64,000 nt of DNA from Gammaproteobacteria bacterium (GCA_965277715.1 OZ255836.1:768001-832000); one strand, 5' to 3'. Shown: positions 1-64,000, numbered from the stretch's first letter. Program-made: numbers and translations. Notes: generated by a model not told the origin, from the letters alone.

Positions 1-2
1 AC

Positions 3-239
3 CGACACCGCTATGAAGTCAATAACAACTATGTGCAGCGGCTTGCCGATAGTGGCATGACCTTATCCGGGCACTCTATCGACGAAGACGCCCTGGTAGA
101 AATGATCGAACTGGATGATCACCCGTGGTTTATTGGGTGCCAGTTTCACCCGGAATATATCTCAACCCCCCGTGATGGCCACCGGCTGTTCACCGGGTTT
201 GTCGCGGCGGCACTGCGCCATGCGGGGAAAATTGCATGA
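3..239 (+). CDS. pyrG: CTP synthase, C-terminal end (5' truncated by window)
   Basis: Frame from nt 3 reads RHRYEVNN...IGCQFHPE, the glutaminase-domain motifs of PyrG; overlaps kdsA start as in the usual pyrG-kdsA-eno order. Confidence 0.95.
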
Positions 240-1072
240 AGCTGTGTGGGTTTGCCGTCGGTATTGACCGGCCATTATTTTTAATTGCCGGGCCTTGCGT
301 TATCGAGAGTGAGGCCCTGGCGATGCAAACAGCCGCACAGCTACAGGCCATTACAGCGCGTTGTGGGGTGCCGTTTATTTATAAATCCTCGTTTGATAAG
401 GCCAACCGTTCATCGACGGGTAGCTTCCGTGGCCCCGGTATTGCCGAGGGTCTGCGCATTTTAGACAAGGTTAAATGTGAGCTCGGTGTGGCTGTGCTGA
501 CCGATGTTCACGAGGACACACCTATCGATGAAGTCGCCGATGTGGTCGATGTATTACAAACCCCGGCATTTCTGTGCAGGCAAACCAATTTTATTCAGCG
601 TGTAGCGCGTGCGGGCAAGCCGGTTAACATCAAAAAGGGGCAGTTCCTCGCCCCGGAAGATATGCAGAATGTGGTCGATAAAGCCACTGCAACGGGGAAT
701 TCGTCGATTATGGTGTGCGAGCGGGGGGCCTCGTTTGGCTACAATAATCTGGTGTCTGATATGCGCAGTCTGGCAATTATGCGCGGTACGCATTGCCCGG
801 TGGTTTTTGATGCGACTCACTCGGTGCAGCAGCCGGGGGGGTTGGGGCACACCTCGGGCGGGCGGCGCGAATTTGTACCTGTGTTGGCGCGGGCGGCGGT
901 TGCCGCCGGTGTGGCTGGGGTGTTTATGGAGTCTCACCCCAATCCAGATCAGGCGTTGAGTGATGGGCCTAATGCCTGGCCGTTAGGTAAACTTGAGGCG
1001 TTGCTCAGTACTCTGGTGGAAATCGATGCGCTGGTAAAAAGTGGGCCATTTTCGGAGTCGGAGCTACTATAG
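236..1072 (+). CDS. kdsA: KDO8P synthase
   Basis: [39 protein letters not shown] motifs. Confidence 0.97.
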
Positions 1073-1382
1073 AAGGTGTTGGTCGTTAATGCGCTTGGGC
1101 TGAATGTTTAGCGGCGGTATTTAAAGCCAGTGCGCTTTAGGTGGTTGTTCTTATTAATACTTTCTATGCGCATTGCAAGTGACATCTAACCAGGCCGAAT
1201 GTCGCCTTGACTGTCCTCGGCTTCTTTAAAGGCTGAAAATGAACGCGGTACAGGCCGTGAGAATATTCTGCCAATCAATATCGGTGGGCGCCAACTGTTT
1301 CTGTGGAAGGCAGGCTGATGTTGATTGCTAATCGTTGATTGCTGGTGGGATGGGATTGTGGTTCTGGTGTTTGTTTTTATAA

Positions 1383-2714
<1,332 letters not shown>

Positions 2715-2780
2715 GCCTGTAACGTAACTGATTATTAGCGTAATAGGTTCTAAGGCTGTCCTGGTCCGGTGGCGGGGTCG

Positions 2781-3107
2781 ATGAAAGTGTTACTGGTCGT
2801 GCTGATCGTGCTGTTGGCGTCGCTGCAATACAAACTGTGGATTGATGAGGACGGCGTTCGCGAGGTGTGGCGTTTAACCCGGGAAGTGCAGGCACACCAA
2901 CGCGAAATTGCTGTGCTGCGTGAGCGAAATAACGCGCTCGCCGCCGAAGTCATCGACCTGAAAAGCGGCCTCGGTGCTATCGAGGAGCGCGCCCGTAGCG
3001 AGCTGGGCATGATCCGTGAAGGTGAAACCTTCTACCACCTTATCGGTAAGGAAGCGGATGCGGGTGCGCGCATCCAGCGGCGCGATACCACAACAGGGAC
3101 ACAATAA
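2781..3107 (+). CDS. ftsB: Cell division protein FtsB
   Basis: TM segment + LQYKLW, coiled coil, IEERARSELGMI..GE; between eno and ispD. Confidence 0.93.
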   Translation: MKVLLVVLIVLLASLQYKLWIDEDGVREVWRLTREVQAHQREIAVLRERNNALAAEVIDLKSGLGAIEERARSELGMIREGETFYHLIGKEADAGARIQRRDTTTGTQ

Positions 3108-3109
3108 CC

Positions 3110-3856
3110 GTGGCCACTGAACAACAGCACACCGCCCTGGCTGTGGTGCCTGCTGCGGGAATAGGGCGGCGCATGCGCAGTGACCTGCCCAAACAATACT
3201 TGCCACTGGCGGGCCGCACGGTCATTGAGCACACCTTGCAGGTACTTCTGGACAGTGCGCTGATCGAGCGCGTTATCGTCGGTATTGGGGCGGGGGATGC
3301 GGTCTGGCATACCTTGCCAATCGCCTCTCATCCTGATATCACGGCTGTAATCGGCGGGGGTGAACGTGTGCAAACGGTGCTCAACTGCCTCCAGTCGGTT
3401 CCCATTCAACACCACAGTCGCTGGGTTATGGTGCACGATGCAGTGCGCCCCTGCTTGAAAAACAGCGATATAGCGACACTATGGAACACCCTGCAATCCA
3501 GCGCGAGTGGTGGCTTATTGGCTGTGCCGCTGGTCGATACCATTAAGCGTGCAGACTGCCTAAGCGTGACTTCCCTGGATTCTGGTTTGCCAGTCAACGT
3601 GGCCACAACGCCTGACCGGCGCTACCTTTGGGCGGCGCACACCCCACAAATGTTCAGGCTGGGGGAATTGCTGTCGGCCTTACAGCAGGCGAGGCAACGC
3701 GGCTGTGAAATCACTGATGAATCATCGGCAATGGAGGCGCTTGGCATCGCGCCAACACTGGTTGCCGGTAGCGTGGAAAACCTGAAAATCACCCGACGGG
3801 AGGACCTGCCTTTGGCTGAATTTTATTTGCGCCGCCAACAACTGGGCTCAGTATGA
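3110..3856 (+). CDS. ispD: MEP cytidylyltransferase
   Basis: [32 protein letters not shown]. Confidence 0.95.
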
Positions 3857-4341
3857 TGCGCATAGGGCACGGTTACGATGTGCACGCCTTTACAGCGGGC
3901 GACCACATCATTTTGGGCGGCGTGCGCATTCCCCATACACATAGCCTACAGGCGCACTCAGATGGCGATGTGCTGATCCACGCACTGTGTGACGCCCTGC
4001 TGGGCGCCGCCGCGTTGGGGGATATTGGCCGCCACTTCCCGGACACCGATGCACAGTACGAAAATATCGATAGCCGCAAATTGCTGCGCACTGTCATGGC
4101 GGAACTCAGAGACGAGGACTATGCCCTTGGCAATGCCGATATAACCGTGATTGCACAATCGCCTAAGCTGGCCTGCTTTATCGATGCAATGTGTGCGAAT
4201 ATTGCCGCTGATCTCGGCGTGGCGAGCGGTGCTGTCAATGTCAAAGCAACCACCACCGAGCGGCTGGGATTTATTGGTCGCAAACAGGGTATTGCCGTTC
4301 ATGCCGTGGTATTGATAACGCGTTCCACACCTATAATTTAA
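3853..4341 (+). CDS. ispF: MEcPP synthase
   Basis: [31 protein letters not shown]. Confidence 0.97.
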
Positions 4342-4381
4342 ATTAGATAAGTTATATAACTCTCTGAAAAAAATATTAAAA

Positions 4382-5395
4382 ATGATAATTGGTTCATTAA
4401 TGATTGATGTGCACGGCCTGGATTTAACGCCTGAAGACATTGACATCCTACAAAACCCACTGGTGGGCGGTGTTATCCTGTTTGCGCGAAACTACCGCGA
4501 TAAAGCCCAGCTCACCCGGCTGTGTGCCCGTATCCGTCAGGCCTGCCCCCGGCCTGTTTTGCTCGCCGTCGATCAAGAGGGCGGGCGGGTTCAGCGGTTC
4601 GGTGCACCCGATTTCACCCGTATCCCGGCGATGCAGCGTTATGGCGCGCTGTACGATACAAACCCTGACGCTGCCCGGGCACGTGCTGTCGATACAGGGC
4701 GTTTGATGGCTGCCGAGCTTATCGAAGCCGGGGTCGATTTTAGCTTTACCCCGGTGCTGGATCTCAATTACGGCGTCAGCCATGTAATCGGTGATCGCGC
4801 CTTCCATCGCGACCCCGCCGTTGTCTCACTGCTCGCCACCTGCCTGGTTGACGGCCTGCGACAGGGGGGCATGGCGGCCGTCGCCAAACACTACCCTGGG
4901 CACGGCGGTGTGGTGGTCGACTCTCACGTCGGCCTGCCTGTGGATAACCGCGATGTCTCAACCATCATTGACCAGGACCTTGCCCCCTTTAAGCGGCTAA
5001 TTGCGGCCGGCGTAGCAGGCATCATGCCCGCACACGTAATCTATGCACAGGCCGATGCGCAGGCCGCTGGCTTCTCCCATTACTGGTTACAAACACAGTT
5101 GCGCGGTGAGCTGCAGTTCGATGGGGCGATATTCAGCGATGATTTAAGTATGCAGGCGGCGCATGCAGCGGGTGGCGTCGTGGAGCGGGCCATAGCGGCG
5201 GCGGAAGCGGGTTGCGATATGTTGCTGTTGTGTAACGACAGGGCATCGGTCAAAACCCTGCTATCTGACTATCGCGACACCACCGCGACACCACAGCGGC
5301 AAGGTCGACTGCACGCTATGCAGGCGCGACCATTGAACACTGCCAGCCCCCCTGACTGCTGGCAGGCTATCCGAAAACAAATAACGAAACTCTGA
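4382..5395 (+). CDS. nagZ: Beta-N-acetylhexosaminidase (GH3)
   Basis: VDQEGGRVQR, KHYPGHG..DSH, FSDDLSM. Confidence 0.95.
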   Translation: MIIGSLMIDVHGLDLTPEDIDILQNPLVGGVILFARNYRDKAQLTRLCARIRQACPRPVLLAVDQEGGRVQRFGAPDFTRIPAMQRYGALYDTNPDAARARAVDTGRLMAAELIEAGVDFSFTPVLDLNYGVSHVIGDRAFHRDPAVVSLLATCLVDGLRQGGMAAVAKHYPGHGGVVVDSHVGLPVDNRDVSTIIDQDLAPFKRLIAAGVAGIMPAHVIYAQADAQAAGFSHYWLQTQLRGELQFDGAIFSDDLSMQAAHAAGGVVERAIAAAEAGCDMLLLCNDRASVKTLLSDYRDTTATPQRQGRLHAMQARPLNTASPPDCWQAIRKQITKL

Positions 5396-5405
5396 GAAAA
5401 ACACC

Positions 5406-6512
5406 ATGCTGGATGACACACTGGAAACAATCAAAGACCTGTTGGGCGGTGACTTCTGGATATTGGAAGTGTTCACCATCGTACTGCTGGTGTTAGTGAT
5501 CAATTTCTTTCTCAAGCGTTTTTTCAAACGGCTCGCTATGCAACTGTCGAAAACATCAAACCTGTGGGATGACGCCGTACTGGACGCCGCACGACGACCC
5601 GCCCTGCTGGTGGTATGGGTGCTCGGCTTGACCTTTGCTGCGCAGATTGTCGTCTCTGCAACGGATACAGAACTGTTTCAACTCGCTATACCCGCCCGTA
5701 TCGTGGGCATTATTGTCGCGATAGGCTGGTTTCTTACCCGGCTGATTCGCGACCTTGAAACGCGCTATATCAAGCATACCCAAAGCCTTCAATCTGAGCA
5801 CACAATAGACCGTTCAACGATTGAAGCGATGGGCAAACTACTGCGACTGGCCGTGGTTATTACCGCCGCTATTGTTACCTTACAGACCTTGGGATTCAGT
5901 ATTTCAGGTGTCCTGGCGTTTGGTGGTATCGGCGGGATCGCCGTGGGGTTTGCCGCCAAGGACATGCTCTCCAATTTTTTTGGTGGCCTGATGATATACC
6001 TAGACCGACCGTTCAGCGTCGGCGACTGGATACGCTCACCCGACAGGGAAATAGAGGGCACCGTCGAATACATTGGTTGGCGGTTAACGCGGATTCGCAC
6101 CTTCAACCTGCGCCCTCTGTACGTCCCCAACTCCATTTTTACCAGCATCGTCGTCGAAAACCCCTCGCGGATGCAGCACCGCCGTATCTATGAAACGATT
6201 GGCGTGCGCTACGACGATATTGCCCAGATCGAGGCGATTGTCAGTGATGTGCAAAAAATGCTGGTGGAACACCCCGAGATCAATGAACAGCAAACCCTGA
6301 TGGTCAACTTCAATGCGTTCGCCCCTTCATCAGTTGATTTTTTTGTCTACGCGTTTACGCACACAACCAGTTGGGCCAGGTTTCATTCGATCAAGCAGGA
6401 AATCCTGCTGTTAATCGCCGGGATTATCGACAGCCATCAAGCTGAGATTGCCTACCCGACGTCGACCCTGCACCTGGTTAGACAAACACCGGCAGATGAG
6501 GCGGCGTCTTGA
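5406..6512 (+). CDS. MscS-family mechanosensitive channel
   Basis: N-terminal TM helices, GIAVGFAAKD, DRPFSVGDWI, GTVEYIGWRLTRIRTF. Confidence 0.9.
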   Translation: MLDDTLETIKDLLGGDFWILEVFTIVLLVLVINFFLKRFFKRLAMQLSKTSNLWDDAVLDAARRPALLVVWVLGLTFAAQIVVSATDTELFQLAIPARIVGIIVAIGWFLTRLIRDLETRYIKHTQSLQSEHTIDRSTIEAMGKLLRLAVVITAAIVTLQTLGFSISGVLAFGGIGGIAVGFAAKDMLSNFFGGLMIYLDRPFSVGDWIRSPDREIEGTVEYIGWRLTRIRTFNLRPLYVPNSIFTSIVVENPSRMQHRRIYETIGVRYDDIAQIEAIVSDVQKMLVEHPEINEQQTLMVNFNAFAPSSVDFFVYAFTHTTSWARFHSIKQEILLLIAGIIDSHQAEIAYPTSTLHLVRQTPADEAAS

Positions 6513-7258
6513 GTCAGACGCTGACTACCACCGGCATTATTGGTGGCACCGGTTTGTCATCGATCGATGCCTGGGTAAGCACCCAAACGCAGGCAGTGGA
6601 TACGCCCTATGGCAGGCCATCGGCGCCCTTATCCGTGGGTGAACACAATGGCCAGCACCTGGTGTTTATGCCTCGCCACGGCACCGATCACAGCGTGGCA
6701 CCGCACCGAATTAACTACCGGGCCAACCTCTGGGCATTGCACCGCGCTGGGGTTTCACAGCTTATTGCCATCAACGCTGTAGGGGGTATTAGCGCGGCAT
6801 CACAACCGGCTGGTATCGTCATCCCCCACCAGTTGATCGACTACACCTATGGGCGTGCGCACACGTATTTTGATGGCGAGGATAATGCACTGGAGCACAT
6901 CGACTTTACGGCGCCGTATTCACCGCCTCTGCGAACCGCACTGATTGAAGCATCCAGAGCCTGTGGTACACCCTGTGTCGAAGAGGGCGTACATGCCGTT
7001 ACCCAGGGGCCACGGCTGGAGACCGCTGCCGAGATAGACCGCCTGGCACGCGATGGCTGTACCATAGTGGGCATGACCGGGATGCCTGAAGCGGCCCTGG
7101 CCAGGGAATTGGGTATGCAGTATGCCTGTTGTGCCGTGGTGGTAAACTGGGCGGCGGGCCGCTCACAGGAGACCATTGATATGGCATTGATACAGCAGAA
7201 TGTGATCAACGGGCAGGAAAAACTCAAGCTGATATTGTCAGCATTTTTCTGTGGCTAG
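6509..7258 (+). CDS. mtnP: S-methyl-5'-thioadenosine/thioinosine phosphorylase (PNP/MTAP family)
   Basis: GIIGGTG, PRHG..H..PHRINYRAN, QGPRLETAAE, GMTGMPEA, VVNWAAG. Confidence 0.85.
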   Translation: MSQTLTTTGIIGGTGLSSIDAWVSTQTQAVDTPYGRPSAPLSVGEHNGQHLVFMPRHGTDHSVAPHRINYRANLWALHRAGVSQLIAINAVGGISAASQPAGIVIPHQLIDYTYGRAHTYFDGEDNALEHIDFTAPYSPPLRTALIEASRACGTPCVEEGVHAVTQGPRLETAAEIDRLARDGCTIVGMTGMPEAALARELGMQYACCAVVVNWAAGRSQETIDMALIQQNVINGQEKLKLILSAFFCG

Positions 7259-7352
7259 TATTATTAATATCAATAAGCTATGAAAACTTATTAAATTAGA
7301 GAATAACTATTTTTTTCGACGGGCAGCACAACAGACAGCGAGTCAACCCACC

Positions 7353-8846
7353 ATGGCACAGCAAGACTGTATTTTAGCGATTGATCAAGGCACGACCAGT
7401 ACCCGGTCAATGCTGTTTGACGCAGCGGGAAAAGCCATTTTTACCGCCCAGCGTGAATTTAAACAATACTACCCCGCCGACGGTTGGGTGGAGCATTCAC
7501 CGGAAGACATCTTTACCTCCGTACTGGCGACGACCCGAGAGGCCCTGGAGTATGCCAAAACACAGGGGTATCGGGTGGCGGCAATGGGCATAACCAACCA
7601 ACGTGAAACCACGGTGGTATGGGAGCGTTGCAGCGGCCAGCCAATCTATAACGCCATCGTATGGCAGGATCGGCGCACCAGCGATACCTGTGCGCGTATG
7701 CGTGCCGATGGTCAGGAGGCCGGTGTGCGCAGTAAGACAGGGTTGCTACTCGATCCATACTTTTCGGCCAGCAAAGTCACCTGGATTCTGGATAACGTCG
7801 AAGGGGCGCGCAACCGGGCAGAGAAAGGGGAATTGCTATTTGGCACCATAGACAGCTATTTAATCTACCGCCTGAGTAACGGCGCCCACCATGTGACCGA
7901 TGCAACCAACGCCAGCCGTACCAACCTGTTCAATATTGTCGACCAGACCTGGGACAATGAATTATTGCGCCTTTTCAACGTGCCCGCTGTGATGTTGCCC
8001 AGCGTCCTGGATTGTGCGGCAACCTTCGGCAGCAGTGATCCGGCAATATTGGGTGAAACAATCCCTATTCTGGGTGTCGCGGGTGACCAACAGGCGGCGG
8101 CAATCGGGCAGGGGTGTTTTCAGGTGGGCGATATTAAAAGCACCTATGGCACGGGGTGTTTTGCTTTATCGAATACCGGCGAGCATATTATCGAATCGAA
8201 AAACCGGCTGCTGACGACAGTGGCTTATCGTCTTGAGGGAAAAGTACACTACGCATTGGAAGGTTCTATTTTTGTTGCCGGTGCATCGGTGCAGTGGTTG
8301 CGTGATGAACTGCAGGTCATTGCCGATGCAACGGAAACCGAAGCGCTGGCCAGCGGGCTTGAGGGCAATCAAGGGGTCTATCTGGTGCCCGCATTTACAG
8401 GGATGGGGGCGCCTTATTGGGACCCGCAGGCGCGTGGGGCAATCTTTGGTATTACCCGTGCGACGGGGCGCGCTGAGTTTGCCCGCGCTGCATTGGAGTC
8501 GGTATGTTACCAAACGACCGACTTATTGGCGGCGATGGCGGAGGATGGGGTCAAGCCGGTTTCGCTCAAAATTGACGGCGGTATGGTGGCGAACAATTGG
8601 TTGGCACAGTTCCTTTCCAATATGGTCGATCTGCCGGTTGTGCGCGCCCCGATTCTGGAAACTACGGCTCTGGGGGTGGCGCGTCTGGCAGGTTTTAAAA
8701 CCGGGGTTTATGACAGGCTTTATAGGCCGGTTGCTGAGGGCGGTGCGCATGATGTGTTTCAACCGGATATGGCCGCTGGATTGCGTGACAAGTTGTTGGG
8801 TGAGTGGCACGATTCGGTCAAGAAGGTGCTCTCTAGCCCTGCTTAG
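7353..8846 (+). CDS. glpK: Glycerol kinase
   Basis: AIDQGTTSTR, GITNQRET, IVWQDRR, GDQQAA, KSTYGTGCF, GAPYWD. Confidence 0.95.
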   Translation: MAQQDCILAIDQGTTSTRSMLFDAAGKAIFTAQREFKQYYPADGWVEHSPEDIFTSVLATTREALEYAKTQGYRVAAMGITNQRETTVVWERCSGQPIYNAIVWQDRRTSDTCARMRADGQEAGVRSKTGLLLDPYFSASKVTWILDNVEGARNRAEKGELLFGTIDSYLIYRLSNGAHHVTDATNASRTNLFNIVDQTWDNELLRLFNVPAVMLPSVLDCAATFGSSDPAILGETIPILGVAGDQQAAAIGQGCFQVGDIKSTYGTGCFALSNTGEHIIESKNRLLTTVAYRLEGKVHYALEGSIFVAGASVQWLRDELQVIADATETEALASGLEGNQGVYLVPAFTGMGAPYWDPQARGAIFGITRATGRAEFARAALESVCYQTTDLLAAMAEDGVKPVSLKIDGGMVANNWLAQFLSNMVDLPVVRAPILETTALGVARLAGFKTGVYDRLYRPVAEGGAHDVFQPDMAAGLRDKLLGEWHDSVKKVLSSPA

Positions 8847-8889
8847 CAGTGTATCCAGTCTATTCCGTAAATGCTGGCATAACCACTTC

Positions 8890-9050
8890 AATCAACAACC
8901 TTAAAAAGATACGTTACCACCTCTCGCCCAGTCGGCGTGAAAATTGGGGCAGGCACAAAAATTTTGGATGATTTTGGGTGCGGTTGTGGTTTCAGCAGGC
9001 AACGATAAAAAGGGAATCCAGCTACTATGCTGAAAAATATCGTGCTGGTA
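8890..9050 (+). pseudogene. Possible decayed SAM-dependent methyltransferase fragment
   Basis: 8937-9008 reads VKIGAGTKILDDFGCGCGFS (motif I-like), then YYAEKYRA in another frame from 9022; interrupted by stops and shifts. Confidence 0.3.
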
Positions 9051-9222
9051 AGCACGGCGCAAAGCATCAATTAACACCACAAGAGGCGGGTCGTTCTCAC
9101 ACACAGAAAAAAGCAAGATAGCGCTTCGTTAATACACAGGGGCTTAAAATGCCGTTTAAAATTTCCGCGCTGGATGGTGAGCAATTTAGGTTTAACCATA
9201 TATTTACTGTGTCGTGTGGTTA

Positions 9223-9708
9223 TTACAAACTCTCCCATGCCGACCAGTCGATGGTTCTACCAGGGTAAGCCGGGCTGGAAAACGGCCAGCTATTATCGAT
9301 CCAGGCTTTGGCGTGGGTGAAAAGGTGCTCATCCAACCCTGTGTTGGCTTCTGACTCGCGCACCCACAGCGTAACTTCAACATCGTAGCCCGGTTTTTGT
9401 GTGGGGTAGATATACAGGCAGCCAAGCACAGTGCTTTCATCGAGCGAAACCACCGTATAGGCAAATGACGTGCGCAACTGAAATTCAGTCTGGTGCCAAC
9501 CCAGCTCAATTAGATTTTGCTCCAGCGTGAGGCCGCGAGGCCAGTCACCATCCTGGCGAAAAATAGTGCGCAACCGCGTTTCGCTGCTGATAACGGCATC
9601 GTAGTCTTTGACCGCATCGTTAATAGTCAACGGGCGCAGGCGCATACGCGTTGTTTCCAACTGCCCAGGCACAATAAAATCGTCGGGTACAATGGCCAGG
9701 TTATACAT
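9223..9708 (-). CDS. GNAT-family acetyltransferase-like protein
   Basis: LETTRMRLRPLT N-terminus, GCLYIYP, VTLWVR, WPF..PAYPGR (RimJ/RimL-like GNAT pattern). Confidence 0.7.
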   Translation of the reverse strand: MYNLAIVPDDFIVPGQLETTRMRLRPLTINDAVKDYDAVISSETRLRTIFRQDGDWPRGLTLEQNLIELGWHQTEFQLRTSFAYTVVSLDESTVLGCLYIYPTQKPGYDVEVTLWVRESEANTGLDEHLFTHAKAWIDNSWPFSSPAYPGRTIDWSAWESL

Positions 9709-9845
9709 GAATATAGGTATTCGCAGAATCTGAGTAATTGATTATTCTAAAAAAACCGTGTCGAAATAGCGACACTCGCGTCGCAAAAAACTGTGTAACA
9801 CTAAAGAACACCTCTAAAAATGCACTTTTACCGTGAGCCCTACAG

Positions 9846-11081
9846 ATGAAACTCAAAGATATCAATACATTTGTCACCGTTCCACCCACAGGGATCGGCG
9901 GTGCGTTTTGGGTACTGGTAAAAATTACCACCGATAATGGCATTGAAGGCATCGGTGAGTGCTACGGTATCCCCGTTTCAGGTGATATTGCCTGCCGTAT
10001 GGTTGAAGACACCTTTGCGCGCTTTATTGCCGGTGAAGACCCACACAATGTCGAGACGATGTTTCGGCGTGTCTACTCGGCTGGTTTTACGCAGCGCCCG
10101 GATGTGTCGATGATGGGCGTGTTTAGCGGTATCGAAATGGCGGTATGGGACATTCTCGGTAAAGCCAGTGAACAGCCGGTTTACAATTTGCTCGGTGGCA
10201 AATTTCACCAGCGCCTGCGCACTTACACCTACCTGTACCCAAAACAGACCACAGTCGATAGTCAGGCAACAGACGATGTGCCGGATGTTTACCACGACGG
10301 TGATGCAGCGGCACAGCGGGCACTCGACTACATCGAAATGGGCTTTACCGCTGTCAAACAGGACCCTGCAGGCCCATACAGTTTTCAAGGGGGCAGGGAG
10401 CTGTCACTGCGCGAATTGTCACGCAGTGAATACAGCGTAAAGCGGATTCGCGAAGCAGTTGGCGAGCGGGCCGATATTCTATTTGGCACCCACGGGCAAA
10501 TGACGACCTCCTCGGCAATTCGTTTGGCAAAACGCCTGGAACCCTACGACCCACTGTGGTTTGAAGAGCCGTGTCCGCCGGATCAAATGCAGGCGATTGG
10601 CAAGGTGGCGCAAGCTACATCGATTCCGGTAGCTACCGGTGAGCGCCTCACCACCCGTGTTGAATTTCACCAGGCACTGATGGCGGGGGTAGCCATTTTG
10701 CAACCGGATATTGGCCGCAGTGGCGGGATCTGGGAAACCAAAAAAATTGCAGTCATGGCCGAGCTTTACAACGCGCAAATTGCGCCGCATATCTACTGCG
10801 GTCCAGTGGCCCACGCGGCCGCCGCGCATGTGGCATTTAGCTGCCCTAATTTTTTGATACTGGAAACCATACAGACTGAATTTCACGATGCCATCTTGAA
10901 CAAACCACTGCGCTGGGAGGCGGGCTATATGCTTGCACCCAACGAACCGGGGCTGGGTATTGAACTCAATGAGCAAGTGATACTTGACCACCCTTACACC
11001 AGCGGTGGACGCCTGCACCTGGAGATGTGCCAAACCCCGCTAAGCTCCGCCAACACAAAAACCATTGTGGAGATTGAATAA
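9846..11081 (+). CDS. Mandelate racemase/muconate lactonizing enzyme family protein
   Basis: GIGEC, GIEMAVWDILGK, PVYNLLGG, WFEEP, ATGER, QPD, APH. Confidence 0.9.
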   Translation: MKLKDINTFVTVPPTGIGGAFWVLVKITTDNGIEGIGECYGIPVSGDIACRMVEDTFARFIAGEDPHNVETMFRRVYSAGFTQRPDVSMMGVFSGIEMAVWDILGKASEQPVYNLLGGKFHQRLRTYTYLYPKQTTVDSQATDDVPDVYHDGDAAAQRALDYIEMGFTAVKQDPAGPYSFQGGRELSLRELSRSEYSVKRIREAVGERADILFGTHGQMTTSSAIRLAKRLEPYDPLWFEEPCPPDQMQAIGKVAQATSIPVATGERLTTRVEFHQALMAGVAILQPDIGRSGGIWETKKIAVMAELYNAQIAPHIYCGPVAHAAAAHVAFSCPNFLILETIQTEFHDAILNKPLRWEAGYMLAPNEPGLGIELNEQVILDHPYTSGGRLHLEMCQTPLSSANTKTIVEIE

Positions 11082-12265
11082 TGCACCTCGATTTTGGCCC
11101 GGAGCTGGATGCATTTCGCCAGGATGTGCGCGCCTTTATCCGCGAAAACCTACCGGATGATATCCGCAAAAAGTGCGAACAGGAACGTATGTACATGACG
11201 CCCGCCGATGCCAAACGCTGGCACCGGATTCTCGCCACGCGTGGTTGGGCATGCCCGCATTGGCCGGTGGACGCTGGTGGCCCCGGTTGGTCTGAAATGC
11301 AGCGCTATATCTTCGAGGAAGAACTGGCCTACGCGGATGCACCCCGCACCCCAGCCTCAGCGCAATTTATGCTGGGACCCACCTTATTGAAATACGGTAC
11401 TGAGGCACAAAAACAGCGTTTTTTAACCCCGGTGCTGGAAGAGGGTGTGATCTGGTGTCAGGGGTTTTCTGAACCCAATGCCGGGTCTGATCTCGCCGCG
11501 CTGCGCTGTTCGGCGGTGCGTGATGGCGATGAATACATCATTAACGGATCAAAACTGTGGACATCAGAAGGGCACTATGCCGAGTGGATGTTCGGCATTT
11601 TTCGCACGGACAATGGTGGTAAGAAACAGCAGGGTATCACCTTCTTATTGTTGGATATGGCATCGCCGGGTGTACAGGTCGATCCGGTGGTGTTGTTTAA
11701 TGGTGAGCACGAAGTCAATGCCACCTTTTTTACCGACGTGCGTGTGCCGGTTGCGCAGCGTATCGGTGAAGAAAATGACGGTTGGACGATTGCCAAATAT
11801 TTACTCAGCGCCGAGCGTTTAGGCATTGCCGAAGTGGCGCGTACAACGCGCACTCTGCAACGCCTGAAACAACTGGTGCAGCGACATCCCAGCAAAGCTG
11901 ACCCCGCCATTGAGCGGGCTGGAATGGCCGGGCGGATTGCGCAAATCGAAATAGAACTGCGCTGCCTGGCGCGGATGGAACAGCGAGTGTTGTCCGGGCA
12001 TGCCAGGCAGGGTACCGAAGAGGCCTTATTAAAAATCAAAGGCACGGATTTGCAACAGGCCGTGCTGGAATTACAACTCGATATAATTGGTCCCTATGCT
12101 CAAATCGACGCAGGCGAAGTCGACCCGGAAGCGGGGCCACCGGCTGGGCCGTGGGCTTGTGGTCACGCGGCCCGTGCCTATTTTGACTACCGTAAAGCCT
12201 CGATCTATGGCGGTTCAAATGAAACCATGCGCAATATTATGGCGAAAATTTTACTGGCGGCATAA
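11081..12265 (+). CDS. Acyl-CoA dehydrogenase, PimC/FadE large-subunit type
   Basis: WCQGFSEPNAGSDLA, INGSKLWTS, SIYGGSNE; start overlaps upstream stop. Confidence 0.88.
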   Translation: MHLDFGPELDAFRQDVRAFIRENLPDDIRKKCEQERMYMTPADAKRWHRILATRGWACPHWPVDAGGPGWSEMQRYIFEEELAYADAPRTPASAQFMLGPTLLKYGTEAQKQRFLTPVLEEGVIWCQGFSEPNAGSDLAALRCSAVRDGDEYIINGSKLWTSEGHYAEWMFGIFRTDNGGKKQQGITFLLLDMASPGVQVDPVVLFNGEHEVNATFFTDVRVPVAQRIGEENDGWTIAKYLLSAERLGIAEVARTTRTLQRLKQLVQRHPSKADPAIERAGMAGRIAQIEIELRCLARMEQRVLSGHARQGTEEALLKIKGTDLQQAVLELQLDIIGPYAQIDAGEVDPEAGPPAGPWACGHAARAYFDYRKASIYGGSNETMRNIMAKILLAA

Positions 12266-12312
12266 CTTCAAAAACCTCTGTGGTTTTTAGGCTACAGCGG
12301 TGGGTAATATAA

Positions 12313-13455
12313 ATGATTGATTTTTCCCATTCACAAGAACAAATACTCATGGCCAACAGCCTTGATCGGCTGCTGCTGGATATTTATCCCTTTACCGGGC
12401 GTTTAAATATTGTGCAAGCGGGTTCAGACAAGATTCACCCAGGATTCAACGATACGCTATGGATGGCGTTAAGCGAGCTGGGCATCACCGCCATTATGGT
12501 GCCTGAAGCCTTTGATGGGTTGGGGGGGAATGCCGAAGATATCATGGTCATTATGCAGCAAGTGGGTAAACACCTGTTGGTAGCGCCATTATTGAGCAGT
12601 GCGGTATTGGGCACCCTGGCGTTATCGCAGGCGGCGACACAGCAGCAAAAAGAGCAGCGCTTGCCTGCACTGGCCAGTGGTGAGCAGCGCACGGCGCTGG
12701 CGGTGAGTGAACCACAGGGATACGGGCTGGCGGCGGTGTTTGCCACAACGGCACAAACAACCGCGCACAAGACCACCTTGTGTGGGCATAAATCACTGGT
12801 GCACTTTGGGCAAGTGGCCGACTACATTATCGTCGCGGCACAACAGGGCGATGAACAGGGGTTGTACCTGCTGGAGGCTAACAGCCCCGGTGTGAAATAT
12901 TGCCCCTACCGCACCCACGATGGTGGTGCTGCGCTCGATTTGCATCTTGATCACGCTCCGGTAGAACGATTGGGCGAGGGTGAAGATGCGGCACCACTTA
13001 TCCGCTACCTATGGGATCTGGGGGCAGTGGCGGTATGTGCCGAAGCGCTGGGGTGTATGGATGCAATCTACCAGCAAACGCGGGATTATCTGAAGATACG
13101 CGAACAGTTTGGTGCGCCGTTGGCCAGCTTTCAAAGCTTGCAGCACCGCCTGGTGGATATGCATATTGCCTGTGAGTTATCCCGTTCAATAACGTGTGAT
13201 GCGGTTTGGTCAATCGATCATGCCGAATCTGTTGAGCGCAATAAAGCCGTCTCGGCGGCCAAAGTGTTAATTGGCCAGCATGGTGTTCAGGTGGGGAAAG
13301 AGGGGGTACAGCTACACGGTGGTATCGGCATGACAATGGCGCTGCCCATTGGTCACTACCTGAAGCGATTGACGCTGATCAATCAGCAATTTGGCGATGT
13401 TGTCGAGAGGCTTAAACGCTATCAGAGGCTCATAATGAACGAAAGTAGAAAATAA
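12313..13455 (+). CDS. Acyl-CoA dehydrogenase, PimD/FadE small-subunit type
   Basis: REQFGAPLASFQSLQHRLVDM, QLHGGIGMT; paired with upstream ACAD. Confidence 0.85.
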   Translation: MIDFSHSQEQILMANSLDRLLLDIYPFTGRLNIVQAGSDKIHPGFNDTLWMALSELGITAIMVPEAFDGLGGNAEDIMVIMQQVGKHLLVAPLLSSAVLGTLALSQAATQQQKEQRLPALASGEQRTALAVSEPQGYGLAAVFATTAQTTAHKTTLCGHKSLVHFGQVADYIIVAAQQGDEQGLYLLEANSPGVKYCPYRTHDGGAALDLHLDHAPVERLGEGEDAAPLIRYLWDLGAVAVCAEALGCMDAIYQQTRDYLKIREQFGAPLASFQSLQHRLVDMHIACELSRSITCDAVWSIDHAESVERNKAVSAAKVLIGQHGVQVGKEGVQLHGGIGMTMALPIGHYLKRLTLINQQFGDVVERLKRYQRLIMNESRK

Positions 13456-13642
13456 AATACTTGGAGGAAATAGCCATTGTCTTGGAGTAAAAGCCAATTT
13501 AAAAAATTCTTATAACCGTGCTAATAAATGCGCGTAGATTTTTGCTTAGCCTGGGTACATTACACACTATGGCTGTCTCTCATTTTCAAAATACTGTTGA
13601 TGAGGGTCAGGAATTTACTCTGAGCCTAACCAATTGGAATTT

Positions 13643-14287
13643 TTAATCATTAAGCAACCGAATTTCAGCCGTTTCTAAATGTGGCAGATCCCGATGGCAG
13701 TTAGCGGGTATCTGAAAAAATGCCGTTTGAAGAATTTGCAGGATATCGCCGTGGGCGATTAACAGGCAGTTAATTCCGCAAAAACGATTCTCTAAATTTA
13801 AAATGACATCGACTGCCCGTTTGATGACAAAAGCCACTGTTTCAACATCGTCGGGAAGAGCTAGGCCACTTTTATCGGCGGCCCACACTTCGGCATAGCG
13901 ATGATCGGGGCCGAGTTCCAGTATGCCAAAATTGCGCTCGCGAAGTTGTCGGTTTATCTCAAAATAATGGGTGCATCCGAGCATTTGGTGGGCTAATTTA
14001 GCCGTTTCGCGGGCGCGTTTAAAATCTGAGCAGATAATGCGCGTCGAAGTGTCCAGTGTGCATAAAGCCAATGACGATTTTACCTGTTGCCGACCTGTTT
14101 CATTAAGTCCATAACCGTTAACACCGTAAGCGGGTTGGCTAACAATCAAACCTTCGCTATTAGCCATGCTTTGGCCGTGACGCATTGCGTAGTAACTATT
14201 TTTAAGCTTGGGTAAATAATTTATTGTTTGGTTTGCGTTATCTATCATGCGGGTGATTCGCTGTACGATTACATTAGGTGTTTGCAA
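13643..14287 (-). CDS. Histidine phosphatase (phosphoglycerate mutase-like); start uncertain
   Basis: MRHGQS, SDFKRARETA, LRERNFG, IAHGD. Confidence 0.85.
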   Translation of the reverse strand: MQTPNVIVQRITRMIDNANQTINYLPKLKNSYYAMRHGQSMANSEGLIVSQPAYGVNGYGLNETGRQQVKSSLALCTLDTSTRIICSDFKRARETAKLAHQMLGCTHYFEINRQLRERNFGILELGPDHRYAEVWAADKSGLALPDDVETVAFVIKRAVDVILNLENRFCGINCLLIAHGDILQILQTAFFQIPANCHRDLPHLETAEIRLLND

Positions 14288-14310
14288 TGGGTGCTGATTA
14301 ATTTAGAAAA

Positions 14311-14349
14311 CAGGGCGCCGCTAAACACAACTGTTTTAGCGGCGCCCTG
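14311..14349 (-). terminator. Perfect 15-bp inverted repeat; likely terminator of the TRAP operon and member of the dispersed palindrome family
   Basis: CAGGGCGCCGCTAAA-N9-TTTAGCGGCGCCCTG, followed by TTTTCT on the minus strand. Confidence 0.7.
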
Positions 14350-14408
14350 AGAGTAGCGCCCTGGAGAGTGACCCCGCAGCGTGAATATATGCGCGGGATC
14401 ATGCTCGT

Positions 14409-15494
14409 TTACGAATAACGATACGGGACGCCCGCTTTTTCCATCACGGCAGAGTAGTCTTTAAATGCTTTGACCACCTTTGCAGCACGCGGGCTGATAC
14501 TGGCCAGTTCGTTCCAGAATTCTGCTGAGTCAGCAACCACCGTATCCCATTCGTTGGCTGGAATCGTGGTGAGCTCCATCTTCTTGCCATTGACGCGAAG
14601 GTCTGCTTCACCCCCCCAATACCATACTTGGCGGTAGTAGTGTGAGGCGTCCATCGACATCTTGAACAGTTCCTGCAACTTAGGCGATATGCCCGCCCAA
14701 CTCTTGGAGTTGGCAAAATAGGAACCACACCAGGCGCCGGTGATATTGTTGAGTAGCGCGTAGTTGCAGGCATCAGCCCAGCCCACTTCGTAGGCTTCGG
14801 TGAAGCCACACCAGGCGACACCATCAAGCTCACCCGTCTGTAAAGCCACTTCAATATCATCCCACGGCAGGGTGACAGGAATCAGGCCATAGCGGGATAA
14901 GAATCTACCGGCGGTCGGCACACCAAATACCCGTTTGCCTTTCATATCGGCAAGGCTTCTGATGGGGTCTTTGGTGAAGATATGGCACGGGTCCCAGGCA
15001 CCGGCACCCAGCCACTCGACGCCTTTGACTTCATCGTAAGCTTCCTGCCAGATTTCATTCAGACCGTAGTACTTAAAAAGCACCGGAAGATCGAGGCTGT
15101 AGCGGGTTGAGAAGGGAAAGTAACCGCCAAAGACGTTAATGTCGACCGGCGAGGCCATTGTCGCATCATCGCTTTGCACGGCGTCGATAGTACCGTTTTG
15201 TACGGCGCGGAACAGCTCGTCTGTTGGTACTAGCTGGTCTGCATAGTACAGTTCAATTTCCATTTCGCCGTGGGCTGCACGGTTAAAGGATTCAATTTGC
15301 GGCAAAATAACATGCGCGCCCAGAGGTGCTCCCGAATAGGTTTGTAAACGCCATTTGATCGGGTTGGTGGCGGAGTAGACATAGGGGGCGCTGGATGCGG
15401 TGATTGCACCCGCTGTCGCGATGCCGGCTTTCTTAAGAAAATCACGTCGGTTGCTTGTCTCGGGGACAGTGGTTTTTGGCGTCTTGTCGTTCAC
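14409..15494 (-). CDS. dctP: TRAP solute-binding protein, Tat-exported, Arg-less amine-binding type
   Basis: SNRRDFLKK twin-arginine signal, KWRLQTY, KGKRVF (Phe at the usual Arg), GAWDP, AWCGFTE. Confidence 0.85.
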   Translation of the reverse strand: MNDKTPKTTVPETSNRRDFLKKAGIATAGAITASSAPYVYSATNPIKWRLQTYSGAPLGAHVILPQIESFNRAAHGEMEIELYYADQLVPTDELFRAVQNGTIDAVQSDDATMASPVDINVFGGYFPFSTRYSLDLPVLFKYYGLNEIWQEAYDEVKGVEWLGAGAWDPCHIFTKDPIRSLADMKGKRVFGVPTAGRFLSRYGLIPVTLPWDDIEVALQTGELDGVAWCGFTEAYEVGWADACNYALLNNITGAWCGSYFANSKSWAGISPKLQELFKMSMDASHYYRQVWYWGGEADLRVNGKKMELTTIPANEWDTVVADSAEFWNELASISPRAAKVVKAFKDYSAVMEKAGVPYRYS

Positions 15495-15565
15495 ATTTAT
15501 TCCTCGCTTTGGTTTTGGCAGTGTGCCACTTTAGGAAAATGCGTTCCCACTACTCAGCAGCCGGA

Positions 15566-16888
15566 TTAGCGGCTGTATACGTATTCAGGCAGCCATAGGG
15601 CTATCTGCGGGAAGCGCATTACAACGATCAACCCAAAACTCATTACCAATACAAACGGTATGATGGATCGATAGATGTCTGGCAGGGTTATTTCCCTGGG
15701 GGCCATCGCACGCATAAGGAATAGGTTGTATCCGAATGGTGGGGTCATATAGGCAATCTGGCAGGTGATTGTGTAAAGCACACCATACCAGATAGGGTTG
15801 AAACCCAAGGCGATAACAAGGGGTACGTAAAGCGGCGCAACGATAACCAGCATGGCGGTATCGTCCAGGAACATACCCATAACAAGGTAGGAGAGCTGCA
15901 TCATTATCAGTACTTCCCAGGGCGTCAGGTTCCACTGTGTTATAAACAGGGTTTCGATTGCTTTGACGGCGCCGATACCATCAAATACTGCACCAAAACA
16001 CAAAGCGGCCAAAATAATCCACAGAAACATGCAGGACACACCTAAGGTCTTGTGCAAGGTATCTTCCAACACTTTTTTGGTTAAAGCGCGTTTGTAAAGT
16101 GCCGCGAAAACGGCACAGGTGGCGCCCACCGCTGAGCTTTCCACCAGGCTGGTGATCCCCATGACGAAAAGCCCGGTCATAAAAAAGAAAATAAGGAAGG
16201 GAATAATACCCGCCCGGAGCAATTTTAATTTCTCGGCCATTGGAATATCCCGTTCCTCTTTGGCGATGGTGGGGCCGAGATGTGGCTGTAGGCGACAGCG
16301 GATGTAAATATATAAAATAAACAGCGAGGCCATCATCAAACCGGGAATAGCGCCCGCCAGCCACAGTTTGCCAACCGGTTGGCGGGCGATCATGCCATAC
16401 AGCACCAGCACGACACTCGGGGGCACCAATATCCCCAGCGAGCTGCCCGCCTGAATTACCCCTGTGATCATTATTTTGTCATACCCCCTGCGCAACATTT
16501 CCGGCAGGGCGATACTGGCGCCGATGGCCATACCCGCGACGCTCAAGCCGTTCATCGCCGAGACAACCACCATCAGGCCTATTGTGCCAATGGCGAGGCC
16601 ACCTTTGATATTGCCAAACCAGACGTGAAACATTTTGTAAAGGTCGTTGGCAATGCCGGATTCTGATAATAGGTAACCCATGAAAACAAACAGTGGCAGT
16701 GTGAGTAATGGATACCAGTTAAACAGTTTAAAAGCTGCATTAAAGGGCATTTCAACGCCACCATCGCCCCATAACAGCAGGGCTGCAACGCTGGATACCA
16801 CACCGATAGCGCCAAACACCCGCTGCCCTGAAAGCATCATCAGGAGCATGGAGGTCACCATCAATATGGCGATGAGTTCATAACTCAT
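15566..16888 (-). CDS. dctM: TRAP large permease
   Basis: LPLFVFMG, LPEMLRRGY, LGILVPPS, YMTPPFGYNLF. Confidence 0.93.
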   Translation of the reverse strand: MSYELIAILMVTSMLLMMLSGQRVFGAIGVVSSVAALLLWGDGGVEMPFNAAFKLFNWYPLLTLPLFVFMGYLLSESGIANDLYKMFHVWFGNIKGGLAIGTIGLMVVVSAMNGLSVAGMAIGASIALPEMLRRGYDKIMITGVIQAGSSLGILVPPSVVLVLYGMIARQPVGKLWLAGAIPGLMMASLFILYIYIRCRLQPHLGPTIAKEERDIPMAEKLKLLRAGIIPFLIFFFMTGLFVMGITSLVESSAVGATCAVFAALYKRALTKKVLEDTLHKTLGVSCMFLWIILAALCFGAVFDGIGAVKAIETLFITQWNLTPWEVLIMMQLSYLVMGMFLDDTAMLVIVAPLYVPLVIALGFNPIWYGVLYTITCQIAYMTPPFGYNLFLMRAMAPREITLPDIYRSIIPFVLVMSFGLIVVMRFPQIALWLPEYVYSR

Positions 16889-17397
16889 GAAATGCGTTCT
16901 CCTTTAACTTTTGCATAATCTTTGAAGAACAGGGAGGCGGTTTGTAAAATCATCAGGATAATGCCAAACACCATAATGACTTTTATCGGCACCATTGACG
17001 GGTTCCATTGGGAGAATTTCCGCTGCCCGTATTCAATGGCGTACATTGTGCTGGAAAGGGAGCCAATAAACAGGCAGACCAGGTAAGTCATAAGAAAGAA
17101 ACTGGTCACCATATCGAGAATTGCTTTGGTGCGTTCCGAGCAGCGGTCATAAATCAAATCCATGCGCACATGGTCATCGCATTTCATGGAATAGGCCCCG
17201 CCCAGAAAGTAGTAGGCCGTCATAGTGAACTGTGCCATTTCCACACACCAGGAGAGGGGGTAGTTGATAACATTGCGGGTGATTGAGCTGAGCAGGAGTG
17301 TGGCAATCATGATTAGCACCATATACATGGATAGCCTGCCGAACTTATCGGTGACGAAATCGACGTATTTGACATAGGCGATGATTATTTTAGGCAT
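16885..17397 (-). CDS. dctQ: TRAP small permease
   Basis: Four TM segments, W..EMAQ, HVRMD; 4-nt overlap with dctM. Confidence 0.9.
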   Translation of the reverse strand: MPKIIIAYVKYVDFVTDKFGRLSMYMVLIMIATLLLSSITRNVINYPLSWCVEMAQFTMTAYYFLGGAYSMKCDDHVRMDLIYDRCSERTKAILDMVTSFFLMTYLVCLFIGSLSSTMYAIEYGQRKFSQWNPSMVPIKVIMVFGIILMILQTASLFFKDYAKVKGERIS

Positions 17398-17465
17398 AGT
17401 GTTTAGAGTATCCGAGCCGTTTTTTTATTACTTTACGCCTAACTCCGCGATTTTTCTACAGCGTA

Positions 17466-17520
17466 GTGGTGCTGCAAAAGCCCTTCTCCCAGTTCGGGAG
17501 AGGGACTTTTCCGACACCCT
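17466..17520. repeat. Palindromic element, copy 2
   Basis: Inner stem AAAAGCCCTTCTCCC/GGGAGAGGGACTTTT; right end TTTTCCGACACCCT is the exact reverse complement of AGGGTGTCGGAAAA at 31464. Confidence 0.65.
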
Positions 17521-17633
17521 TCGATAGGAGAAAGGGTCTGAAGCCCAATGGTACGAAAAGTTACTCTAAGAACCCTCTCTCTATAGACCTCTATCTAAGG
17601 CATCCTGATTCAGAGGACTCAATTCCCCCAAGA

Positions 17634-18446
17634 CTATAGTTCTATAAATCGATTCAGTATAGATTCTATGGCCTCTACCAACGCTTCACATTTTTTGCTA
17701 TTGACACTATCAGGATGCGGCGGTGAAAAGTCACCAAGGTCATTATCAAAGTACTGACCTGTAGCTGTGGAAAATTCATCACCTAGACTTGCACGAATCA
17801 AAATATCAACTCCAATGCCAAGATCTTTACCTTCTACACCAAAGCCTTCTTTGACCATCTTACTTGCGAGCATTGAGCCCGGATTAACAGCAATAATTGC
17901 TGGGCTATTACTTTCGAGTGAAAAGGCTAAATGACGAGACCACATGGTAATTGCCAATTTGCTTTGCGCATAAGCGCTAAACTGATCTTCTATATGATGC
18001 TCTCCTCGCATGGTATCAATATCTACAGGTGCTTGTGCTGCCGAGGATAAATTCACAATACGTCCCGTTTCGTTCATTAAAGGCAGTAAGCGTTTAGTGA
18101 GCAAGTACGGGGTAAGGGCATTTACGACGAAGCGAACATCTAATCCATCGTCAGTGATGGGGGCCTGGGTCTTATAAATACCGGCATTATTCACGATGAC
18201 ATCAATATATGAATGTTTGTCGCTGATAGCTTTGGCTAATGCATCGACGTCAACGAAGCTTGATAAGTCTGCTCGGTAGCTTTCAACCGTACCTGTTCCT
18301 AACGCGGTTAATTTATCCTCAACGGCTTTTAGCTTCTCGGCATTTCGGCCATGGATCAATAGGTGATGACCCTGTGCAGCCAGCTTCTTGACAGTAGCTA
18401 AACCGATGCCATCGGTGGCACCGGTGAATAGAATAGTTTTTGTCAT
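17634..18446 (-). CDS. Short-chain dehydrogenase/reductase
   Basis: TGATDGIG, NNAG, NLSS, YAQSK; AGGAGG RBS before ATG at 18446. Confidence 0.9.
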   Translation of the reverse strand: MTKTILFTGATDGIGLATVKKLAAQGHHLLIHGRNAEKLKAVEDKLTALGTGTVESYRADLSSFVDVDALAKAISDKHSYIDVIVNNAGIYKTQAPITDDGLDVRFVVNALTPYLLTKRLLPLMNETGRIVNLSSAAQAPVDIDTMRGEHHIEDQFSAYAQSKLAITMWSRHLAFSLESNSPAIIAVNPGSMLASKMVKEGFGVEGKDLGIGVDILIRASLGDEFSTATGQYFDNDLGDFSPPHPDSVNSKKCEALVEAIESILNRFIEL

Positions 18447-18464
18447 AGTAAACACCTCCTGATT

Positions 18465-19451
18465 TTATATTGTGACGACTACTTTCCCCATACCTTGGCC
18501 GCTCTCGGCATAGCGATGGGCTGCTGCGATCTCAGTCAGCGTAAACTGCTGCTCGGTCATAATAGGCTTGAGTCCACCGGACTCAACAATGTTTGCAATT
18601 TCGCTTAGTATATTGCTATGTGCTTCCCTGCCTTGGTTATGCAACATAGGAATCAACATAAACACTACGTGTAAAGATAAGCCTTTAATATGTGCGAGAG
18701 TTAAATCTAGCTCAACCATGGAAACGGTCGTGGCGATATCACCATTGAGTGCTGCGGCTTCCATAGAATTTAATAAATTCGACTCTCCTACGGTGTCATA
18801 AATAACATCGAAGCCTTTTCCATCTGTATATTTAGCGACATAGTCAGCAACTGTTTCAGTTTTGTAGTTAATGGCTGTTGCACCTAGCGCTTCAATCAAT
18901 GCCAGTTGCTTCTCTCCACCTCCGGTTGCATAAACATCGGCTCCAAGATGTTTGGCTAACTGCACTGCAATATGACCAACACCTCCGGAGCCTCCATGTA
19001 TGAGTACCTTATGGCTTTTTTTCACATTGGCGCGACTCAAGCCTTCATAGGCCGTTATCGCAACTAACGGTAATGCGGCAGCTTCAGCCATGCTTAGATT
19101 ATTAGGCTTATGGGCTATTAATCGTGTATCGGCCAGCATATATTCAGCCAGGCTACCGGCTAGATCACCGAGACCACCAGCACAGCCATACACTTCGTCA
19201 CCCACTAGGTAACCTGTGACACCCTCGCCAATGGCTTCAATCGTACCGGAAAAGTCCATACCGAGTACAGCAGGTAACGCAGGGGCAAAAGGCAGGCTTT
19301 CACCCGATTCACGAATCTTGTAGTCCACTGGGTTGATGCTGCTTGCTGCCACTTTTATTAACACATGCCCAGTTTTGAGCTTAGGCTTTTCGATATCAGC
19401 CGCTTCAAAAACATCGCTGCTGCCAAAATTGTTGATGATCATTGCTTTCAT
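18465..19451 (-). CDS. NADPH:quinone reductase-like MDR family oxidoreductase
   Basis: SINPVDYKIR, LGMDFSG, HGGSGGVGH, GKVVV; lacks Zn-ligand Cys cluster. Confidence 0.88.
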   Translation of the reverse strand: MKAMIINNFGSSDVFEAADIEKPKLKTGHVLIKVAASSINPVDYKIRESGESLPFAPALPAVLGMDFSGTIEAIGEGVTGYLVGDEVYGCAGGLGDLAGSLAEYMLADTRLIAHKPNNLSMAEAAALPLVAITAYEGLSRANVKKSHKVLIHGGSGGVGHIAVQLAKHLGADVYATGGGEKQLALIEALGATAINYKTETVADYVAKYTDGKGFDVIYDTVGESNLLNSMEAAALNGDIATTVSMVELDLTLAHIKGLSLHVVFMLIPMLHNQGREAHSNILSEIANIVESGGLKPIMTEQQFTLTEIAAAHRYAESGQGMGKVVVTI

Positions 19452-19576
19452 TGTGTATCTCTCAGGCGGTATTGGTAATAACTGCACTTAGTATATTGAT
19501 ATTGATTTAATTTATAATATGCTTAGATATATAATAACTTTATAGTTTTTATTGATAATAATGATAAGCTATCCCC

Positions 19577-20476
19577 ATGAACATTGAGCACCTACGGCTA
19601 TTTGTTCGTATAGCGAATACCCATAACATTAGCCAGGCTGGGCATGAACAGGGGTTGTCACCTGCTGTCGCCAGTAGCTATATCAACAAATTAGAAAAGG
19701 GATTGGGTATACGTTTGATGCATCGCACCACCCGTAAAGTATCATTAACCGAAGATGGTGAAACCTTTCTACCCCACGCTGAAGATGTTTTAGCCAGTAT
19801 TGAATCAGCACATACCTCGGTAGGTGCCGGTAATAATTCGCCAACGGGGACTTTGCGCATTACTGCACCCGTATCGTTTGGTCGCATGCATCTCATGCCT
19901 GCCATGAAGGCTTTTATGCTGGCCTATCCGAACTTGAACATAGACTGCCGCTTCTCCGACAGCATTGTTGACCTGGTCGAGGGTGGTTTTGATATTGCCA
20001 TTCGCAACGCCCAGTTAAAAAGCTCCAGCCTGATTGCCAGAAAACTAGCACCAGACCATCGACTGGTTTGTGCCTCACCTGACTACATTGCACAATTTGG
20101 TGAACCGCAAACACCACAAGAGCTGCAACTGCACCAATGTATAATCTTGTCAGGCATGGACAATTGGCAATTTTCATCGCTCGATGAAACTATCTCCGTA
20201 AAAGTGAAAGGTAAATTTAAAGCTGATAATGGTGAGGCCATTCGAGACGCCTGTATTCAAGGTTTGGGCATTACCATTAATTCCAGCTGGAGTGCTTATG
20301 AATACCTACAACGTGGTGAATTAATACCAATACTAAAAGATTATCCGTTGTTATCTGATACAGCGATTTGGGTTGTGTACCCAAGCTCACGGCAGTTAGC
20401 GTCAAAGGTTCGAGCGTTTATAGATTTTTTTGCTACGGCCTATGGTCAAAAGCCATATTGGTCCTTTTTAGAGTAA
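19577..20476 (+). CDS. LysR-family regulator (CrgA-like), divergent from the oxidoreductases
   Basis: HTH, LEKGLGIRLMHRTTRKVSLT, DLVEGGFDIAIR, KVRAFIDF. Confidence 0.92.
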   Translation: MNIEHLRLFVRIANTHNISQAGHEQGLSPAVASSYINKLEKGLGIRLMHRTTRKVSLTEDGETFLPHAEDVLASIESAHTSVGAGNNSPTGTLRITAPVSFGRMHLMPAMKAFMLAYPNLNIDCRFSDSIVDLVEGGFDIAIRNAQLKSSSLIARKLAPDHRLVCASPDYIAQFGEPQTPQELQLHQCIILSGMDNWQFSSLDETISVKVKGKFKADNGEAIRDACIQGLGITINSSWSAYEYLQRGELIPILKDYPLLSDTAIWVVYPSSRQLASKVRAFIDFFATAYGQKPYWSFLE

Positions 20477-20851
20477 CTTTTCATTCCATTGGGTTTCAGA
20501 CCCCGGGAACTACTGGACCTCCGCTTACAATACGTGCAAATGTAGGGCACACCTCAGCTGATCGGTACTGTCGTCACCGTTAAATCCGGCGGTCGCTGAT
20601 CCATATCCACGTTGAACTGCTCGGACGACCGAAGGAGGCACTAGGTCGCGCTAAGCTGGAGGGGCGCGAACCAATTATTGCACTTTATTCAAACACGGCA
20701 TATCGATTCGGCATAGACGGTGATGTTGACCGGCTATATCAACGCCAGCATAACTAAAGAGTGTTTCAATCAGCAGGAGACCAACGAATATTCTTTACCT
20801 AAGCACATCTAAATTACCTTTGATTTCATGCGCTGTTTTGGCAATTTCACC

Positions 20852-22366
20852 TTAGCCAATGAATGCAGATTTGTATTGATCCCTCAGAATGTTCTTTTGA
20901 ACTTTCCCCATTGTGTTTCGCGGAAGTGCTTCGAGTGTTACTAATTTTCTAGGGTGTTTGAATCGTGCAAGTGAATGCTTAACCGCATTCATTATCCCCT
21001 CGTGGTCGACTACACTTCCTTTTTTGGGCACTACAATGCCGATAACTGTTTCACCAAAATCTGGATGCGGGACTCCAATAACAGCACTCTCCATAACCCC
21101 GGGTTGTTCATCTAAAACCAGTTCGATTTCTTTTGGATAAATGTTATAACCTCCTGAAATGATTAGGTCTTTATCTCGGCCCACGATATGCAAGTAGCCA
21201 TCCGTGTCAAATTTACCCAGGTCGCCTGTAATAAAGAATCCATCTTCGCGGAGCTCAGCAGCCGTTTTTTCGGGCATTTGCCAATAACCTTTGAACACAT
21301 TCGGTCCACGCACTTCTATTTGACCTACCTCACCATCTGCAAGACGTTTACCACTAGCTGGCTCAACAATTCTTACGTCCACATTTGCAAGTGGAAACCC
21401 AACCGTGCCAGCGCGGCGCTCACCATTGTAGGGATTTGATGTATTCATATTTGTTTCTGTCATCCCATAGCGTTCAAGTATCTTATGTCCGGTTCGCTCT
21501 TCAAATTTCATGTGAGTTTCCGCTAACAATGGTGCCGACCCTGACACAAACAGCCTCATATGTTGGGTGAGATCTTTATCAAGTCGATCATCATCGAGCA
21601 ACCGAATATAAAATGTAGGCACGCCCATCATGACGGTCGACCGAGGTATGTTGTCTACAAACAAATCTACGTCAAATTTGGGCATAAAGATGATACTGCT
21701 GCCTGCAACCAAAGATACGTTTATGGCAACGAAAAGACCATGTGTATGGAATATAGGTAATGCGTGAATCAGTACGTCCTTGTCACCGAAATTCCACTCC
21801 TGAGCGAGCGTTTCGCTATTCGACAGTAAATTGTCCTGTGTTAGCATCGCACCCTTAGATCGACCCGTTGTACCAGAGGTATAGAGTAAAGCGGCGAGAT
21901 CATCGCCATCTCGGTCAGCTGTATCGAAAGTGTTAGACATGGTGTTGGCCCGCTCCATCAGGGTGCCTCCTCCATCTGCACCCAACGTTTCCAATTTAGC
22001 TCCAAGCTCACTTGAAAGAGCGCTTAATCCTTGCGAACGACTGGGATCGCAAATAATCAATGAAGCGCCACTATTCTCGATAAAATAGTGCAATTCATTG
22101 CTTGTATAAGCGATATTGAGGGGGAGAAGTACAAGGCCCGCCTGAGCACATGCGGCATATACGGCAAGCGCCTGGTGTGACTTCTCAACTTGTGTTGCTA
22201 CGCGATCACCGGGTTTCAGCCCGAGTTGGTTTGTTACATTCGCGATTTGCGCCGCGATCTCTAAAAATTCTTGGTGACCTAATGTGGTGCCATCCGGCAA
22301 ATGTAAAAAAGGCGATGTCTTTCCTTTGTGAACACCGAACAACTGGTCATATAGTGGATTTGCCAC
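20852..22366 (-). CDS. matB: Malonyl-CoA synthetase (start moved to GTG, MANPLYD)
   Basis: YTSGTTGRSKGAML, ALPIFHTHGLF, ILERYGMTET, TSNPY.GERR.GTVG, LPRNTMGKVQK; AGGAAGG RBS. Confidence 0.9.
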   Translation of the reverse strand: MANPLYDQLFGVHKGKTSPFLHLPDGTTLGHQEFLEIAAQIANVTNQLGLKPGDRVATQVEKSHQALAVYAACAQAGLVLLPLNIAYTSNELHYFIENSGASLIICDPSRSQGLSALSSELGAKLETLGADGGGTLMERANTMSNTFDTADRDGDDLAALLYTSGTTGRSKGAMLTQDNLLSNSETLAQEWNFGDKDVLIHALPIFHTHGLFVAINVSLVAGSSIIFMPKFDVDLFVDNIPRSTVMMGVPTFYIRLLDDDRLDKDLTQHMRLFVSGSAPLLAETHMKFEERTGHKILERYGMTETNMNTSNPYNGERRAGTVGFPLANVDVRIVEPASGKRLADGEVGQIEVRGPNVFKGYWQMPEKTAAELREDGFFITGDLGKFDTDGYLHIVGRDKDLIISGGYNIYPKEIELVLDEQPGVMESAVIGVPHPDFGETVIGIVVPKKGSVVDHEGIMNAVKHSLARFKHPRKLVTLEALPRNTMGKVQKNILRDQYKSAFIG

Positions 22367-22389
22367 GATGAATATCCTTCCTACATTCA

Positions 22390-22578
22390 TTAAAAAGAAG
22401 CGGAACCCGCCAGGGCTTGAATATCAGCCGCCGCAAAGCCAGTCCTGCGATTTCTCCGTCAGAACCAACCAAAATCATAAGCCAACTCTTTTAAAGGTCT
22501 ATGGCAATGCCCCTGAGGCCTGAGCCGACGATGTGTCCGTTCAAAGAGAGTGGATAAAAAATCGGCTAACAAACTCAC
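22390..22578 (-). pseudogene. matA: Malonyl-CoA decarboxylase remnant: N-terminus fused to C-terminal tail
   Basis: GTG overlapping the dctM stop opens SLLADFLSTLFER...RPLKELAYD; +1 shift gives LVGSDGEIAGLAL; another frame gives AAADIQALAGSASF-stop; sits in the expected matA slot between dctM and matB. Confidence 0.7.
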
Positions 22579-23891
22579 CGGACAGAACCCATAACGACAT
22601 CGGGCAGCCAAGTAGCCATCTCTGGAATCAGGCAGAGTAAAACAATCGCTAAAACCATACAGGCGACATAGGGCAATGAACCGGTAAGGATTGTTTTCAG
22701 CGAGATTTCCGGCGCGATACCGTTAATCACATAGAGGTTAAGACCCACTGGAGGCGAAATTAACCCAATCTCCATGTTAATGGTCAACACAACGGCAAAC
22801 CATATTGGGTCGAAGCCGGCTGTTACGATAATGGGCAGCAATATCGGCGCCGCCATCAAGATGACTGCGACAGGCGGTAAAAAGAAACCGGCAATTAGGA
22901 GAAACACGTTGACGGCGCCCATCAACACCCAGCGATTAACATCCAACGTGCCGATCCACTCTGCGATGGATTGGGTGATGAATAGCGAAGACAACATATA
23001 AGAAAACACACCAGCGGCGGCGATGATGAATAGAATCATCACTGACTCCTTCGTACTGTCGCGCAACACCACCCAGATTGAACGAGGGTGCCAAAGCTTG
23101 TAGATGACAATAGCAATCAACAGGCAAAGCAAGGCACCTACGGCAGCAGTCTCTGAAGGCGTTGCTACTCCGCCATACATGGCATAGAGCACACCAATAA
23201 TAATGAGGATAAACGGTAGCACCCGGGGGAGAATTTCAAAACGCTCTGCCCACGTGTACCTGACTGAGCCCATTTGTGCTCTGTTACCCGAACGCCAGGT
23301 TGAATACAAAGACCACGCCATGAACAATCCGACCAGCATCAGCCCTGGAATTACCCCGGCGAGAAAGAGGCGACCAATGGATGTTTCTGTGGCGATGCCA
23401 TAGACAATCATCGTTACCGATGGGGGAATAAGGATACCCAGTGTTCCCCCTGCAGCGATTGAACCGGCCGCCACTGCGTCGGGATAGCCTCGTTTACGCA
23501 TTTCTGGGATACCCATTTTCCCAATAGCCGCACAGGTTGCCGGAGAAGAACCGGACATTGCTGAAAATAATGCGCACGCACCAAGGTTAGAAATCACCAG
23601 TCCGCCAGGTACACGCGTTAGCCAACGCTCAAGTGCTTCATACAAATCTGCACCGGCCCGGGTAGAGGCAACAGACGCGCCCATAATGATGAACATAGGG
23701 ATCGACAACAGTGCAAAGTTGTCCAGTTTTCCGAAGAGGATTTCAGGCATCAATTCCAGAGAACGCAGCCCGTCGAAGGTGATCAGAAACCCGGCAGATA
23801 CGATTAACAGGCCGATCGCCACTGACACACCGGAGAACAATACGAGGATGGTAGTGATGGCAACCAATCCACCAAGAAGTAAGGGATCCAA
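22575..23891 (-). CDS. dctM: TRAP large permease (malonate-type locus)
   Basis: SIPMFI, SGSSPAT, GIPEMRKRGY, GGTLGILIPPS, ISPPVGLNLY. Confidence 0.93.
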   Translation of the reverse strand: MDPLLLGGLVAITTILVLFSGVSVAIGLLIVSAGFLITFDGLRSLELMPEILFGKLDNFALLSIPMFIIMGASVASTRAGADLYEALERWLTRVPGGLVISNLGACALFSAMSGSSPATCAAIGKMGIPEMRKRGYPDAVAAGSIAAGGTLGILIPPSVTMIVYGIATETSIGRLFLAGVIPGLMLVGLFMAWSLYSTWRSGNRAQMGSVRYTWAERFEILPRVLPFILIIIGVLYAMYGGVATPSETAAVGALLCLLIAIVIYKLWHPRSIWVVLRDSTKESVMILFIIAAAGVFSYMLSSLFITQSIAEWIGTLDVNRWVLMGAVNVFLLIAGFFLPPVAVILMAAPILLPIIVTAGFDPIWFAVVLTINMEIGLISPPVGLNLYVINGIAPEISLKTILTGSLPYVACMVLAIVLLCLIPEMATWLPDVVMGSVR

Positions 23892-23893
23892 GG

Positions 23894-24439
23894 TTAGTCC
23901 TCCAACCCGAAGGGTTTATCTATTTCCAGTAATACAGCCACAAGATCAGCAATTAACTGGAGAAGAAAAAGCGCAAAGCCGACGGGGAGGGCGAGGTAAG
24001 GTATCCAAAGGCGAACACCCCAAACGGTGTCTGAGCGCCACCCCCGATCCCATGCGATATGCCAGTGCTCAAAACCGTACCAAAGCATCACCGCGACAAT
24101 TGAGATGGATAAAACGGATGTCAGAATGGCCATCACGTATCGAGGCCGACGTGAAAGTGATAAAGGAATCAGATCCACATTCACATGACCCCGCAGGCGT
24201 TGGACATAAGAAAGCCCAATAAGGGTTGCGGCAACCATCAGATAGATGACCGCTTCGGTCTGCCACACTGTCGAGCCATTCAATACAAAGCGCACCACAA
24301 TCATCTGACATGTAATTGTCACTGCCAGGACGATCATCGCTGCTGATAGCCAACCTGCCAGGGTAGAGATGCCCGCGACAAACCGAAGAAAACGGTTACC
24401 TCTCGTGTTCGAAACAGCAAATGAGGATTGTCCTGCCAT
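23894..24439 (-). CDS. dctQ: TRAP small permease
   Basis: VWQTE, GHVNVD, four TM segments. Confidence 0.9.
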   Translation of the reverse strand: MAGQSSFAVSNTRGNRFLRFVAGISTLAGWLSAAMIVLAVTITCQMIVVRFVLNGSTVWQTEAVIYLMVAATLIGLSYVQRLRGHVNVDLIPLSLSRRPRYVMAILTSVLSISIVAVMLWYGFEHWHIAWDRGWRSDTVWGVRLWIPYLALPVGFALFLLQLIADLVAVLLEIDKPFGLED

Positions 24440-24464
24440 GATCGTTATCCTGTTAAGTGCATGT

Positions 24465-24495
24465 AAGAAAAGGGGCGGTTATATGTGTCGCCCCT
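24465..24495 (-). terminator. Hairpin + T-tract between dctP and dctQ (attenuator or mRNA-stabilising stem)
   Basis: Minus strand AGGGGCGAC-loop-ACCGCCCCT followed by TTTCTT. Confidence 0.55.
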
Positions 24496-24516
24496 CACAA
24501 ACTCTTACCAGGATGA

Positions 24517-25512
24517 TTACTCGACAGCCAGCGCCATATCCAGCAGCGCTTGTCCATCCTTAACTTCTTCAACGAAGGCTTTGTATGATGTGTCTTGGGC
24601 AATAGCACGCCACGCTGCGAAATCACTTGCGCTCATCTCTGCAATTTCAACACCTGCCTCGCGGAACTTGTCAGTCGAAGCCGCATCTTGTTTCTTCGCC
24701 TCTGCCAGGTAAAAAGCCTCCGCCTTTTTGGAGGCAGCCAATAGAGCGCTTTGTTGGGCATCATTTAACCCGTCGAACGTTCCTTTATTCATCAATAACG
24801 GCTGATACATAAACCAAAGGGCTACGTCACCAGCAGGTGTATAGCAGCTCACTTGCTCATAAATACGATAAGATACAAATGAGGAAGACGAGGTATTGGC
24901 AGCGTTTAGAACCCCAGTTTGCATGGCATTGTAGATTTCTGATGACGCCATTGATGCTATCGATGCCCCGGCTCCCGCTAACATCTGCTCAAAAGCTTTT
25001 CCTGCGGCTCGGGTTTGCAGACCCTTTACATGCTCTGGCTTGGTGATGCACTTGTCCTTTCCTGCAAAGCCACCGGCGAGATAACCATGGACCAGTACCA
25101 TGACATCATCTTCAGCCATTTTTTTCTCCAACGCCTTCATAAAGGGAGATTTACTCAGTCGTGCAGCGTGATCATGGTTTTTAACCAGACCTGGCATCAG
25201 CGTTAGGTTGTAAGCTGGTTGTTGCCCGCCCGCGTAGCTAAGGGGCAGTACCGTCATGTCTAGCTGGCCACGACTCAACGGCTTGTATTGTTCTCGCGGC
25301 TTGAACAGTGATTTTGAGCCAAATATCTTGATAGAGAGATCAACATTTGCTGCAGCAACCTCATCTGCAACGATCTTTGCTACCTTGTGGCGAATGTCTT
25401 TGTTCGACCACTGGTGCGAAAGCCGCAGTTCAGCGGCGTATGAAGATTGGACTGCTAACCCAAGTAATAGAGCAGTTATTGAGCAAAAAGCTGTTTTTGT
25501 TACTGATTTCAT
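24517..25512 (-). CDS. dctP: TRAP solute-binding protein, carboxylate (malonate) type
   Basis: Sec signal, LRLSHQW, KGLQTRAAG with the conserved Arg; GGAGG RBS before ATG 25512. Confidence 0.9.
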   Translation of the reverse strand: MKSVTKTAFCSITALLLGLAVQSSYAAELRLSHQWSNKDIRHKVAKIVADEVAAANVDLSIKIFGSKSLFKPREQYKPLSRGQLDMTVLPLSYAGGQQPAYNLTLMPGLVKNHDHAARLSKSPFMKALEKKMAEDDVMVLVHGYLAGGFAGKDKCITKPEHVKGLQTRAAGKAFEQMLAGAGASIASMASSEIYNAMQTGVLNAANTSSSSFVSYRIYEQVSCYTPAGDVALWFMYQPLLMNKGTFDGLNDAQQSALLAASKKAEAFYLAEAKKQDAASTDKFREAGVEIAEMSASDFAAWRAIAQDTSYKAFVEEVKDGQALLDMALAVE

Positions 25513-25593
25513 TAATTCTTCCTCCAAGTAATTTACCCATCAATAAAGGTGTTGCACAAATATAAGCCAATGTTGAATACTATAGAAATGTTA

Positions 25594-25605
25594 TTGTATA
25601 CACAA
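25594..25605. promoter_or_regulatory. Putative GntR operator
   Basis: Near-palindrome TTGTATACACAA in the divergent dctP/GntR spacer, resembling GntR/FadR-family TTGTATACAA boxes. Confidence 0.5.
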
Positions 25606-25631
25606 GGTTGCACTATGTATTTGTTAGATAA

Positions 25632-26315
25632 ATGGATAAACTAATGACCATGAAGCCAAGAGCTGCAGATAACGTTGCGAAAGAGCTAGAAGAGCTTATC
25701 TTCAACGGCACATTTACGGATGGTGACAGGTTAGATGAAATCCGCTTGGCTGAACATTTTGGTGTTTCCAGAACGCCAATTAGAGAAGCATTTCAGAAAC
25801 TTGCATATTCCGGCCTGTTGGAACTAATTCCCAGGCAGGGCGCGTTTATACGCCAACCAGGACCCATTGATCTGATCGAGATGTTCGAGGTGATGAGTGA
25901 GATGGAAGCAATCTGCGCTCGTCTAGCCACTATCCGAATTTCAAATGAGGCGCTAAATGAGCTTTATCGTGCCAACGAGAATTGCAGATTAGCAGTGGAT
26001 GCCGATACTCCAGATCAGTATTACTTTGAGAATGAAAAGTTTCACAAGATCATTTACAAACAATCTGGAAATGGTTTTCTAGAAGCAGAAGCCATCAGGT
26101 TACACAACCGGTTAAAGCCATTTCGCCGCCATCAACTGCGGTTACGTGGACGGATGGCACAATCGTTAAGTGAGCACGAAATGGTAGTGTCCGCGATGAA
26201 GGAAGGTAATCCGGAAGCCGCCGCCAATGCGCTTCGTGATCACGTTGCTGTTCAAGGTGAAAAGTTTCAAAACCTGATGGCGATCCTGAAAGAGTCTTCC
26301 AAACAATCAGCTTGA
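25632..26315 (+). CDS. GntR/FCD-family regulator
   Basis: GDRLDE..LAEHFGVSRTPIREA; NEKFH, SLSEH, LRDHV of the FCD domain. Confidence 0.92.
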   Translation: MDKLMTMKPRAADNVAKELEELIFNGTFTDGDRLDEIRLAEHFGVSRTPIREAFQKLAYSGLLELIPRQGAFIRQPGPIDLIEMFEVMSEMEAICARLATIRISNEALNELYRANENCRLAVDADTPDQYYFENEKFHKIIYKQSGNGFLEAEAIRLHNRLKPFRRHQLRLRGRMAQSLSEHEMVVSAMKEGNPEAAANALRDHVAVQGEKFQNLMAILKESSKQSA

Positions 26316-26535
26316 TTGTTTCACCCTTCAGACCAACCCCAGCGAAACCAGCTGTGCCCTATATTTACACATGCTATAAGGTGACACCTACTGGTGTTTA
26401 ACGGGTTAGCTTAGCGTTATTCCAGCTCTTGTTGCAAACGCTGCACAATGTCTTCAAAGTGCTTTTTTCCAACGACAGTATAAAGCGCAAAAGAGACCGC
26501 CATTGCACGCATCCGGGGTGTCCATTGGCTATCGT

Positions 26536-26574
26536 GAGGGTGTCGGGAAGCACAGTAGTTTTCTGATACACCTC
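26536..26574. repeat. Palindromic element, copy 3
   Basis: GAGGGTGTCGGGAAG-CACAGTAG-TTTTCTGATACACCTC; left arm 12/14 identical to AGGGTGTCGGAAAA. Confidence 0.6.
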
Positions 26575-26893
26575 AGAGTGGCAGGTAACGCAGCCCCCGA
26601 GGGGTCAGCTTGAGCAGGTGATTACCCACACTGTCGCGCTCAATAATGTCGACCAGACGCCGTTTTTCCAAGCGATCCAGTACATTAAGCACATCTTTGA
26701 AATCCAGGTTTGCACTGTTTACCAGGTCGTGAAGCCGTACTTCTTCGTCATCCGTTTCGGAGAGTTGGCGCAGCACCGCCTCGCCAATTGTTTCGGCTGC
26801 CTCGTCGATATAGTCTTGTGCAGCGTATTTTTTCTGCTGGGGCTTGTCTGGGCGCAGCCAGGAGACATCCAGCTGTTTTAAAATTTGGATCAT
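26573..26893 (-). CDS. Hypothetical winged-helix (MarR-like) protein
   Basis: VLNVLDRLEKRRLV.I.ERD...LKLTPRG is a typical wHTH recognition helix and wing. Confidence 0.6.
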   Translation of the reverse strand: MIQILKQLDVSWLRPDKPQQKKYAAQDYIDEAAETIGEAVLRQLSETDDEEVRLHDLVNSANLDFKDVLNVLDRLEKRRLVDIIERDSVGNHLLKLTPRGLRYLPL

Positions 26894-26988
26894 AACTGAT
26901 CGCCTAAGGGGTAATATGCTGTGTGTTGAGTGTACACAACCTCTATCTGGAAAAAATAAATCTGCGCACCTTACTTCATTGTTTTTGG

Positions 26989-27894
26989 TTAAGTCGCTGT
27001 TGTTTTCGCTCTATCTTTAAAATACTCATCAACAACCCCGGCAAATAACAGGCTGATTCGTGACATCGGTTTATTGGCCGGATAGAGCAAGACCAGATCA
27101 CTGGGAATCGATGGTTGGAAGGGTTTAACCACCAGCTTGTGGTGAATTTGCCCATGGTCGAAAACCGGCCCAATCACGGCGATACCCAGCCCGGCGGCGA
27201 CCATCCCACACACCGCGTCGGTCGTGCGTGCCTCGATGTGCATTTCACGTTGGCAGCCCGCTTCGCTAAAGGCTCTATCGATGGCATGGCGGGCGACCGA
27301 ATCGGATTTAAACGAGATAAATTTTTCACCGTGCAGGTCGTTGACATCGATGCTGTGCTGATCTGCCAATGGGTGGTGTCTGGGCAGAATACAGACTGCA
27401 TTACCACAGGCGACTGACCGTGTGCTCAGCGCTGGATTGTCGACGGGTTGGGTGGACAGCCCCACATCGCATTGCTGGGAAACCACCCAGTCAAATACCC
27501 GCTGTGAGGCCTGTACTTCGAGTGAGATGGCAATATTTGGATAGGCATCAGAAAATTTTGCAATTAACCCGGCCATCAGCGTCGAGGTCAGGCTGGGAAT
27601 GGTGATTAAACGCAGGCGCCCCTGCTGGCAATTGCGTATCGAGACCGCTGTGCTGTCGAGCTGTTCGAGGCCAATAAACGCACGCTCCACCTCGTCGAAA
27701 AAGGCATGCCCCTCGTTGGTTGGGAACAGTTGACGGTTTGCGCGGGTGAATAATTTGAAGCCGATATGTTGCTCCAAATCAGCCAGTATACGGCTGACTG
27801 CGGGCTGTGAAACAAACAGCATATTGGCGGCCTGAGTGACCGAGCCTGTCACCATAATGGCGCGAAATGCTTCAATTTGTCGCAGTGTTACCAT
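26989..27894 (-). CDS. LysR-family regulator (OccR/NocR/LysR-like subgroup)
   Basis: LRQIEAFRAIMVTGSVTQAA.ML.VSQPAVSR; divergent from the ALDH operon. Confidence 0.9.
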   Translation of the reverse strand: MVTLRQIEAFRAIMVTGSVTQAANMLFVSQPAVSRILADLEQHIGFKLFTRANRQLFPTNEGHAFFDEVERAFIGLEQLDSTAVSIRNCQQGRLRLITIPSLTSTLMAGLIAKFSDAYPNIAISLEVQASQRVFDWVVSQQCDVGLSTQPVDNPALSTRSVACGNAVCILPRHHPLADQHSIDVNDLHGEKFISFKSDSVARHAIDRAFSEAGCQREMHIEARTTDAVCGMVAAGLGIAVIGPVFDHGQIHHKLVVKPFQPSIPSDLVLLYPANKPMSRISLLFAGVVDEYFKDRAKTTAT

Positions 27895-28075
27895 AGGGTT
27901 TACCCGCTCCAGGTATTAACTATTCATAACATACAATAATCAATGCAAACAGATAAAGCATTAGTTTTTATAAATTGAGCTATACATAATCTATTTACAA
28001 GCCCTGTTTTTCGGGCGGGATAGTGGGGATTTACCCAAGTGGCAGAAAGATAGCTATTGGCAAAGAATCGTATCG

Positions 28076-29551
28076 ATGCGTGCTATAAAAAAATATACGT
28101 TGTTCATTGGTGGTGAGTGGTGTGATCCGCACACCGGTGCGTGGTTTGACGCTGAAAACCCCTATAACGGTGAACAGTGGTGTGCCATTGCGCGTGCGGG
28201 CGCGGAGGATGTCGATGCCGCTGTTGCGGCGGCGCATAGGGCCTTTACGCAGGGTGCCTGGCCACAAATGCACGCTGTCGAACGGGCGCGATTGCTGCGC
28301 CGGGCAGGCGATATATTACGCAGCCGCTGCCAGCAGATCGCCGAACTTGAGATTCGCGACATCGGCAAGCGAATCACCGAGAGTGAAGCACAGATTCACG
28401 CGACGGCCGATTGGCTGGATTACTACGCCGGTCTCGCCGACAAAATAGAGGGCCGTGTGATCCCGCTGCCGCGTGCCGATGTGTTTAATTACACACTGCG
28501 TGAACCCCTGGGGGTAGTCGCTGCCATCACGCCGTGGAATTCGCCGGTAATGATCGCGGTATGGAAAATTGCCCCCGCTTTGGCGGCGGGCAATACGGTG
28601 ATCGTCAAGCCCTCTGAGCACGCCTCAGCCTCGACGCTGGCACTGATGCAGGTGTTTGAGGCGGCGGGTTTTCCCGCCGGTGTCGTCAACACCATTACCG
28701 GCTTCGCCAATGAATGCGGGCAAGCGCTGGTGGCGCATCCCGGCGTTGCCAAAGTCACTTTTACCGGCTCGGAGACTGGCGGGCGGGCAATCAATCAATC
28801 GGCTGGTGCCTCGTTTAAACGCGTGACGATGGAGCTGGGCGGTAAATCGCCGCAAATCGTTTTCCCCGATGCGGATATAAGTAGCGCAGTCAATGGGGTT
28901 ATCTCTGGTGTGTTTCTCTCCAATGGCCAGACCTGCGTCGCCGGTTCGCGTTTGTATTTGCACCGCGATATAGCCGATACGTTTGTCCAGCAATTGACTG
29001 CCGCACTGGCCGATTTGCGCATGGGCGACCCATTTGATCCCGCCACACAGATTGGCCCTATCGCCAACCGTCAACAGTTCGATAAGGTGATGGGGTTTAT
29101 CGAAGAGGCCTGCGCTGCGGGTGCCCACTGCCTCTACGGTGGGCATGCGTGTCCTGACGTGGGGCAGGGCCTGTTTATTCAGCCGACCGTTTTTACCAAT
29201 GTCAGTGCCGATATGCGTATTATGCGTGAAGAGGTGTTTGGGCCGGTATTGGTGGTGAGTCAGTTTGACGATGAAGAAGACGTCATCGCCAGGGCCAACG
29301 ATTCGCCCTATGGCCTCGCCGCCGGGGTGTGGACGCAAAATCTGCAACGGGCACATTCGATAGTCAAGCGCATTAATAGCGGTACGGTGTACGTAAACAC
29401 CTACCGCGCCGTTGGCGTTAGCTCTCCTGTAGGTGGCTATAAAAACAGTGGGTTTGGGCGTGAAAATGGTATCGAGGCGATCGATGAATTTTTACAAACG
29501 AAAAGTGTATGGGTGGGCATTGGTGAGGGCGTGGCTCACCCTTTGAAGTAA
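28076..29551 (+). CDS. NAD(P)-dependent aldehyde dehydrogenase
   Basis: ITPWNSP, FTGS, MELGGKSP, NGQTCVAGSR (catalytic Cys), EEVFGPV. Confidence 0.95.
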   Translation: MRAIKKYTLFIGGEWCDPHTGAWFDAENPYNGEQWCAIARAGAEDVDAAVAAAHRAFTQGAWPQMHAVERARLLRRAGDILRSRCQQIAELEIRDIGKRITESEAQIHATADWLDYYAGLADKIEGRVIPLPRADVFNYTLREPLGVVAAITPWNSPVMIAVWKIAPALAAGNTVIVKPSEHASASTLALMQVFEAAGFPAGVVNTITGFANECGQALVAHPGVAKVTFTGSETGGRAINQSAGASFKRVTMELGGKSPQIVFPDADISSAVNGVISGVFLSNGQTCVAGSRLYLHRDIADTFVQQLTAALADLRMGDPFDPATQIGPIANRQQFDKVMGFIEEACAAGAHCLYGGHACPDVGQGLFIQPTVFTNVSADMRIMREEVFGPVLVVSQFDDEEDVIARANDSPYGLAAGVWTQNLQRAHSIVKRINSGTVYVNTYRAVGVSSPVGGYKNSGFGRENGIEAIDEFLQTKSVWVGIGEGVAHPLK

Positions 29552-29698
29552 GTGGTGAGTGTTTACCAATGCCTTTACACAGGATAAAGTGTGCCCAAGC
29601 TGTAGTGTGTTTGACGATATGCCGGGTAATGGCCAATGAAGGTGGTTTTTATATGATCTACACAACACAAAAAGAAAACCAGCGGTGGATGGCCGGTT

Positions 29699-30547
29699 TT
29701 GCCGCCTGAATACGCCAACACCGGTATGCTTGAACGCCTGCCGCCGGGCAGGCGGTCGAGGTTGTTCACGCGTAAATCACCCCTCATCGATGTTGTGCAA
29801 CTGTTGCTGTTGCTGGGCGGGGTCGCCTGGTTGATTTACGCCGGTGCCGCCGCTATGGAGTACAACTGGCAATGGTATCGCGTGGATAAATTTATCTACC
29901 GTATAGTCGACGGTGAGTTTATTCCCGGCCGTTTGCTACAGGGGTTGGTGATTACCTTCAAGCTGACAGCGTTTAGTATGTTGCTTACGCTGATCATTGG
30001 TTTAATCACTACTTTACTGCGGTTATCTGACTCTTTCTCTGGGCGTTTACTCGCCACGATTTACCTCGAAGCCATTCGCAATACACCGCTCCTGGTACAG
30101 TTGTTTATTTTTTACTTTGTGCTCTCACCTATTATCGGCATTGACCGGTTTTGGACGGGCGTGTTGTGCCTGGCTTTTTTTGAAGGGTCATTTGCCGCAG
30201 AAATTCTGCGCGCTGGCATTCAGTCGGTGCCGCGTGGCCAGCGCGAAGCGGCCGATGCGATTGGTTTGTCGCGGTTTAACCGATTTCGCGATGTGATTTT
30301 ACCCCAATCGATCCCGCTGATTTTGCCGCCGCTGACCGGTTTGATTATCAATTTAATCAAACACTCCGCCATTGTCAGTGTGATCGCGGTGGCCGACCTG
30401 ACAACCGAGGGGTTAAATATTATTTCAGAGACATTTATGGCCTTTGAAATCTGGTTCACCGTTGCTGCGATTTACCTCGTGGTGACAGTGTCACTTTCAT
30501 TTTTTGTCTCCTGGATCGAACGCTATTTTCGCCAGGGCTTTAAATGA
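29699..30547 (+). CDS. Polar amino acid/opine ABC transporter permease (start uncertain)
   Basis: IRNTPLLVQL, AEILRAGIQSVPRGQREAA (EAA loop), IKHSAIVS. Confidence 0.9.
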   Translation: MPPEYANTGMLERLPPGRRSRLFTRKSPLIDVVQLLLLLGGVAWLIYAGAAAMEYNWQWYRVDKFIYRIVDGEFIPGRLLQGLVITFKLTAFSMLLTLIIGLITTLLRLSDSFSGRLLATIYLEAIRNTPLLVQLFIFYFVLSPIIGIDRFWTGVLCLAFFEGSFAAEILRAGIQSVPRGQREAADAIGLSRFNRFRDVILPQSIPLILPPLTGLIINLIKHSAIVSVIAVADLTTEGLNIISETFMAFEIWFTVAAIYLVVTVSLSFFVSWIERYFRQGFK

Positions 30548-30604
30548 AGCCTGAAGCCGTCGTTTAACGACGATAATAATTCCATTGTACGGAGGAAATA
30601 TCTG

Positions 30605-31435
30605 ATGAAGTTTCAACGTTTAACAAAAACCATCGTCGCTGCTGTTGCGGCTTTGGCGATAACGGGGCTGGCGCAAGCGGGTGTCCAACAGGATTTGGCC
30701 TCTGCCAGTGTTATTGAAGAGATAAAGAAGCGCGGTAGCCTGCGCGTGGGTATGGCGACATTTGTACCGTGGGCGATGCGTGATAAACAGGGCAACCTGA
30801 TTGGCTTTGAAATCGATGTGGCGAAAAAAGTTGCCGCCGATATGGAGGTCGAGGTTGAATTTGTACCAACTGCCTGGTCGGGCATTATCCCGGCACTTAT
30901 CGCCAGGAAATTCGATGTGATTATTGGTGGTATGTCGGTTACGCCCGGCCGTAACCTGACGGTTAACTTTACCACCCCTTACGCGCACTCCGGTCAGCAA
31001 ATGGTCGCCAGCAAAAAAGCAGCCGGTGGTTTCAAGTTGGCAGATTTTAACGATTCGAGCGTTACCATTGCCTGTCGACGTGGTGCCACACCGTGCAAAA
31101 TTGCCCAGAATACGTTCCCCAAAGCCACCATCAACCGCTTTGACGATGATGCCCAGGCGATTCAGGAAGTGCGCAATGGCAATGCACACGCGGTTATTTC
31201 ATCGGCGCCCAAGCCACGTTTTTGGATGTTGAAAAACCCCGAGGTATTGTTTATGCCGACAGAAAACAATCTGTCTACGGGTGATGAAGCATTCGCTTTG
31301 CGCAAAGGTGACCCGGACGCGTTGAATTTTTTCAGCAACTGGATTTTGGTTAATACCAGCAATGGTTGGCTGAAAGAGCGTCACAACTATTGGTTTACCC
31401 AGCAGGACTGGGCCGACCAGGTGGCAGAGCAATAA
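30605..31435 (+). CDS. Polar amino acid ABC transporter solute-binding protein (family 3)
   Basis: Signal peptide, LIGFEIDVAK, WSGIIPAL...KFDVIIGGMSVTPGR. Confidence 0.92.
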   Translation: MKFQRLTKTIVAAVAALAITGLAQAGVQQDLASASVIEEIKKRGSLRVGMATFVPWAMRDKQGNLIGFEIDVAKKVAADMEVEVEFVPTAWSGIIPALIARKFDVIIGGMSVTPGRNLTVNFTTPYAHSGQQMVASKKAAGGFKLADFNDSSVTIACRRGATPCKIAQNTFPKATINRFDDDAQAIQEVRNGNAHAVISSAPKPRFWMLKNPEVLFMPTENNLSTGDEAFALRKGDPDALNFFSNWILVNTSNGWLKERHNYWFTQQDWADQVAEQ

Positions 31436-31463
31436 AGTAACGCGATTTAGCAATACCCTCGTC

Positions 31464-31508
31464 AGGGTGTCGGAAAATGCCGTAAACGCGGTGGTTTTTC
31501 GGCACCCT
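31464..31508. repeat. Palindromic element, copy 4 (after the binding-protein gene)
   Basis: AGGGTGTCGGAAAA...TTTTTCGGCACCCT forms a 14-bp stem with two G-U pairs. Confidence 0.7.
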
Positions 31509-31536
31509 TATTGATTGGGTTGTTATCGGATACACG

Positions 31537-32445
31537 ATGAATACGCAGCGACCACCACCACCGACAAAGCCAAAGCAGTTGATTAAGCCAATAGACTGGT
31601 TTGTTATTGTCTTTGTGCTGGCTGTTTCGGTGTTCGTTGTGTATCGCGTCGAGCATGTGTTGGTGTACACCTGGAACTGGCCGGTGGTGCTCGATTATGT
31701 GGTTAGCTGGGATGAGGAAACCCAATCGCTGGTGCCGAATTTACTCTTGAAAGGGATGTTTATGACCTTGCGGCTGGCATTTTGGGGCACTATCCTGGCC
31801 GCTGTTATCGGTATTTTAATGGGGCTGTGTCGCACCAGTAATAACCTGTTTTTGCGTACCCTGTCGCGTGTCTACGTCGAACTGATAAGGAATATCCCGC
31901 CGATTGTTTTTATTTTTGTGTTTTATTTTTTTATCAGCAGCCAGCTTACCCCGGTATTGGGTCTGGATGACTTTGCCCGCAATGCATCACCCACCGCTAC
32001 CTCGATTGTCGAATTTTTGTTTAGCCCTGCGGAATTATTCAGCAACTTTACCGCCGGTTTATTGTGCCTGGCGTTGTTTGAGGGCGCCTATATCACCGAG
32101 ATTGTACGGGCCGGTATCCAATCGATAGATAAAGGCCAATGGGAGGCATCCCGTGCGATTGGCTTAACGCGTTTTAATATACTGCGCGATGTTATTTTAC
32201 CGCAGGCATTAAAAAAGATTTTGCCGCCGCTGGCGGGCCAGTTTATTACGCTGGTAAAAGACTCCAGTATCGTTTCATTAATTTCAATCCAGGAACTGAC
32301 ATTTCTTACCCAGGATGTCGCCAATACCACGACACAGTTTTTTGAAGCCTGGATTTTGACCGGGTTTCTATATTTTATTGTTTGTTATCCGCTGGCCCTT
32401 TTGTTTGGGCGATTGGAGCGAAAACTTAAACGGGCGCCGGGGTAG
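31537..32445 (+). CDS. Polar amino acid ABC transporter permease
   Basis: YVELIRNIP, EIVRAGIQSIDKGQWEA, VKDSSIVS. Confidence 0.9.
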   Translation: MNTQRPPPPTKPKQLIKPIDWFVIVFVLAVSVFVVYRVEHVLVYTWNWPVVLDYVVSWDEETQSLVPNLLLKGMFMTLRLAFWGTILAAVIGILMGLCRTSNNLFLRTLSRVYVELIRNIPPIVFIFVFYFFISSQLTPVLGLDDFARNASPTATSIVEFLFSPAELFSNFTAGLLCLALFEGAYITEIVRAGIQSIDKGQWEASRAIGLTRFNILRDVILPQALKKILPPLAGQFITLVKDSSIVSLISIQELTFLTQDVANTTTQFFEAWILTGFLYFIVCYPLALLFGRLERKLKRAPG

Positions 32446-32488
32446 TTTTGAAGGGTGAAGGGTGAGTGGTGACGAATTGGGGAATTGT

Positions 32489-33286
32489 ATGAGTGATGTT
32501 GATAAGCACGGTGCGCCGAGTGGTTCGCCTAATGGTTTGTCTAAAAATGGCTCGCCTATATTGCAGCTCGAAGGTGTGGGTAAGTGGTTTGGCCAGTTTT
32601 GTGCGCTTTGGGATATTAATCTTGAGGTGACGGCAGGTGAGAAAGTGGTTGTCTGTGGGCCTTCCGGGTCGGGGAAGTCGACGATGATCCGCTGCGTTAA
32701 CCGGCTCGAAGAACACCAGGCGGGGGTCATCCGCATCGATGGTGTGGTGCTGGATGAGGATATGAAAAATATCGAAACGATTCGCCGTGAAGTCGGGATG
32801 GTTTTTCAGCATTTTAATCTGTTTCCCCATTTGACTATTTTGCAAAACCTTACCCTGGGGCCGATACGCAATTTGAATCAGTCCCGGCAGGAAGCGGAGT
32901 CGGTTGCCATGGAGTATTTAACCCTTGTCAGGATTGCCGAACAGGCACAAAAATATCCCAGCCAACTGTCCGGGGGGCAGCAACAGCGGGTGGCGATTGC
33001 GCGCGCGCTGTGTATGCGCCCCAAGATTATGTTATTTGACGAACCGACTTCGGCGCTCGACCCCGAAATGATTTCCGGGGTACTCGATGTGATGGTCGAG
33101 CTGGCGAAGGAGGGCATGACAATGGTGTGTGTCACCCATGAAATGGGGTTTGCCAAGGAAGTGGCCGATACCATGGTGTTTATGGATCACGGCGAAATTA
33201 TCGAGGTGGCACCGCCGGGCGAGTTTTTCTCGAACCCCAAAAATGATCGCACGCAATTGTTTTTGAGCCAGATTCTGTCGCATTGA
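32489..33286 (+). CDS. Polar amino acid ABC transporter ATPase
   Basis: [44 protein letters not shown]. Confidence 0.95.
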
Positions 33287-33410
33287 TAAAGCAGTGTTTT
33301 TATATCGATAACGTAAGCGTATACGAATAAGTAATAATGTCATTTGAATTTATATTTACGCTGTAGTGTGATGGCATTTCGTAGAAACTGAACAACCGAT
33401 ATTACTTTCC

Positions 33411-34664
33411 ATGCAACGTTATTCACTCTTTAGTCTGCTGCGCAATGCGGTTAACCATCACCGTGGCTGGCAGCGGGCGTGGCGTTCACCTGAGATAAAC
33501 CGTGAATACGACGTGGTGATTATCGGTGGCGGTGGGCACGGTCTTGCCAGTGCTTATTACCTGGCAAAAAACCACGGTATTAATAATATTGCGGTTATCG
33601 AAAAAGGCTGGCTGGGCGGTGGTAATACCGGGCGTAATACCGCTGTGATTCGCTCAAACTATCTGCGTGACGCCAGTATTAAATTTTTTGAAAAATCAGT
33701 TCAGCTCTACGAAACCCTGGGTCGCGAATTAAACTACAACATCATGTTCAGCCAGCGCAGTGAAGTCGATGTATTAATGACCTCGGCGAGTATGCGCGCC
33801 ATGCGCCGCCGCGCTTACAATACCGATTTACACGGTGTCGATTTTGATATTCTCTCGGCACAGGAAGTGCGCCGCCGCATCCCGATACTGGCACCGCTGG
33901 ATAACAGCCGGTTGTCGATTGTCGGCGGGACAGTGCAGGAGCGCGCCGGGATTGCCCGTCACGACGCCATCGCCTGGGGGTATGCGCGGGCGGCGGATGC
34001 ACACGGCGTGCATATTCATCAAAACACCGAAGTCATCGCCATCCGCCGGGGCGAACGCGGCGAGGTTAACGCCGTAGAGACCAATCGCGGGGTCATTAAA
34101 GCGAAAAAAGTGGCTATCGTGACCGGCGGTAATAACTACACTGTCGCGAAAATGGCGGGGCTTAAACTGCCCCTTAAAACCTACAACTTGCAGGCCTTTG
34201 TCTCCGAGCCGATTAAACCGGTGCTCGATGTCGTGGTGAACTGCCCCGATTTGGGTGTGTACCTCAGTCACTCAGACAAAGGGGAGCTGGTTATCGGCGG
34301 TGCCACCGACACACAACAGCAGTCCTATCGGCAGGGCGGCAAACTGCCGGTATTTGAGGATGCCGTTGCCGGTTTGTTGGAACTGTTTCCCACCTTTCGG
34401 CGCTTGAAACTACTGCGCCAGTGGGGCGGGGCGCTGGAATTTGCCCAAGACGCCAGCCCGATTGTCTCCACTACCGATATACCCGGCCTGTACGTCAGTG
34501 CCGGTTGGTGGGGGGGGTTTAAAGGCATTCCCGCCGGGGGTTACACGTTTGCCCACACCATCGCGCACAACGCACCCCACCCACTGAATGAACGCTACCG
34601 GCTCGACCGCTTTAAATCCCTGGACTACCTGCTCGAAGCGGGTACAACCGTGCCTAACCGGTAG
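33411..34664 (+). CDS. soxB: Heterotetrameric sarcosine oxidase-like beta subunit (divergent)
   Basis: GGGGHG FAD motif, GGNTGRNT..IRSNY, ARHDAIAWGYA, SDKGELVIG, GGFK. Confidence 0.85.
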   Translation: MQRYSLFSLLRNAVNHHRGWQRAWRSPEINREYDVVIIGGGGHGLASAYYLAKNHGINNIAVIEKGWLGGGNTGRNTAVIRSNYLRDASIKFFEKSVQLYETLGRELNYNIMFSQRSEVDVLMTSASMRAMRRRAYNTDLHGVDFDILSAQEVRRRIPILAPLDNSRLSIVGGTVQERAGIARHDAIAWGYARAADAHGVHIHQNTEVIAIRRGERGEVNAVETNRGVIKAKKVAIVTGGNNYTVAKMAGLKLPLKTYNLQAFVSEPIKPVLDVVVNCPDLGVYLSHSDKGELVIGGATDTQQQSYRQGGKLPVFEDAVAGLLELFPTFRRLKLLRQWGGALEFAQDASPIVSTTDIPGLYVSAGWWGGFKGIPAGGYTFAHTIAHNAPHPLNERYRLDRFKSLDYLLEAGTTVPNR

Positions 34665-34686
34665 GCTTGGATAGGGAGACTAAACG

Positions 34687-34935
34687 ATGTTGTTAATTCC
34701 CTGCCCCTGGTGTGGTGACCGTTCTGAAACAGAGTTTCGCTGCGGCGGTGAAGCCAAAGGCCCACGCCCCGACCCTGGCGATTACAGCGATCAACAGTGG
34801 GTCGATTATCTATGTGATGGCGGTAACCCGCGTGGTGTACTGGAGGAGATCTGGTGCCACGAGAAGGGCTGTGGCGAGTGGTTTCATTTGCACCGCAATA
34901 CATTAACCCATGCTATCGATAGCATTAAACCATGA
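34687..34935 (+). CDS. soxD: Sarcosine oxidase-like delta subunit
   Basis: IPCPWCG.R.E.EF..GGEA and W.H..GC..WF...RNT.TH zinc ligands. Confidence 0.9.
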   Translation: MLLIPCPWCGDRSETEFRCGGEAKGPRPDPGDYSDQQWVDYLCDGGNPRGVLEEIWCHEKGCGEWFHLHRNTLTHAIDSIKP

Positions 34936-37916
34936 CGACACAGGTAAACCGACTGCGCAGTGGCGGCCTGATCGACCGCAGTAAACCCATCGCGTTCACC
35001 TTTAATGGCCAACGCTTACAGGGCTTTGCCGGTGATACCCTGGCCTCGGCGCTGTTGGCAAACGGTATTGGCGTAATCTCCAGGAGTTTTAAATACCACC
35101 GGCGTCGCGGTATCCAGGGGGCAGGCGTTGAGGATGCCACCTCGATAGTACAAGTGTGCGGTGACAACGATGCGCCGAATATCCTCGCCACCCAGCAGCC
35201 CCTGTACGAGGGCCTGCAGGCGCGCAGCGTCAATTGCTGGCCCGGCGTTAATGTCGATTTTGGCGCTGTTATCCAGCTCGGCTCGGCATTGTTACCCTCT
35301 GGTTTTTACTACAAAACATTTATGTGGCCGCACTGGCACGCGTTTGAGCCATTTATTCGCAAGGCAGCGGGCTTTGGCACCGCCCCGCAAAACGTAGCCG
35401 GGAAACCCTATGAAAACCGCTTTGGCCATTGCGATGTATTGGTTGTCGGGGCTGGGCCGACAGGCCTCAGTGCCGCCCTGGCGGCAGCGCGCTCGGGGGC
35501 GCGGGTGTTGCTGGTGGATGAAAATCAACACCCTGGTGGCTGTCTGTTCGGGGGTGGCAACGAAATCGATGGTCTGCCAGCGATGAGCTGGGTGAGCCAG
35601 GCAATCGCAGAGCTGGATAGCTATCCCAACCTTGAACGCGTGAGCAATGCCACCGTGTGGGGTTACCATGAGGGCAATTTACTCACCCTGATCGAACGCT
35701 CACCACAACCGGCTGCGCTGGCGCAACGCAACCGGCGCGTATGGGCAAAGCGGGTAGTGCTGGCCAGCGGCGCAATCGAACGCCCGATTATTTTTGAAAA
35801 CAATGATCTGCCGGGCATCATGTTCAGCTCGGCAGTGCAGACGTATATCGGGCGGTATGCGGTATCGCCCGGTGAGCGTGCCGTGCTGTTTACCAATAAC
35901 GACTGCGCCTATGCGGCGATACCGGCCATGCACCGGGCCGGGATGACACTGGTGGCTGTAGTCGATGTGCGGGAAACGGTTGCAGCGCCGTTGCAGGCGC
36001 TTGTCGAAGAAGTCGGTGGGTCACTTTATACCCGGCATGCAGTCAGTAAAGCCTATGGTAGAAAACGCGTTAGCCGGGTGCGTATCACCGCCTTAACAAC
36101 ACCCTGTGAACAGATGCTCGACTGCGATTTGTTGTGTGTCTCCGGCGGTTGGAACCCGGCGGTGCACTTGCATTCACAAGCGCGTGGCAGCCTGCGGTTT
36201 GACGACACACTGGCCTGTTTCCGCCCGGATAAAATAGCCCAGTCGAATAGCTCAGCAGGCGGTGCCAACGGTGATTTCAGCCTTGAACACTGTGTGCAAA
36301 CCGGCTATGCCGCCGGAGTTGATGCGGCCCAATACAGCGGGTTTGACGGCAATGGCCAGAATTGTAATAGCCAGGATTACAATAACCGGGTACCAACCGT
36401 CACCAGCACGGGTATTGACAGCTACGCTATCCAGCCATTTTGGTGTGTGCAGCGTGACGACAAACGCTGCAAAGCCTTTGCCGATCTGGCGGGCGATGTG
36501 ACCGTCGCCGATTTACACCTGGCGGTACGCGAGGGCTACAGTGAAATCGAACACCTTAAGCGTTATACCACCGTGGGCATGGGCTTCGACCAGGGCAAAA
36601 CGGCCAACGTCAATACCATTGGCATTATTGCCGAACTTGCCGGTAAAGCGCTGCCTGAGGTCGGCACCACAACATTTCGCCCACCTTATTCACTGGTGGA
36701 GTTTGGGGCGATTGCCGGTAGTCGCAATGGCCTCTCAGTGTTGCCGTACCGGCATACCGCGATGACCACTGCCCACAAAGCCGCCGGGGCAGTGATGTTT
36801 GAAGCGGGCGCCCGTTGGCAGCGCCCCAGTTACTACCCCACCGCACCTGATGAAACCCTGCAGCAGGCTATGTACCGGGAAAGCCGCGCCGTGCGCGAGC
36901 GGGTGGCGATGTACGATGGCTCACCGCTGGGTAAATTTGAGTTAAAAGGCCCGGATGTCGTTGCGTTGCTTAACCTGGTTTACACCAATAACTGGGATAA
37001 CCTGGCGATTGGCCAGGGGCGCTACGCCCTGATGTTAAGTGAAGACGGTTTACTGTTTGACGACGGCGTTACCTTTCGTATTGACGCCACCCGCTACCTC
37101 ATGTCCGGTGCCACTGGCAATGCTCTGGCGTTACAGGCGAAGCTGGAGCGCCTGCTCAATGTTGAACGCGCTGATTTGCGGGTATTGGTCACACCGGTCA
37201 CCAGCCAATGGGCCAATGTGACGGTATGTGGCCCGCTGGCGCGTGATGTACTGGCGTCAATGGGTACAGATATTGACCTGTCACCGGCGGCATTCCCGTT
37301 TATGAGCTGTCGTGAGGGGCTGTTAGCGGGCCTGGCGGTGCGTATTTTCCGTGTCAGCTTCACCGGCGAGCTGAGTTTTGAAATCAACGTGCCGCGCCGT
37401 TATGGTGAAACCCTGTGGCACGCGGTCGCGGCGGCGGGGGCGGCGCATGGGATTTGCCCTATTGGCTCAGAGGCCAATCATCTGCTGCGGATTGAAAAGG
37501 GCTTTATATCCTTTGGTCACGAGGTGGATGGTGTCGTCGATCCCTACGACCTGGGCCTCGGTTGGTTAGTCCCGAAAACAAAAACAGACTTTATCGGCCA
37601 GCGTGCGATGGCGATACGCCGCGCCGGAAAACCACTGCGCCAGGAGCTGGTTGGCCTGTTGACGGAAAACCCCGATGAAGTGATCGCCGAAGGTGCGCCG
37701 ATTACTGTTGAGGGTGCCGCGATGGATTCCGAGGGGTTTGTCTCCGCTGCTATCTGGAGCGTGGTCAGGCAACGTTCGATTGCCTTGGGCTTGCTGAACA
37801 ATGGCCGGGCGCGCCACGGTGAAACGGTTTATGCACGGGTTAAAGGAAAAATCATCCCCGCTGTTGTTACCGCGCCGGTTTTTTACGATCCGTCCGGTGA
37901 ACGTTTGAGGATGTGA
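34932..37916 (+). CDS. soxA: Sarcosine oxidase-like alpha subunit
   Basis: GDTLASALLANG, SRSFKYHR.RG, VVGAGPTG, EHLKRYTT.GMG.DQGK, RVSFTGELSFEI (GcvT-like folate domain). Confidence 0.9.
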   Translation: MTTQVNRLRSGGLIDRSKPIAFTFNGQRLQGFAGDTLASALLANGIGVISRSFKYHRRRGIQGAGVEDATSIVQVCGDNDAPNILATQQPLYEGLQARSVNCWPGVNVDFGAVIQLGSALLPSGFYYKTFMWPHWHAFEPFIRKAAGFGTAPQNVAGKPYENRFGHCDVLVVGAGPTGLSAALAAARSGARVLLVDENQHPGGCLFGGGNEIDGLPAMSWVSQAIAELDSYPNLERVSNATVWGYHEGNLLTLIERSPQPAALAQRNRRVWAKRVVLASGAIERPIIFENNDLPGIMFSSAVQTYIGRYAVSPGERAVLFTNNDCAYAAIPAMHRAGMTLVAVVDVRETVAAPLQALVEEVGGSLYTRHAVSKAYGRKRVSRVRITALTTPCEQMLDCDLLCVSGGWNPAVHLHSQARGSLRFDDTLACFRPDKIAQSNSSAGGANGDFSLEHCVQTGYAAGVDAAQYSGFDGNGQNCNSQDYNNRVPTVTSTGIDSYAIQPFWCVQRDDKRCKAFADLAGDVTVADLHLAVREGYSEIEHLKRYTTVGMGFDQGKTANVNTIGIIAELAGKALPEVGTTTFRPPYSLVEFGAIAGSRNGLSVLPYRHTAMTTAHKAAGAVMFEAGARWQRPSYYPTAPDETLQQAMYRESRAVRERVAMYDGSPLGKFELKGPDVVALLNLVYTNNWDNLAIGQGRYALMLSEDGLLFDDGVTFRIDATRYLMSGATGNALALQAKLERLLNVERADLRVLVTPVTSQWANVTVCGPLARDVLASMGTDIDLSPAAFPFMSCREGLLAGLAVRIFRVSFTGELSFEINVPRRYGETLWHAVAAAGAAHGICPIGSEANHLLRIEKGFISFGHEVDGVVDPYDLGLGWLVPKTKTDFIGQRAMAIRRAGKPLRQELVGLLTENPDEVIAEGAPITVEGAAMDSEGFVSAAIWSVVRQRSIALGLLNNGRARHGETVYARVKGKIIPAVVTAPVFYDPSGERLRM

Positions 37917-38425
37917 TGACTTATCGGGTAACTATAGAACCCCTTGTGCTGAGTGCCCTGTTCGATGTGCGCGGTGACCGGGAAAGCCTGGCAGCGCTCT
38001 TTAGTGCGGTCGATCTACCATTGCCGGAAACCGTAAATAGCGTATTGCAAACAGCCTCTACCCGCGTATTGCGGGTCGGCCCCAGGCGTTGCCTGATTCA
38101 GGCTGACATAGAAAACGAAGCGGCTTTGCAAGTGACACTCAAAGGGGCGAGTGAACCACTGTTCGCCAATGCCACCTGTGTATCGGATATGTACCACGCC
38201 CTGCGGATACGGGGTGAAGATGCCGCCGATGTGCTGGCACAGATTACCCCACTGGATTTTTGCCGTTTAGGCCCAGGCTCGGCAACCGCGTGTGAATTGT
38301 TTACCACGGCGGGTTTTCTGTTCAAAAACGCCGAACAGGATTTTACCCTCTACTTTGATAGCAGTTATTTCGACTACGCCTTACAGCGGGTTAAAAAATG
38401 TGCATTGGTCTATATCGATGAATGA
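37913..38425 (+). CDS. soxG: Sarcosine oxidase-like gamma subunit
   Basis: Size, position, LFDVRG, VGP, VSD...LRIRGE.A.DVLA, SYFDY. Confidence 0.75.
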   Translation: MMTYRVTIEPLVLSALFDVRGDRESLAALFSAVDLPLPETVNSVLQTASTRVLRVGPRRCLIQADIENEAALQVTLKGASEPLFANATCVSDMYHALRIRGEDAADVLAQITPLDFCRLGPGSATACELFTTAGFLFKNAEQDFTLYFDSSYFDYALQRVKKCALVYIDE

Positions 38426-39458
38426 AGAGAAATCCTTATTCCTAAAAAACACCTGGTATGTTGTTGCGCATAGCAACGCGATTAACCGCACACTCAAAGC
38501 GTTGAAAATCCTGGGTGAAAACATCGTATTTTACCGGGATACGCAAGGCAAACCAGTAGCCCTGGAAGATGCCTGCCCGCACCGCAAGCTGCCGTTATCG
38601 ATGGGGGCTTTGCAGGGGGATACGGTGCAGTGCGGTTACCACGGGCTGACTTTTGATTGCAGCGGTAGCTGTGTGAATGCACCCACGCAAAACAAAATTC
38701 CGGTCAATGCCAGAGTGCGCAGCTACCCGGTTGTCGACAAATATAAACTGCTGTGGATATGGATGGGGGATACGGCACAGGTCGATGAAAATAAAATCCT
38801 GCACGTACCGGATTACGATGACCCCACCTGGGGGTTGACCGATGGCGGCATGTTGCAATGTCAGTGTCACTACTTATATTTGATGGACAACCTGCTCGAC
38901 CCATCACACGTCGCCTGGGTTCACGCCACCTCATTTGCCTCAGAAGGCACCGAGAATTCCCCACTGGATATTGTCGGGGATGAGGCAGGTGTGACTGTCT
39001 CACGCTGGATAAAGGACATCCTACCACCGCCTTATTACGCCGATAGGCTGACGTTCAAAGGCAAAACAGACCGCTTACAATACTACCAGGCCGTCCTGCC
39101 CTCGACGGCAATCAACATGAGCACCTACACCCCCAGCGGCACAGGTGGGGCTGAGCGGGTACTCCCGGCTAACGCATACTGTATGCGCTCCTACCACTTT
39201 CTGACGCCAATAGATGAAAACAACACCCGCTACCACTGGTTTCAGCATTTCAACACCGATACAGACAACCCTGCGGTTAAGGAAAAACTTAACGAAGGTG
39301 CCCGCGCCGCTTTTGAAGAGGATCGTGTCGTGCTCGAAGCGGTGCACCGTGGTATGCACGGTAAACAAACACCTAATATCGACTTGCGACTGGATGCGGG
39401 GGCACGCATTTTCCGTAAAAAACTAAAGGGGTTATTAGCAAGCGAAGCGGTTGATTAA
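38418..39458 (+). CDS. Rieske non-heme iron oxygenase alpha subunit, VanA-like demethylase family
   Basis: CPHR...CGYHG Rieske ligands, DNLLDPSHVAWVH iron site, AFEEDR; ATG at 38418 overlaps the soxG end. Confidence 0.9.
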   Translation: MNEEKSLFLKNTWYVVAHSNAINRTLKALKILGENIVFYRDTQGKPVALEDACPHRKLPLSMGALQGDTVQCGYHGLTFDCSGSCVNAPTQNKIPVNARVRSYPVVDKYKLLWIWMGDTAQVDENKILHVPDYDDPTWGLTDGGMLQCQCHYLYLMDNLLDPSHVAWVHATSFASEGTENSPLDIVGDEAGVTVSRWIKDILPPPYYADRLTFKGKTDRLQYYQAVLPSTAINMSTYTPSGTGGAERVLPANAYCMRSYHFLTPIDENNTRYHWFQHFNTDTDNPAVKEKLNEGARAAFEEDRVVLEAVHRGMHGKQTPNIDLRLDAGARIFRKKLKGLLASEAVD

Positions 39459-39832
39459 TCAAACGGTGGCACCCGTGCAATAAAATGTCCTTTGATACCC
39501 TGTGGCCAGGTTTTGTAGGGCACCTGCCCGGTTTCTGACTGTAGGTATTTTTCAAAATAATCGACTATCGCCCCGGCACTTTCGTCGTTTGGGGCGAACC
39601 CCCCCGTGACATAACAGATCTTGCCAGCCGCACGAAAGTGTAAATTACAGTGATGGTCACACCCCATCAGGCAGCGCGTGGTGCGAATCTCGAAGGCGTC
39701 GGCATATGGGCTGTCTGCTGCCAGTGAGGCGATTTTATCGTGCAGTACCTGGCCACCGCTTTGGCCGTGTTCATTCAGCGCTTCCGCCTCGCTGAAGCGG
39801 CACGTCTCGCATACATAAATACAGGGTTTCAC
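39455..39832 (-). CDS. DUF1636-like Cys-rich metal-binding protein
   Basis: IYVCETC, CLMGCDHHC, A.GK..YV.G.F, G.VPYK.WP..IKGHFIARVPP. Confidence 0.75.
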   Translation of the reverse strand: MKPCIYVCETCRFSEAEALNEHGQSGGQVLHDKIASLAADSPYADAFEIRTTRCLMGCDHHCNLHFRAAGKICYVTGGFAPNDESAGAIVDYFEKYLQSETGQVPYKTWPQGIKGHFIARVPPFD

Positions 39833-40104
39833 TCATGCTCCGCAGGTAATGTCTGGATATTGATGGTAACCGTGGCGCCGTTGTTAGTACAACATACAAT
39901 TATTCGGTCTGAATGAAGACCGCTATTGTCGGAGCATTCTGTTTTATTGTGGAAAACTGGATGTGGCGCCAGGTTTCTGAGCAGTATTTCACAATAATTG
40001 ATGTCTTCTCCGTTTTTTGAGAACTTGCATTTACAGCACCGAAAAATTAGGCTAGCTTGCCGGGTAATTGATATTTTTTAAACGCTATTGCTGCCGGAAT
40101 ATAT

Positions 40105-43100
40105 ATGATGTCTAAAAAATCCTATTTCCTTCTCGTCTGCCTTTTTCTGACAAGCTTCAGTATCAGTGCGTTTGCAACCATACCCACCGTTCACAATACC
40201 AATGAAACCTATTATACCAATAACACGGGTCAAAATACGGTCGATGGATTTACCATTAGCCTTACCTCACCTGGCAATATCGCAAGGTATTCCGGGGAGA
40301 GCAGTGGATTCACCAGGGCTTTGGCAATAGAAAGTAATCCAGCAGTAACGACCCACACCTGGACATTTACGGCAGATAACTCTGACCTTGCGACGTTTAA
40401 CCTGGATCAGATTCGAGCTTTCGATTTTAGCGCCTCGGGTGCCGCGATGACTGTTGTGATTAATGCCAGTAATGGCATGTCACAGACCTTTACTACCAGT
40501 ACCTCTACTCAAAATAACCAAGCCATGCTAAATACCACGGCGGGTTTGTTTGATAGCATCAGCAGCTTCTCAGTTTCGCTGTCACTAAGTGGACGTTTGA
40601 ATAGTAATGCTTTATTGGCTGGGTTTACCATTTCCAATATTGTAGAGCCTATATTCGTTAATACGCCGCCAATCATAATCAATGCGCCCGCATCGGTAAC
40701 TGTGGTCGAAGATGTAGCGACTGATATCGGCTTATCCACCATTGTTTTTTTCGATAATGAAGCCAATCCCCTGACCACCACCTTCACTGCCGCCTCAGGC
40801 ACCTTAGCCACCGCATTGGGTAATGGCACCTTCGCAGGTGTGACTGTCAGCGGTTCGGGAACGGCTGCCCTGGTACTTGCCGGTAGCTCAGGCAACCTCA
40901 ATACCTTTTTAGACATCACGACCAATGTGCGCTATACAACGGCGCTAAACAATACAACCGCCACCAGCATTACTATCACTGGCAATGATGGCGATGGCGG
41001 TGATCTGACCACCAACCCCAGCATCACAGTTAATATCACCGCAGTGAATGATGCGCCGACGATAGCGGGTGTGCCTGCATCGGTGACCGTGGCGGAAGAT
41101 GTAGCGACGGCTATCGATTTATCTGCCAGCACCTTTGCCGATGCCGAGGACGATAGCCTGACTGTGACCTTGACCGCTGCCTCGGGCACCTTAGCCACCG
41201 TATCGGGTAATGGCGCCTCAGGCGGCGTAACTGTCAGCGGTTCGGGAACGGCCGCCCTGGTACTTGCCGGTAACCCGGCCAACCTCAATACCTTTTTAGA
41301 CACCGCGACCAATGTGCGCTATACAACGGCGCTAAACAATACAACCGCCACCAGCATTACTATCACTGGCAATGATGGCGATGGCGGTGATCTGACTACC
41401 AACCCCAGCATCACAGTTAATATCACCGCAGTGAATGATGCGCCGACGATAGCGGGTGTGCCTGCATCGGTGACCGTGGCGGAAGATGTAGCGACTGATG
41501 TCGATTTATCTGCCAGCACCTTTGCCGATGTCGAGGACGATAGCCTGACTGTGACCTTGACCGCTGCCTCGGGCACCTTAGCCACCGCATCGGGTAATGG
41601 CGTCTCAGGCGGCGTGACTGTCAGCGGTTCGGGAACGGCCGCCCTGGTACTTGCTGGTAACCCAGCCAACCTCAATACCTTTTTAGACATCACGACCAAT
41701 GTGCGCTATACAACGGCGCTAAACAATACAACCGCCACCAGCATTACTATCACTGGCAATGATGGCGATGGCGGTGATCTGACCACCAACCCCAGCATCA
41801 CAGTTAATATCACCGCAGTGAATGATGCGCCGACGATAGCGGGTGTGCCTGCATCGGTGACCGTGGCGGAAGATGTAGCGACGGCTATCGATTTATCTGC
41901 TAGCACCTTTGCCGATGTCGAGGACGATAGCCTGACTGTGACCTTGACCGCTGCCTCGGGCACCTTAGCCACCGTATCGGGTAATGGCGCCTCAGGCGGC
42001 GTAACTGTCAGCGGTTCGGGAACGGCCGCCCTGGTACTTGCCGGTAACCCGGCCAACCTCAATACCTTTTTAGACACCGCGACCAATGTGCGCTATACAA
42101 CGGCGCTAAACAATACAACCGCCACCAGCATTACTATCACTGGCAATGATGGCGATGGCGGTGATCTGACCACCAACCCCAGCATCACAGTTAATATCAC
42201 CGCAGTGAATGATGCGCCGACGATAGCGGGTGTGCCTGCATCGGTGACCGTGGCGGAAGATGTAGCGACTGATGTCGATTTATCTGCCAGCACCTTTGCC
42301 GATGTCGAGGACGATAGCCTGACTGTGACCTTGACCGCTGCCTCGGGCACCTTAGCCACCGCATCGGGTAATGGCAGCTCAGGCGGCGTAACTGTCAGCG
42401 GTTCGGGAACGGCTGCCCTGGTACTTGCCGGTAACCCGGCCAACCTCAATACCTTTTTAGACACCGCGACCAATGTGCGCTATACAACGGCGCTAAACAA
42501 TACAACCGCCACCAGCATTACTGTCACTGGCAATGATGGCAATGGCGGTGATCTGACCACCAGCCCCAGCATCACAGTTAATATCACCGCAGTGAATGAT
42601 GCGCCGACTATTGCCGGTACGCCTGCAACGGTAACTGTGGTTGAAAATGTAGCGACGGCTATCAATTTATCTTCCAGCACCTTTGCCGATGCCGAGGACG
42701 ACACCCTGACTGTGACCTTGACCGCTGCCTCGGGCACCTTAGCCATCGCATCGGGTAATGGCAGCTCAGGCGGTGTGACTGTCAGCGGTTCGGGAACGGC
42801 TGCCTTGCAGCTTGTCGGTAACCCGGCCAACCTCAATACCTTTTTAGACACCGCGACCAATGTGCGCTATACAACGGCGCTAAACAATACAACCGCCACC
42901 AGCATTACAGTCACGGGCAATGATGGCAATGGTGGCACTCTGACCACCAATCCCAGCATCGTCGTTAATATCGCCGTAGCGGAGAGCGATGTGCCGGTCT
43001 TACCCACAGATACTACGCTCACAGTGACAGCGACAGCCAATAGTTTGGCGATCAATTGGAACGCAGTGACCGATGTCAATTCAGTGATTTATGCGGTGAC

Positions 43101-45600
43101 CCTGACTGATACCATAACCAATAGTACCCAGACATTGTCAGTATCAGCGACCAGTGCCACGTTTAATGATTTAGTGCCAGGCCACCCCCATACCATTAGC
43201 GTTGTCGCGACAGATGCGCTGGGCAACCGCAGTAACTACCCAATCATGACGTTCAGCACATTGTCAGTAGTCGATGCAGATAATGATGGCCTTGCGGATA
43301 GTTTACAAAGCGCAGACAGCAGTGCTACCGACAGCGATGCCGATGGTATTAGCGATGATGTGGAGGCCTTTATTGGCAATGGTGCTGACGTGACTCAAAC
43401 GACCGATACCAATAATAATGGTATCCCTGATGTAGTCGAAGTGGGCATTGGTTTGAACCCTGCTGTCTCCGACCACGGTACGGCATCGGTCGGTGATAGC
43501 CGCCCTGTGATCAGTAACCTGAGCACACCGGCTAATGCCATATCGACGGCGATTTTCACATCCGTATCAGCGGCTACGGCCAGCAACAGTAATGCATCGA
43601 CCTCAGCGACACTGACGGTGCCTGCCTCGGCCTATTTTCGCACGGGCCGTTGCGCTGGTGCGATTTTGCCCGCCAATTTTGCATCGGCCTGTCAAGCGGT
43701 GCAGCGTGATAATAACAACAACCTGTTACTGTTAGCGGGTGCCCACTCATTGTGGTGGATAGCCGTAGACAGTAATGGCAACTGGCCATTAGGTGGTGCG
43801 GTTGCTCAGGCCATCAATGTGGTGCCAAAAGTGTCCTTTAGCTCGGGAAATATTATGACGAATGGTACTGCGACTGTGGTTCTGACGCTCAACGGTGCCC
43901 CGGTTGATCTTACGCGCACCCTGGAAGTACCCTATAGAATAACAGCGAATAGTACCGGCAGCTCGACCAATGCCGTAAACAGTACTGGTACTTTCAGCTT
44001 CGCGCCAGGCCAATTGAACAGTCGTATCAACCTGCCCGTTGGTACCAGTGCTGGCAGCATTGTTTTGCAAATTAACAGTAGTGCAGCGGTATTTGTACAA
44101 AACCCGGCCAATATAACCGCAGCTACCGAACGGGTTACCCTGGGGGCTAACAGCACCCAGACGATTAATGTTATCAGCGGCAATATTGCGCCGCAAACAT
44201 CGCTGACCGTGGTGGATAGCAACAACAGAGCCGTTTCATCTGTTCTGGCGGGCAGTACCATTAGCATCACCGCCATTGCCATCGATGCCAATGGCGATAC
44301 CCTGACTTATGACTGGAGCGCTTCCACCGGCATTACGGTACCGACTAACACCAGCACGCCATCCTTTACGGCTACGCTTCAGGCAGGTGTTGCCACGGTT
44401 ATCCTGTCTGTTTCAGATGGTGTCGCCACAGTGCGCACGCAGTTGCAGATTAGGGTGCTGGCGACTGATCCACTGGTTGGTGTGGCTGCCAACTCGGACC
44501 GGGATAACGATGGTTTAGTGGATAGCATGGAGGGTTTCGCTGACGACGACGGTGACCGGGTGCCCAACTTCATTGAACGTCTGCATGACACCAGCCAATT
44601 GCTGCCTATTGATACGACTGAATCCCGTTTTGTGACCTCTGAACCAGGTGTCGGTTTACGTCTGGGTAATATTGCCTTTACCTCGGCTGTTTTTGGTTCG
44701 AGCACGACGACAGGTTTTAATGCGAGCGTAGTGCCACAGGCACAAAATGGTGCCGGGTCTGAAATTATTCCTGCTGATACAGTGCCGCATGTCGGGAACA
44801 TTGTAGATTTCGAGGTGGTTAATCTGCCGGTAGCAGGCCAACAGATTAATGTGGTTATTCCACTCAGTGTGTCGATACCGGTGAACCCGATTTATCGCAA
44901 ATATTTGCCCGTGGCACTGGCGGGTTCTGGCCGTTCGAGTTGGGTAAATTTTGATACCACTACAGTCAATAGCAATGGTGCCAGAGATGCATTGGCATCG
45001 ACGATGAGCATAGGTGCGGGTATCTGCCCGGATTATGACGATACCAGTTGGCAGTCGGGCCTGGTGGTGGGCAATAACTGCTTACGCCTGACGATTACTG
45101 ATGGCGGCCCCAATGATGCCGACAATGCTATTAATAATGAAATAGCTGACCCTGCGGTACTTTCGGGGCAAATGGCGACGCTGGCAAACAGCTCGCTGAC
45201 ACTGGGTGCATCCTCTTTGGATGCCGATGGTCGGGCGGTGACTTCAATCACTGTTCGGGTGGCTGATATGGGTGGTAACCCTATGTCTGGTGTAACGGTA
45301 ACATTGAGTCAATCTGGCACGGCGGTGACACTGTCTTCTTTGACCGATAATAATGATGGCAGCTATACAGCGCAGCTTACCGCTGGCAATCAGGCAGGTA
45401 ATACCAGCATCTCTGCAAGGGTGGATGATGGCACCAATAGCGCCTTTAATCTCCCAACAGCCCAATTGGCGTTGTTATCAACACAAGCGCCGGTAGCCTC
45501 CACTAATGGTGGTGGTGGTGGTGGCATGGCTGTTTTTGAACTGGCAGGGTTATTAATGATGTTATTACTGTCGTTTTACTGTCGGCGATCAGTCAGGTAA
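40105..45600 (+). CDS. Large surface adhesin-like protein with cadherin/Ig-like repeats, FN3, Ca-binding DxDxDG repeats, choice-of-anchor U-like and invasin-like domains, GlyGly-CTERM tail
   Basis: Signal peptide ending AFA; six ITVNITAVNDAP-linked repeats; LTITDGGPNDAD...IADP; DNNDGSYTA; GGGGGG + hydrophobic helix + RR C-terminus. Confidence 0.85.
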   Translation: MMSKKSYFLLVCLFLTSFSISAFATIPTVHNTNETYYTNNTGQNTVDGFTISLTSPGNIARYSGESSGFTRALAIESNPAVTTHTWTFTADNSDLATFNLDQIRAFDFSASGAAMTVVINASNGMSQTFTTSTSTQNNQAMLNTTAGLFDSISSFSVSLSLSGRLNSNALLAGFTISNIVEPIFVNTPPIIINAPASVTVVEDVATDIGLSTIVFFDNEANPLTTTFTAASGTLATALGNGTFAGVTVSGSGTAALVLAGSSGNLNTFLDITTNVRYTTALNNTTATSITITGNDGDGGDLTTNPSITVNITAVNDAPTIAGVPASVTVAEDVATAIDLSASTFADAEDDSLTVTLTAASGTLATVSGNGASGGVTVSGSGTAALVLAGNPANLNTFLDTATNVRYTTALNNTTATSITITGNDGDGGDLTTNPSITVNITAVNDAPTIAGVPASVTVAEDVATDVDLSASTFADVEDDSLTVTLTAASGTLATASGNGVSGGVTVSGSGTAALVLAGNPANLNTFLDITTNVRYTTALNNTTATSITITGNDGDGGDLTTNPSITVNITAVNDAPTIAGVPASVTVAEDVATAIDLSASTFADVEDDSLTVTLTAASGTLATVSGNGASGGVTVSGSGTAALVLAGNPANLNTFLDTATNVRYTTALNNTTATSITITGNDGDGGDLTTNPSITVNITAVNDAPTIAGVPASVTVAEDVATDVDLSASTFADVEDDSLTVTLTAASGTLATASGNGSSGGVTVSGSGTAALVLAGNPANLNTFLDTATNVRYTTALNNTTATSITVTGNDGNGGDLTTSPSITVNITAVNDAPTIAGTPATVTVVENVATAINLSSSTFADAEDDTLTVTLTAASGTLAIASGNGSSGGVTVSGSGTAALQLVGNPANLNTFLDTATNVRYTTALNNTTATSITVTGNDGNGGTLTTNPSIVVNIAVAESDVPVLPTDTTLTVTATANSLAINWNAVTDVNSVIYAVTLTDTITNSTQTLSVSATSATFNDLVPGHPHTISVVATDALGNRSNYPIMTFSTLSVVDADNDGLADSLQSADSSATDSDADGISDDVEAFIGNGADVTQTTDTNNNGIPDVVEVGIGLNPAVSDHGTASVGDSRPVISNLSTPANAISTAIFTSVSAATASNSNASTSATLTVPASAYFRTGRCAGAILPANFASACQAVQRDNNNNLLLLAGAHSLWWIAVDSNGNWPLGGAVAQAINVVPKVSFSSGNIMTNGTATVVLTLNGAPVDLTRTLEVPYRITANSTGSSTNAVNSTGTFSFAPGQLNSRINLPVGTSAGSIVLQINSSAAVFVQNPANITAATERVTLGANSTQTINVISGNIAPQTSLTVVDSNNRAVSSVLAGSTISITAIAIDANGDTLTYDWSASTGITVPTNTSTPSFTATLQAGVATVILSVSDGVATVRTQLQIRVLATDPLVGVAANSDRDNDGLVDSMEGFADDDGDRVPNFIERLHDTSQLLPIDTTESRFVTSEPGVGLRLGNIAFTSAVFGSSTTTGFNASVVPQAQNGAGSEIIPADTVPHVGNIVDFEVVNLPVAGQQINVVIPLSVSIPVNPIYRKYLPVALAGSGRSSWVNFDTTTVNSNGARDALASTMSIGAGICPDYDDTSWQSGLVVGNNCLRLTITDGGPNDADNAINNEIADPAVLSGQMATLANSSLTLGASSLDADGRAVTSITVRVADMGGNPMSGVTVTLSQSGTAVTLSSLTDNNDGSYTAQLTAGNQAGNTSISARVDDGTNSAFNLPTAQLALLSTQAPVASTNGGGGGGMAVFELAGLLMMLLLSFYCRRSVR
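40657..42978 (+). repeat. Six tandem 387-bp (129-aa) intragenic repeats
   Basis: Units start at 40657, 41044, 41431, 41818, 42205, 42592; inner units nearly identical in DNA; antisense shadow ORFs recur every 387 nt. Confidence 0.95.
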
Positions 45601-45780
45601 TACCACCACCTCTACACTCATTTCCTATCCAGAAGAGCGGTTTCGCGCAAGCACACGATGTCGGAGTCGTATGCGTTTAGCGTGTACGGATTGTGCGGGG
45701 GCGCCGGGTGGTCTGTGTGCCTTCCGCGCCCCATCAAAACCCCCTTCCTGGAACGTGGACTTTTATTTGTTTTATCGGCT

Positions 45781-45817
45781 TGATGTTTTGATGTTTTTTA
45801 TTTTATGCCGTGATGTT
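45781..45817 (+). promoter_or_regulatory. Putative antitoxin operator (TGATGTT x3)
   Basis: TGATGTT at 45781, 45789 and 45811, just upstream of the antitoxin gene. Confidence 0.4.
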
Positions 45818-45859
45818 AGACTATTTGCTTGATTACGACTAAAAAGCAGGTGAGACCAG

Positions 45860-46132
45860 ATGAGAACCACGCTGACTATTGATGATGGGATTGTCGATGC
45901 CTTAAAAGAAGCGGCTTACACCTCGGGGAAACCCTATAAACAAATCGTTAACGAAACCTTACGCGCTGGGATAGCCATGAAGCAAACGGCTTATCGGGCG
46001 GCCACCCCCTACACCCTGAAACCCGCGTCACTCGGCGCAGTGAATGCGGGCTATGACCTCAATAAGTCATTGCAACTGGCCGATGAGCTTGAGGAATTGG
46101 AAATAGTGAAAAAAATGGAAATGCGAAAATGA
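45860..46132 (+). CDS. vapB: VapB-type ribbon-helix-helix antitoxin
   Basis: MRTTLTIDD...KQIVNETLRAG; 4-nt overlap with the PIN gene. Confidence 0.8.
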   Translation: MRTTLTIDDGIVDALKEAAYTSGKPYKQIVNETLRAGIAMKQTAYRAATPYTLKPASLGAVNAGYDLNKSLQLADELEELEIVKKMEMRK

Positions 46133-46563
46133 TCCTGATCGACGCCAATTTGCTGATCTATGCGGTTAATTCTGATGCGCCTTACCATCGTCAGGCGCGG
46201 GCCTGGCTGGAAGAGACATTGTCTGGCACCACAGACGTGGGGCTGGCCTGGATTGTTGCGCTCGCCTTTCTACGCATAACAACCCGCCCCGGCATTTTGG
46301 CGCAGCCTTTAAGCAGTGATGAGGCATCAGCTTATATTGATGAGTGGTTAGCGCTGCCCTATGTAAAGCTGATTGGTCCCGGTGCTAATCACTGGCCTGT
46401 ATTTAGAAACTTGCTGCGCCTGGTGGGCACTGCCGGCAACCTCACATCGGATGCCCATATTGCGGCACTGGCCATTGAGCACGGTGCCGAGGTGTATTCA
46501 GCGGATCACGACTTTGCCCGCTTTGTCCAACTGAAGCATGTAAATCCCTTACGGATTGAGTGA
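46129..46563 (+). CDS. vapC: VapC PIN-domain toxin
   Basis: ILIDANLLIYA, GNLTSDAHIAALAIEHG, SADHDFARF. Confidence 0.9.
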   Translation: MILIDANLLIYAVNSDAPYHRQARAWLEETLSGTTDVGLAWIVALAFLRITTRPGILAQPLSSDEASAYIDEWLALPYVKLIGPGANHWPVFRNLLRLVGTAGNLTSDAHIAALAIEHGAEVYSADHDFARFVQLKHVNPLRIE

Positions 46564-46769
46564 GAAATACTACAAGCACTGTTGCCAGGCGTATTTCAAT
46601 CATTACAAGCCAAATAGAGTGGAAGGCAAAGTGAAGCCACTGATTCACTCACCGATATAAAAAAACACTCATTTCCTGTTAGACTTTACCTGCTGACCCT
46701 AATGTATCTCATATTGATAAAACGGCGTATTTACAGACATTCAACCCAGACACTCTAGGCCATATTACA

Positions 46770-47255
46770 TTGAACCGCCTGCTACCTATTATTGCGTTTA
46801 TATTGGTGACTGCTATTGCCTGTAGCACCTCGCCAACCCCAGATCCGCTAAGTACAAGCCCGGCAACAGATCTCAACAGATCGGCGCCTACCTCAGGTGA
46901 ACCTAAAAAAATTCGCCATAGTATGGATGATTCAAATGTCGTCGAAATGTGGACTAATGCCGAGGCTGCGCGCCAGCAAGGGGCGTTCGAGCAGGCCGGT
47001 GTGTATATCGAGAGTGCATTGCGCATTACCCCAGACGACCCGATGTTGTGGAGCCGCCTGGCGGAGCTGCGGATGCGCCTCGGCGAATACCCGCTGGCTG
47101 AAAACTACGCCGCAAAATCGAACGCACTGGGTGCAGACAACACACCATTGTTGCACCGTAACTGGTTGATTATTCAACATTCACGTGATGAGCGGGGGGA
47201 TGTACTCGGCGCCCGCGAAGCCCAGCTTGAAGTGCGTAAATACGCCGCTGAATAA
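46770..47255 (+). CDS. TPR-repeat lipoprotein
   Basis: Lipobox AIAC; IESALRITPDDPMLWSRLAELR..AENYAAKS TPR-like helices. Confidence 0.75.
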   Translation: MNRLLPIIAFILVTAIACSTSPTPDPLSTSPATDLNRSAPTSGEPKKIRHSMDDSNVVEMWTNAEAARQQGAFEQAGVYIESALRITPDDPMLWSRLAELRMRLGEYPLAENYAAKSNALGADNTPLLHRNWLIIQHSRDERGDVLGAREAQLEVRKYAAE

Positions 47256-47318
47256 ATGTATTGTTCGTCTATTTAATACACCATCTTTTGATCGCCAATT
47301 CCTCTGGGGAGCAATTTA

Positions 47319-49250
47319 TTGTCCCACTCGTTTGAATCTGTTACCGAAGTGCTCGGTAAACACGGCCCCTTTGCGGAACACCTGTCCGGTTTTGCACCGC
47401 GTACACAGCAGCAGGCGCTGGCCGAGGCGATCGATAACACCCTCTTGGAGGGGGGAACTTTAATTGGTGAGGCGGGCACAGGGGTTGGCAAAACATTTGC
47501 CTACCTGGTGCCCGCTATTTTGTCCGGGCTGAAGATCATCGTTTCCACCGGCACCCGGCATTTGCAGGATCAGCTTTTTTACAACGACCTGCCACTGGTG
47601 CGGCGGGCATTGCGCAGTGACATCAACGTTGCCCTGTTGAAAGGGCGCAGCAATTACCTGTGCAGGCACCGGATGGCGGCCGCATCGCAACACCCAATGC
47701 TGTCGCGAGCCGAATTATTGAGCCAGCTAACCCAGGTACGGCATTGGGCCGCCACCACTAAAACCGGGGATATCAGCGAAGTTAAAACACTCCCGGAAGA
47801 TGCCCCCATTTGGCACTACGTTACCTCTGATGCGGATTTTTGCGCCGGGCACGAACCGGATCAGCTAAGCGACTGCTTTGTACACCAGGCGCGCAAACAA
47901 GCGCAATCGGCGGATATCGTCGTGGTAAACCACCATCTGTTCTTCGCTGATCTATCACTAAAAGAAGAGGGTTTTGGAGAAATACTGCCCAGTGCCAATG
48001 TATTCGTATTGGATGAAGCCCATCAGATCCCCAAAGTGGCCTCACAATTTTTTGGCCAGCGTTTTAGTAGCCGCCAGTTGACCGATCTGGTGCGCGACAG
48101 CATTGCCGAACAGATGCGCGATGCGGCGGATATGAGCGAGCTTCGCGAGGCGATTTCGACCCTGGAAAAGGCCTCGCGGGATTTTCGGTTGTCATTTGGT
48201 GTCCAGACCCGGCGCGATGCATGGCGGCAGATTCTCGACAACCAAAATATTGCTACCAGTATCGGTGAATTGCAGCAGGCGTACCGTGAACTCGCCGGGC
48301 AACTGGAGCTGGCAGCACCCCGTGGCAGAGGCCTGGCCGCGTGCCTGCGCCGTTGCCTGGCACAACTGGAGGTGCTCGGCAATTTTATCGCGCCGGATAC
48401 ACAAGGCGAATGGGTGCATTGGTTTGAAACATTCCGTACCGGCTATGTACTTAGCCTGACAGCATTAGATGTTGCGGGGCCATTTCAACGAACCGTGAAT
48501 ACATTAAGCGCCTCGTGGCTGTACACCTCGGCGACGCTTTCAGTCGGCAACTCCTTCGCGCATTTTCGTGCGCAACTGGGTATCGAAGAGGCCAACGAGT
48601 GCCAACAAAACAGCCCATTTGATTACCCTAACAATGCCCTGTTGTACCTGCCGGCAAATATGCCTGAGCCAAGTGCCGATAACTATAACCAGAAAGTCAT
48701 CGAGGCGGCCTTGCCTGTTATTCGCGCCAGTGGCGGGCGGGCATTTTTATTGTTTACCAGTTACCGGGCGCTCAACCAGGCGGCGGAGTGGTTGCTGGAT
48801 AAAACCGATCTGCCGCTATTGGTACAGGGTGATTCACCCAAGCGCGAGCTGATTGCTGAATTTCAATCACTCGGCAACGCCGTGTTACTGGGCACCAGCA
48901 GTTTTTGGGAGGGGGTCGATGTGCGTGGACAGGCACTCTCCTGCGTTATCATCGACAAATTGCCCTTTGCCTCGCCCGGTGATCCAGTAATGCAGGCACG
49001 TATTAGCGCGATGCGTGAGCGTGGTGGCAACCCGTTTTTCGACTATCAGGTGCCGCAAGCGGCGATAGCACTGAAACAGGGGGTGGGGCGGCTGATCCGC
49101 GATGTGAACGATAGAGGCGTGGTAATGATCTGTGATCCCCGTTTAAAAACAAAGTCTTATGGTCGACTGTTTATCCAGAGTCTACCTGAGATGCCGCCCA
49201 CTGATTCGCTGCAATCGGTTCAGGCATTTTTTGCACAGGAACAGCGATGA
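47319..49250 (+). CDS. yoaA: DinG/YoaA-family ATP-dependent helicase
   Basis: EAGTGVGKT, LKGRSNYLC, LDEAH, SFWEGVDV, KQGVGRLIR; adjacent to tsaB. Confidence 0.9.
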   Translation: MSHSFESVTEVLGKHGPFAEHLSGFAPRTQQQALAEAIDNTLLEGGTLIGEAGTGVGKTFAYLVPAILSGLKIIVSTGTRHLQDQLFYNDLPLVRRALRSDINVALLKGRSNYLCRHRMAAASQHPMLSRAELLSQLTQVRHWAATTKTGDISEVKTLPEDAPIWHYVTSDADFCAGHEPDQLSDCFVHQARKQAQSADIVVVNHHLFFADLSLKEEGFGEILPSANVFVLDEAHQIPKVASQFFGQRFSSRQLTDLVRDSIAEQMRDAADMSELREAISTLEKASRDFRLSFGVQTRRDAWRQILDNQNIATSIGELQQAYRELAGQLELAAPRGRGLAACLRRCLAQLEVLGNFIAPDTQGEWVHWFETFRTGYVLSLTALDVAGPFQRTVNTLSASWLYTSATLSVGNSFAHFRAQLGIEEANECQQNSPFDYPNNALLYLPANMPEPSADNYNQKVIEAALPVIRASGGRAFLLFTSYRALNQAAEWLLDKTDLPLLVQGDSPKRELIAEFQSLGNAVLLGTSSFWEGVDVRGQALSCVIIDKLPFASPGDPVMQARISAMRERGGNPFFDYQVPQAAIALKQGVGRLIRDVNDRGVVMICDPRLKTKSYGRLFIQSLPEMPPTDSLQSVQAFFAQEQR

Positions 49251-49960
49251 ACCTACTCGCTATCGATACCGCGACGGAAGTGTGCAGTGCCGCCCTGCTC
49301 AATGGTGAGGCATTGCGTGTTGATTACGTCGAAACCGCCCGCGACCACTCCAGGCTTATTTTAAAAATGCTCGATGCCCTATTGGCCAATGCAGGTCTTG
49401 CACCGCAACAGCTCGATGGGCTGGCGTTTGGCCGTGGCCCAGGGAGTTTCACCGGTGTGCGTATCGCCGCTGGTGTCACCCAGGGCATTGCCCTGGCCGT
49501 TGACTGCCCGGTATGGCCGGTTTCCAATCTTGCCGCTATTGCGCAGCGTTGCTATCGCGAGTCCGCCGTGAAAAATGTACTGGCTGCTATTGATGCGCGT
49601 ATGGGCGAGGTCTACTGGGGCGCTTATCAGTGCAATGAAAATGGCTTGATGCAAGCCTGTATCGATGAATCTGTCTCGGCGCCGCAACACATTGCATTGC
49701 CCATCACACAGGATAATTGTATATGGACTGGCGCCGGTACAGGCTGGTGTCGCCATGAGGCGCTATTGCTTGAGGCAACGGGCCAGTTAAACCTATCCGG
49801 TTTTAGCCACCAGCTCCCCCACGCACAGGACATTTTGGCGTTGGCCAGAACAGACCTGGAGCAGGGCAGGGGATTGGCGCCTGAGAGCGCGCAGCCGGTC
49901 TATCTTCGCGATAAAGTTGCCAGGACAATCGCGGAGCGAAACACGCCAAAACAAGCGTAA
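49247..49960 (+). CDS. tsaB: t6A biosynthesis protein TsaB
   Basis: LAIDTATE.CS, GRGPGSFTGVRI, IDARMGEVY, PVYLR. Confidence 0.95.
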   Translation: MNLLAIDTATEVCSAALLNGEALRVDYVETARDHSRLILKMLDALLANAGLAPQQLDGLAFGRGPGSFTGVRIAAGVTQGIALAVDCPVWPVSNLAAIAQRCYRESAVKNVLAAIDARMGEVYWGAYQCNENGLMQACIDESVSAPQHIALPITQDNCIWTGAGTGWCRHEALLLEATGQLNLSGFSHQLPHAQDILALARTDLEQGRGLAPESAQPVYLRDKVARTIAERNTPKQA

Positions 49961-50001
49961 CGACACAGTCATAGGCACAATCGCAAATACATTTTCCGGG
50001 G

Positions 50002-50376
50002 CTATTGAAGAACCGCTTTATACCTTTCAACATCAAACCCAATAAGCAATTCACCCCTGGCTTCGAGCACCGGGCGCTTAATCATCGCCGGGTACTCACA
50101 CATCAGTGCAATGGCTATCGATTGATCGATATTTTCACGCTGCGCTTCGGGCAGTTTCCGCCAGGTTGTACCGCGCCGGTTGAGCAGGGTCTGCCAATCG
50201 GCTCTTGTACACCAACCGAGCAACCGGGCCGCGTCGATACCCTCGACGCGGTAATCGTGAAAGCGGTAATCAATATGGTGCGTGTTCATCCAGGCACGCG
50301 CCTTCTTTATCGTGTCACAATTTTTTATGCCGTAGATAACCGGGCCGGGCGAATCATTCATCGGTGAATCACTCAT
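50002..50376 (-). CDS. yffB: ArsC/Spx family protein YffB (start 50376 or 50361)
   Basis: [37 protein letters not shown]. Confidence 0.9.
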
Positions 50377-51202
50377 CGATGGCGCGCAGCAATGCGTTAA
50401 TGCCCACCTTGGCACGTGTTTTCTCATCGACCTTCTTGACGATCACGGCGCAGTACAGGCTGTAGCGGCCATCAGCACTGGGCAGATTACCGGAGACAAC
50501 CACCGAACCGGCGGGCACGCGCCCGTAGATAACCGTATCGTTTTCCCGGTCATAGATACGCGTGCTTTGACCAATATAGACACCCATCGAAATAACCGAA
50601 CCCTGCTCCACAATAACCCCCTCAACCACCTCCGAACGTGCGCCGATAAAGCAATTGTCTTCAATAATCGTGGGTGAGGCCTGCAAGGGTTCGAGCACAC
50701 CACCAATACCGACCCCGCCGGATAAATGCACGTTTTTACCAATTTGTGCGCAGGAACCGACCGTCGCCCAGGTATCGACCATGGTACCGCTGTCGACATA
50801 GGCGCCAATATTCACATAAGACGGCATCAACACCGCGCCAGGTGCGATATAGCTACCTTTACGCGCCATGGCTGGCGGTACAACGCGCACCCCGGAATCG
50901 GCAAACTGCTGTGCCGACCAACCGGTGAATTTGCTGTCGACCTTATCGTAAAACTGCGTAAACCCGCCTGCCGACATCGGTGCATTATCATTGATGCGAA
51001 ATGACAGCAAGACCGCTTTCTTCAACCATTCATTGACGACCCAATCACCAATACCGCGCTGTTGTGCCACCCGCACTGCACCACTATCGATTTGGGTAAT
51101 GGCTTGATTGACGGCATCGCGCACCTCGGCAGAGACATTGTTCGGTGTAATCTCGGCGCGTTTTTCAAAGGCATCTTCGATCAGGTTTTGTAAATCAGAC
51201 AT
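50369..51202 (-). CDS. dapD: Tetrahydrodipicolinate N-succinyltransferase
   Basis: [50 protein letters not shown]. Confidence 0.97.
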
Positions 51203-51228
51203 TGGTTTTCTCTGTGATTAGTAATTGT

Positions 51229-52440
51229 TTAAAGGGCATCTAAGGTATCGCGGATACACTGGGCGGCATCAATACAATCGTCCAGTGCTGCCACCAATGC
51301 AATGCGCAGGTGGTTCTCCCCAGGGTTAATGCCTGCATTTTCTCGTGCGAGGTAACGCCCAGGCAATACCGTAATATTGTGTTGCCGATAAAGCGCCAGG
51401 GCAAATGCCTCATCGTCGAGAGGTAACTCGGCCGGTAACTGAGGCCATAAATAAAACCCAGCTTGTGGTTTTGTTACAGCGAGTGCCCCGGACAAAATAT
51501 CCAGCACAGCGGTAAATTTCTCCCGGTACAAAAGTCGGTTTTCGCGCACGTGTTGTTCATCCTGCCACGCCGTTGTACTGGCTGCCTGCACTAAGGGTGA
51601 CATTGAACAGCCGTGATAGGTACGGTAACGAAAAAATGCATCGATAATACGGCTGTCACCAGCGATAAACCCAGAGCGCATACCCGGTAGATTAGAGCGT
51701 TTCGATAAGCTGTGAAACACCGCGCAGTGAGAAAAATCGTGATTACCCATCGTTTGGCAGGCTTGCAGCAAACCGGCGGGTGGTGCATTTTCGTCGGCGT
51801 AGATTTCTGAATAACACTCGTCGCTGGCGATAATAAAATTATGCCGTTGTGCGCGTTCAATCAACGTTATCAAATCGGCTTCACCGATAACACTGCCGGT
51901 TGGGTTGCCGGGTGAGCAGATATAAATAAGCTGGCATCGATCCCAGTCGCGTTCACCGATACTGTCGAAGTCGGGTTGGTAGTGAGTATCCGCTCCGGTG
52001 TTATAAAACCGGGGTTGCAAGCCAGCGAGAATAGCGGCCCCTTCATAAATTTGATAAAACGGGTTTGGCATCAGCACGGTATTTTTTTTGCTGGTGTTGT
52101 CCAGCGTACATTGAGCAAAGGCAAATAAAGCCTCGCGGGTGCCATTAACCGGCAATATATGCTTTGCCGGGTCGATGCCTGTGGTGGCTAATTGAAAGCG
52201 GTTTGCCAGCCATTGTGCAATCGCTTCACGCAGCGCGTCATTGCCACGGGTACTGGGGTACTGGCTAACCCCGCCAAGGTTTTCTGCCAGGCTATCGAGC
52301 ACACATTGTGGTGGTGCATGGCGAGGTTCACCGACTGAGAGCAAGACCGCCTTTCGTTGGGTCTGTGGTGTGATGCCGTGTTTTAACGCAGCCAGCTTTT
52401 CGAAAGGGTAGGCCTGTAATTGCTGTAGGTTTGGGTTCAT
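51229..52440 (-). CDS. dapC: Succinyldiaminopimelate transaminase (start moved to MNPNL)
   Basis: LQAYPFEKL, NGTREALFA, PNPFYQIYEGAA, SDECYSEI, SLSKRSNLPGMRSG. Confidence 0.93.
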   Translation of the reverse strand: MNPNLQQLQAYPFEKLAALKHGITPQTQRKAVLLSVGEPRHAPPQCVLDSLAENLGGVSQYPSTRGNDALREAIAQWLANRFQLATTGIDPAKHILPVNGTREALFAFAQCTLDNTSKKNTVLMPNPFYQIYEGAAILAGLQPRFYNTGADTHYQPDFDSIGERDWDRCQLIYICSPGNPTGSVIGEADLITLIERAQRHNFIIASDECYSEIYADENAPPAGLLQACQTMGNHDFSHCAVFHSLSKRSNLPGMRSGFIAGDSRIIDAFFRYRTYHGCSMSPLVQAASTTAWQDEQHVRENRLLYREKFTAVLDILSGALAVTKPQAGFYLWPQLPAELPLDDEAFALALYRQHNITVLPGRYLARENAGINPGENHLRIALVAALDDCIDAAQCIRDTLDAL

Positions 52441-52626
52441 ATAGGCGTTATTAAGGGAAAGATCGATTGGGAGGTTGCTGATAATGGTCGGAAGTCGATG
52501 AGTAGCTTTTTTAATTTGAGCATATTTTAGCTTATTCACTTTAATGAGTGGTGGCAAATGCTTCAGTGGTTTGGATTCGGTGCGAATTGACAGATCAAAG
52601 TACTTGCACAATGTTTGATTAAGCTA

Positions 52627-52657
52627 ATATCATAGATATCTTGTATATCTATGATAT
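52627..52657. promoter_or_regulatory. Perfect 13-bp inverted repeat; probable TA operator
   Basis: ATATCATAGATAT-CTTGT-ATATCTATGATAT, ending 12 nt before the antitoxin ATG. Confidence 0.7.
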
Positions 52658-52669
52658 CTGGAGAGTGAT

Positions 52670-52906
52670 ATGGCTAATATTCTTATTCGTGATATTGATG
52701 AGTCGTTGAACAAAGCGTTAAAGTTGAGGGCTATTGAACATGATCGTACCCGTGAAGCTGAAATCAAGGTTATTTTGCGATCAGTCGTCGATAAGCTACC
52801 GCAAAAACGGCCATTGGCTGAGGCATTAATGGACATTCCAACCTTGGATATTGATGTAGATACATTGTTTGAACGATCACACAGCCCTGGTCGTGGATTC
52901 GGCTGA
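52670..52906 (+). CDS. FitA-like ribbon-helix-helix antitoxin
   Basis: MANILIRDIDE...ALKLRA..H.R..EAE.K.IL. Confidence 0.85.
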   Translation: MANILIRDIDESLNKALKLRAIEHDRTREAEIKVILRSVVDKLPQKRPLAEALMDIPTLDIDVDTLFERSHSPGRGFG

Positions 52907-52908
52907 CA

Positions 52909-53331
52909 ATGTATTTACTCGATACCAATGTCATTTCGCAATTCACAAAACGCCAACCTGATCAAGGGGTTGTCGATTTCTTTGAAAAAATAAAAAACCA
53001 TCAATCCGAACTATATTTGTCAGTGCTGACTATTGGAGAGATTAATAGTGGCATCAGCAAACTAACCCACTATCGAGACCACCAGCAAGCCGAAAAACTT
53101 CAGCGGTGGTTGACCCAATTAAAATCTGAATACACAAATAGAATATTGGCTATAGACAGTGATATCTGTACGCTGTGGGGTGCAATGCTCGCAGCAACTG
53201 ATAATACGAATGCCGTTGATAAGCTGATTGCAGCGACGGCACTCAATTACGGCTTTACACTGGTCACACGCAATGTCGCACATATGGCGGGCACAGGCGC
53301 TCAATGTGTCAATCCCTTTATGTCCAGGTAG
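52909..53331 (+). CDS. vapC: VapC/FitB-like PIN toxin
   Basis: YLLDTNVIS, SVLTIGEI, DKLIAATA, LVTRN, NPF. Confidence 0.9.
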   Translation: MYLLDTNVISQFTKRQPDQGVVDFFEKIKNHQSELYLSVLTIGEINSGISKLTHYRDHQQAEKLQRWLTQLKSEYTNRILAIDSDICTLWGAMLAATDNTNAVDKLIAATALNYGFTLVTRNVAHMAGTGAQCVNPFMSR

Positions 53332-53426
53332 AGTAACAATGGTAAGAAAGTCAGTGTAACCCACGCAATATTCGCCACCCTCTTTTCTTTACATTACTCA
53401 GTCTTCTACAGCATCCGGGGAAACAC

Positions 53427-54563
53427 ATGCAAGACAACAACACAGAGACACTGCTGGCTCACGCGGGTCATTATCTCGATACCAGCACTGGCGCAATTAT
53501 CCCGCCCATCTCATTAACCACAACCTATGCCCGCGATGAACACTATGCACTGCGCGATAGCGCACTGGGTTATCAGCGCAACAATGCCACCACGAATGTG
53601 CATGTCGAGTCGCTTTTGGCCCAACTGGAAGGGGGCACACAGGCACAGCTATTCAGCTCGGGGCTGGCCGCTGCAACGTCACTGTTTAGCTGCTTGAGTC
53701 CTGGCGATCATGTTGTTCTCCCTAAAGTGTGCTACTACGCCCTGCGCAACTGGGTGATTGAATTTACCGGGCGTTGGGGCTTATCGATTGGTTGGTACGA
53801 TGCACATAACATCGATAGCCTCGAACAGGCCGTATCAGCGGGGAAAACCCGGTTAGTGTGGGTGGAAACCCCCGCTAACCCGAGTTGGGATATTACGGAT
53901 ATAGCCGCAGCGGCAGATATTGCACACCGCGTGGGGGCATTGCTGGCCACTGATTCCACCGTCTCGACTCCGATCATTACCCGGCCTATTGAGCACGGGG
54001 CCGATTTTGTCGTGCATTCGGCCACGAAATATCTCAATGGCCACAGTGACGTATTGGCGGGTGCCGTGATTGCCAGGGCAGACAGCGACTACTGGCAGCA
54101 GATCAAATCGCATCGCACACATGCGGGTGCCGTCCTGGGGCCATTTGAAGCCTGGTTATTACAGCGTGGTATGCGCACCCTGCACCTGCGTGTGGCGCGT
54201 GCCAGCGAGAGTGCAATGGCGATTGCCCAAACACTGCAACAACACCCTGCGGTTGAGCGTGTCCACTACCCTGGGCTGGCCTCCCATCCAGGCCACACCA
54301 CGGCGCAGCGACAAATGGAAAACGGCTTTGGTGGCATGTTATCGGTATTACTGCGCGGGGGGGAAGCGGCTGCGCTACGCGTGGCGAAGGCCACCCGTTT
54401 ATTCTTACCCGCGACCTCATTGGGCGGTGTGGAAAGCCTTATTGAACATCGTGCCAGTGTCGAAGCGGAGGGAAGCCCGGTCGCAAAAAACCTGCTGCGC
54501 CTTTCGATTGGTGTAGAACATACCGGTGACCTGATTGATGATTTACAACAGGCATTGGATTGA
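53427..54563 (+). CDS. PLP-dependent trans-sulfuration enzyme (cystathionine gamma-synthase/lyase family)
   Basis: PPISLTTTY, FSSGLAA, WVETPANP, HSATKYLNGHSD, TSLGGVESL. Confidence 0.9.
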   Translation: MQDNNTETLLAHAGHYLDTSTGAIIPPISLTTTYARDEHYALRDSALGYQRNNATTNVHVESLLAQLEGGTQAQLFSSGLAAATSLFSCLSPGDHVVLPKVCYYALRNWVIEFTGRWGLSIGWYDAHNIDSLEQAVSAGKTRLVWVETPANPSWDITDIAAAADIAHRVGALLATDSTVSTPIITRPIEHGADFVVHSATKYLNGHSDVLAGAVIARADSDYWQQIKSHRTHAGAVLGPFEAWLLQRGMRTLHLRVARASESAMAIAQTLQQHPAVERVHYPGLASHPGHTTAQRQMENGFGGMLSVLLRGGEAAALRVAKATRLFLPATSLGGVESLIEHRASVEAEGSPVAKNLLRLSIGVEHTGDLIDDLQQALD

Positions 54564-54640
54564 TCTATTACTGCTAGATCACCTTAACGAAACCCTTATA
54601 ACAGCATAAATAAACACAAAGATTGATAAATAGTGAGCTA

Positions 54641-54689
54641 ATGCCTACGCTTCTTCTATGTAGGCAGCGTAGGGCGTTATGTAACGCAC
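54641..54689. repeat. Degenerate GTAG-family REP-like palindromes
   Basis: GTAGG-GCGTTA-TG-TAACGC at 54669-54687, plus inverted CCTAC at 54644, between convergent genes. Confidence 0.35.
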
Positions 54690-54819
54690 ACAAAAATAAT
54701 GTCCACTTTAAAAGTGTTATTGAAATAATGCGCTATGTATTAATAATGCGCTCAGCCAATTCAGCTATAAGGTGAATCGATGCGCTTACAAATCCCGGAA
54801 TTTATTGCGTACACGTGCC

Positions 54820-56226
54820 TTATATATGCCTACGTTTCCTCTCAGGAAAAGTATGCTTAAGAATATCGTAATAACGCCGAATATTCTGCACATAATGAAC
54901 CGGCTCCCCCCCACGTGCATAACCACTTTTGACCTTCTTGTACCACTTGCGTTTACGCAGCAAAGGCAAACTCTTTTTAACGTTGACCCACTTATTTGGG
55001 TCTTTCTCAAGCATCACGGTAATCGTGCGCGCATCGACTAAATGCCCATAGCCCACGTTATAAGAGGCGAGTGCCATCCAAGTCCTGTCCGGCTCGACAA
55101 TACTCTTTGCAAGTCGTTTGCGTAACTGGGCTAAATACCTGGCGCCCCCCATAATACTCTGCCGGGGATCCAGCCGGTTATTGATACCCAATTGTGAAGC
55201 CGTACTTAACGTCAACATCATCAGTCCACGCACCCCGGTGGGTGACGTCGCCTCCCGGTTCCAATGCGACTCCTGGTGACTCATTGCCGCCAGCAGACGC
55301 CAATCGATTTTATAGCGCTGTCCCGCCTCGCGAAATAACGCCTCATATTTCGGCAGCCGCGATTTAATTCTGCGCATAAACAAATGCGTTCCCGAATAAT
55401 CAAAATTTGCGAAATGACCGTAGTAGCGCTCCAGTAACTCGGTAAGGAAACCATTCGTTTTAACTTGGTGCATATACGTTTGCACCTGCACAAACAAACT
55501 TAAATCATCTGATTGCTTCACCGCCCAGGCCAAACCCTTTTCACCGGGCAAACTGAACGCCGTGCGCAGCTCGGGGTAGTAGTGGCGCACCGCCTGCACC
55601 TCGTTTGAATTGACCAAGGCATAGGAAATCTGCTTGTCGAGCACTTTTTCCATCAGCTCCTCAAACCCCATATCCTGCTCGATCACCCATTCCAATTGCG
55701 GGTGAGAGAGTTGCAGTGTCGCCAATGTTTCCAGGTGGTTGGCGGTTGGCAAGGTACTGAGTGGTGCAGTTAAATCGTCAATAGTTTGTGGTCGTGGTTT
55801 GGTCTTTTGCCGGTCGATAATCTCCTCTTTAACGTTTTGATAGATGGGGGAATAACGCACCAGACCTTCGCTGGATACACTGATTGGCATACCGCTGGCG
55901 ACCAGGTCGACCCTATCCTGTAGCAATAGTTGATTGAGGTCATCGATTGAATCGGCGAGTACAATTTCCAATTCGACCCCCAGTCGACGGGCAAACTCGT
56001 GGGCGAGATCGTATTCCAACCCGGCGGGGCCATTGCTCGCCTGAAAATAAGTGGTCGGCCCATTGCGTGTGGCGACAATCAGGCTGCCGCGCTCCTTGAT
56101 CGTCACCAGATGTGGCTTTTCAACCGGTTGAAACTCACCCGCAAGCTGATACGCTACCGCAGCGATAGCCAATGGCAGTAGCACGCGGTAGTTTATGAGT
56201 AAGCGGAGGTATTGGGTGGGCTGCAT
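54820..56226 (-). CDS. mltF: Membrane-bound lytic murein transglycosylase F
   Basis: SBP-like N-domain (TRNGPTTY, GLEYDLA) + SLT domain (QESHW, SPTGVRGLMMLT, ASYNVGYGHL, GYARG.EP). Confidence 0.93.
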   Translation of the reverse strand: MQPTQYLRLLINYRVLLPLAIAAVAYQLAGEFQPVEKPHLVTIKERGSLIVATRNGPTTYFQASNGPAGLEYDLAHEFARRLGVELEIVLADSIDDLNQLLLQDRVDLVASGMPISVSSEGLVRYSPIYQNVKEEIIDRQKTKPRPQTIDDLTAPLSTLPTANHLETLATLQLSHPQLEWVIEQDMGFEELMEKVLDKQISYALVNSNEVQAVRHYYPELRTAFSLPGEKGLAWAVKQSDDLSLFVQVQTYMHQVKTNGFLTELLERYYGHFANFDYSGTHLFMRRIKSRLPKYEALFREAGQRYKIDWRLLAAMSHQESHWNREATSPTGVRGLMMLTLSTASQLGINNRLDPRQSIMGGARYLAQLRKRLAKSIVEPDRTWMALASYNVGYGHLVDARTITVMLEKDPNKWVNVKKSLPLLRKRKWYKKVKSGYARGGEPVHYVQNIRRYYDILKHTFPERKRRHI

Positions 56227-56394
56227 AGCATTTTGTTTGTTTTAGAACCAATAATTTAGCATGGGTCTGACAGTAATGGTAACTAATCCCTGTTATTGAC
56301 AGTTTTGCCGTTGTAATTGATCTGTACTTTTACTTGCAAGCAGGCACCTGATAGTTGAAAATCGCGCCCCTTGTCTCACCAACACCTGTTTAAT

Positions 56395-56506
56395 GGTAGC
56401 TCGCACCGGTTCTCCCGCGACAATAAACTGTAAACCCCGTCAGGCCCGGAAGGGAGCAGCGGCAGCAGTGGACTTGGGCGCCGGGATGTGGCTGGTGTGA
56501 GCTGCC
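56395..56506 (+). ncRNA. ffs: Signal recognition particle 4.5S RNA
   Basis: Domain IV TCAGGCCCGGAAGGGAGCAGC; ends GGTAGCTCGCACC / GGTGTGAGCTGCC pair; directly upstream of dnaX. Confidence 0.93.
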
Positions 56507-56611
56507 GCCCTAGCACACCACCAATATAAGGTAGGCAGTGTACTAGTTCTCGATATGGGGTAAACACGTTAGAATGGCGCATTATCCCAACCCCTTGGAA
56601 TCACACTGCCG

Positions 56612-58405
56612 ATGAGTTACCAGGTGCTGGCACGCAAATGGCGGCCACGTTTTTTTGCCGAGATGATAGGGCAGGATCACGTCGTGCGCGCCCTCACCAA
56701 TGCACTCGATCAGGATCGACTCCACCACGCCTATCTGTTCTCCGGGACGCGTGGCGTGGGTAAAACCACCGTGGCGCGTATCTTTGCCAAAAGCCTCAAT
56801 TGTGAAAAAGGCGTCAGCGCCTTGCCCTGTGGTGAATGCAGCGCCTGTGTCGAAGTGGATGAAGGGCGCTTTATCGACCTGATCGAAGTCGATGCCGCTT
56901 CACGCACAGGTGTCGATGATACCCGTGAATTGATGGAAAACGTCAGCTACGCGCCCACCCGTGGCCGCTACAAGGTGTACCTGATCGATGAGGTGCATAT
57001 GTTCAGCAAATCGAGTTTTAACGCCCTGTTAAAGACACTCGAAGAGCCACCGCCACACGTTAAGTTTTTACTGGCCACCACCGACCCACAAAAACTATTG
57101 CCCACCGTATTGTCGCGCTGTTTGCAGTTCAATCTGAAACGCGTCCCTGTCGATACCATCGCCACACAGATTGCACATATCCTCGCGGCTGAATCGCTAC
57201 ACGCTGAAACCAGCGCGGTAATGCGTATAGCGCGCGCTGCCGATGGCAGTGTGCGCGATGCATTGAGCCTGCTCGACCAGGCGATTGCCTTCTCGCCGGG
57301 TGAAATAGCGCTCGAACATGTCGATGCAATGCTCGGTGGTGTATCACACGAACGGGTTTACGCCTTGCTTGACGCCGTTTCAGCAGGGGATGCTGTGGCC
57401 GTTTTCAAGCAACTGGCCGCCCTCGACGACTATGCGCCAGACTACCATGCACTGCTCTCTGACCTACTGGCGCTATTGCACCAAATAGCGGTTATCCAGG
57501 CCGTGCCGGACATCGTGCGGGAAGCGATTGCAGACCCTGAACGCGCACGCCGGTTCGCGCACGCCCTGTCTGCGGAAGATGTGCAACTCTACTACCAGAT
57601 TGCACTGACAGGCAGGCGTGATATGCCGCATGTACCCGATGAACGCAATGCACTGGAAATGACTCTGCTGCGTATGATCGCGTTTCGCCCCGTAACGGTG
57701 GCGCCCCCTGGCGAGCTGCCTTCTGGCGCAGTGCCTTCTGGTAAAGGGGTATCGCATCAAGCGCCTGGCCTTCCGCATGTAGAAACCAGCAGCGCGATTG
57801 CAGAGACAAGTACAGTGGCACCTGCACCGGCATTGAAAGCGCCACCACCAATGCCTCCGCAGCCTCGTGAACAGGCACCCACGCCCGCACCACCGGCCCC
57901 AGCTCCAGTTCCCACTGCGGCTGTAATCGACAATGCACCGCCACCCTTGTTATCGGGTGCACCACCAGAACAATCTGAGGCACCGCTACAGGCAACGATT
58001 AAACGGTTTGAAAATTGGCAGGCGGAAGACTGGTCGGTTATCTGTACCCATTTGGGATTACAGGGTATGTATGCACAATTGGTTGCACACTGCGCACTCT
58101 CATCCGTTGAAGGTAACCAGATCAACCTGGTATTGACTGAGATACACCAACACCTCAACAATGAAAAAATGCTGGCGCGTGTCAGAGACGCCCTGTCTAA
58201 ACTTATCGGCAAACCGGTGGTACTAAATGTAACCATCGGGTCGCCCGCCAGTGAAACTCCGGCACAGCAGCTTGAACGCAAGGCCTCTGAGTTCAAAATG
58301 CAGACACAGCAAGCCATCACCAATGACCCGGTGGTGCAGGATATACAACGGCGTTTTGATGCATCCATAGCGGTTGACAGCATTGAGCCTAAATTAAGCA
58401 GTTGA
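56612..58405 (+). CDS. dnaX: DNA polymerase III subunit gamma/tau
   Basis: YQVLARKWRP, GTRGVGKT, IDEVHM, LKTLEEPP, SRCLQF; Pro/Ala linker and tau C-domain. Confidence 0.97.
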   Translation: MSYQVLARKWRPRFFAEMIGQDHVVRALTNALDQDRLHHAYLFSGTRGVGKTTVARIFAKSLNCEKGVSALPCGECSACVEVDEGRFIDLIEVDAASRTGVDDTRELMENVSYAPTRGRYKVYLIDEVHMFSKSSFNALLKTLEEPPPHVKFLLATTDPQKLLPTVLSRCLQFNLKRVPVDTIATQIAHILAAESLHAETSAVMRIARAADGSVRDALSLLDQAIAFSPGEIALEHVDAMLGGVSHERVYALLDAVSAGDAVAVFKQLAALDDYAPDYHALLSDLLALLHQIAVIQAVPDIVREAIADPERARRFAHALSAEDVQLYYQIALTGRRDMPHVPDERNALEMTLLRMIAFRPVTVAPPGELPSGAVPSGKGVSHQAPGLPHVETSSAIAETSTVAPAPALKAPPPMPPQPREQAPTPAPPAPAPVPTAAVIDNAPPPLLSGAPPEQSEAPLQATIKRFENWQAEDWSVICTHLGLQGMYAQLVAHCALSSVEGNQINLVLTEIHQHLNNEKMLARVRDALSKLIGKPVVLNVTIGSPASETPAQQLERKASEFKMQTQQAITNDPVVQDIQRRFDASIAVDSIEPKLSS

Positions 58406-58535
58406 ATAGACGGCGAATGCTCAATGCACAGAATATTAAAGCACGAAATATTCCCGCTATGGTTCAACGGATTAATTCAGCTTGAACCAGTAGTACGTTG
58501 ATGACAGTTTTATTTCACATAATCGAGGCTTACAG

Positions 58536-58859
58536 ATGAAAGATGGTTTGGGTAACCTGATGAAGCAAGCGCAAAAAATGCAGGCCGATATGCAAAAAGC
58601 GCAAGAGGAAATCGCTTCAATGGAAGTCGAAGGACAGTCCGGCGGTGGCCTGGTAAAAGTAACCATGACCGGCCAGCACGAGCTGCGGCGTGTCGTTATC
58701 GACGACAGCCTGATGGGTGATGACAAAGAAATGCTCGAAGACCTGGTCGCCGCTGCGGTAAACGATGCCAGCCAGCGCGTGGATACCAACAGCAAAGAAA
58801 AAATGTCGGGCATGGCGGCGGGCTTATCCCTGCCGCCGGGTCTGAAAATGCCGTTCTGA
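58536..58859 (+). CDS. ybaB: Nucleoid-associated protein YbaB/EbfC
   Basis: [31 protein letters not shown]. Confidence 0.95.
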
Positions 58860-58869
58860 GCGCACCGCT

Positions 58870-59463
58870 ATGGCCCACACGCTGCTCGATGAACTGATCG
58901 AGTCATTTTGCTGTCTGCCTGGGGTTGGCCCCAAGTCGGCGCAACGCATGGCGTTCCATTTATTGGAGCGCGACCGCAGGGGAGGGGATCGGCTGGCAAC
59001 AGTGCTCGACCGCGCCATGCGCGATATTGGCCACTGCACCCGCTGCCGCACCTTTACCGAGCAGCCGCTGTGTGATATTTGCAACAACCCTGGGCGCGAT
59101 GCCGCGCAATTGTGCATCATTGAATCACCGGCCGACGTGGCCGCCATCGAGCGATCTACCACGTACCGGGGGCATTACTTCGTATTGATGGGGCACCTCT
59201 CACCACTGGACGGTATTGGCCCGGTGGAAATTGGCATCGATTTACTCTTGGCGCGGTTTACCGATGGCGATGTGCGTGAAGTGATTCTGGCAACCAACGC
59301 GACAGTAGAGGGCGAGGCCACCGCGCATTACCTCGGTGATCTGGCCAAACAACACGCGCTGCGGGTAATGCGCATTGCGCATGGCGTTCCCTTGGGCGGT
59401 GAGTTGGAGTTTGTCGATAAAAGCACACTGTCACACGCCTTTGCCGGGCGCGTAGAAGTATAA
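58870..59463 (+). CDS. recR: Recombination protein RecR
   Basis: [14 protein letters not shown]4 zinc finger, [17 protein letters not shown]. Confidence 0.96.
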
Positions 59464-59616
59464 GCGGTGTCATTCAATACGACACAAGACTGCGCCGTTC
59501 GGATGGCAACAACGTATAATAGCGATCAACCCGGTATCTGACTCAGCACCCACGCCTTTCTGCACGGTGCTTATTGAACCTGACAACCCGCTGAATCAAC
59601 AGGCTTTACTCACTCA

Positions 59617-60741
59617 ATGACAAAAAAATTCTTCTGCGTGGCTGATGCACGCGCCGCCGCCAAACGGCGTATGCCAAAAATAATGTTTGATTACGTCGAT
59701 GGCGCAGCCGGGAATGAGTACACCTACCAGCAAAACAGCGAAGTACTCGACAAGGTGCGTATGCAACCACGTGTGCTGGTCAATATTGAAAACCGCACAC
59801 TGGGCAAACACTTTCTCGGTCGCCAGTGGGACCTGCCATTTGGCATTGCCCCGACAGGTATGTGCAACCTCACCTGGCCGGGGGCCGATAAAATGCTGGC
59901 CGCCGCCGCAGTGAAATACAACATGCCCATCGGTTTGGCGACAATGGCCTCCAGCACCATTGAAGACACCTACACACGCGCTGGCGATCACGCCTGGTTT
60001 CAGCTCTATGTGGGCCAGTCAGAGGAAATTGCCTTCGATATGGTCGACCGCGCCGAAAACGCGGGCTACGACACCTTAATCCTCACCGTCGATGTGCCCA
60101 TGGTGGCCTCGCGCCCGCGTGAGCAGCGCAACGGCTTTCAGGCGCCGTTAAAAATTGGGCCTAAACAGTTCTTTGACTTTGCCACCCACCCACAGTGGTC
60201 GATACGTACCCTCCTGGCCGGGGTGCCGGCAGTTGCCAACAACGTTGGCGGCAATACCGGGAAAAAATTTGTGCGCAACGAAAGCCGGGGCAAAGCCGAC
60301 TGGGTTTTTCTCGACCGTTTGCGCCAGCGCTGGAAAGGGAAGCTGGTGGTAAAAGGCGTGTTATCCAGCGTGGATGCCGTGCGCATTCGCGATGCGGGGG
60401 TGGATGCGGTGTATGTCTCCAACCACGGTGGCCGACAGCTCGACAGCGCACCCGCTACAATTCAAATGCTGCCCGCCATTCGCGAGGCCGTGGGTGGCGA
60501 CTACCCCATTATTTTCGACAGTGGCGTGCGCAACGGTGAATCGGTGGTTAAGGCGCTGGCACTCGGTGCTGACTTTGTGATGATGGGCCGCCCCTTTTTA
60601 TATGCAATGGGCGGCGGCGGCAGTGAGGGCCTGGCGTCGATTGTCGATTTGTTAATCCAGCAGATTGATACGACCCTGGCACAATTGGGGCGCACCGATA
60701 TTAACGATATTGACCGCAGTGTGATTGTTGGATCGGTATAG
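59617..60741 (+). CDS. FMN-dependent alpha-hydroxy acid oxidase/dehydrogenase (LldD-like)
   Basis: FDYVDGAA, WFQLY, LTVD, VVKG, VSNHGGRQLD, DSGVR.G, GRPFLY. Confidence 0.92.
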   Translation: MTKKFFCVADARAAAKRRMPKIMFDYVDGAAGNEYTYQQNSEVLDKVRMQPRVLVNIENRTLGKHFLGRQWDLPFGIAPTGMCNLTWPGADKMLAAAAVKYNMPIGLATMASSTIEDTYTRAGDHAWFQLYVGQSEEIAFDMVDRAENAGYDTLILTVDVPMVASRPREQRNGFQAPLKIGPKQFFDFATHPQWSIRTLLAGVPAVANNVGGNTGKKFVRNESRGKADWVFLDRLRQRWKGKLVVKGVLSSVDAVRIRDAGVDAVYVSNHGGRQLDSAPATIQMLPAIREAVGGDYPIIFDSGVRNGESVVKALALGADFVMMGRPFLYAMGGGGSEGLASIVDLLIQQIDTTLAQLGRTDINDIDRSVIVGSV

Positions 60742-60761
60742 CTGCATATCACCCACTGCGC

Positions 60762-61613
60762 CTATTCCGGCATTTCCCCAAACACCGGCAAACCGTCGGT
60801 GATAGCGTGCCACTTCGCCTTATAGTCAACATAAATATGGTCGATGGGCCTGGCCTCGGGGTCATCGTCCAAACTGCCAAACGGTATCACCGCAATCTGC
60901 CTGTCAGGGTCGAGGCGCGGCATCTTCGACCCGCAGGTTTTGCAAAACACCTGTGAGAAATACTGGGCATCCGGCACCTTGTAGCAGGCCAGATTATCCT
61001 CCCCCGCGACAAATTTAACATCCCCCATCGAAGTAAACCCGTTCGTCGCGTGCGCCGCCGCCCGGGCTTTTCGGCATCGCTGGCAATGGCAATTGTGCAC
61101 CGCTTTAAACGGCGCACTGATATGGTACTTCACCGTTCCACACATACAACTGCCGCGCACAATACCCTCTGGCCTGGGTGCGAGCGGCGCTTCCTCCACG
61201 CGCTGAAACCCGGTGTAGTCCGGGTAGTCATCGTGCTGGGGCAAATCGCCAGTAATGTCATACCAGGGAGCGCTATGGGCGGCGAAGACATGGCAATCCG
61301 ACGGCTTGCCGTCATTGTGGCCGCCGCCGGGCACCAACATTTTTTTGCTCTGCTCGCTGGGGTAGGGCACCACTGAGCCGCAGCTTCCGCAGAAATTTCG
61401 GGCGAGCAAAGGCGATGAGCGATAACGCACAATAGTGTCAGTCTCACTCAGCCAGTGAAAGTGCTCGCGCTCGACAAACCAATACGTGCCAAATGCCGAA
61501 CCATGGGCCTTGCGGCATAGCTTGCAGTGGCAATTAAAGGCATAAAACGGCTCTGCGGTGATTTCCCAACGCACACTACCGCATAGACAGCTCGATTGAT
61601 TTTTCATTGACAT
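60762..61613 (-). CDS. Protein with two tandem GFA/CENP-V zinc domains
   Basis: Two copies of CxCGxV...CHCxxCRK...FCxxCGS. Confidence 0.88.
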   Translation of the reverse strand: MSMKNQSSCLCGSVRWEITAEPFYAFNCHCKLCRKAHGSAFGTYWFVEREHFHWLSETDTIVRYRSSPLLARNFCGSCGSVVPYPSEQSKKMLVPGGGHNDGKPSDCHVFAAHSAPWYDITGDLPQHDDYPDYTGFQRVEEAPLAPRPEGIVRGSCMCGTVKYHISAPFKAVHNCHCQRCRKARAAAHATNGFTSMGDVKFVAGEDNLACYKVPDAQYFSQVFCKTCGSKMPRLDPDRQIAVIPFGSLDDDPEARPIDHIYVDYKAKWHAITDGLPVFGEMPE

Positions 61614-61810
61614 GACCAATAGGGGAGGTGGCTTTATTCTAGCCCGAATATTTCGTAAAAATCACCTGTTTTGATTAATGCCCGATACCACAATCAACAC
61701 CCTCTTTAGGCATTTCCCGGTGAAACCCACTGCGCTGAAAAGCGAATAACACCTTGTCAGGATTAATAGATAACGGATAATACGCCGGGTTTTTTACGCG
61801 CAGGCTTTCA

Positions 61811-63511
61811 ATGAAAATACGCGGTGGCATATTGCTCGCACGCGCCTTGCAGGAAAAGGGCGTCACTCAGGTCTTCACCCTCAGCGGTGGCTTCTGCAAC
61901 CCAGCGTTGGAAGGCCTGATGCAATGCGGCATAGCGGTTATCAACGCGCCGCACGAACAGGTCGCCGGGCACCTGGCCGACGGCCATACGCGCATTACCC
62001 GCAAACCCGCCGTTTGCCTGGTCGGCCCGGAAGGGTTTGCCAATGCCGTCCCGGCCATGATGGAAGCCTGGGGTGAGCGCTCCCCGGTTATCTTTATTAC
62101 CGGGTCGAGCAGCTTAAAACGCCAGGGCAGTGGTGGTTTCAAAGAGATCGATGACGTGGCCATCGCCGCACCCCTAAGCAAATACAGCGCCTCGATAACC
62201 GATGGCGAACGCATCTCTGAATTTGTCGACCGCGCCTGGAAAATCGCCCTGAGCGGCTATCCGGGCGCGGTGCATTTAAGCGTGCCGGTAGACATTATGT
62301 TCAGCGCCTTTGAAGAGGACGCAATGCGCGACGAACGCCCGTTTCAACGCGGCGCAAAACCACCGCCACGCGCCTGGCCATGCCCGGATGACCTCAACCC
62401 CATCCTCGCATTGATCGACAAGGCCGAAAAACCCATACTTATCGGCGGTCACGGTGTCTGGTGGTCGCACGCCGAGGCAAAGCTTGAAGCGACTGGCCGG
62501 GCGCTTGGCATCCCGGTGTTTAACGTTCCCTACCACCAAAAACTCCTTGGCGAAGAGTGCGAGGCGTATATGGGCCTGGCGGATATACACCAATACGCCC
62601 CGTCCAAATTTGCACTACAGGCATCGGATGTGGTCATCATGCTCGGCACCCGGCTGGATAACCAAATGAATTTTGGCAACCCGCCGTTCCTCCCTGAATC
62701 GACCCAGGTTATCTGTGTGAATGGCTCGCACGAAGAGCTGGCGTTTAACCGGGCGGCAGACCACGTTTTATTGAGCGACCCCGGCGCCTTTTTGGATGCC
62801 CTGAAAACCATCCAGCCCCGCAATCGTCAGTGGTTTGAAAGCAACCGCCAGAAACGCGGCGAGTGGGTGGCGCAAACCCTGGCAGATATCCCCCACCTGG
62901 ATAACGACGGTATTCACCCACTGCACCTCGCGCTCGATGTGCAAACTGCTATGGCGGATAACGATTGGCTGGTGATCGACGGCGGCAACACCCATTTCTG
63001 GTCAGAGATCGCGGTCAATATCGCCGGTTGGCAGGGGCGTAAACTGGGCAACATTTTGCATCCGGGCACCTTTAGCATGTTGGGCGTTGGTGTGCCATTT
63101 GCCACAGCGGCAAAACTGAATAACCCCGGCAGCCACGTCGTGGTGATCAGCGGTGATGGCGCCTTTCTCTCGGGGGGTTCCAGTATTGAAGCCGCGTTTC
63201 AGGAGAAGCTCCCCATCGTCGTTGTTATCGACAACAACGGTGGCCTCGATTGTATCTCCCAACAGCAGGAGCGCCTGTTTAGCAATAGCCAGCACTTCGC
63301 CACCGATTTTCGTGATATTCCGTTTCACGCCATGTTTGAGGGGCTGGGGGGCTATGGTGAATTAGTCGAGAGACGCGAACAGATTATCCCGGCGGTACAG
63401 CGCGCCATTGCCAGCGGTAAAACTGCCTGCGTCAATGTGAAAACCGTCGGCCATATCAGCCCGATTGTGTTGGCCACCACCAGTAAACGGGATAAGGCGT
63501 CTATCGAATAA
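61811..63511 (+). CDS. ThDP-dependent enzyme (acetolactate synthase/2-hydroxyacyl-CoA lyase superfamily), function unknown
   Basis: HEQ activating Glu, PGAVHLSVPVD, GDG-X24-NN ThDP motif. Confidence 0.88.
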   Translation: MKIRGGILLARALQEKGVTQVFTLSGGFCNPALEGLMQCGIAVINAPHEQVAGHLADGHTRITRKPAVCLVGPEGFANAVPAMMEAWGERSPVIFITGSSSLKRQGSGGFKEIDDVAIAAPLSKYSASITDGERISEFVDRAWKIALSGYPGAVHLSVPVDIMFSAFEEDAMRDERPFQRGAKPPPRAWPCPDDLNPILALIDKAEKPILIGGHGVWWSHAEAKLEATGRALGIPVFNVPYHQKLLGEECEAYMGLADIHQYAPSKFALQASDVVIMLGTRLDNQMNFGNPPFLPESTQVICVNGSHEELAFNRAADHVLLSDPGAFLDALKTIQPRNRQWFESNRQKRGEWVAQTLADIPHLDNDGIHPLHLALDVQTAMADNDWLVIDGGNTHFWSEIAVNIAGWQGRKLGNILHPGTFSMLGVGVPFATAAKLNNPGSHVVVISGDGAFLSGGSSIEAAFQEKLPIVVVIDNNGGLDCISQQQERLFSNSQHFATDFRDIPFHAMFEGLGGYGELVERREQIIPAVQRAIASGKTACVNVKTVGHISPIVLATTSKRDKASIE

Positions 63512-63513
63512 CC

Positions 63514-63870
63514 ATGGCTACAGTTTCCTCACATATCCTCGATTCCATTATCGGTGCATCGGCAGCGGGCATTCGCGTCCAGCTTGTGCGCATCATCAGC
63601 GCCACTGAAAGGCAGCTATTATTTGATACCAACGCCGATCAGGAGGGGCGCATTGCCGAAACGGTTGTGATTGACCCAGCACTGGCCGATTCGGAATACG
63701 AACTCATCTTTCACAGTGCCGGTTATTTCGCTGGCCGGGCTATCCCCGCAGGTGAGCAGCAGATTATCAAAACCGTTGTGATCCGCTTTTCAATGCCAGA
63801 TGCCGGGCAGCGCTACCACATCCCACTAATGCTATCACCGCACGCGTATTCGGTGTGGTGGTCATCGTAA
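63514..63870 (+). CDS. Transthyretin-like protein (5-hydroxyisourate hydrolase family) with atypical C-terminus
   Basis: SSHILD, DQEGRI, YELIF...YF, YHIPLMLSP; ends WWSS rather than YRGS. Confidence 0.8.
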   Translation: MATVSSHILDSIIGASAAGIRVQLVRIISATERQLLFDTNADQEGRIAETVVIDPALADSEYELIFHSAGYFAGRAIPAGEQQIIKTVVIRFSMPDAGQRYHIPLMLSPHAYSVWWSS

Positions 63871-63899
63871 CAGCGGATCGAGCAAGCGTGTTACGCACC

Positions 63900-64000
63900 A
63901 TGCCTTCACCCCGATTAAATGTATCGCGCCGTATTCGTGCGACACCCTACACACCGCGTGTCGAAGCGCTGGGCGTCTCCGGTTACTCGGTGGTTAACCA
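63900..64000 (+). CDS. dmdA: DMSP demethylase-like (GcvT family) N-terminus, truncated by window; not in the ORF track
   Basis: ATG 63900 reads MPSPRLNVSRRIRATPYTPRVEALGVSGYSVVN(H), matching the recalled DmdA start SRRxRxTPF...VEAAGVxGYTVYNH. Confidence 0.7.
   Translation, partial: MPSPRLNVSRRIRATPYTPRVEALGVSGYSVVN

Follow-up and report, generated by a model that had tools for sequence, protein, structure and literature searches.

A LysR-linked gammaproteobacterial operon for the predicted uptake and oxidative N-demethylation of a methylated amino acid

A LysR-controlled operon in a 64,000-nucleotide stretch of gammaproteobacterial DNA (hereafter the window) was assigned, at about an even chance, to a pathway that imports an aromatic or heteroaromatic alpha-amino acid carrying N-methyl groups (betaine-type) and demethylates it oxidatively at nitrogen, step by step, with hercynine as the lead candidate. 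The leading guess for the substrate is histidine betaine (hercynine) together with its di- and monomethyl forms. The gene content supports the broader proposal of a first-pass annotation that the operon serves uptake and catabolism of an N-substituted (N-methylated) amino acid. The features of the locus are as follows.

26989..27894, minus strand: LysR-family regulator (Pfam HTH_1 and LysR_substrate)
27895..28075, no strand: divergent control region of 181 bp (LysR-ALDH intergenic)
28076..29551, plus strand: NAD(P)-dependent aldehyde dehydrogenase (ALDH), betaine-aldehyde-dehydrogenase (BADH)-like (Pfam Aldedh, 597 bits)
29699..30547, plus strand: ABC permease 1, polar amino acid type (BPD_transp_1 and HEQRo_perm_3TM)
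30605..31435, plus strand: periplasmic family-3 solute-binding protein (SBP) with signal peptide (SBP_bac_3)
31537..32445, plus strand: ABC permease 2 (BPD_transp_1)
32462..33286, plus strand: ABC ATPase (ABC_tran; GlnQ-like, 306 bits)
33411..34664, plus strand: SoxB-like flavoprotein, beta subunit (TIGR01373, 542.4 bits)
34687..34935, plus strand: SoxD-like delta subunit (Pfam SoxD, 98.8 bits)
34932..37916, plus strand: SoxA-like alpha subunit with folate-binding domain (Fer2_4, SO_alpha_A3, GCV_T, GCV_T_C)
37913..38425, plus strand: SoxG-like gamma subunit, divergent (TIGR01375, 48.6 bits)
38418..39458, plus strand: Rieske [2Fe-2S] non-haem-iron monooxygenase, VanA/DdmC class (Rieske and VanA_C)

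The LysR gene is divergent from ten co-oriented genes, which follow the order ALDH, family-3 ABC importer, SoxB-D-A-G, and Rieske/VanA_C oxygenase. Open reading frame (ORF) and Pfam/NCBIfam calls agree on this layout as originally annotated, including the overlaps of soxD/soxA (4 nt), soxA/soxG (4 nt), and soxG/Rieske (8 nt). For the Rieske gene, the ATG at 38418 is the most probable start, in place of the GTG at 38292 with which the longest ORF opens; this correction gives a protein of 346 aa and the 8-nt overlap with soxG. Neither glyA, purU, or folD, nor a betaine-type (OpuAC/BCCT) transporter or an AraC regulator was found among ORFs of at least 200 aa in the 64-kb window, in line with the earlier view that this is not a canonical sarcosine or glycine betaine locus. 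The 64-kb window was also found to contain no hut, aminotransferase, decarboxylase, or MttB genes.

The importer has the components of a polar amino acid (family 3) system, namely SBP_bac_3, two HEQRo-type permeases, and a GlnQ-like ATPase. The family-3 fold of the SBP was confirmed by structure comparison of an AF2 model (pLDDT 89), for which the top structure and closest solved relative was 9e2b (Z 31.1, 56% identity, 311 bits), 'SBP from Desulfonauticus sp. bound to L-tryptophan', and the next-nearest structures bind Lys/Arg (3k4u, AncCDT-1). Since the nearest solved SBPs hold L-Trp and then Lys/Arg, the ligand is predicted to be of the alpha-amino-acid type, with a side chain that is aromatic or cationic. 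The motifs of the binding-site region are unlike those of the Trp-bound relative and contain additional Arg, Lys, Gln, and His residues, which do not obviously support a cationic betaine. Relatives of the SBP with 62-79% identity were collected from 80 metagenome loci. Orthology with the orphan binding protein SAR11_1068 (Pu1068) was rejected, as 5kkw gave 81.5 bits and 27% identity versus 311 bits and 56% for 9e2b.

The Rieske protein carries the CxH...CxxH motif, the 2-His-1-carboxylate iron site, and the VanA_C fold of the VanA/DdmC class (Pfam Rieske 84 bits, VanA_C 141 bits), and its cluster and iron ligands (C53, H55, C72, H75, H164, H169, and D302) are invariant in alignment A1. Relatives occur in more than 590 species. 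The structures nearest to its AF2 model are all demethylases or hydroxylases, including dicamba monooxygenase DdmC (Z 37.8, rmsd 2.1, 334 residues aligned, 30% identity) and guaiacol O-demethylase 7qwt (Z 35.8, 26% identity), which supports the demethylase class first proposed for the enzyme. Intact ligands and these nearest structures were counted for N-demethylation. Counted against it were the closest characterised relatives, which are methoxy-aromatic O-demethylases (26-30% identity) with the N-demethylases NdmA/B farther away, and the reductase partner: no VanB-type reductase was found in the operon, among window ORFs of at least 200 aa, or among recurrent neighbour clusters. DdmC, 7qwt, and VanA share fold, domain pair, and Rieske/iron ligands with the window enzyme, but their substrates are methoxy-aromatic acids and their reductase/ferredoxin partners are dedicated, whereas the window enzyme lies in a context of amino acid uptake and putative N-demethylation, and its electron donor would be a partner not encoded nearby. 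Membership of the quaternary-amine type (GbcA/BmoA/CntA/Stc2) was rejected on the VanA_C catalytic domain, a CntA match confined to residues 3-88 in the Rieske domain (E 5.7e-8), and the absence of an adjacent reductase gene; the Rieske search returned no Stc2 entry at E <= 1e-5.

The sox genes (33411-38425) have the beta-delta-alpha-gamma order of the SoxBDAG family. SoxB scored above the TIGR01373 cutoff (542.4 versus 529.45) and gave 388 bits with the Corynebacterium TSOX beta subunit, while SoxA (TIGR01372, 1146.9 versus 1164) and SoxD (NCBIfam soxD, 100.4 versus 116.5) scored below theirs. SoxG was far under the TIGR01375 cutoff (48.6 versus 143.95), had no Pfam match, and shares 26-36% identity with SoxG proteins from linked loci. 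SoxA aligned with 2gag_A over residues 158-991 (606 bits), and its folate domain is whole (GCV_T 205 bits, GCV_T_C 53 bits), which favours N-demethylation over C-N cleavage of the opine type. The window SoxB falls in an 11-row clade (SH-aLRT 99) made up exclusively of SBP/Rieske-linked copies and set apart from the paralogues that stand alone or are mgs-linked in the same five genomes. Orthology with the stand-alone (sarcosine) SoxBDAG was rejected on this separation, which was counted for an N-methyl amino acid substrate. As judged by sequence, the Sox genes form a paralogue clade of their own, linked to this family-3 transporter and Rieske enzyme, and are not of the stand-alone or N-methylglutamate type. 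The heterotetrameric sarcosine oxidases of Corynebacterium sp. U-96 and Stenotrophomonas maltophilia (1x31/3ad7 and 2gag) have the four subunits, the gene order, and the alpha-subunit folate domain in common with the window set, but differ from it in clade, in the linked ABC importer and Rieske gene, in the very divergent gamma subunit, and in the missing glyA/purU/folD neighbours.

The best NCBIfam match of LysR was PRK11013 (252 bits, below the cutoff of 288), and its orthologue cluster 'LysRw' is present in 20/80 SBP-anchored loci. A promoter scan of the 181-bp control region performed no better than chance, and an Rfam search of the region found no element; it shares with the LysR-ALDH intergenic region of locus L083 an AT-rich block roughly 45 nt long. 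ALDH did not reach the NCBIfam BADH equivalog cutoffs (PRK13252, 563.9 versus 593; TIGR01804, 545.1 versus 668.6), and its closest PDB entries are BADHs (about 444 bits). It is the least conserved member of the gene set, with orthologues of 65-67% identity at the same position in L083 and L111; neither ALDH nor LysR is conserved across 80 Rieske-anchored genome loci. In relatives, ALDH accompanies an aminotransferase and a 2-oxoacid decarboxylase, so its substrate is more likely formaldehyde or an aldehyde from an Ehrlich-type branch than, as first assigned, an aldehyde freed by the flavoenzyme.

Parts of the operon co-occur in other genomes and metagenomes, but rearranged. The conservation expected by the first-pass annotation thus held for the co-occurrence of the parts, and the exact 10-gene order was not found at any other locus. 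That these parts are found together again at other loci shows the arrangement to be non-random, in the sense of gene arrangement and not of a statistical motif. One transporter lineage adjoins three demethylase systems (Rieske oxygenase, SoxBDAG, and corrinoid MttB/MtmB-like methyltransferases), which are interchangeable beside it. Of 80 SBP-anchored loci, 17 have a Rieske orthologue (64-67% identical) transcribed divergently from the ABC genes, and 5 have SoxA/B; among the 27 Rieske-anchored loci in which the SBP is also present, SoxA/B occurs in 9. Directly behind the ABC genes, 8-9/80 SBP-anchored loci have an MttB-family methyltransferase (PF06253, 684 bits), and locus L159 encodes MttB together with an MtmB-like protein, a pterin-binding methyltransferase, and corrinoid proteins. 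The same lineage often adjoins a HisC-like aminotransferase, a split TPP decarboxylase, and ALDH. AhpD-like and GST genes also occur in relatives.

In 12/80 genomes from several alpha and gamma lineages, the Rieske orthologue is located beside or within a histidine utilization (hut) operon, at no more than 10 kb from hut genes, for example as Rieske-hutCFIUHG (L010, L016, L042, and L052) or hutH-Rieske-hutG-ALDH (L060), with L019 as another hut-linked case, and in L159 hutU-hutH run divergently to the genes for the ABC system and the corrinoid demethylase. In a quick tree of the Rieske proteins, all 12 hut-linked loci fell in a sister clade (71 rows, only 55-60% identical), and none of the 18 members of the window's own clade was hut-linked; just one of the 80 SBP-anchored loci contains hut genes.

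In the proposed route, whose step order we infer, the family-3 ABC system would bring the compound in, and the Rieske monooxygenase would hydroxylate one N-methyl group of the quaternary amine with release of formaldehyde, so that a VanA/DdmC-class enzyme would do the job of GbcA/Stc2. The SoxBDAG paralogue would then take off the remaining methyl groups, passing C1 units to tetrahydrofolate via the SoxA GCV_T domain, and the product would be the free amino acid. ALDH may oxidise the formaldehyde of the Rieske step, or the aryl- or imidazolyl-acetaldehyde of a transaminase-decarboxylase branch that is encoded beside the transporter in relatives and is absent from the window. The three N-demethylase systems beside one transporter lineage were counted for an N-methyl amino acid, and the hut links of the Rieske orthologues, hutU-hutH in L159, and the HisC-like aminotransferase for a histidine-derived one. 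Counted against this reading were the hut, aminotransferase, decarboxylase, and MttB genes missing from the window, the want of hut linkage in its own Rieske clade, the single hut-linked SBP-anchored locus, the CntA match confined to the Rieske domain, the SBP motifs, and the lack of conservation of ALDH and LysR in the Rieske-anchored loci.

An O-methylated (methoxy) aromatic amino acid, possibly N-methylated as well, is an unlikely substrate; the Rieske enzyme would then be a VanA/DdmC-like aryl O-demethylase, SoxBDAG would remove the N-methyl group, and ALDH would oxidise an Ehrlich arylacetaldehyde. The dicamba and guaiacol enzymes nearest to the Rieske model argue for it, as do the Trp-bound SBP relative, a neighbouring aminotransferase that resembles aromatic aminotransferases, and high ALDH scores against phenylacetaldehyde dehydrogenase and HpaE models. 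The same loci contain a second, LigXa-like Rieske gene, and 20/80 loci carry an FA_desaturase and Rieske-ferredoxin pair, which we take to be MocD/MocE-like O-demethylases. However, the MttB/MtmB-type methyltransferases that adjoin the same transporter are, as far as is known, N-methyl specific, the hut linkage is left without explanation, and the loci showed no dioxygenase for ring cleavage.

Improbable to a similar degree is a basic amino acid methylated on its side chain (N-epsilon-trimethyllysine, methylarginines, ring N-methylhistidines, or ovothiols), the alpha end being processed by aminotransferase, decarboxylase, and ALDH (e.g. betaine aldehyde by a BADH-like ALDH) and the methyl groups by Rieske, Sox, or MttB enzymes. 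This would suit the Lys- and Arg-binding SBP relatives, the similarity of ALDH to betaine-aldehyde/aminoaldehyde dehydrogenases, and the aminotransferase-decarboxylase-ALDH module conserved beside the transporter; NdmA/B demethylate ring nitrogens with the same fold, and the AhpD-like and GST genes could serve thiol-histidines. The nearest SBP, however, holds Trp and no basic amino acid, hut linkage suits histidine derivatives only, and no genes specific to lysine or arginine catabolism were seen in the loci.

Glycine betaine and stachydrine are demethylated by GbcAB/BmoAB or Stc2, then DgcAB/StcD, and then SoxBDAG. The N-demethylation route proposed here for the window follows the same logic, in which a Rieske enzyme removes the first methyl group from a quaternary amine and the others fall to flavoenzymes, yielding formaldehyde or CH2-THF, but with a VanA_C-type Rieske protein lacking an adjacent reductase and with a family-3 amino acid transporter. 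That the window encodes an ordinary glycine betaine/dimethylglycine/sarcosine (or choline) pathway with an unusual transporter, with Rieske as glycine betaine monooxygenase, Sox as dimethylglycine/sarcosine oxidase, and ALDH as BADH, has a slim probability. SoxB is above its NCBIfam cutoff and SoxA nearly so, ALDH is slightly below the BADH cutoff, and a Rieske-versus-MttB alternative for glycine betaine is described for Roseobacters in a preprint (bioRxiv 10.64898/2025.12.19.695462). Against this stand the separate Sox clade, the amino-acid-type SBP with its Trp-binding relative, conserved aminotransferase, decarboxylase, and hut neighbours that have no role in glycine betaine breakdown, a Rieske protein that is not GbcA/CntA-like, and the absence of glyA/purU/folD. 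The MttB-family gene that replaces Rieske/Sox after the same transporter in relatives parallels GbcAB versus the corrinoid MtgBCD for glycine betaine, as described in that preprint; unlike these MttB-superfamily systems, the window has no MttB gene.

The opine flavour of the first-pass annotation, in which an imported N-carboxyalkyl amino acid undergoes C-N cleavage by the flavoenzyme and ALDH oxidises the aldehyde, is very improbable: LysR, the family-3 ABC importer, and a SoxB-related flavoenzyme recall the octopine/nopaline systems (OccR/NocR, OccQMPJ/NocT, OoxAB/NoxAB), and the extra basic SBP residues could bind a second carboxylate, but similarity to NocT/OccJ is remote (about 56-60 bits over 78 residues only) beside that to the Trp-bound relative, the methyltransferase neighbours indicate methyl groups, and the window enzyme has four subunits and complete GCV_T and GCV_T_C domains like the N-demethylating sarcosine oxidases, so membership of the two-subunit opine oxidases was rejected. 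OoxA/NoxA are not known to carry the folate domain.

In favour of the main reading, hercynine is a genuine substrate for one bacterium, according to a report on a histidine betaine trimethylammonia-lyase from S. woodyi, a marine bacterium (bioRxiv 10.1101/2025.08.13.670108). If hercynine is the substrate here, that lyase and ergothionase would be, as far as is known, the sole other catabolic entry points; they belong to unrelated enzyme families and form trimethylamine and urocanate by lyase chemistry, with no demethylation. In the literature, no paper was found that describes such an uptake and N-demethylation route. The locus belongs to a gene-cluster family that is widespread.

Ten co-oriented genes lie beneath a divergent LysR gene, as the first-pass annotation had described, and the ORFs, domains and overlaps in the window confirm that layout.

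Genes of the operon (window coordinates, strand, description)
26989-27894, minus: LysR gene
28076-29551, plus: aldehyde dehydrogenase (ALDH) gene
29699-30547, plus: ABC permease gene (family-3 importer, four genes)
30605-31435, plus: family-3 solute-binding protein (SBP) gene
31537-32445, plus: second ABC permease gene
32462-33286, plus: ABC ATPase gene
33411-38425, plus: soxB-, soxD-, soxA- and soxG-like genes
Start taken as ATG 38418, plus: Rieske/VanA_C oxygenase gene, last of the operon

The LysR gene and the plus-strand operon start are 181 bp apart, and 4-nt overlaps join soxD to soxA and soxA to soxG. The longest ORF of the Rieske gene begins with a GTG at 38292, with the Rieske domain running from residue 54 of that ORF; the ATG at 38418, which yields a 346-aa protein and an 8-nt overlap with soxG, was taken as the start. 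The usual companions of sarcosine oxidase loci were also correctly reported as missing, with no glyA, purU, OpuAC or BCCT transporter, or AraC regulator among the window ORFs of at least 200 aa; folD is likewise absent from these ORFs. No reductase partner for the Rieske enzyme was found among the same ORFs. A promoter and terminator scan returned 8 promoter-like and 19 terminator-like sites, neither number in excess of the shuffled sequences (means of 12.5 and 18.9), and a T-N11-A search gave no signal (3579 matches against about 3661 expected). The Rfam scan returned only a small bacterial SRP RNA (56404-56500, plus strand, 66 bits), distant from the operon. The DUF1636 gene at 39455-39832 (minus strand) runs towards the Rieske gene, the two sharing 4 nt at the Rieske end; it was excluded as an operon member, being a neighbour of Rieske or SBP genes in 0 of the 160 loci compared (80 Rieske-anchored genome loci and 80 SBP-anchored metagenome loci, numbered with the prefix L).

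By its kdsA, eno, ispD, nagZ, dnaX, mltF and dapD genes, the window looks like gammaproteobacterial chromosome. Just upstream of the LysR gene, a malonyl-CoA synthase-like ligase gene (803 bits) stands beside TRAP transporter genes (DctM, 22575-23891; DctP, 24517-25527) and a GntR/FCD regulator gene (25632-26315), and this region (20852-26315) is likely a malonate or dicarboxylate utilisation unit. A plus-strand gene at 40105-45600 encodes an 1831-aa protein with Cadherin_4, fn3 and Invasin_D3 domains that is probably a large adhesin built of repeats; within the gene, a 387-bp unit is repeated in tandem 5.7 times (40780-42976, 94% matches), and the repeats also yield a ladder of antisense ORFs of 126 aa each. 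The gene at 60762-61619 (minus strand), 21 kb from the operon, encodes a protein in which the GFA domain (glutathione-dependent formaldehyde-activating enzyme) occurs twice and which could possibly be tied to formaldehyde from the putative Rieske step.

The Sox proteins were scored against curated models. SoxB passes its cutoff (542.4 against 529.45) and matches the solved Corynebacterium beta subunit at 388 bits; SoxA falls slightly below (1146.9 against 1164), and SoxG is strongly divergent (48.6 bits against 143.95). Residues 158-991 of SoxA align to 2gag_A, and since GCV_T and GCV_T_C are present alongside Fer2_4 and SO_alpha_A3, the folate-binding half is complete. Five genomes with a related cluster hold two to four SoxB paralogues each (14 matches). 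Of these, the copy adjacent to the Rieske or ABC genes matches the window SoxB best (57% identity, about 540 bits), the remaining ones being 47-50% identical. The latter occur in several settings: alone beside a superoxide dismutase gene (presumably the ordinary sarcosine oxidase), beside mgsA/mgsC-like genes and an AraC regulator gene (the N-methylglutamate type), beside a haem-dependent N-demethylase-like gene, or beside another ALDH gene. A quick maximum-likelihood tree of 25 sequences placed the window SoxB inside an 11-row clade (SH-aLRT 99) separate from all other SoxB types, and 9 of the other 10 members come from loci with a Rieske and/or SBP orthologue. The remaining one, L075, is a Rieske-anchored locus whose Rieske ORF the clustering missed. 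The Sox set is a paralogue distinct from the other SoxB types in the tree; tree and neighbourhoods together rejected both a canonical sarcosine oxidase and an N-methylglutamate dehydrogenase.

The Rieske protein keeps its cluster and iron ligands, which are invariant in the alignment of its relatives (A1). Its AF2 model (pLDDT 84.7) was closest to dicamba O-demethylase (Z 37.8, 30% identity) and guaiacol O-demethylase (Z 35.8, 26% identity), followed by SxtT/GxtA and by NdmA/B, which N-demethylate caffeine (Z about 29 for both pairs; about 20% identity for NdmA/B); CntA, a known quaternary-amine enzyme, matches the Rieske domain only. In the ESM Atlas its matches were generic 'ring-hydroxylating dioxygenase' clusters only. 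Of 4774 candidates in the protein search, 2931 scored E <= 1e-3, and relatives occur in at least 590 species representatives (genome scan, 590 of at least 591 pattern matches confirmed). In a quick tree with support by SH-aLRT only, the window protein branches off deepest within a clade of 18 rows (SH-aLRT 100), made up of metagenome loci, most with the SBP and many with aminotransferase or TPP-dependent decarboxylase genes. Betaine-aldehyde dehydrogenases are the closest relatives of the ALDH, which falls under both curated cutoffs; its substrate could be either formaldehyde or an imidazolyl- or aryl-acetaldehyde.

For the SBP (AF2 model, pLDDT 89.2), the closest structure is 9e2b, the L-tryptophan-bound binding protein of a Desulfonauticus sp. 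(Z 31.1, 56% identity), followed by a Wolinella protein with bound lysine and by AncCDT-1, an ancestor that binds arginine. The window clade and 9e2b differ in several conserved motifs (AHSGQQ/DYSGMS, CRRGATPC/ARLGTTAA and SSAPKPRFW/ASAPLPAFK), which, by analogy with HisJ/LAO structures, would lie at the pocket. Because of these differences, the ligand is probably akin to tryptophan but more polar or anionic. Both cysteines of CRRGATPC are kept in the window clade and replaced in Roseobacter versions and in 9e2b; a disulfide between them, close to the cleft and peculiar to this clade, is possible. Relatives were found on marine, soil and compost metagenome contigs. Orthology to SAR11_1068, described in two sources (PMC11485210; bioRxiv 10.1101/157495) as an orphan binding protein with its ligand so far undiscovered, was rejected at just 27% identity and 81.5 bits.

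Conservation of the gene set was assessed from both anchors. The best 80 Rieske-anchored genome loci (54-61% identical), among at least 590 matches, are mostly from Rhodobacteraceae, Rhizobiales, Burkholderiales and gammaproteobacterial MAGs; the SBP orthologue is present in 27/80, SoxA in 17/80 and both in 9/80, with LysR in 3/80 (weak matches, 37-45% identity) and the window's ALDH type in 0/80. The 80 SBP-anchored metagenome loci (49-79% identical), only 22 of which are at least 15 kb long, contain the Rieske orthologue (64-67%) in 17, nearly always divergent from the ABC genes, together with LysR in 26, an ALDH in 11 and SoxA in 5. L130 unites ABC, Rieske, SoxBDAG and ALDH genes, L100 has LysR, ABC and SoxBDAG, and L083 and L111 repeat the window's order (divergent LysR) ALDH, permease, SBP, with an ALDH 65-67% identical. 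The proposal that the set is conserved together therefore holds for its parts, which co-occur elsewhere, but not for the exact ten-gene order, which had no second case in the 160 loci; conservation is that of a shuffled module and not of a fixed operon.

In 12 of the 80 genome loci, the Rieske orthologue has histidine utilisation (hut) genes as neighbours. Four gammaproteobacterial MAGs (L010, L016, L042 and L052) share the order Rieske-hutC-hutF-hutI-hutU-hutH-hutG, L060 has hutH-Rieske-hutG-ALDH, L019 carries a Sox-Rieske-hut supercluster, L025 has three hut genes, L065 a hutC-like gene alone, and four loci hutF alone. Because hut operons make up much less than 1% of a genome, 12/80 appears far above random placement, by estimate and not by a computed control. 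All 12 loci belong to the 71-row sister Rieske clade of the quick tree, with 0/18 in the window's own clade. In the same four MAGs, the order HD-like protein-AhpD-like-Rieske-hutC opens (about 8530-9380) with a protein of 206 aa that has an HD-like motif but matches no family; it may be akin to the small HD-domain oxygenases. Only 1 of the 80 SBP-anchored loci, L159, contains hut genes, its hutU (59%) and hutH (45%) being divergent from corrinoid demethylase and ABC genes. This locus holds a full corrinoid system beside the ABC set (SBP 49-53% identical to the window's), with B12-binding proteins, MttB-family (323 bits) and MtmB-like (327 bits) proteins and a pterin-binding methyltransferase, and is a candidate corrinoid-dependent route from methylated histidine to histidine. 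Its arrangement (L159:1-16500) is anaerobe-style, with hutH-hutU divergent from Crp, B12-binding, MttB-family, corrinoid and MtmB-like protein genes, and it also carries the ABC genes with a family-3 SBP, NMT1-like and M20 peptidase genes and the pterin-binding methyltransferase gene.

All ORFs of the 160 loci were clustered, and Pfam and NCBIfam were run on the representatives. Immediately after the ABC genes, 8 loci and one truncated locus carry an MttB-family methyltransferase gene (684 bits). The choice between Rieske/Sox and MttB around this transporter lineage parallels that between GbcAB and MtgBCD, which a preprint gives as alternatives for glycine betaine demethylation in Roseobacters, along with 'related uncharacterized' MtgB paralogues (bioRxiv 10.64898/2025.12.19.695462). 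An Ehrlich-type module includes an aminotransferase that is HisC-like (hisC model score 239 bits, under cutoff; closest PDB entries, histidinol-phosphate and phenylalanine aminotransferases) and a split TPP-dependent decarboxylase like sulfopyruvate decarboxylase alpha/beta (under cutoffs), together with ALDH, DoeB/AstE-like deacylase and LigXa-like Rieske genes. Among SBP-anchored loci, TPP genes occur in 21/80, the aminotransferase in 18/80, the deacylase in 14/80 and the ALDH in 11/80; tblastn of the window gave none of the members other than the ALDH. Roseobacter versions add oxygenase genes (FA_desaturase with a Rieske ferredoxin, a pair presumably MocD/MocE-like, TauD, PhyH and P450) and MatE, AhpD-like and GST genes. 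In 29/80 genome loci there is a gene for a conserved, soluble protein (about 370 aa) with no Pfam or NCBIfam match (e.g. L022:7606-8724), almost always divergent from the LysR gene preceding the Rieske orthologue; this uncharacterised family is tied to the Rieske-centred system. At L140:14818-18432 and in relatives, the ABC-MttB unit is flanked by a gene for an oxoprolinase-like fusion of hydantoinases A and B (1204 aa), and creatininase-family genes adjoin the Rieske orthologue in 8/80 genome loci; these neighbours hint at cyclic-amide (imidazolone or hydantoin-like) intermediates.

The reading we favour, at about even confidence, is that an N-methylated amino acid with an aromatic or heteroaromatic side chain is taken up and N-demethylated step by step. 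It is based on the importer type, the three kinds of associated N-demethylase, the folate-coupled Sox paralogue, the demethylase-class Rieske protein, the repeated ties to histidine catabolism and the HisC-like aminotransferase. The amino-acid-type ABC importer would take up the substrate, the Rieske enzyme would remove the first methyl group from a quaternary nitrogen as formaldehyde, SoxBDAG would remove the remaining methyls, yielding CH2-THF, and the free amino acid would enter hut or a transaminase-decarboxylase-ALDH branch. Hercynine (histidine betaine) is tentatively the lead candidate substrate, with tryptophan betaine (hypaphorine) or N-methyltryptophan second. Possibly, though we hold it with some doubt, the operon represents one version of an undescribed but widespread route from hercynine to the free amino acid, perhaps also covering ergothioneine-related or other aromatic amino acid betaines; such a route would be centred on one transporter lineage with interchangeable demethylase modules, either the oxygen-dependent pair of Rieske enzyme and SoxBDAG or corrinoid enzymes like MttB/MtmB, and would lead into hut or into the transaminase-decarboxylase-ALDH branch.

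Several weak points in this N-demethylation reading keep rivals in play. The nearest characterised Rieske enzymes are O-demethylases, and an O-methylated aromatic amino acid is an unlikely alternative substrate. The extra basic residues of the SBP are no obvious fit for a cationic betaine. A side-chain-methylated basic amino acid, ovothiols included, is equally unlikely, with lysine- and arginine-binding proteins among the nearer SBP structures and the tryptophan-bound one nearest. The hut link is indirect for the window (0/18 in its own Rieske clade, 1/80 SBP-anchored loci), and no reductase is encoded nearby. Ordinary glycine betaine or sarcosine use is less probable still: the logic is that of the pathways that demethylate glycine betaine and stachydrine, but the Rieske subfamily, transporter family and Sox clade all differ, which places the operon outside them. 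Opine catabolism, which the first-pass annotation had entertained for this family-3 importer, is very improbable beside the N-demethylase associations.

All parts of the operon come from known families; searches of open-access papers and bioRxiv gave no account of such a gene set. The same sources gave no demethylative route from hercynine or methylhistidines, nor any relevant link of these compounds to Rieske, sarcosine oxidase or MttB enzymes. Methylated amines and betaines are major carbon, nitrogen and methyl-group currencies among algae, animals and bacteria, and the genes that degrade glycine betaine, carnitine and proline betaine have been identified; we know of none for aromatic amino acid betaines. 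The only hercynine-specific catabolic enzyme found in open-access papers and bioRxiv was a Shewanella woodyi lyase, as given in its preprint (bioRxiv 10.1101/2025.08.13.670108). The finding is a solid, testable lead and not a categorically new system. The cluster family is common, with Rieske relatives in at least 590 species representatives and SBP relatives across marine, soil and compost metagenomes; Ruegeria atlantica, Marivita cryptomonadis and Neptunicoccus cionae are among its culturable carriers. Were the substrate known, functions could be assigned to a distinct SoxBDAG paralogue, a large 'vanillate demethylase-like' Rieske clade and uncharacterised MttB paralogues, and there would be a marker gene set for a flux now invisible in metagenomes.
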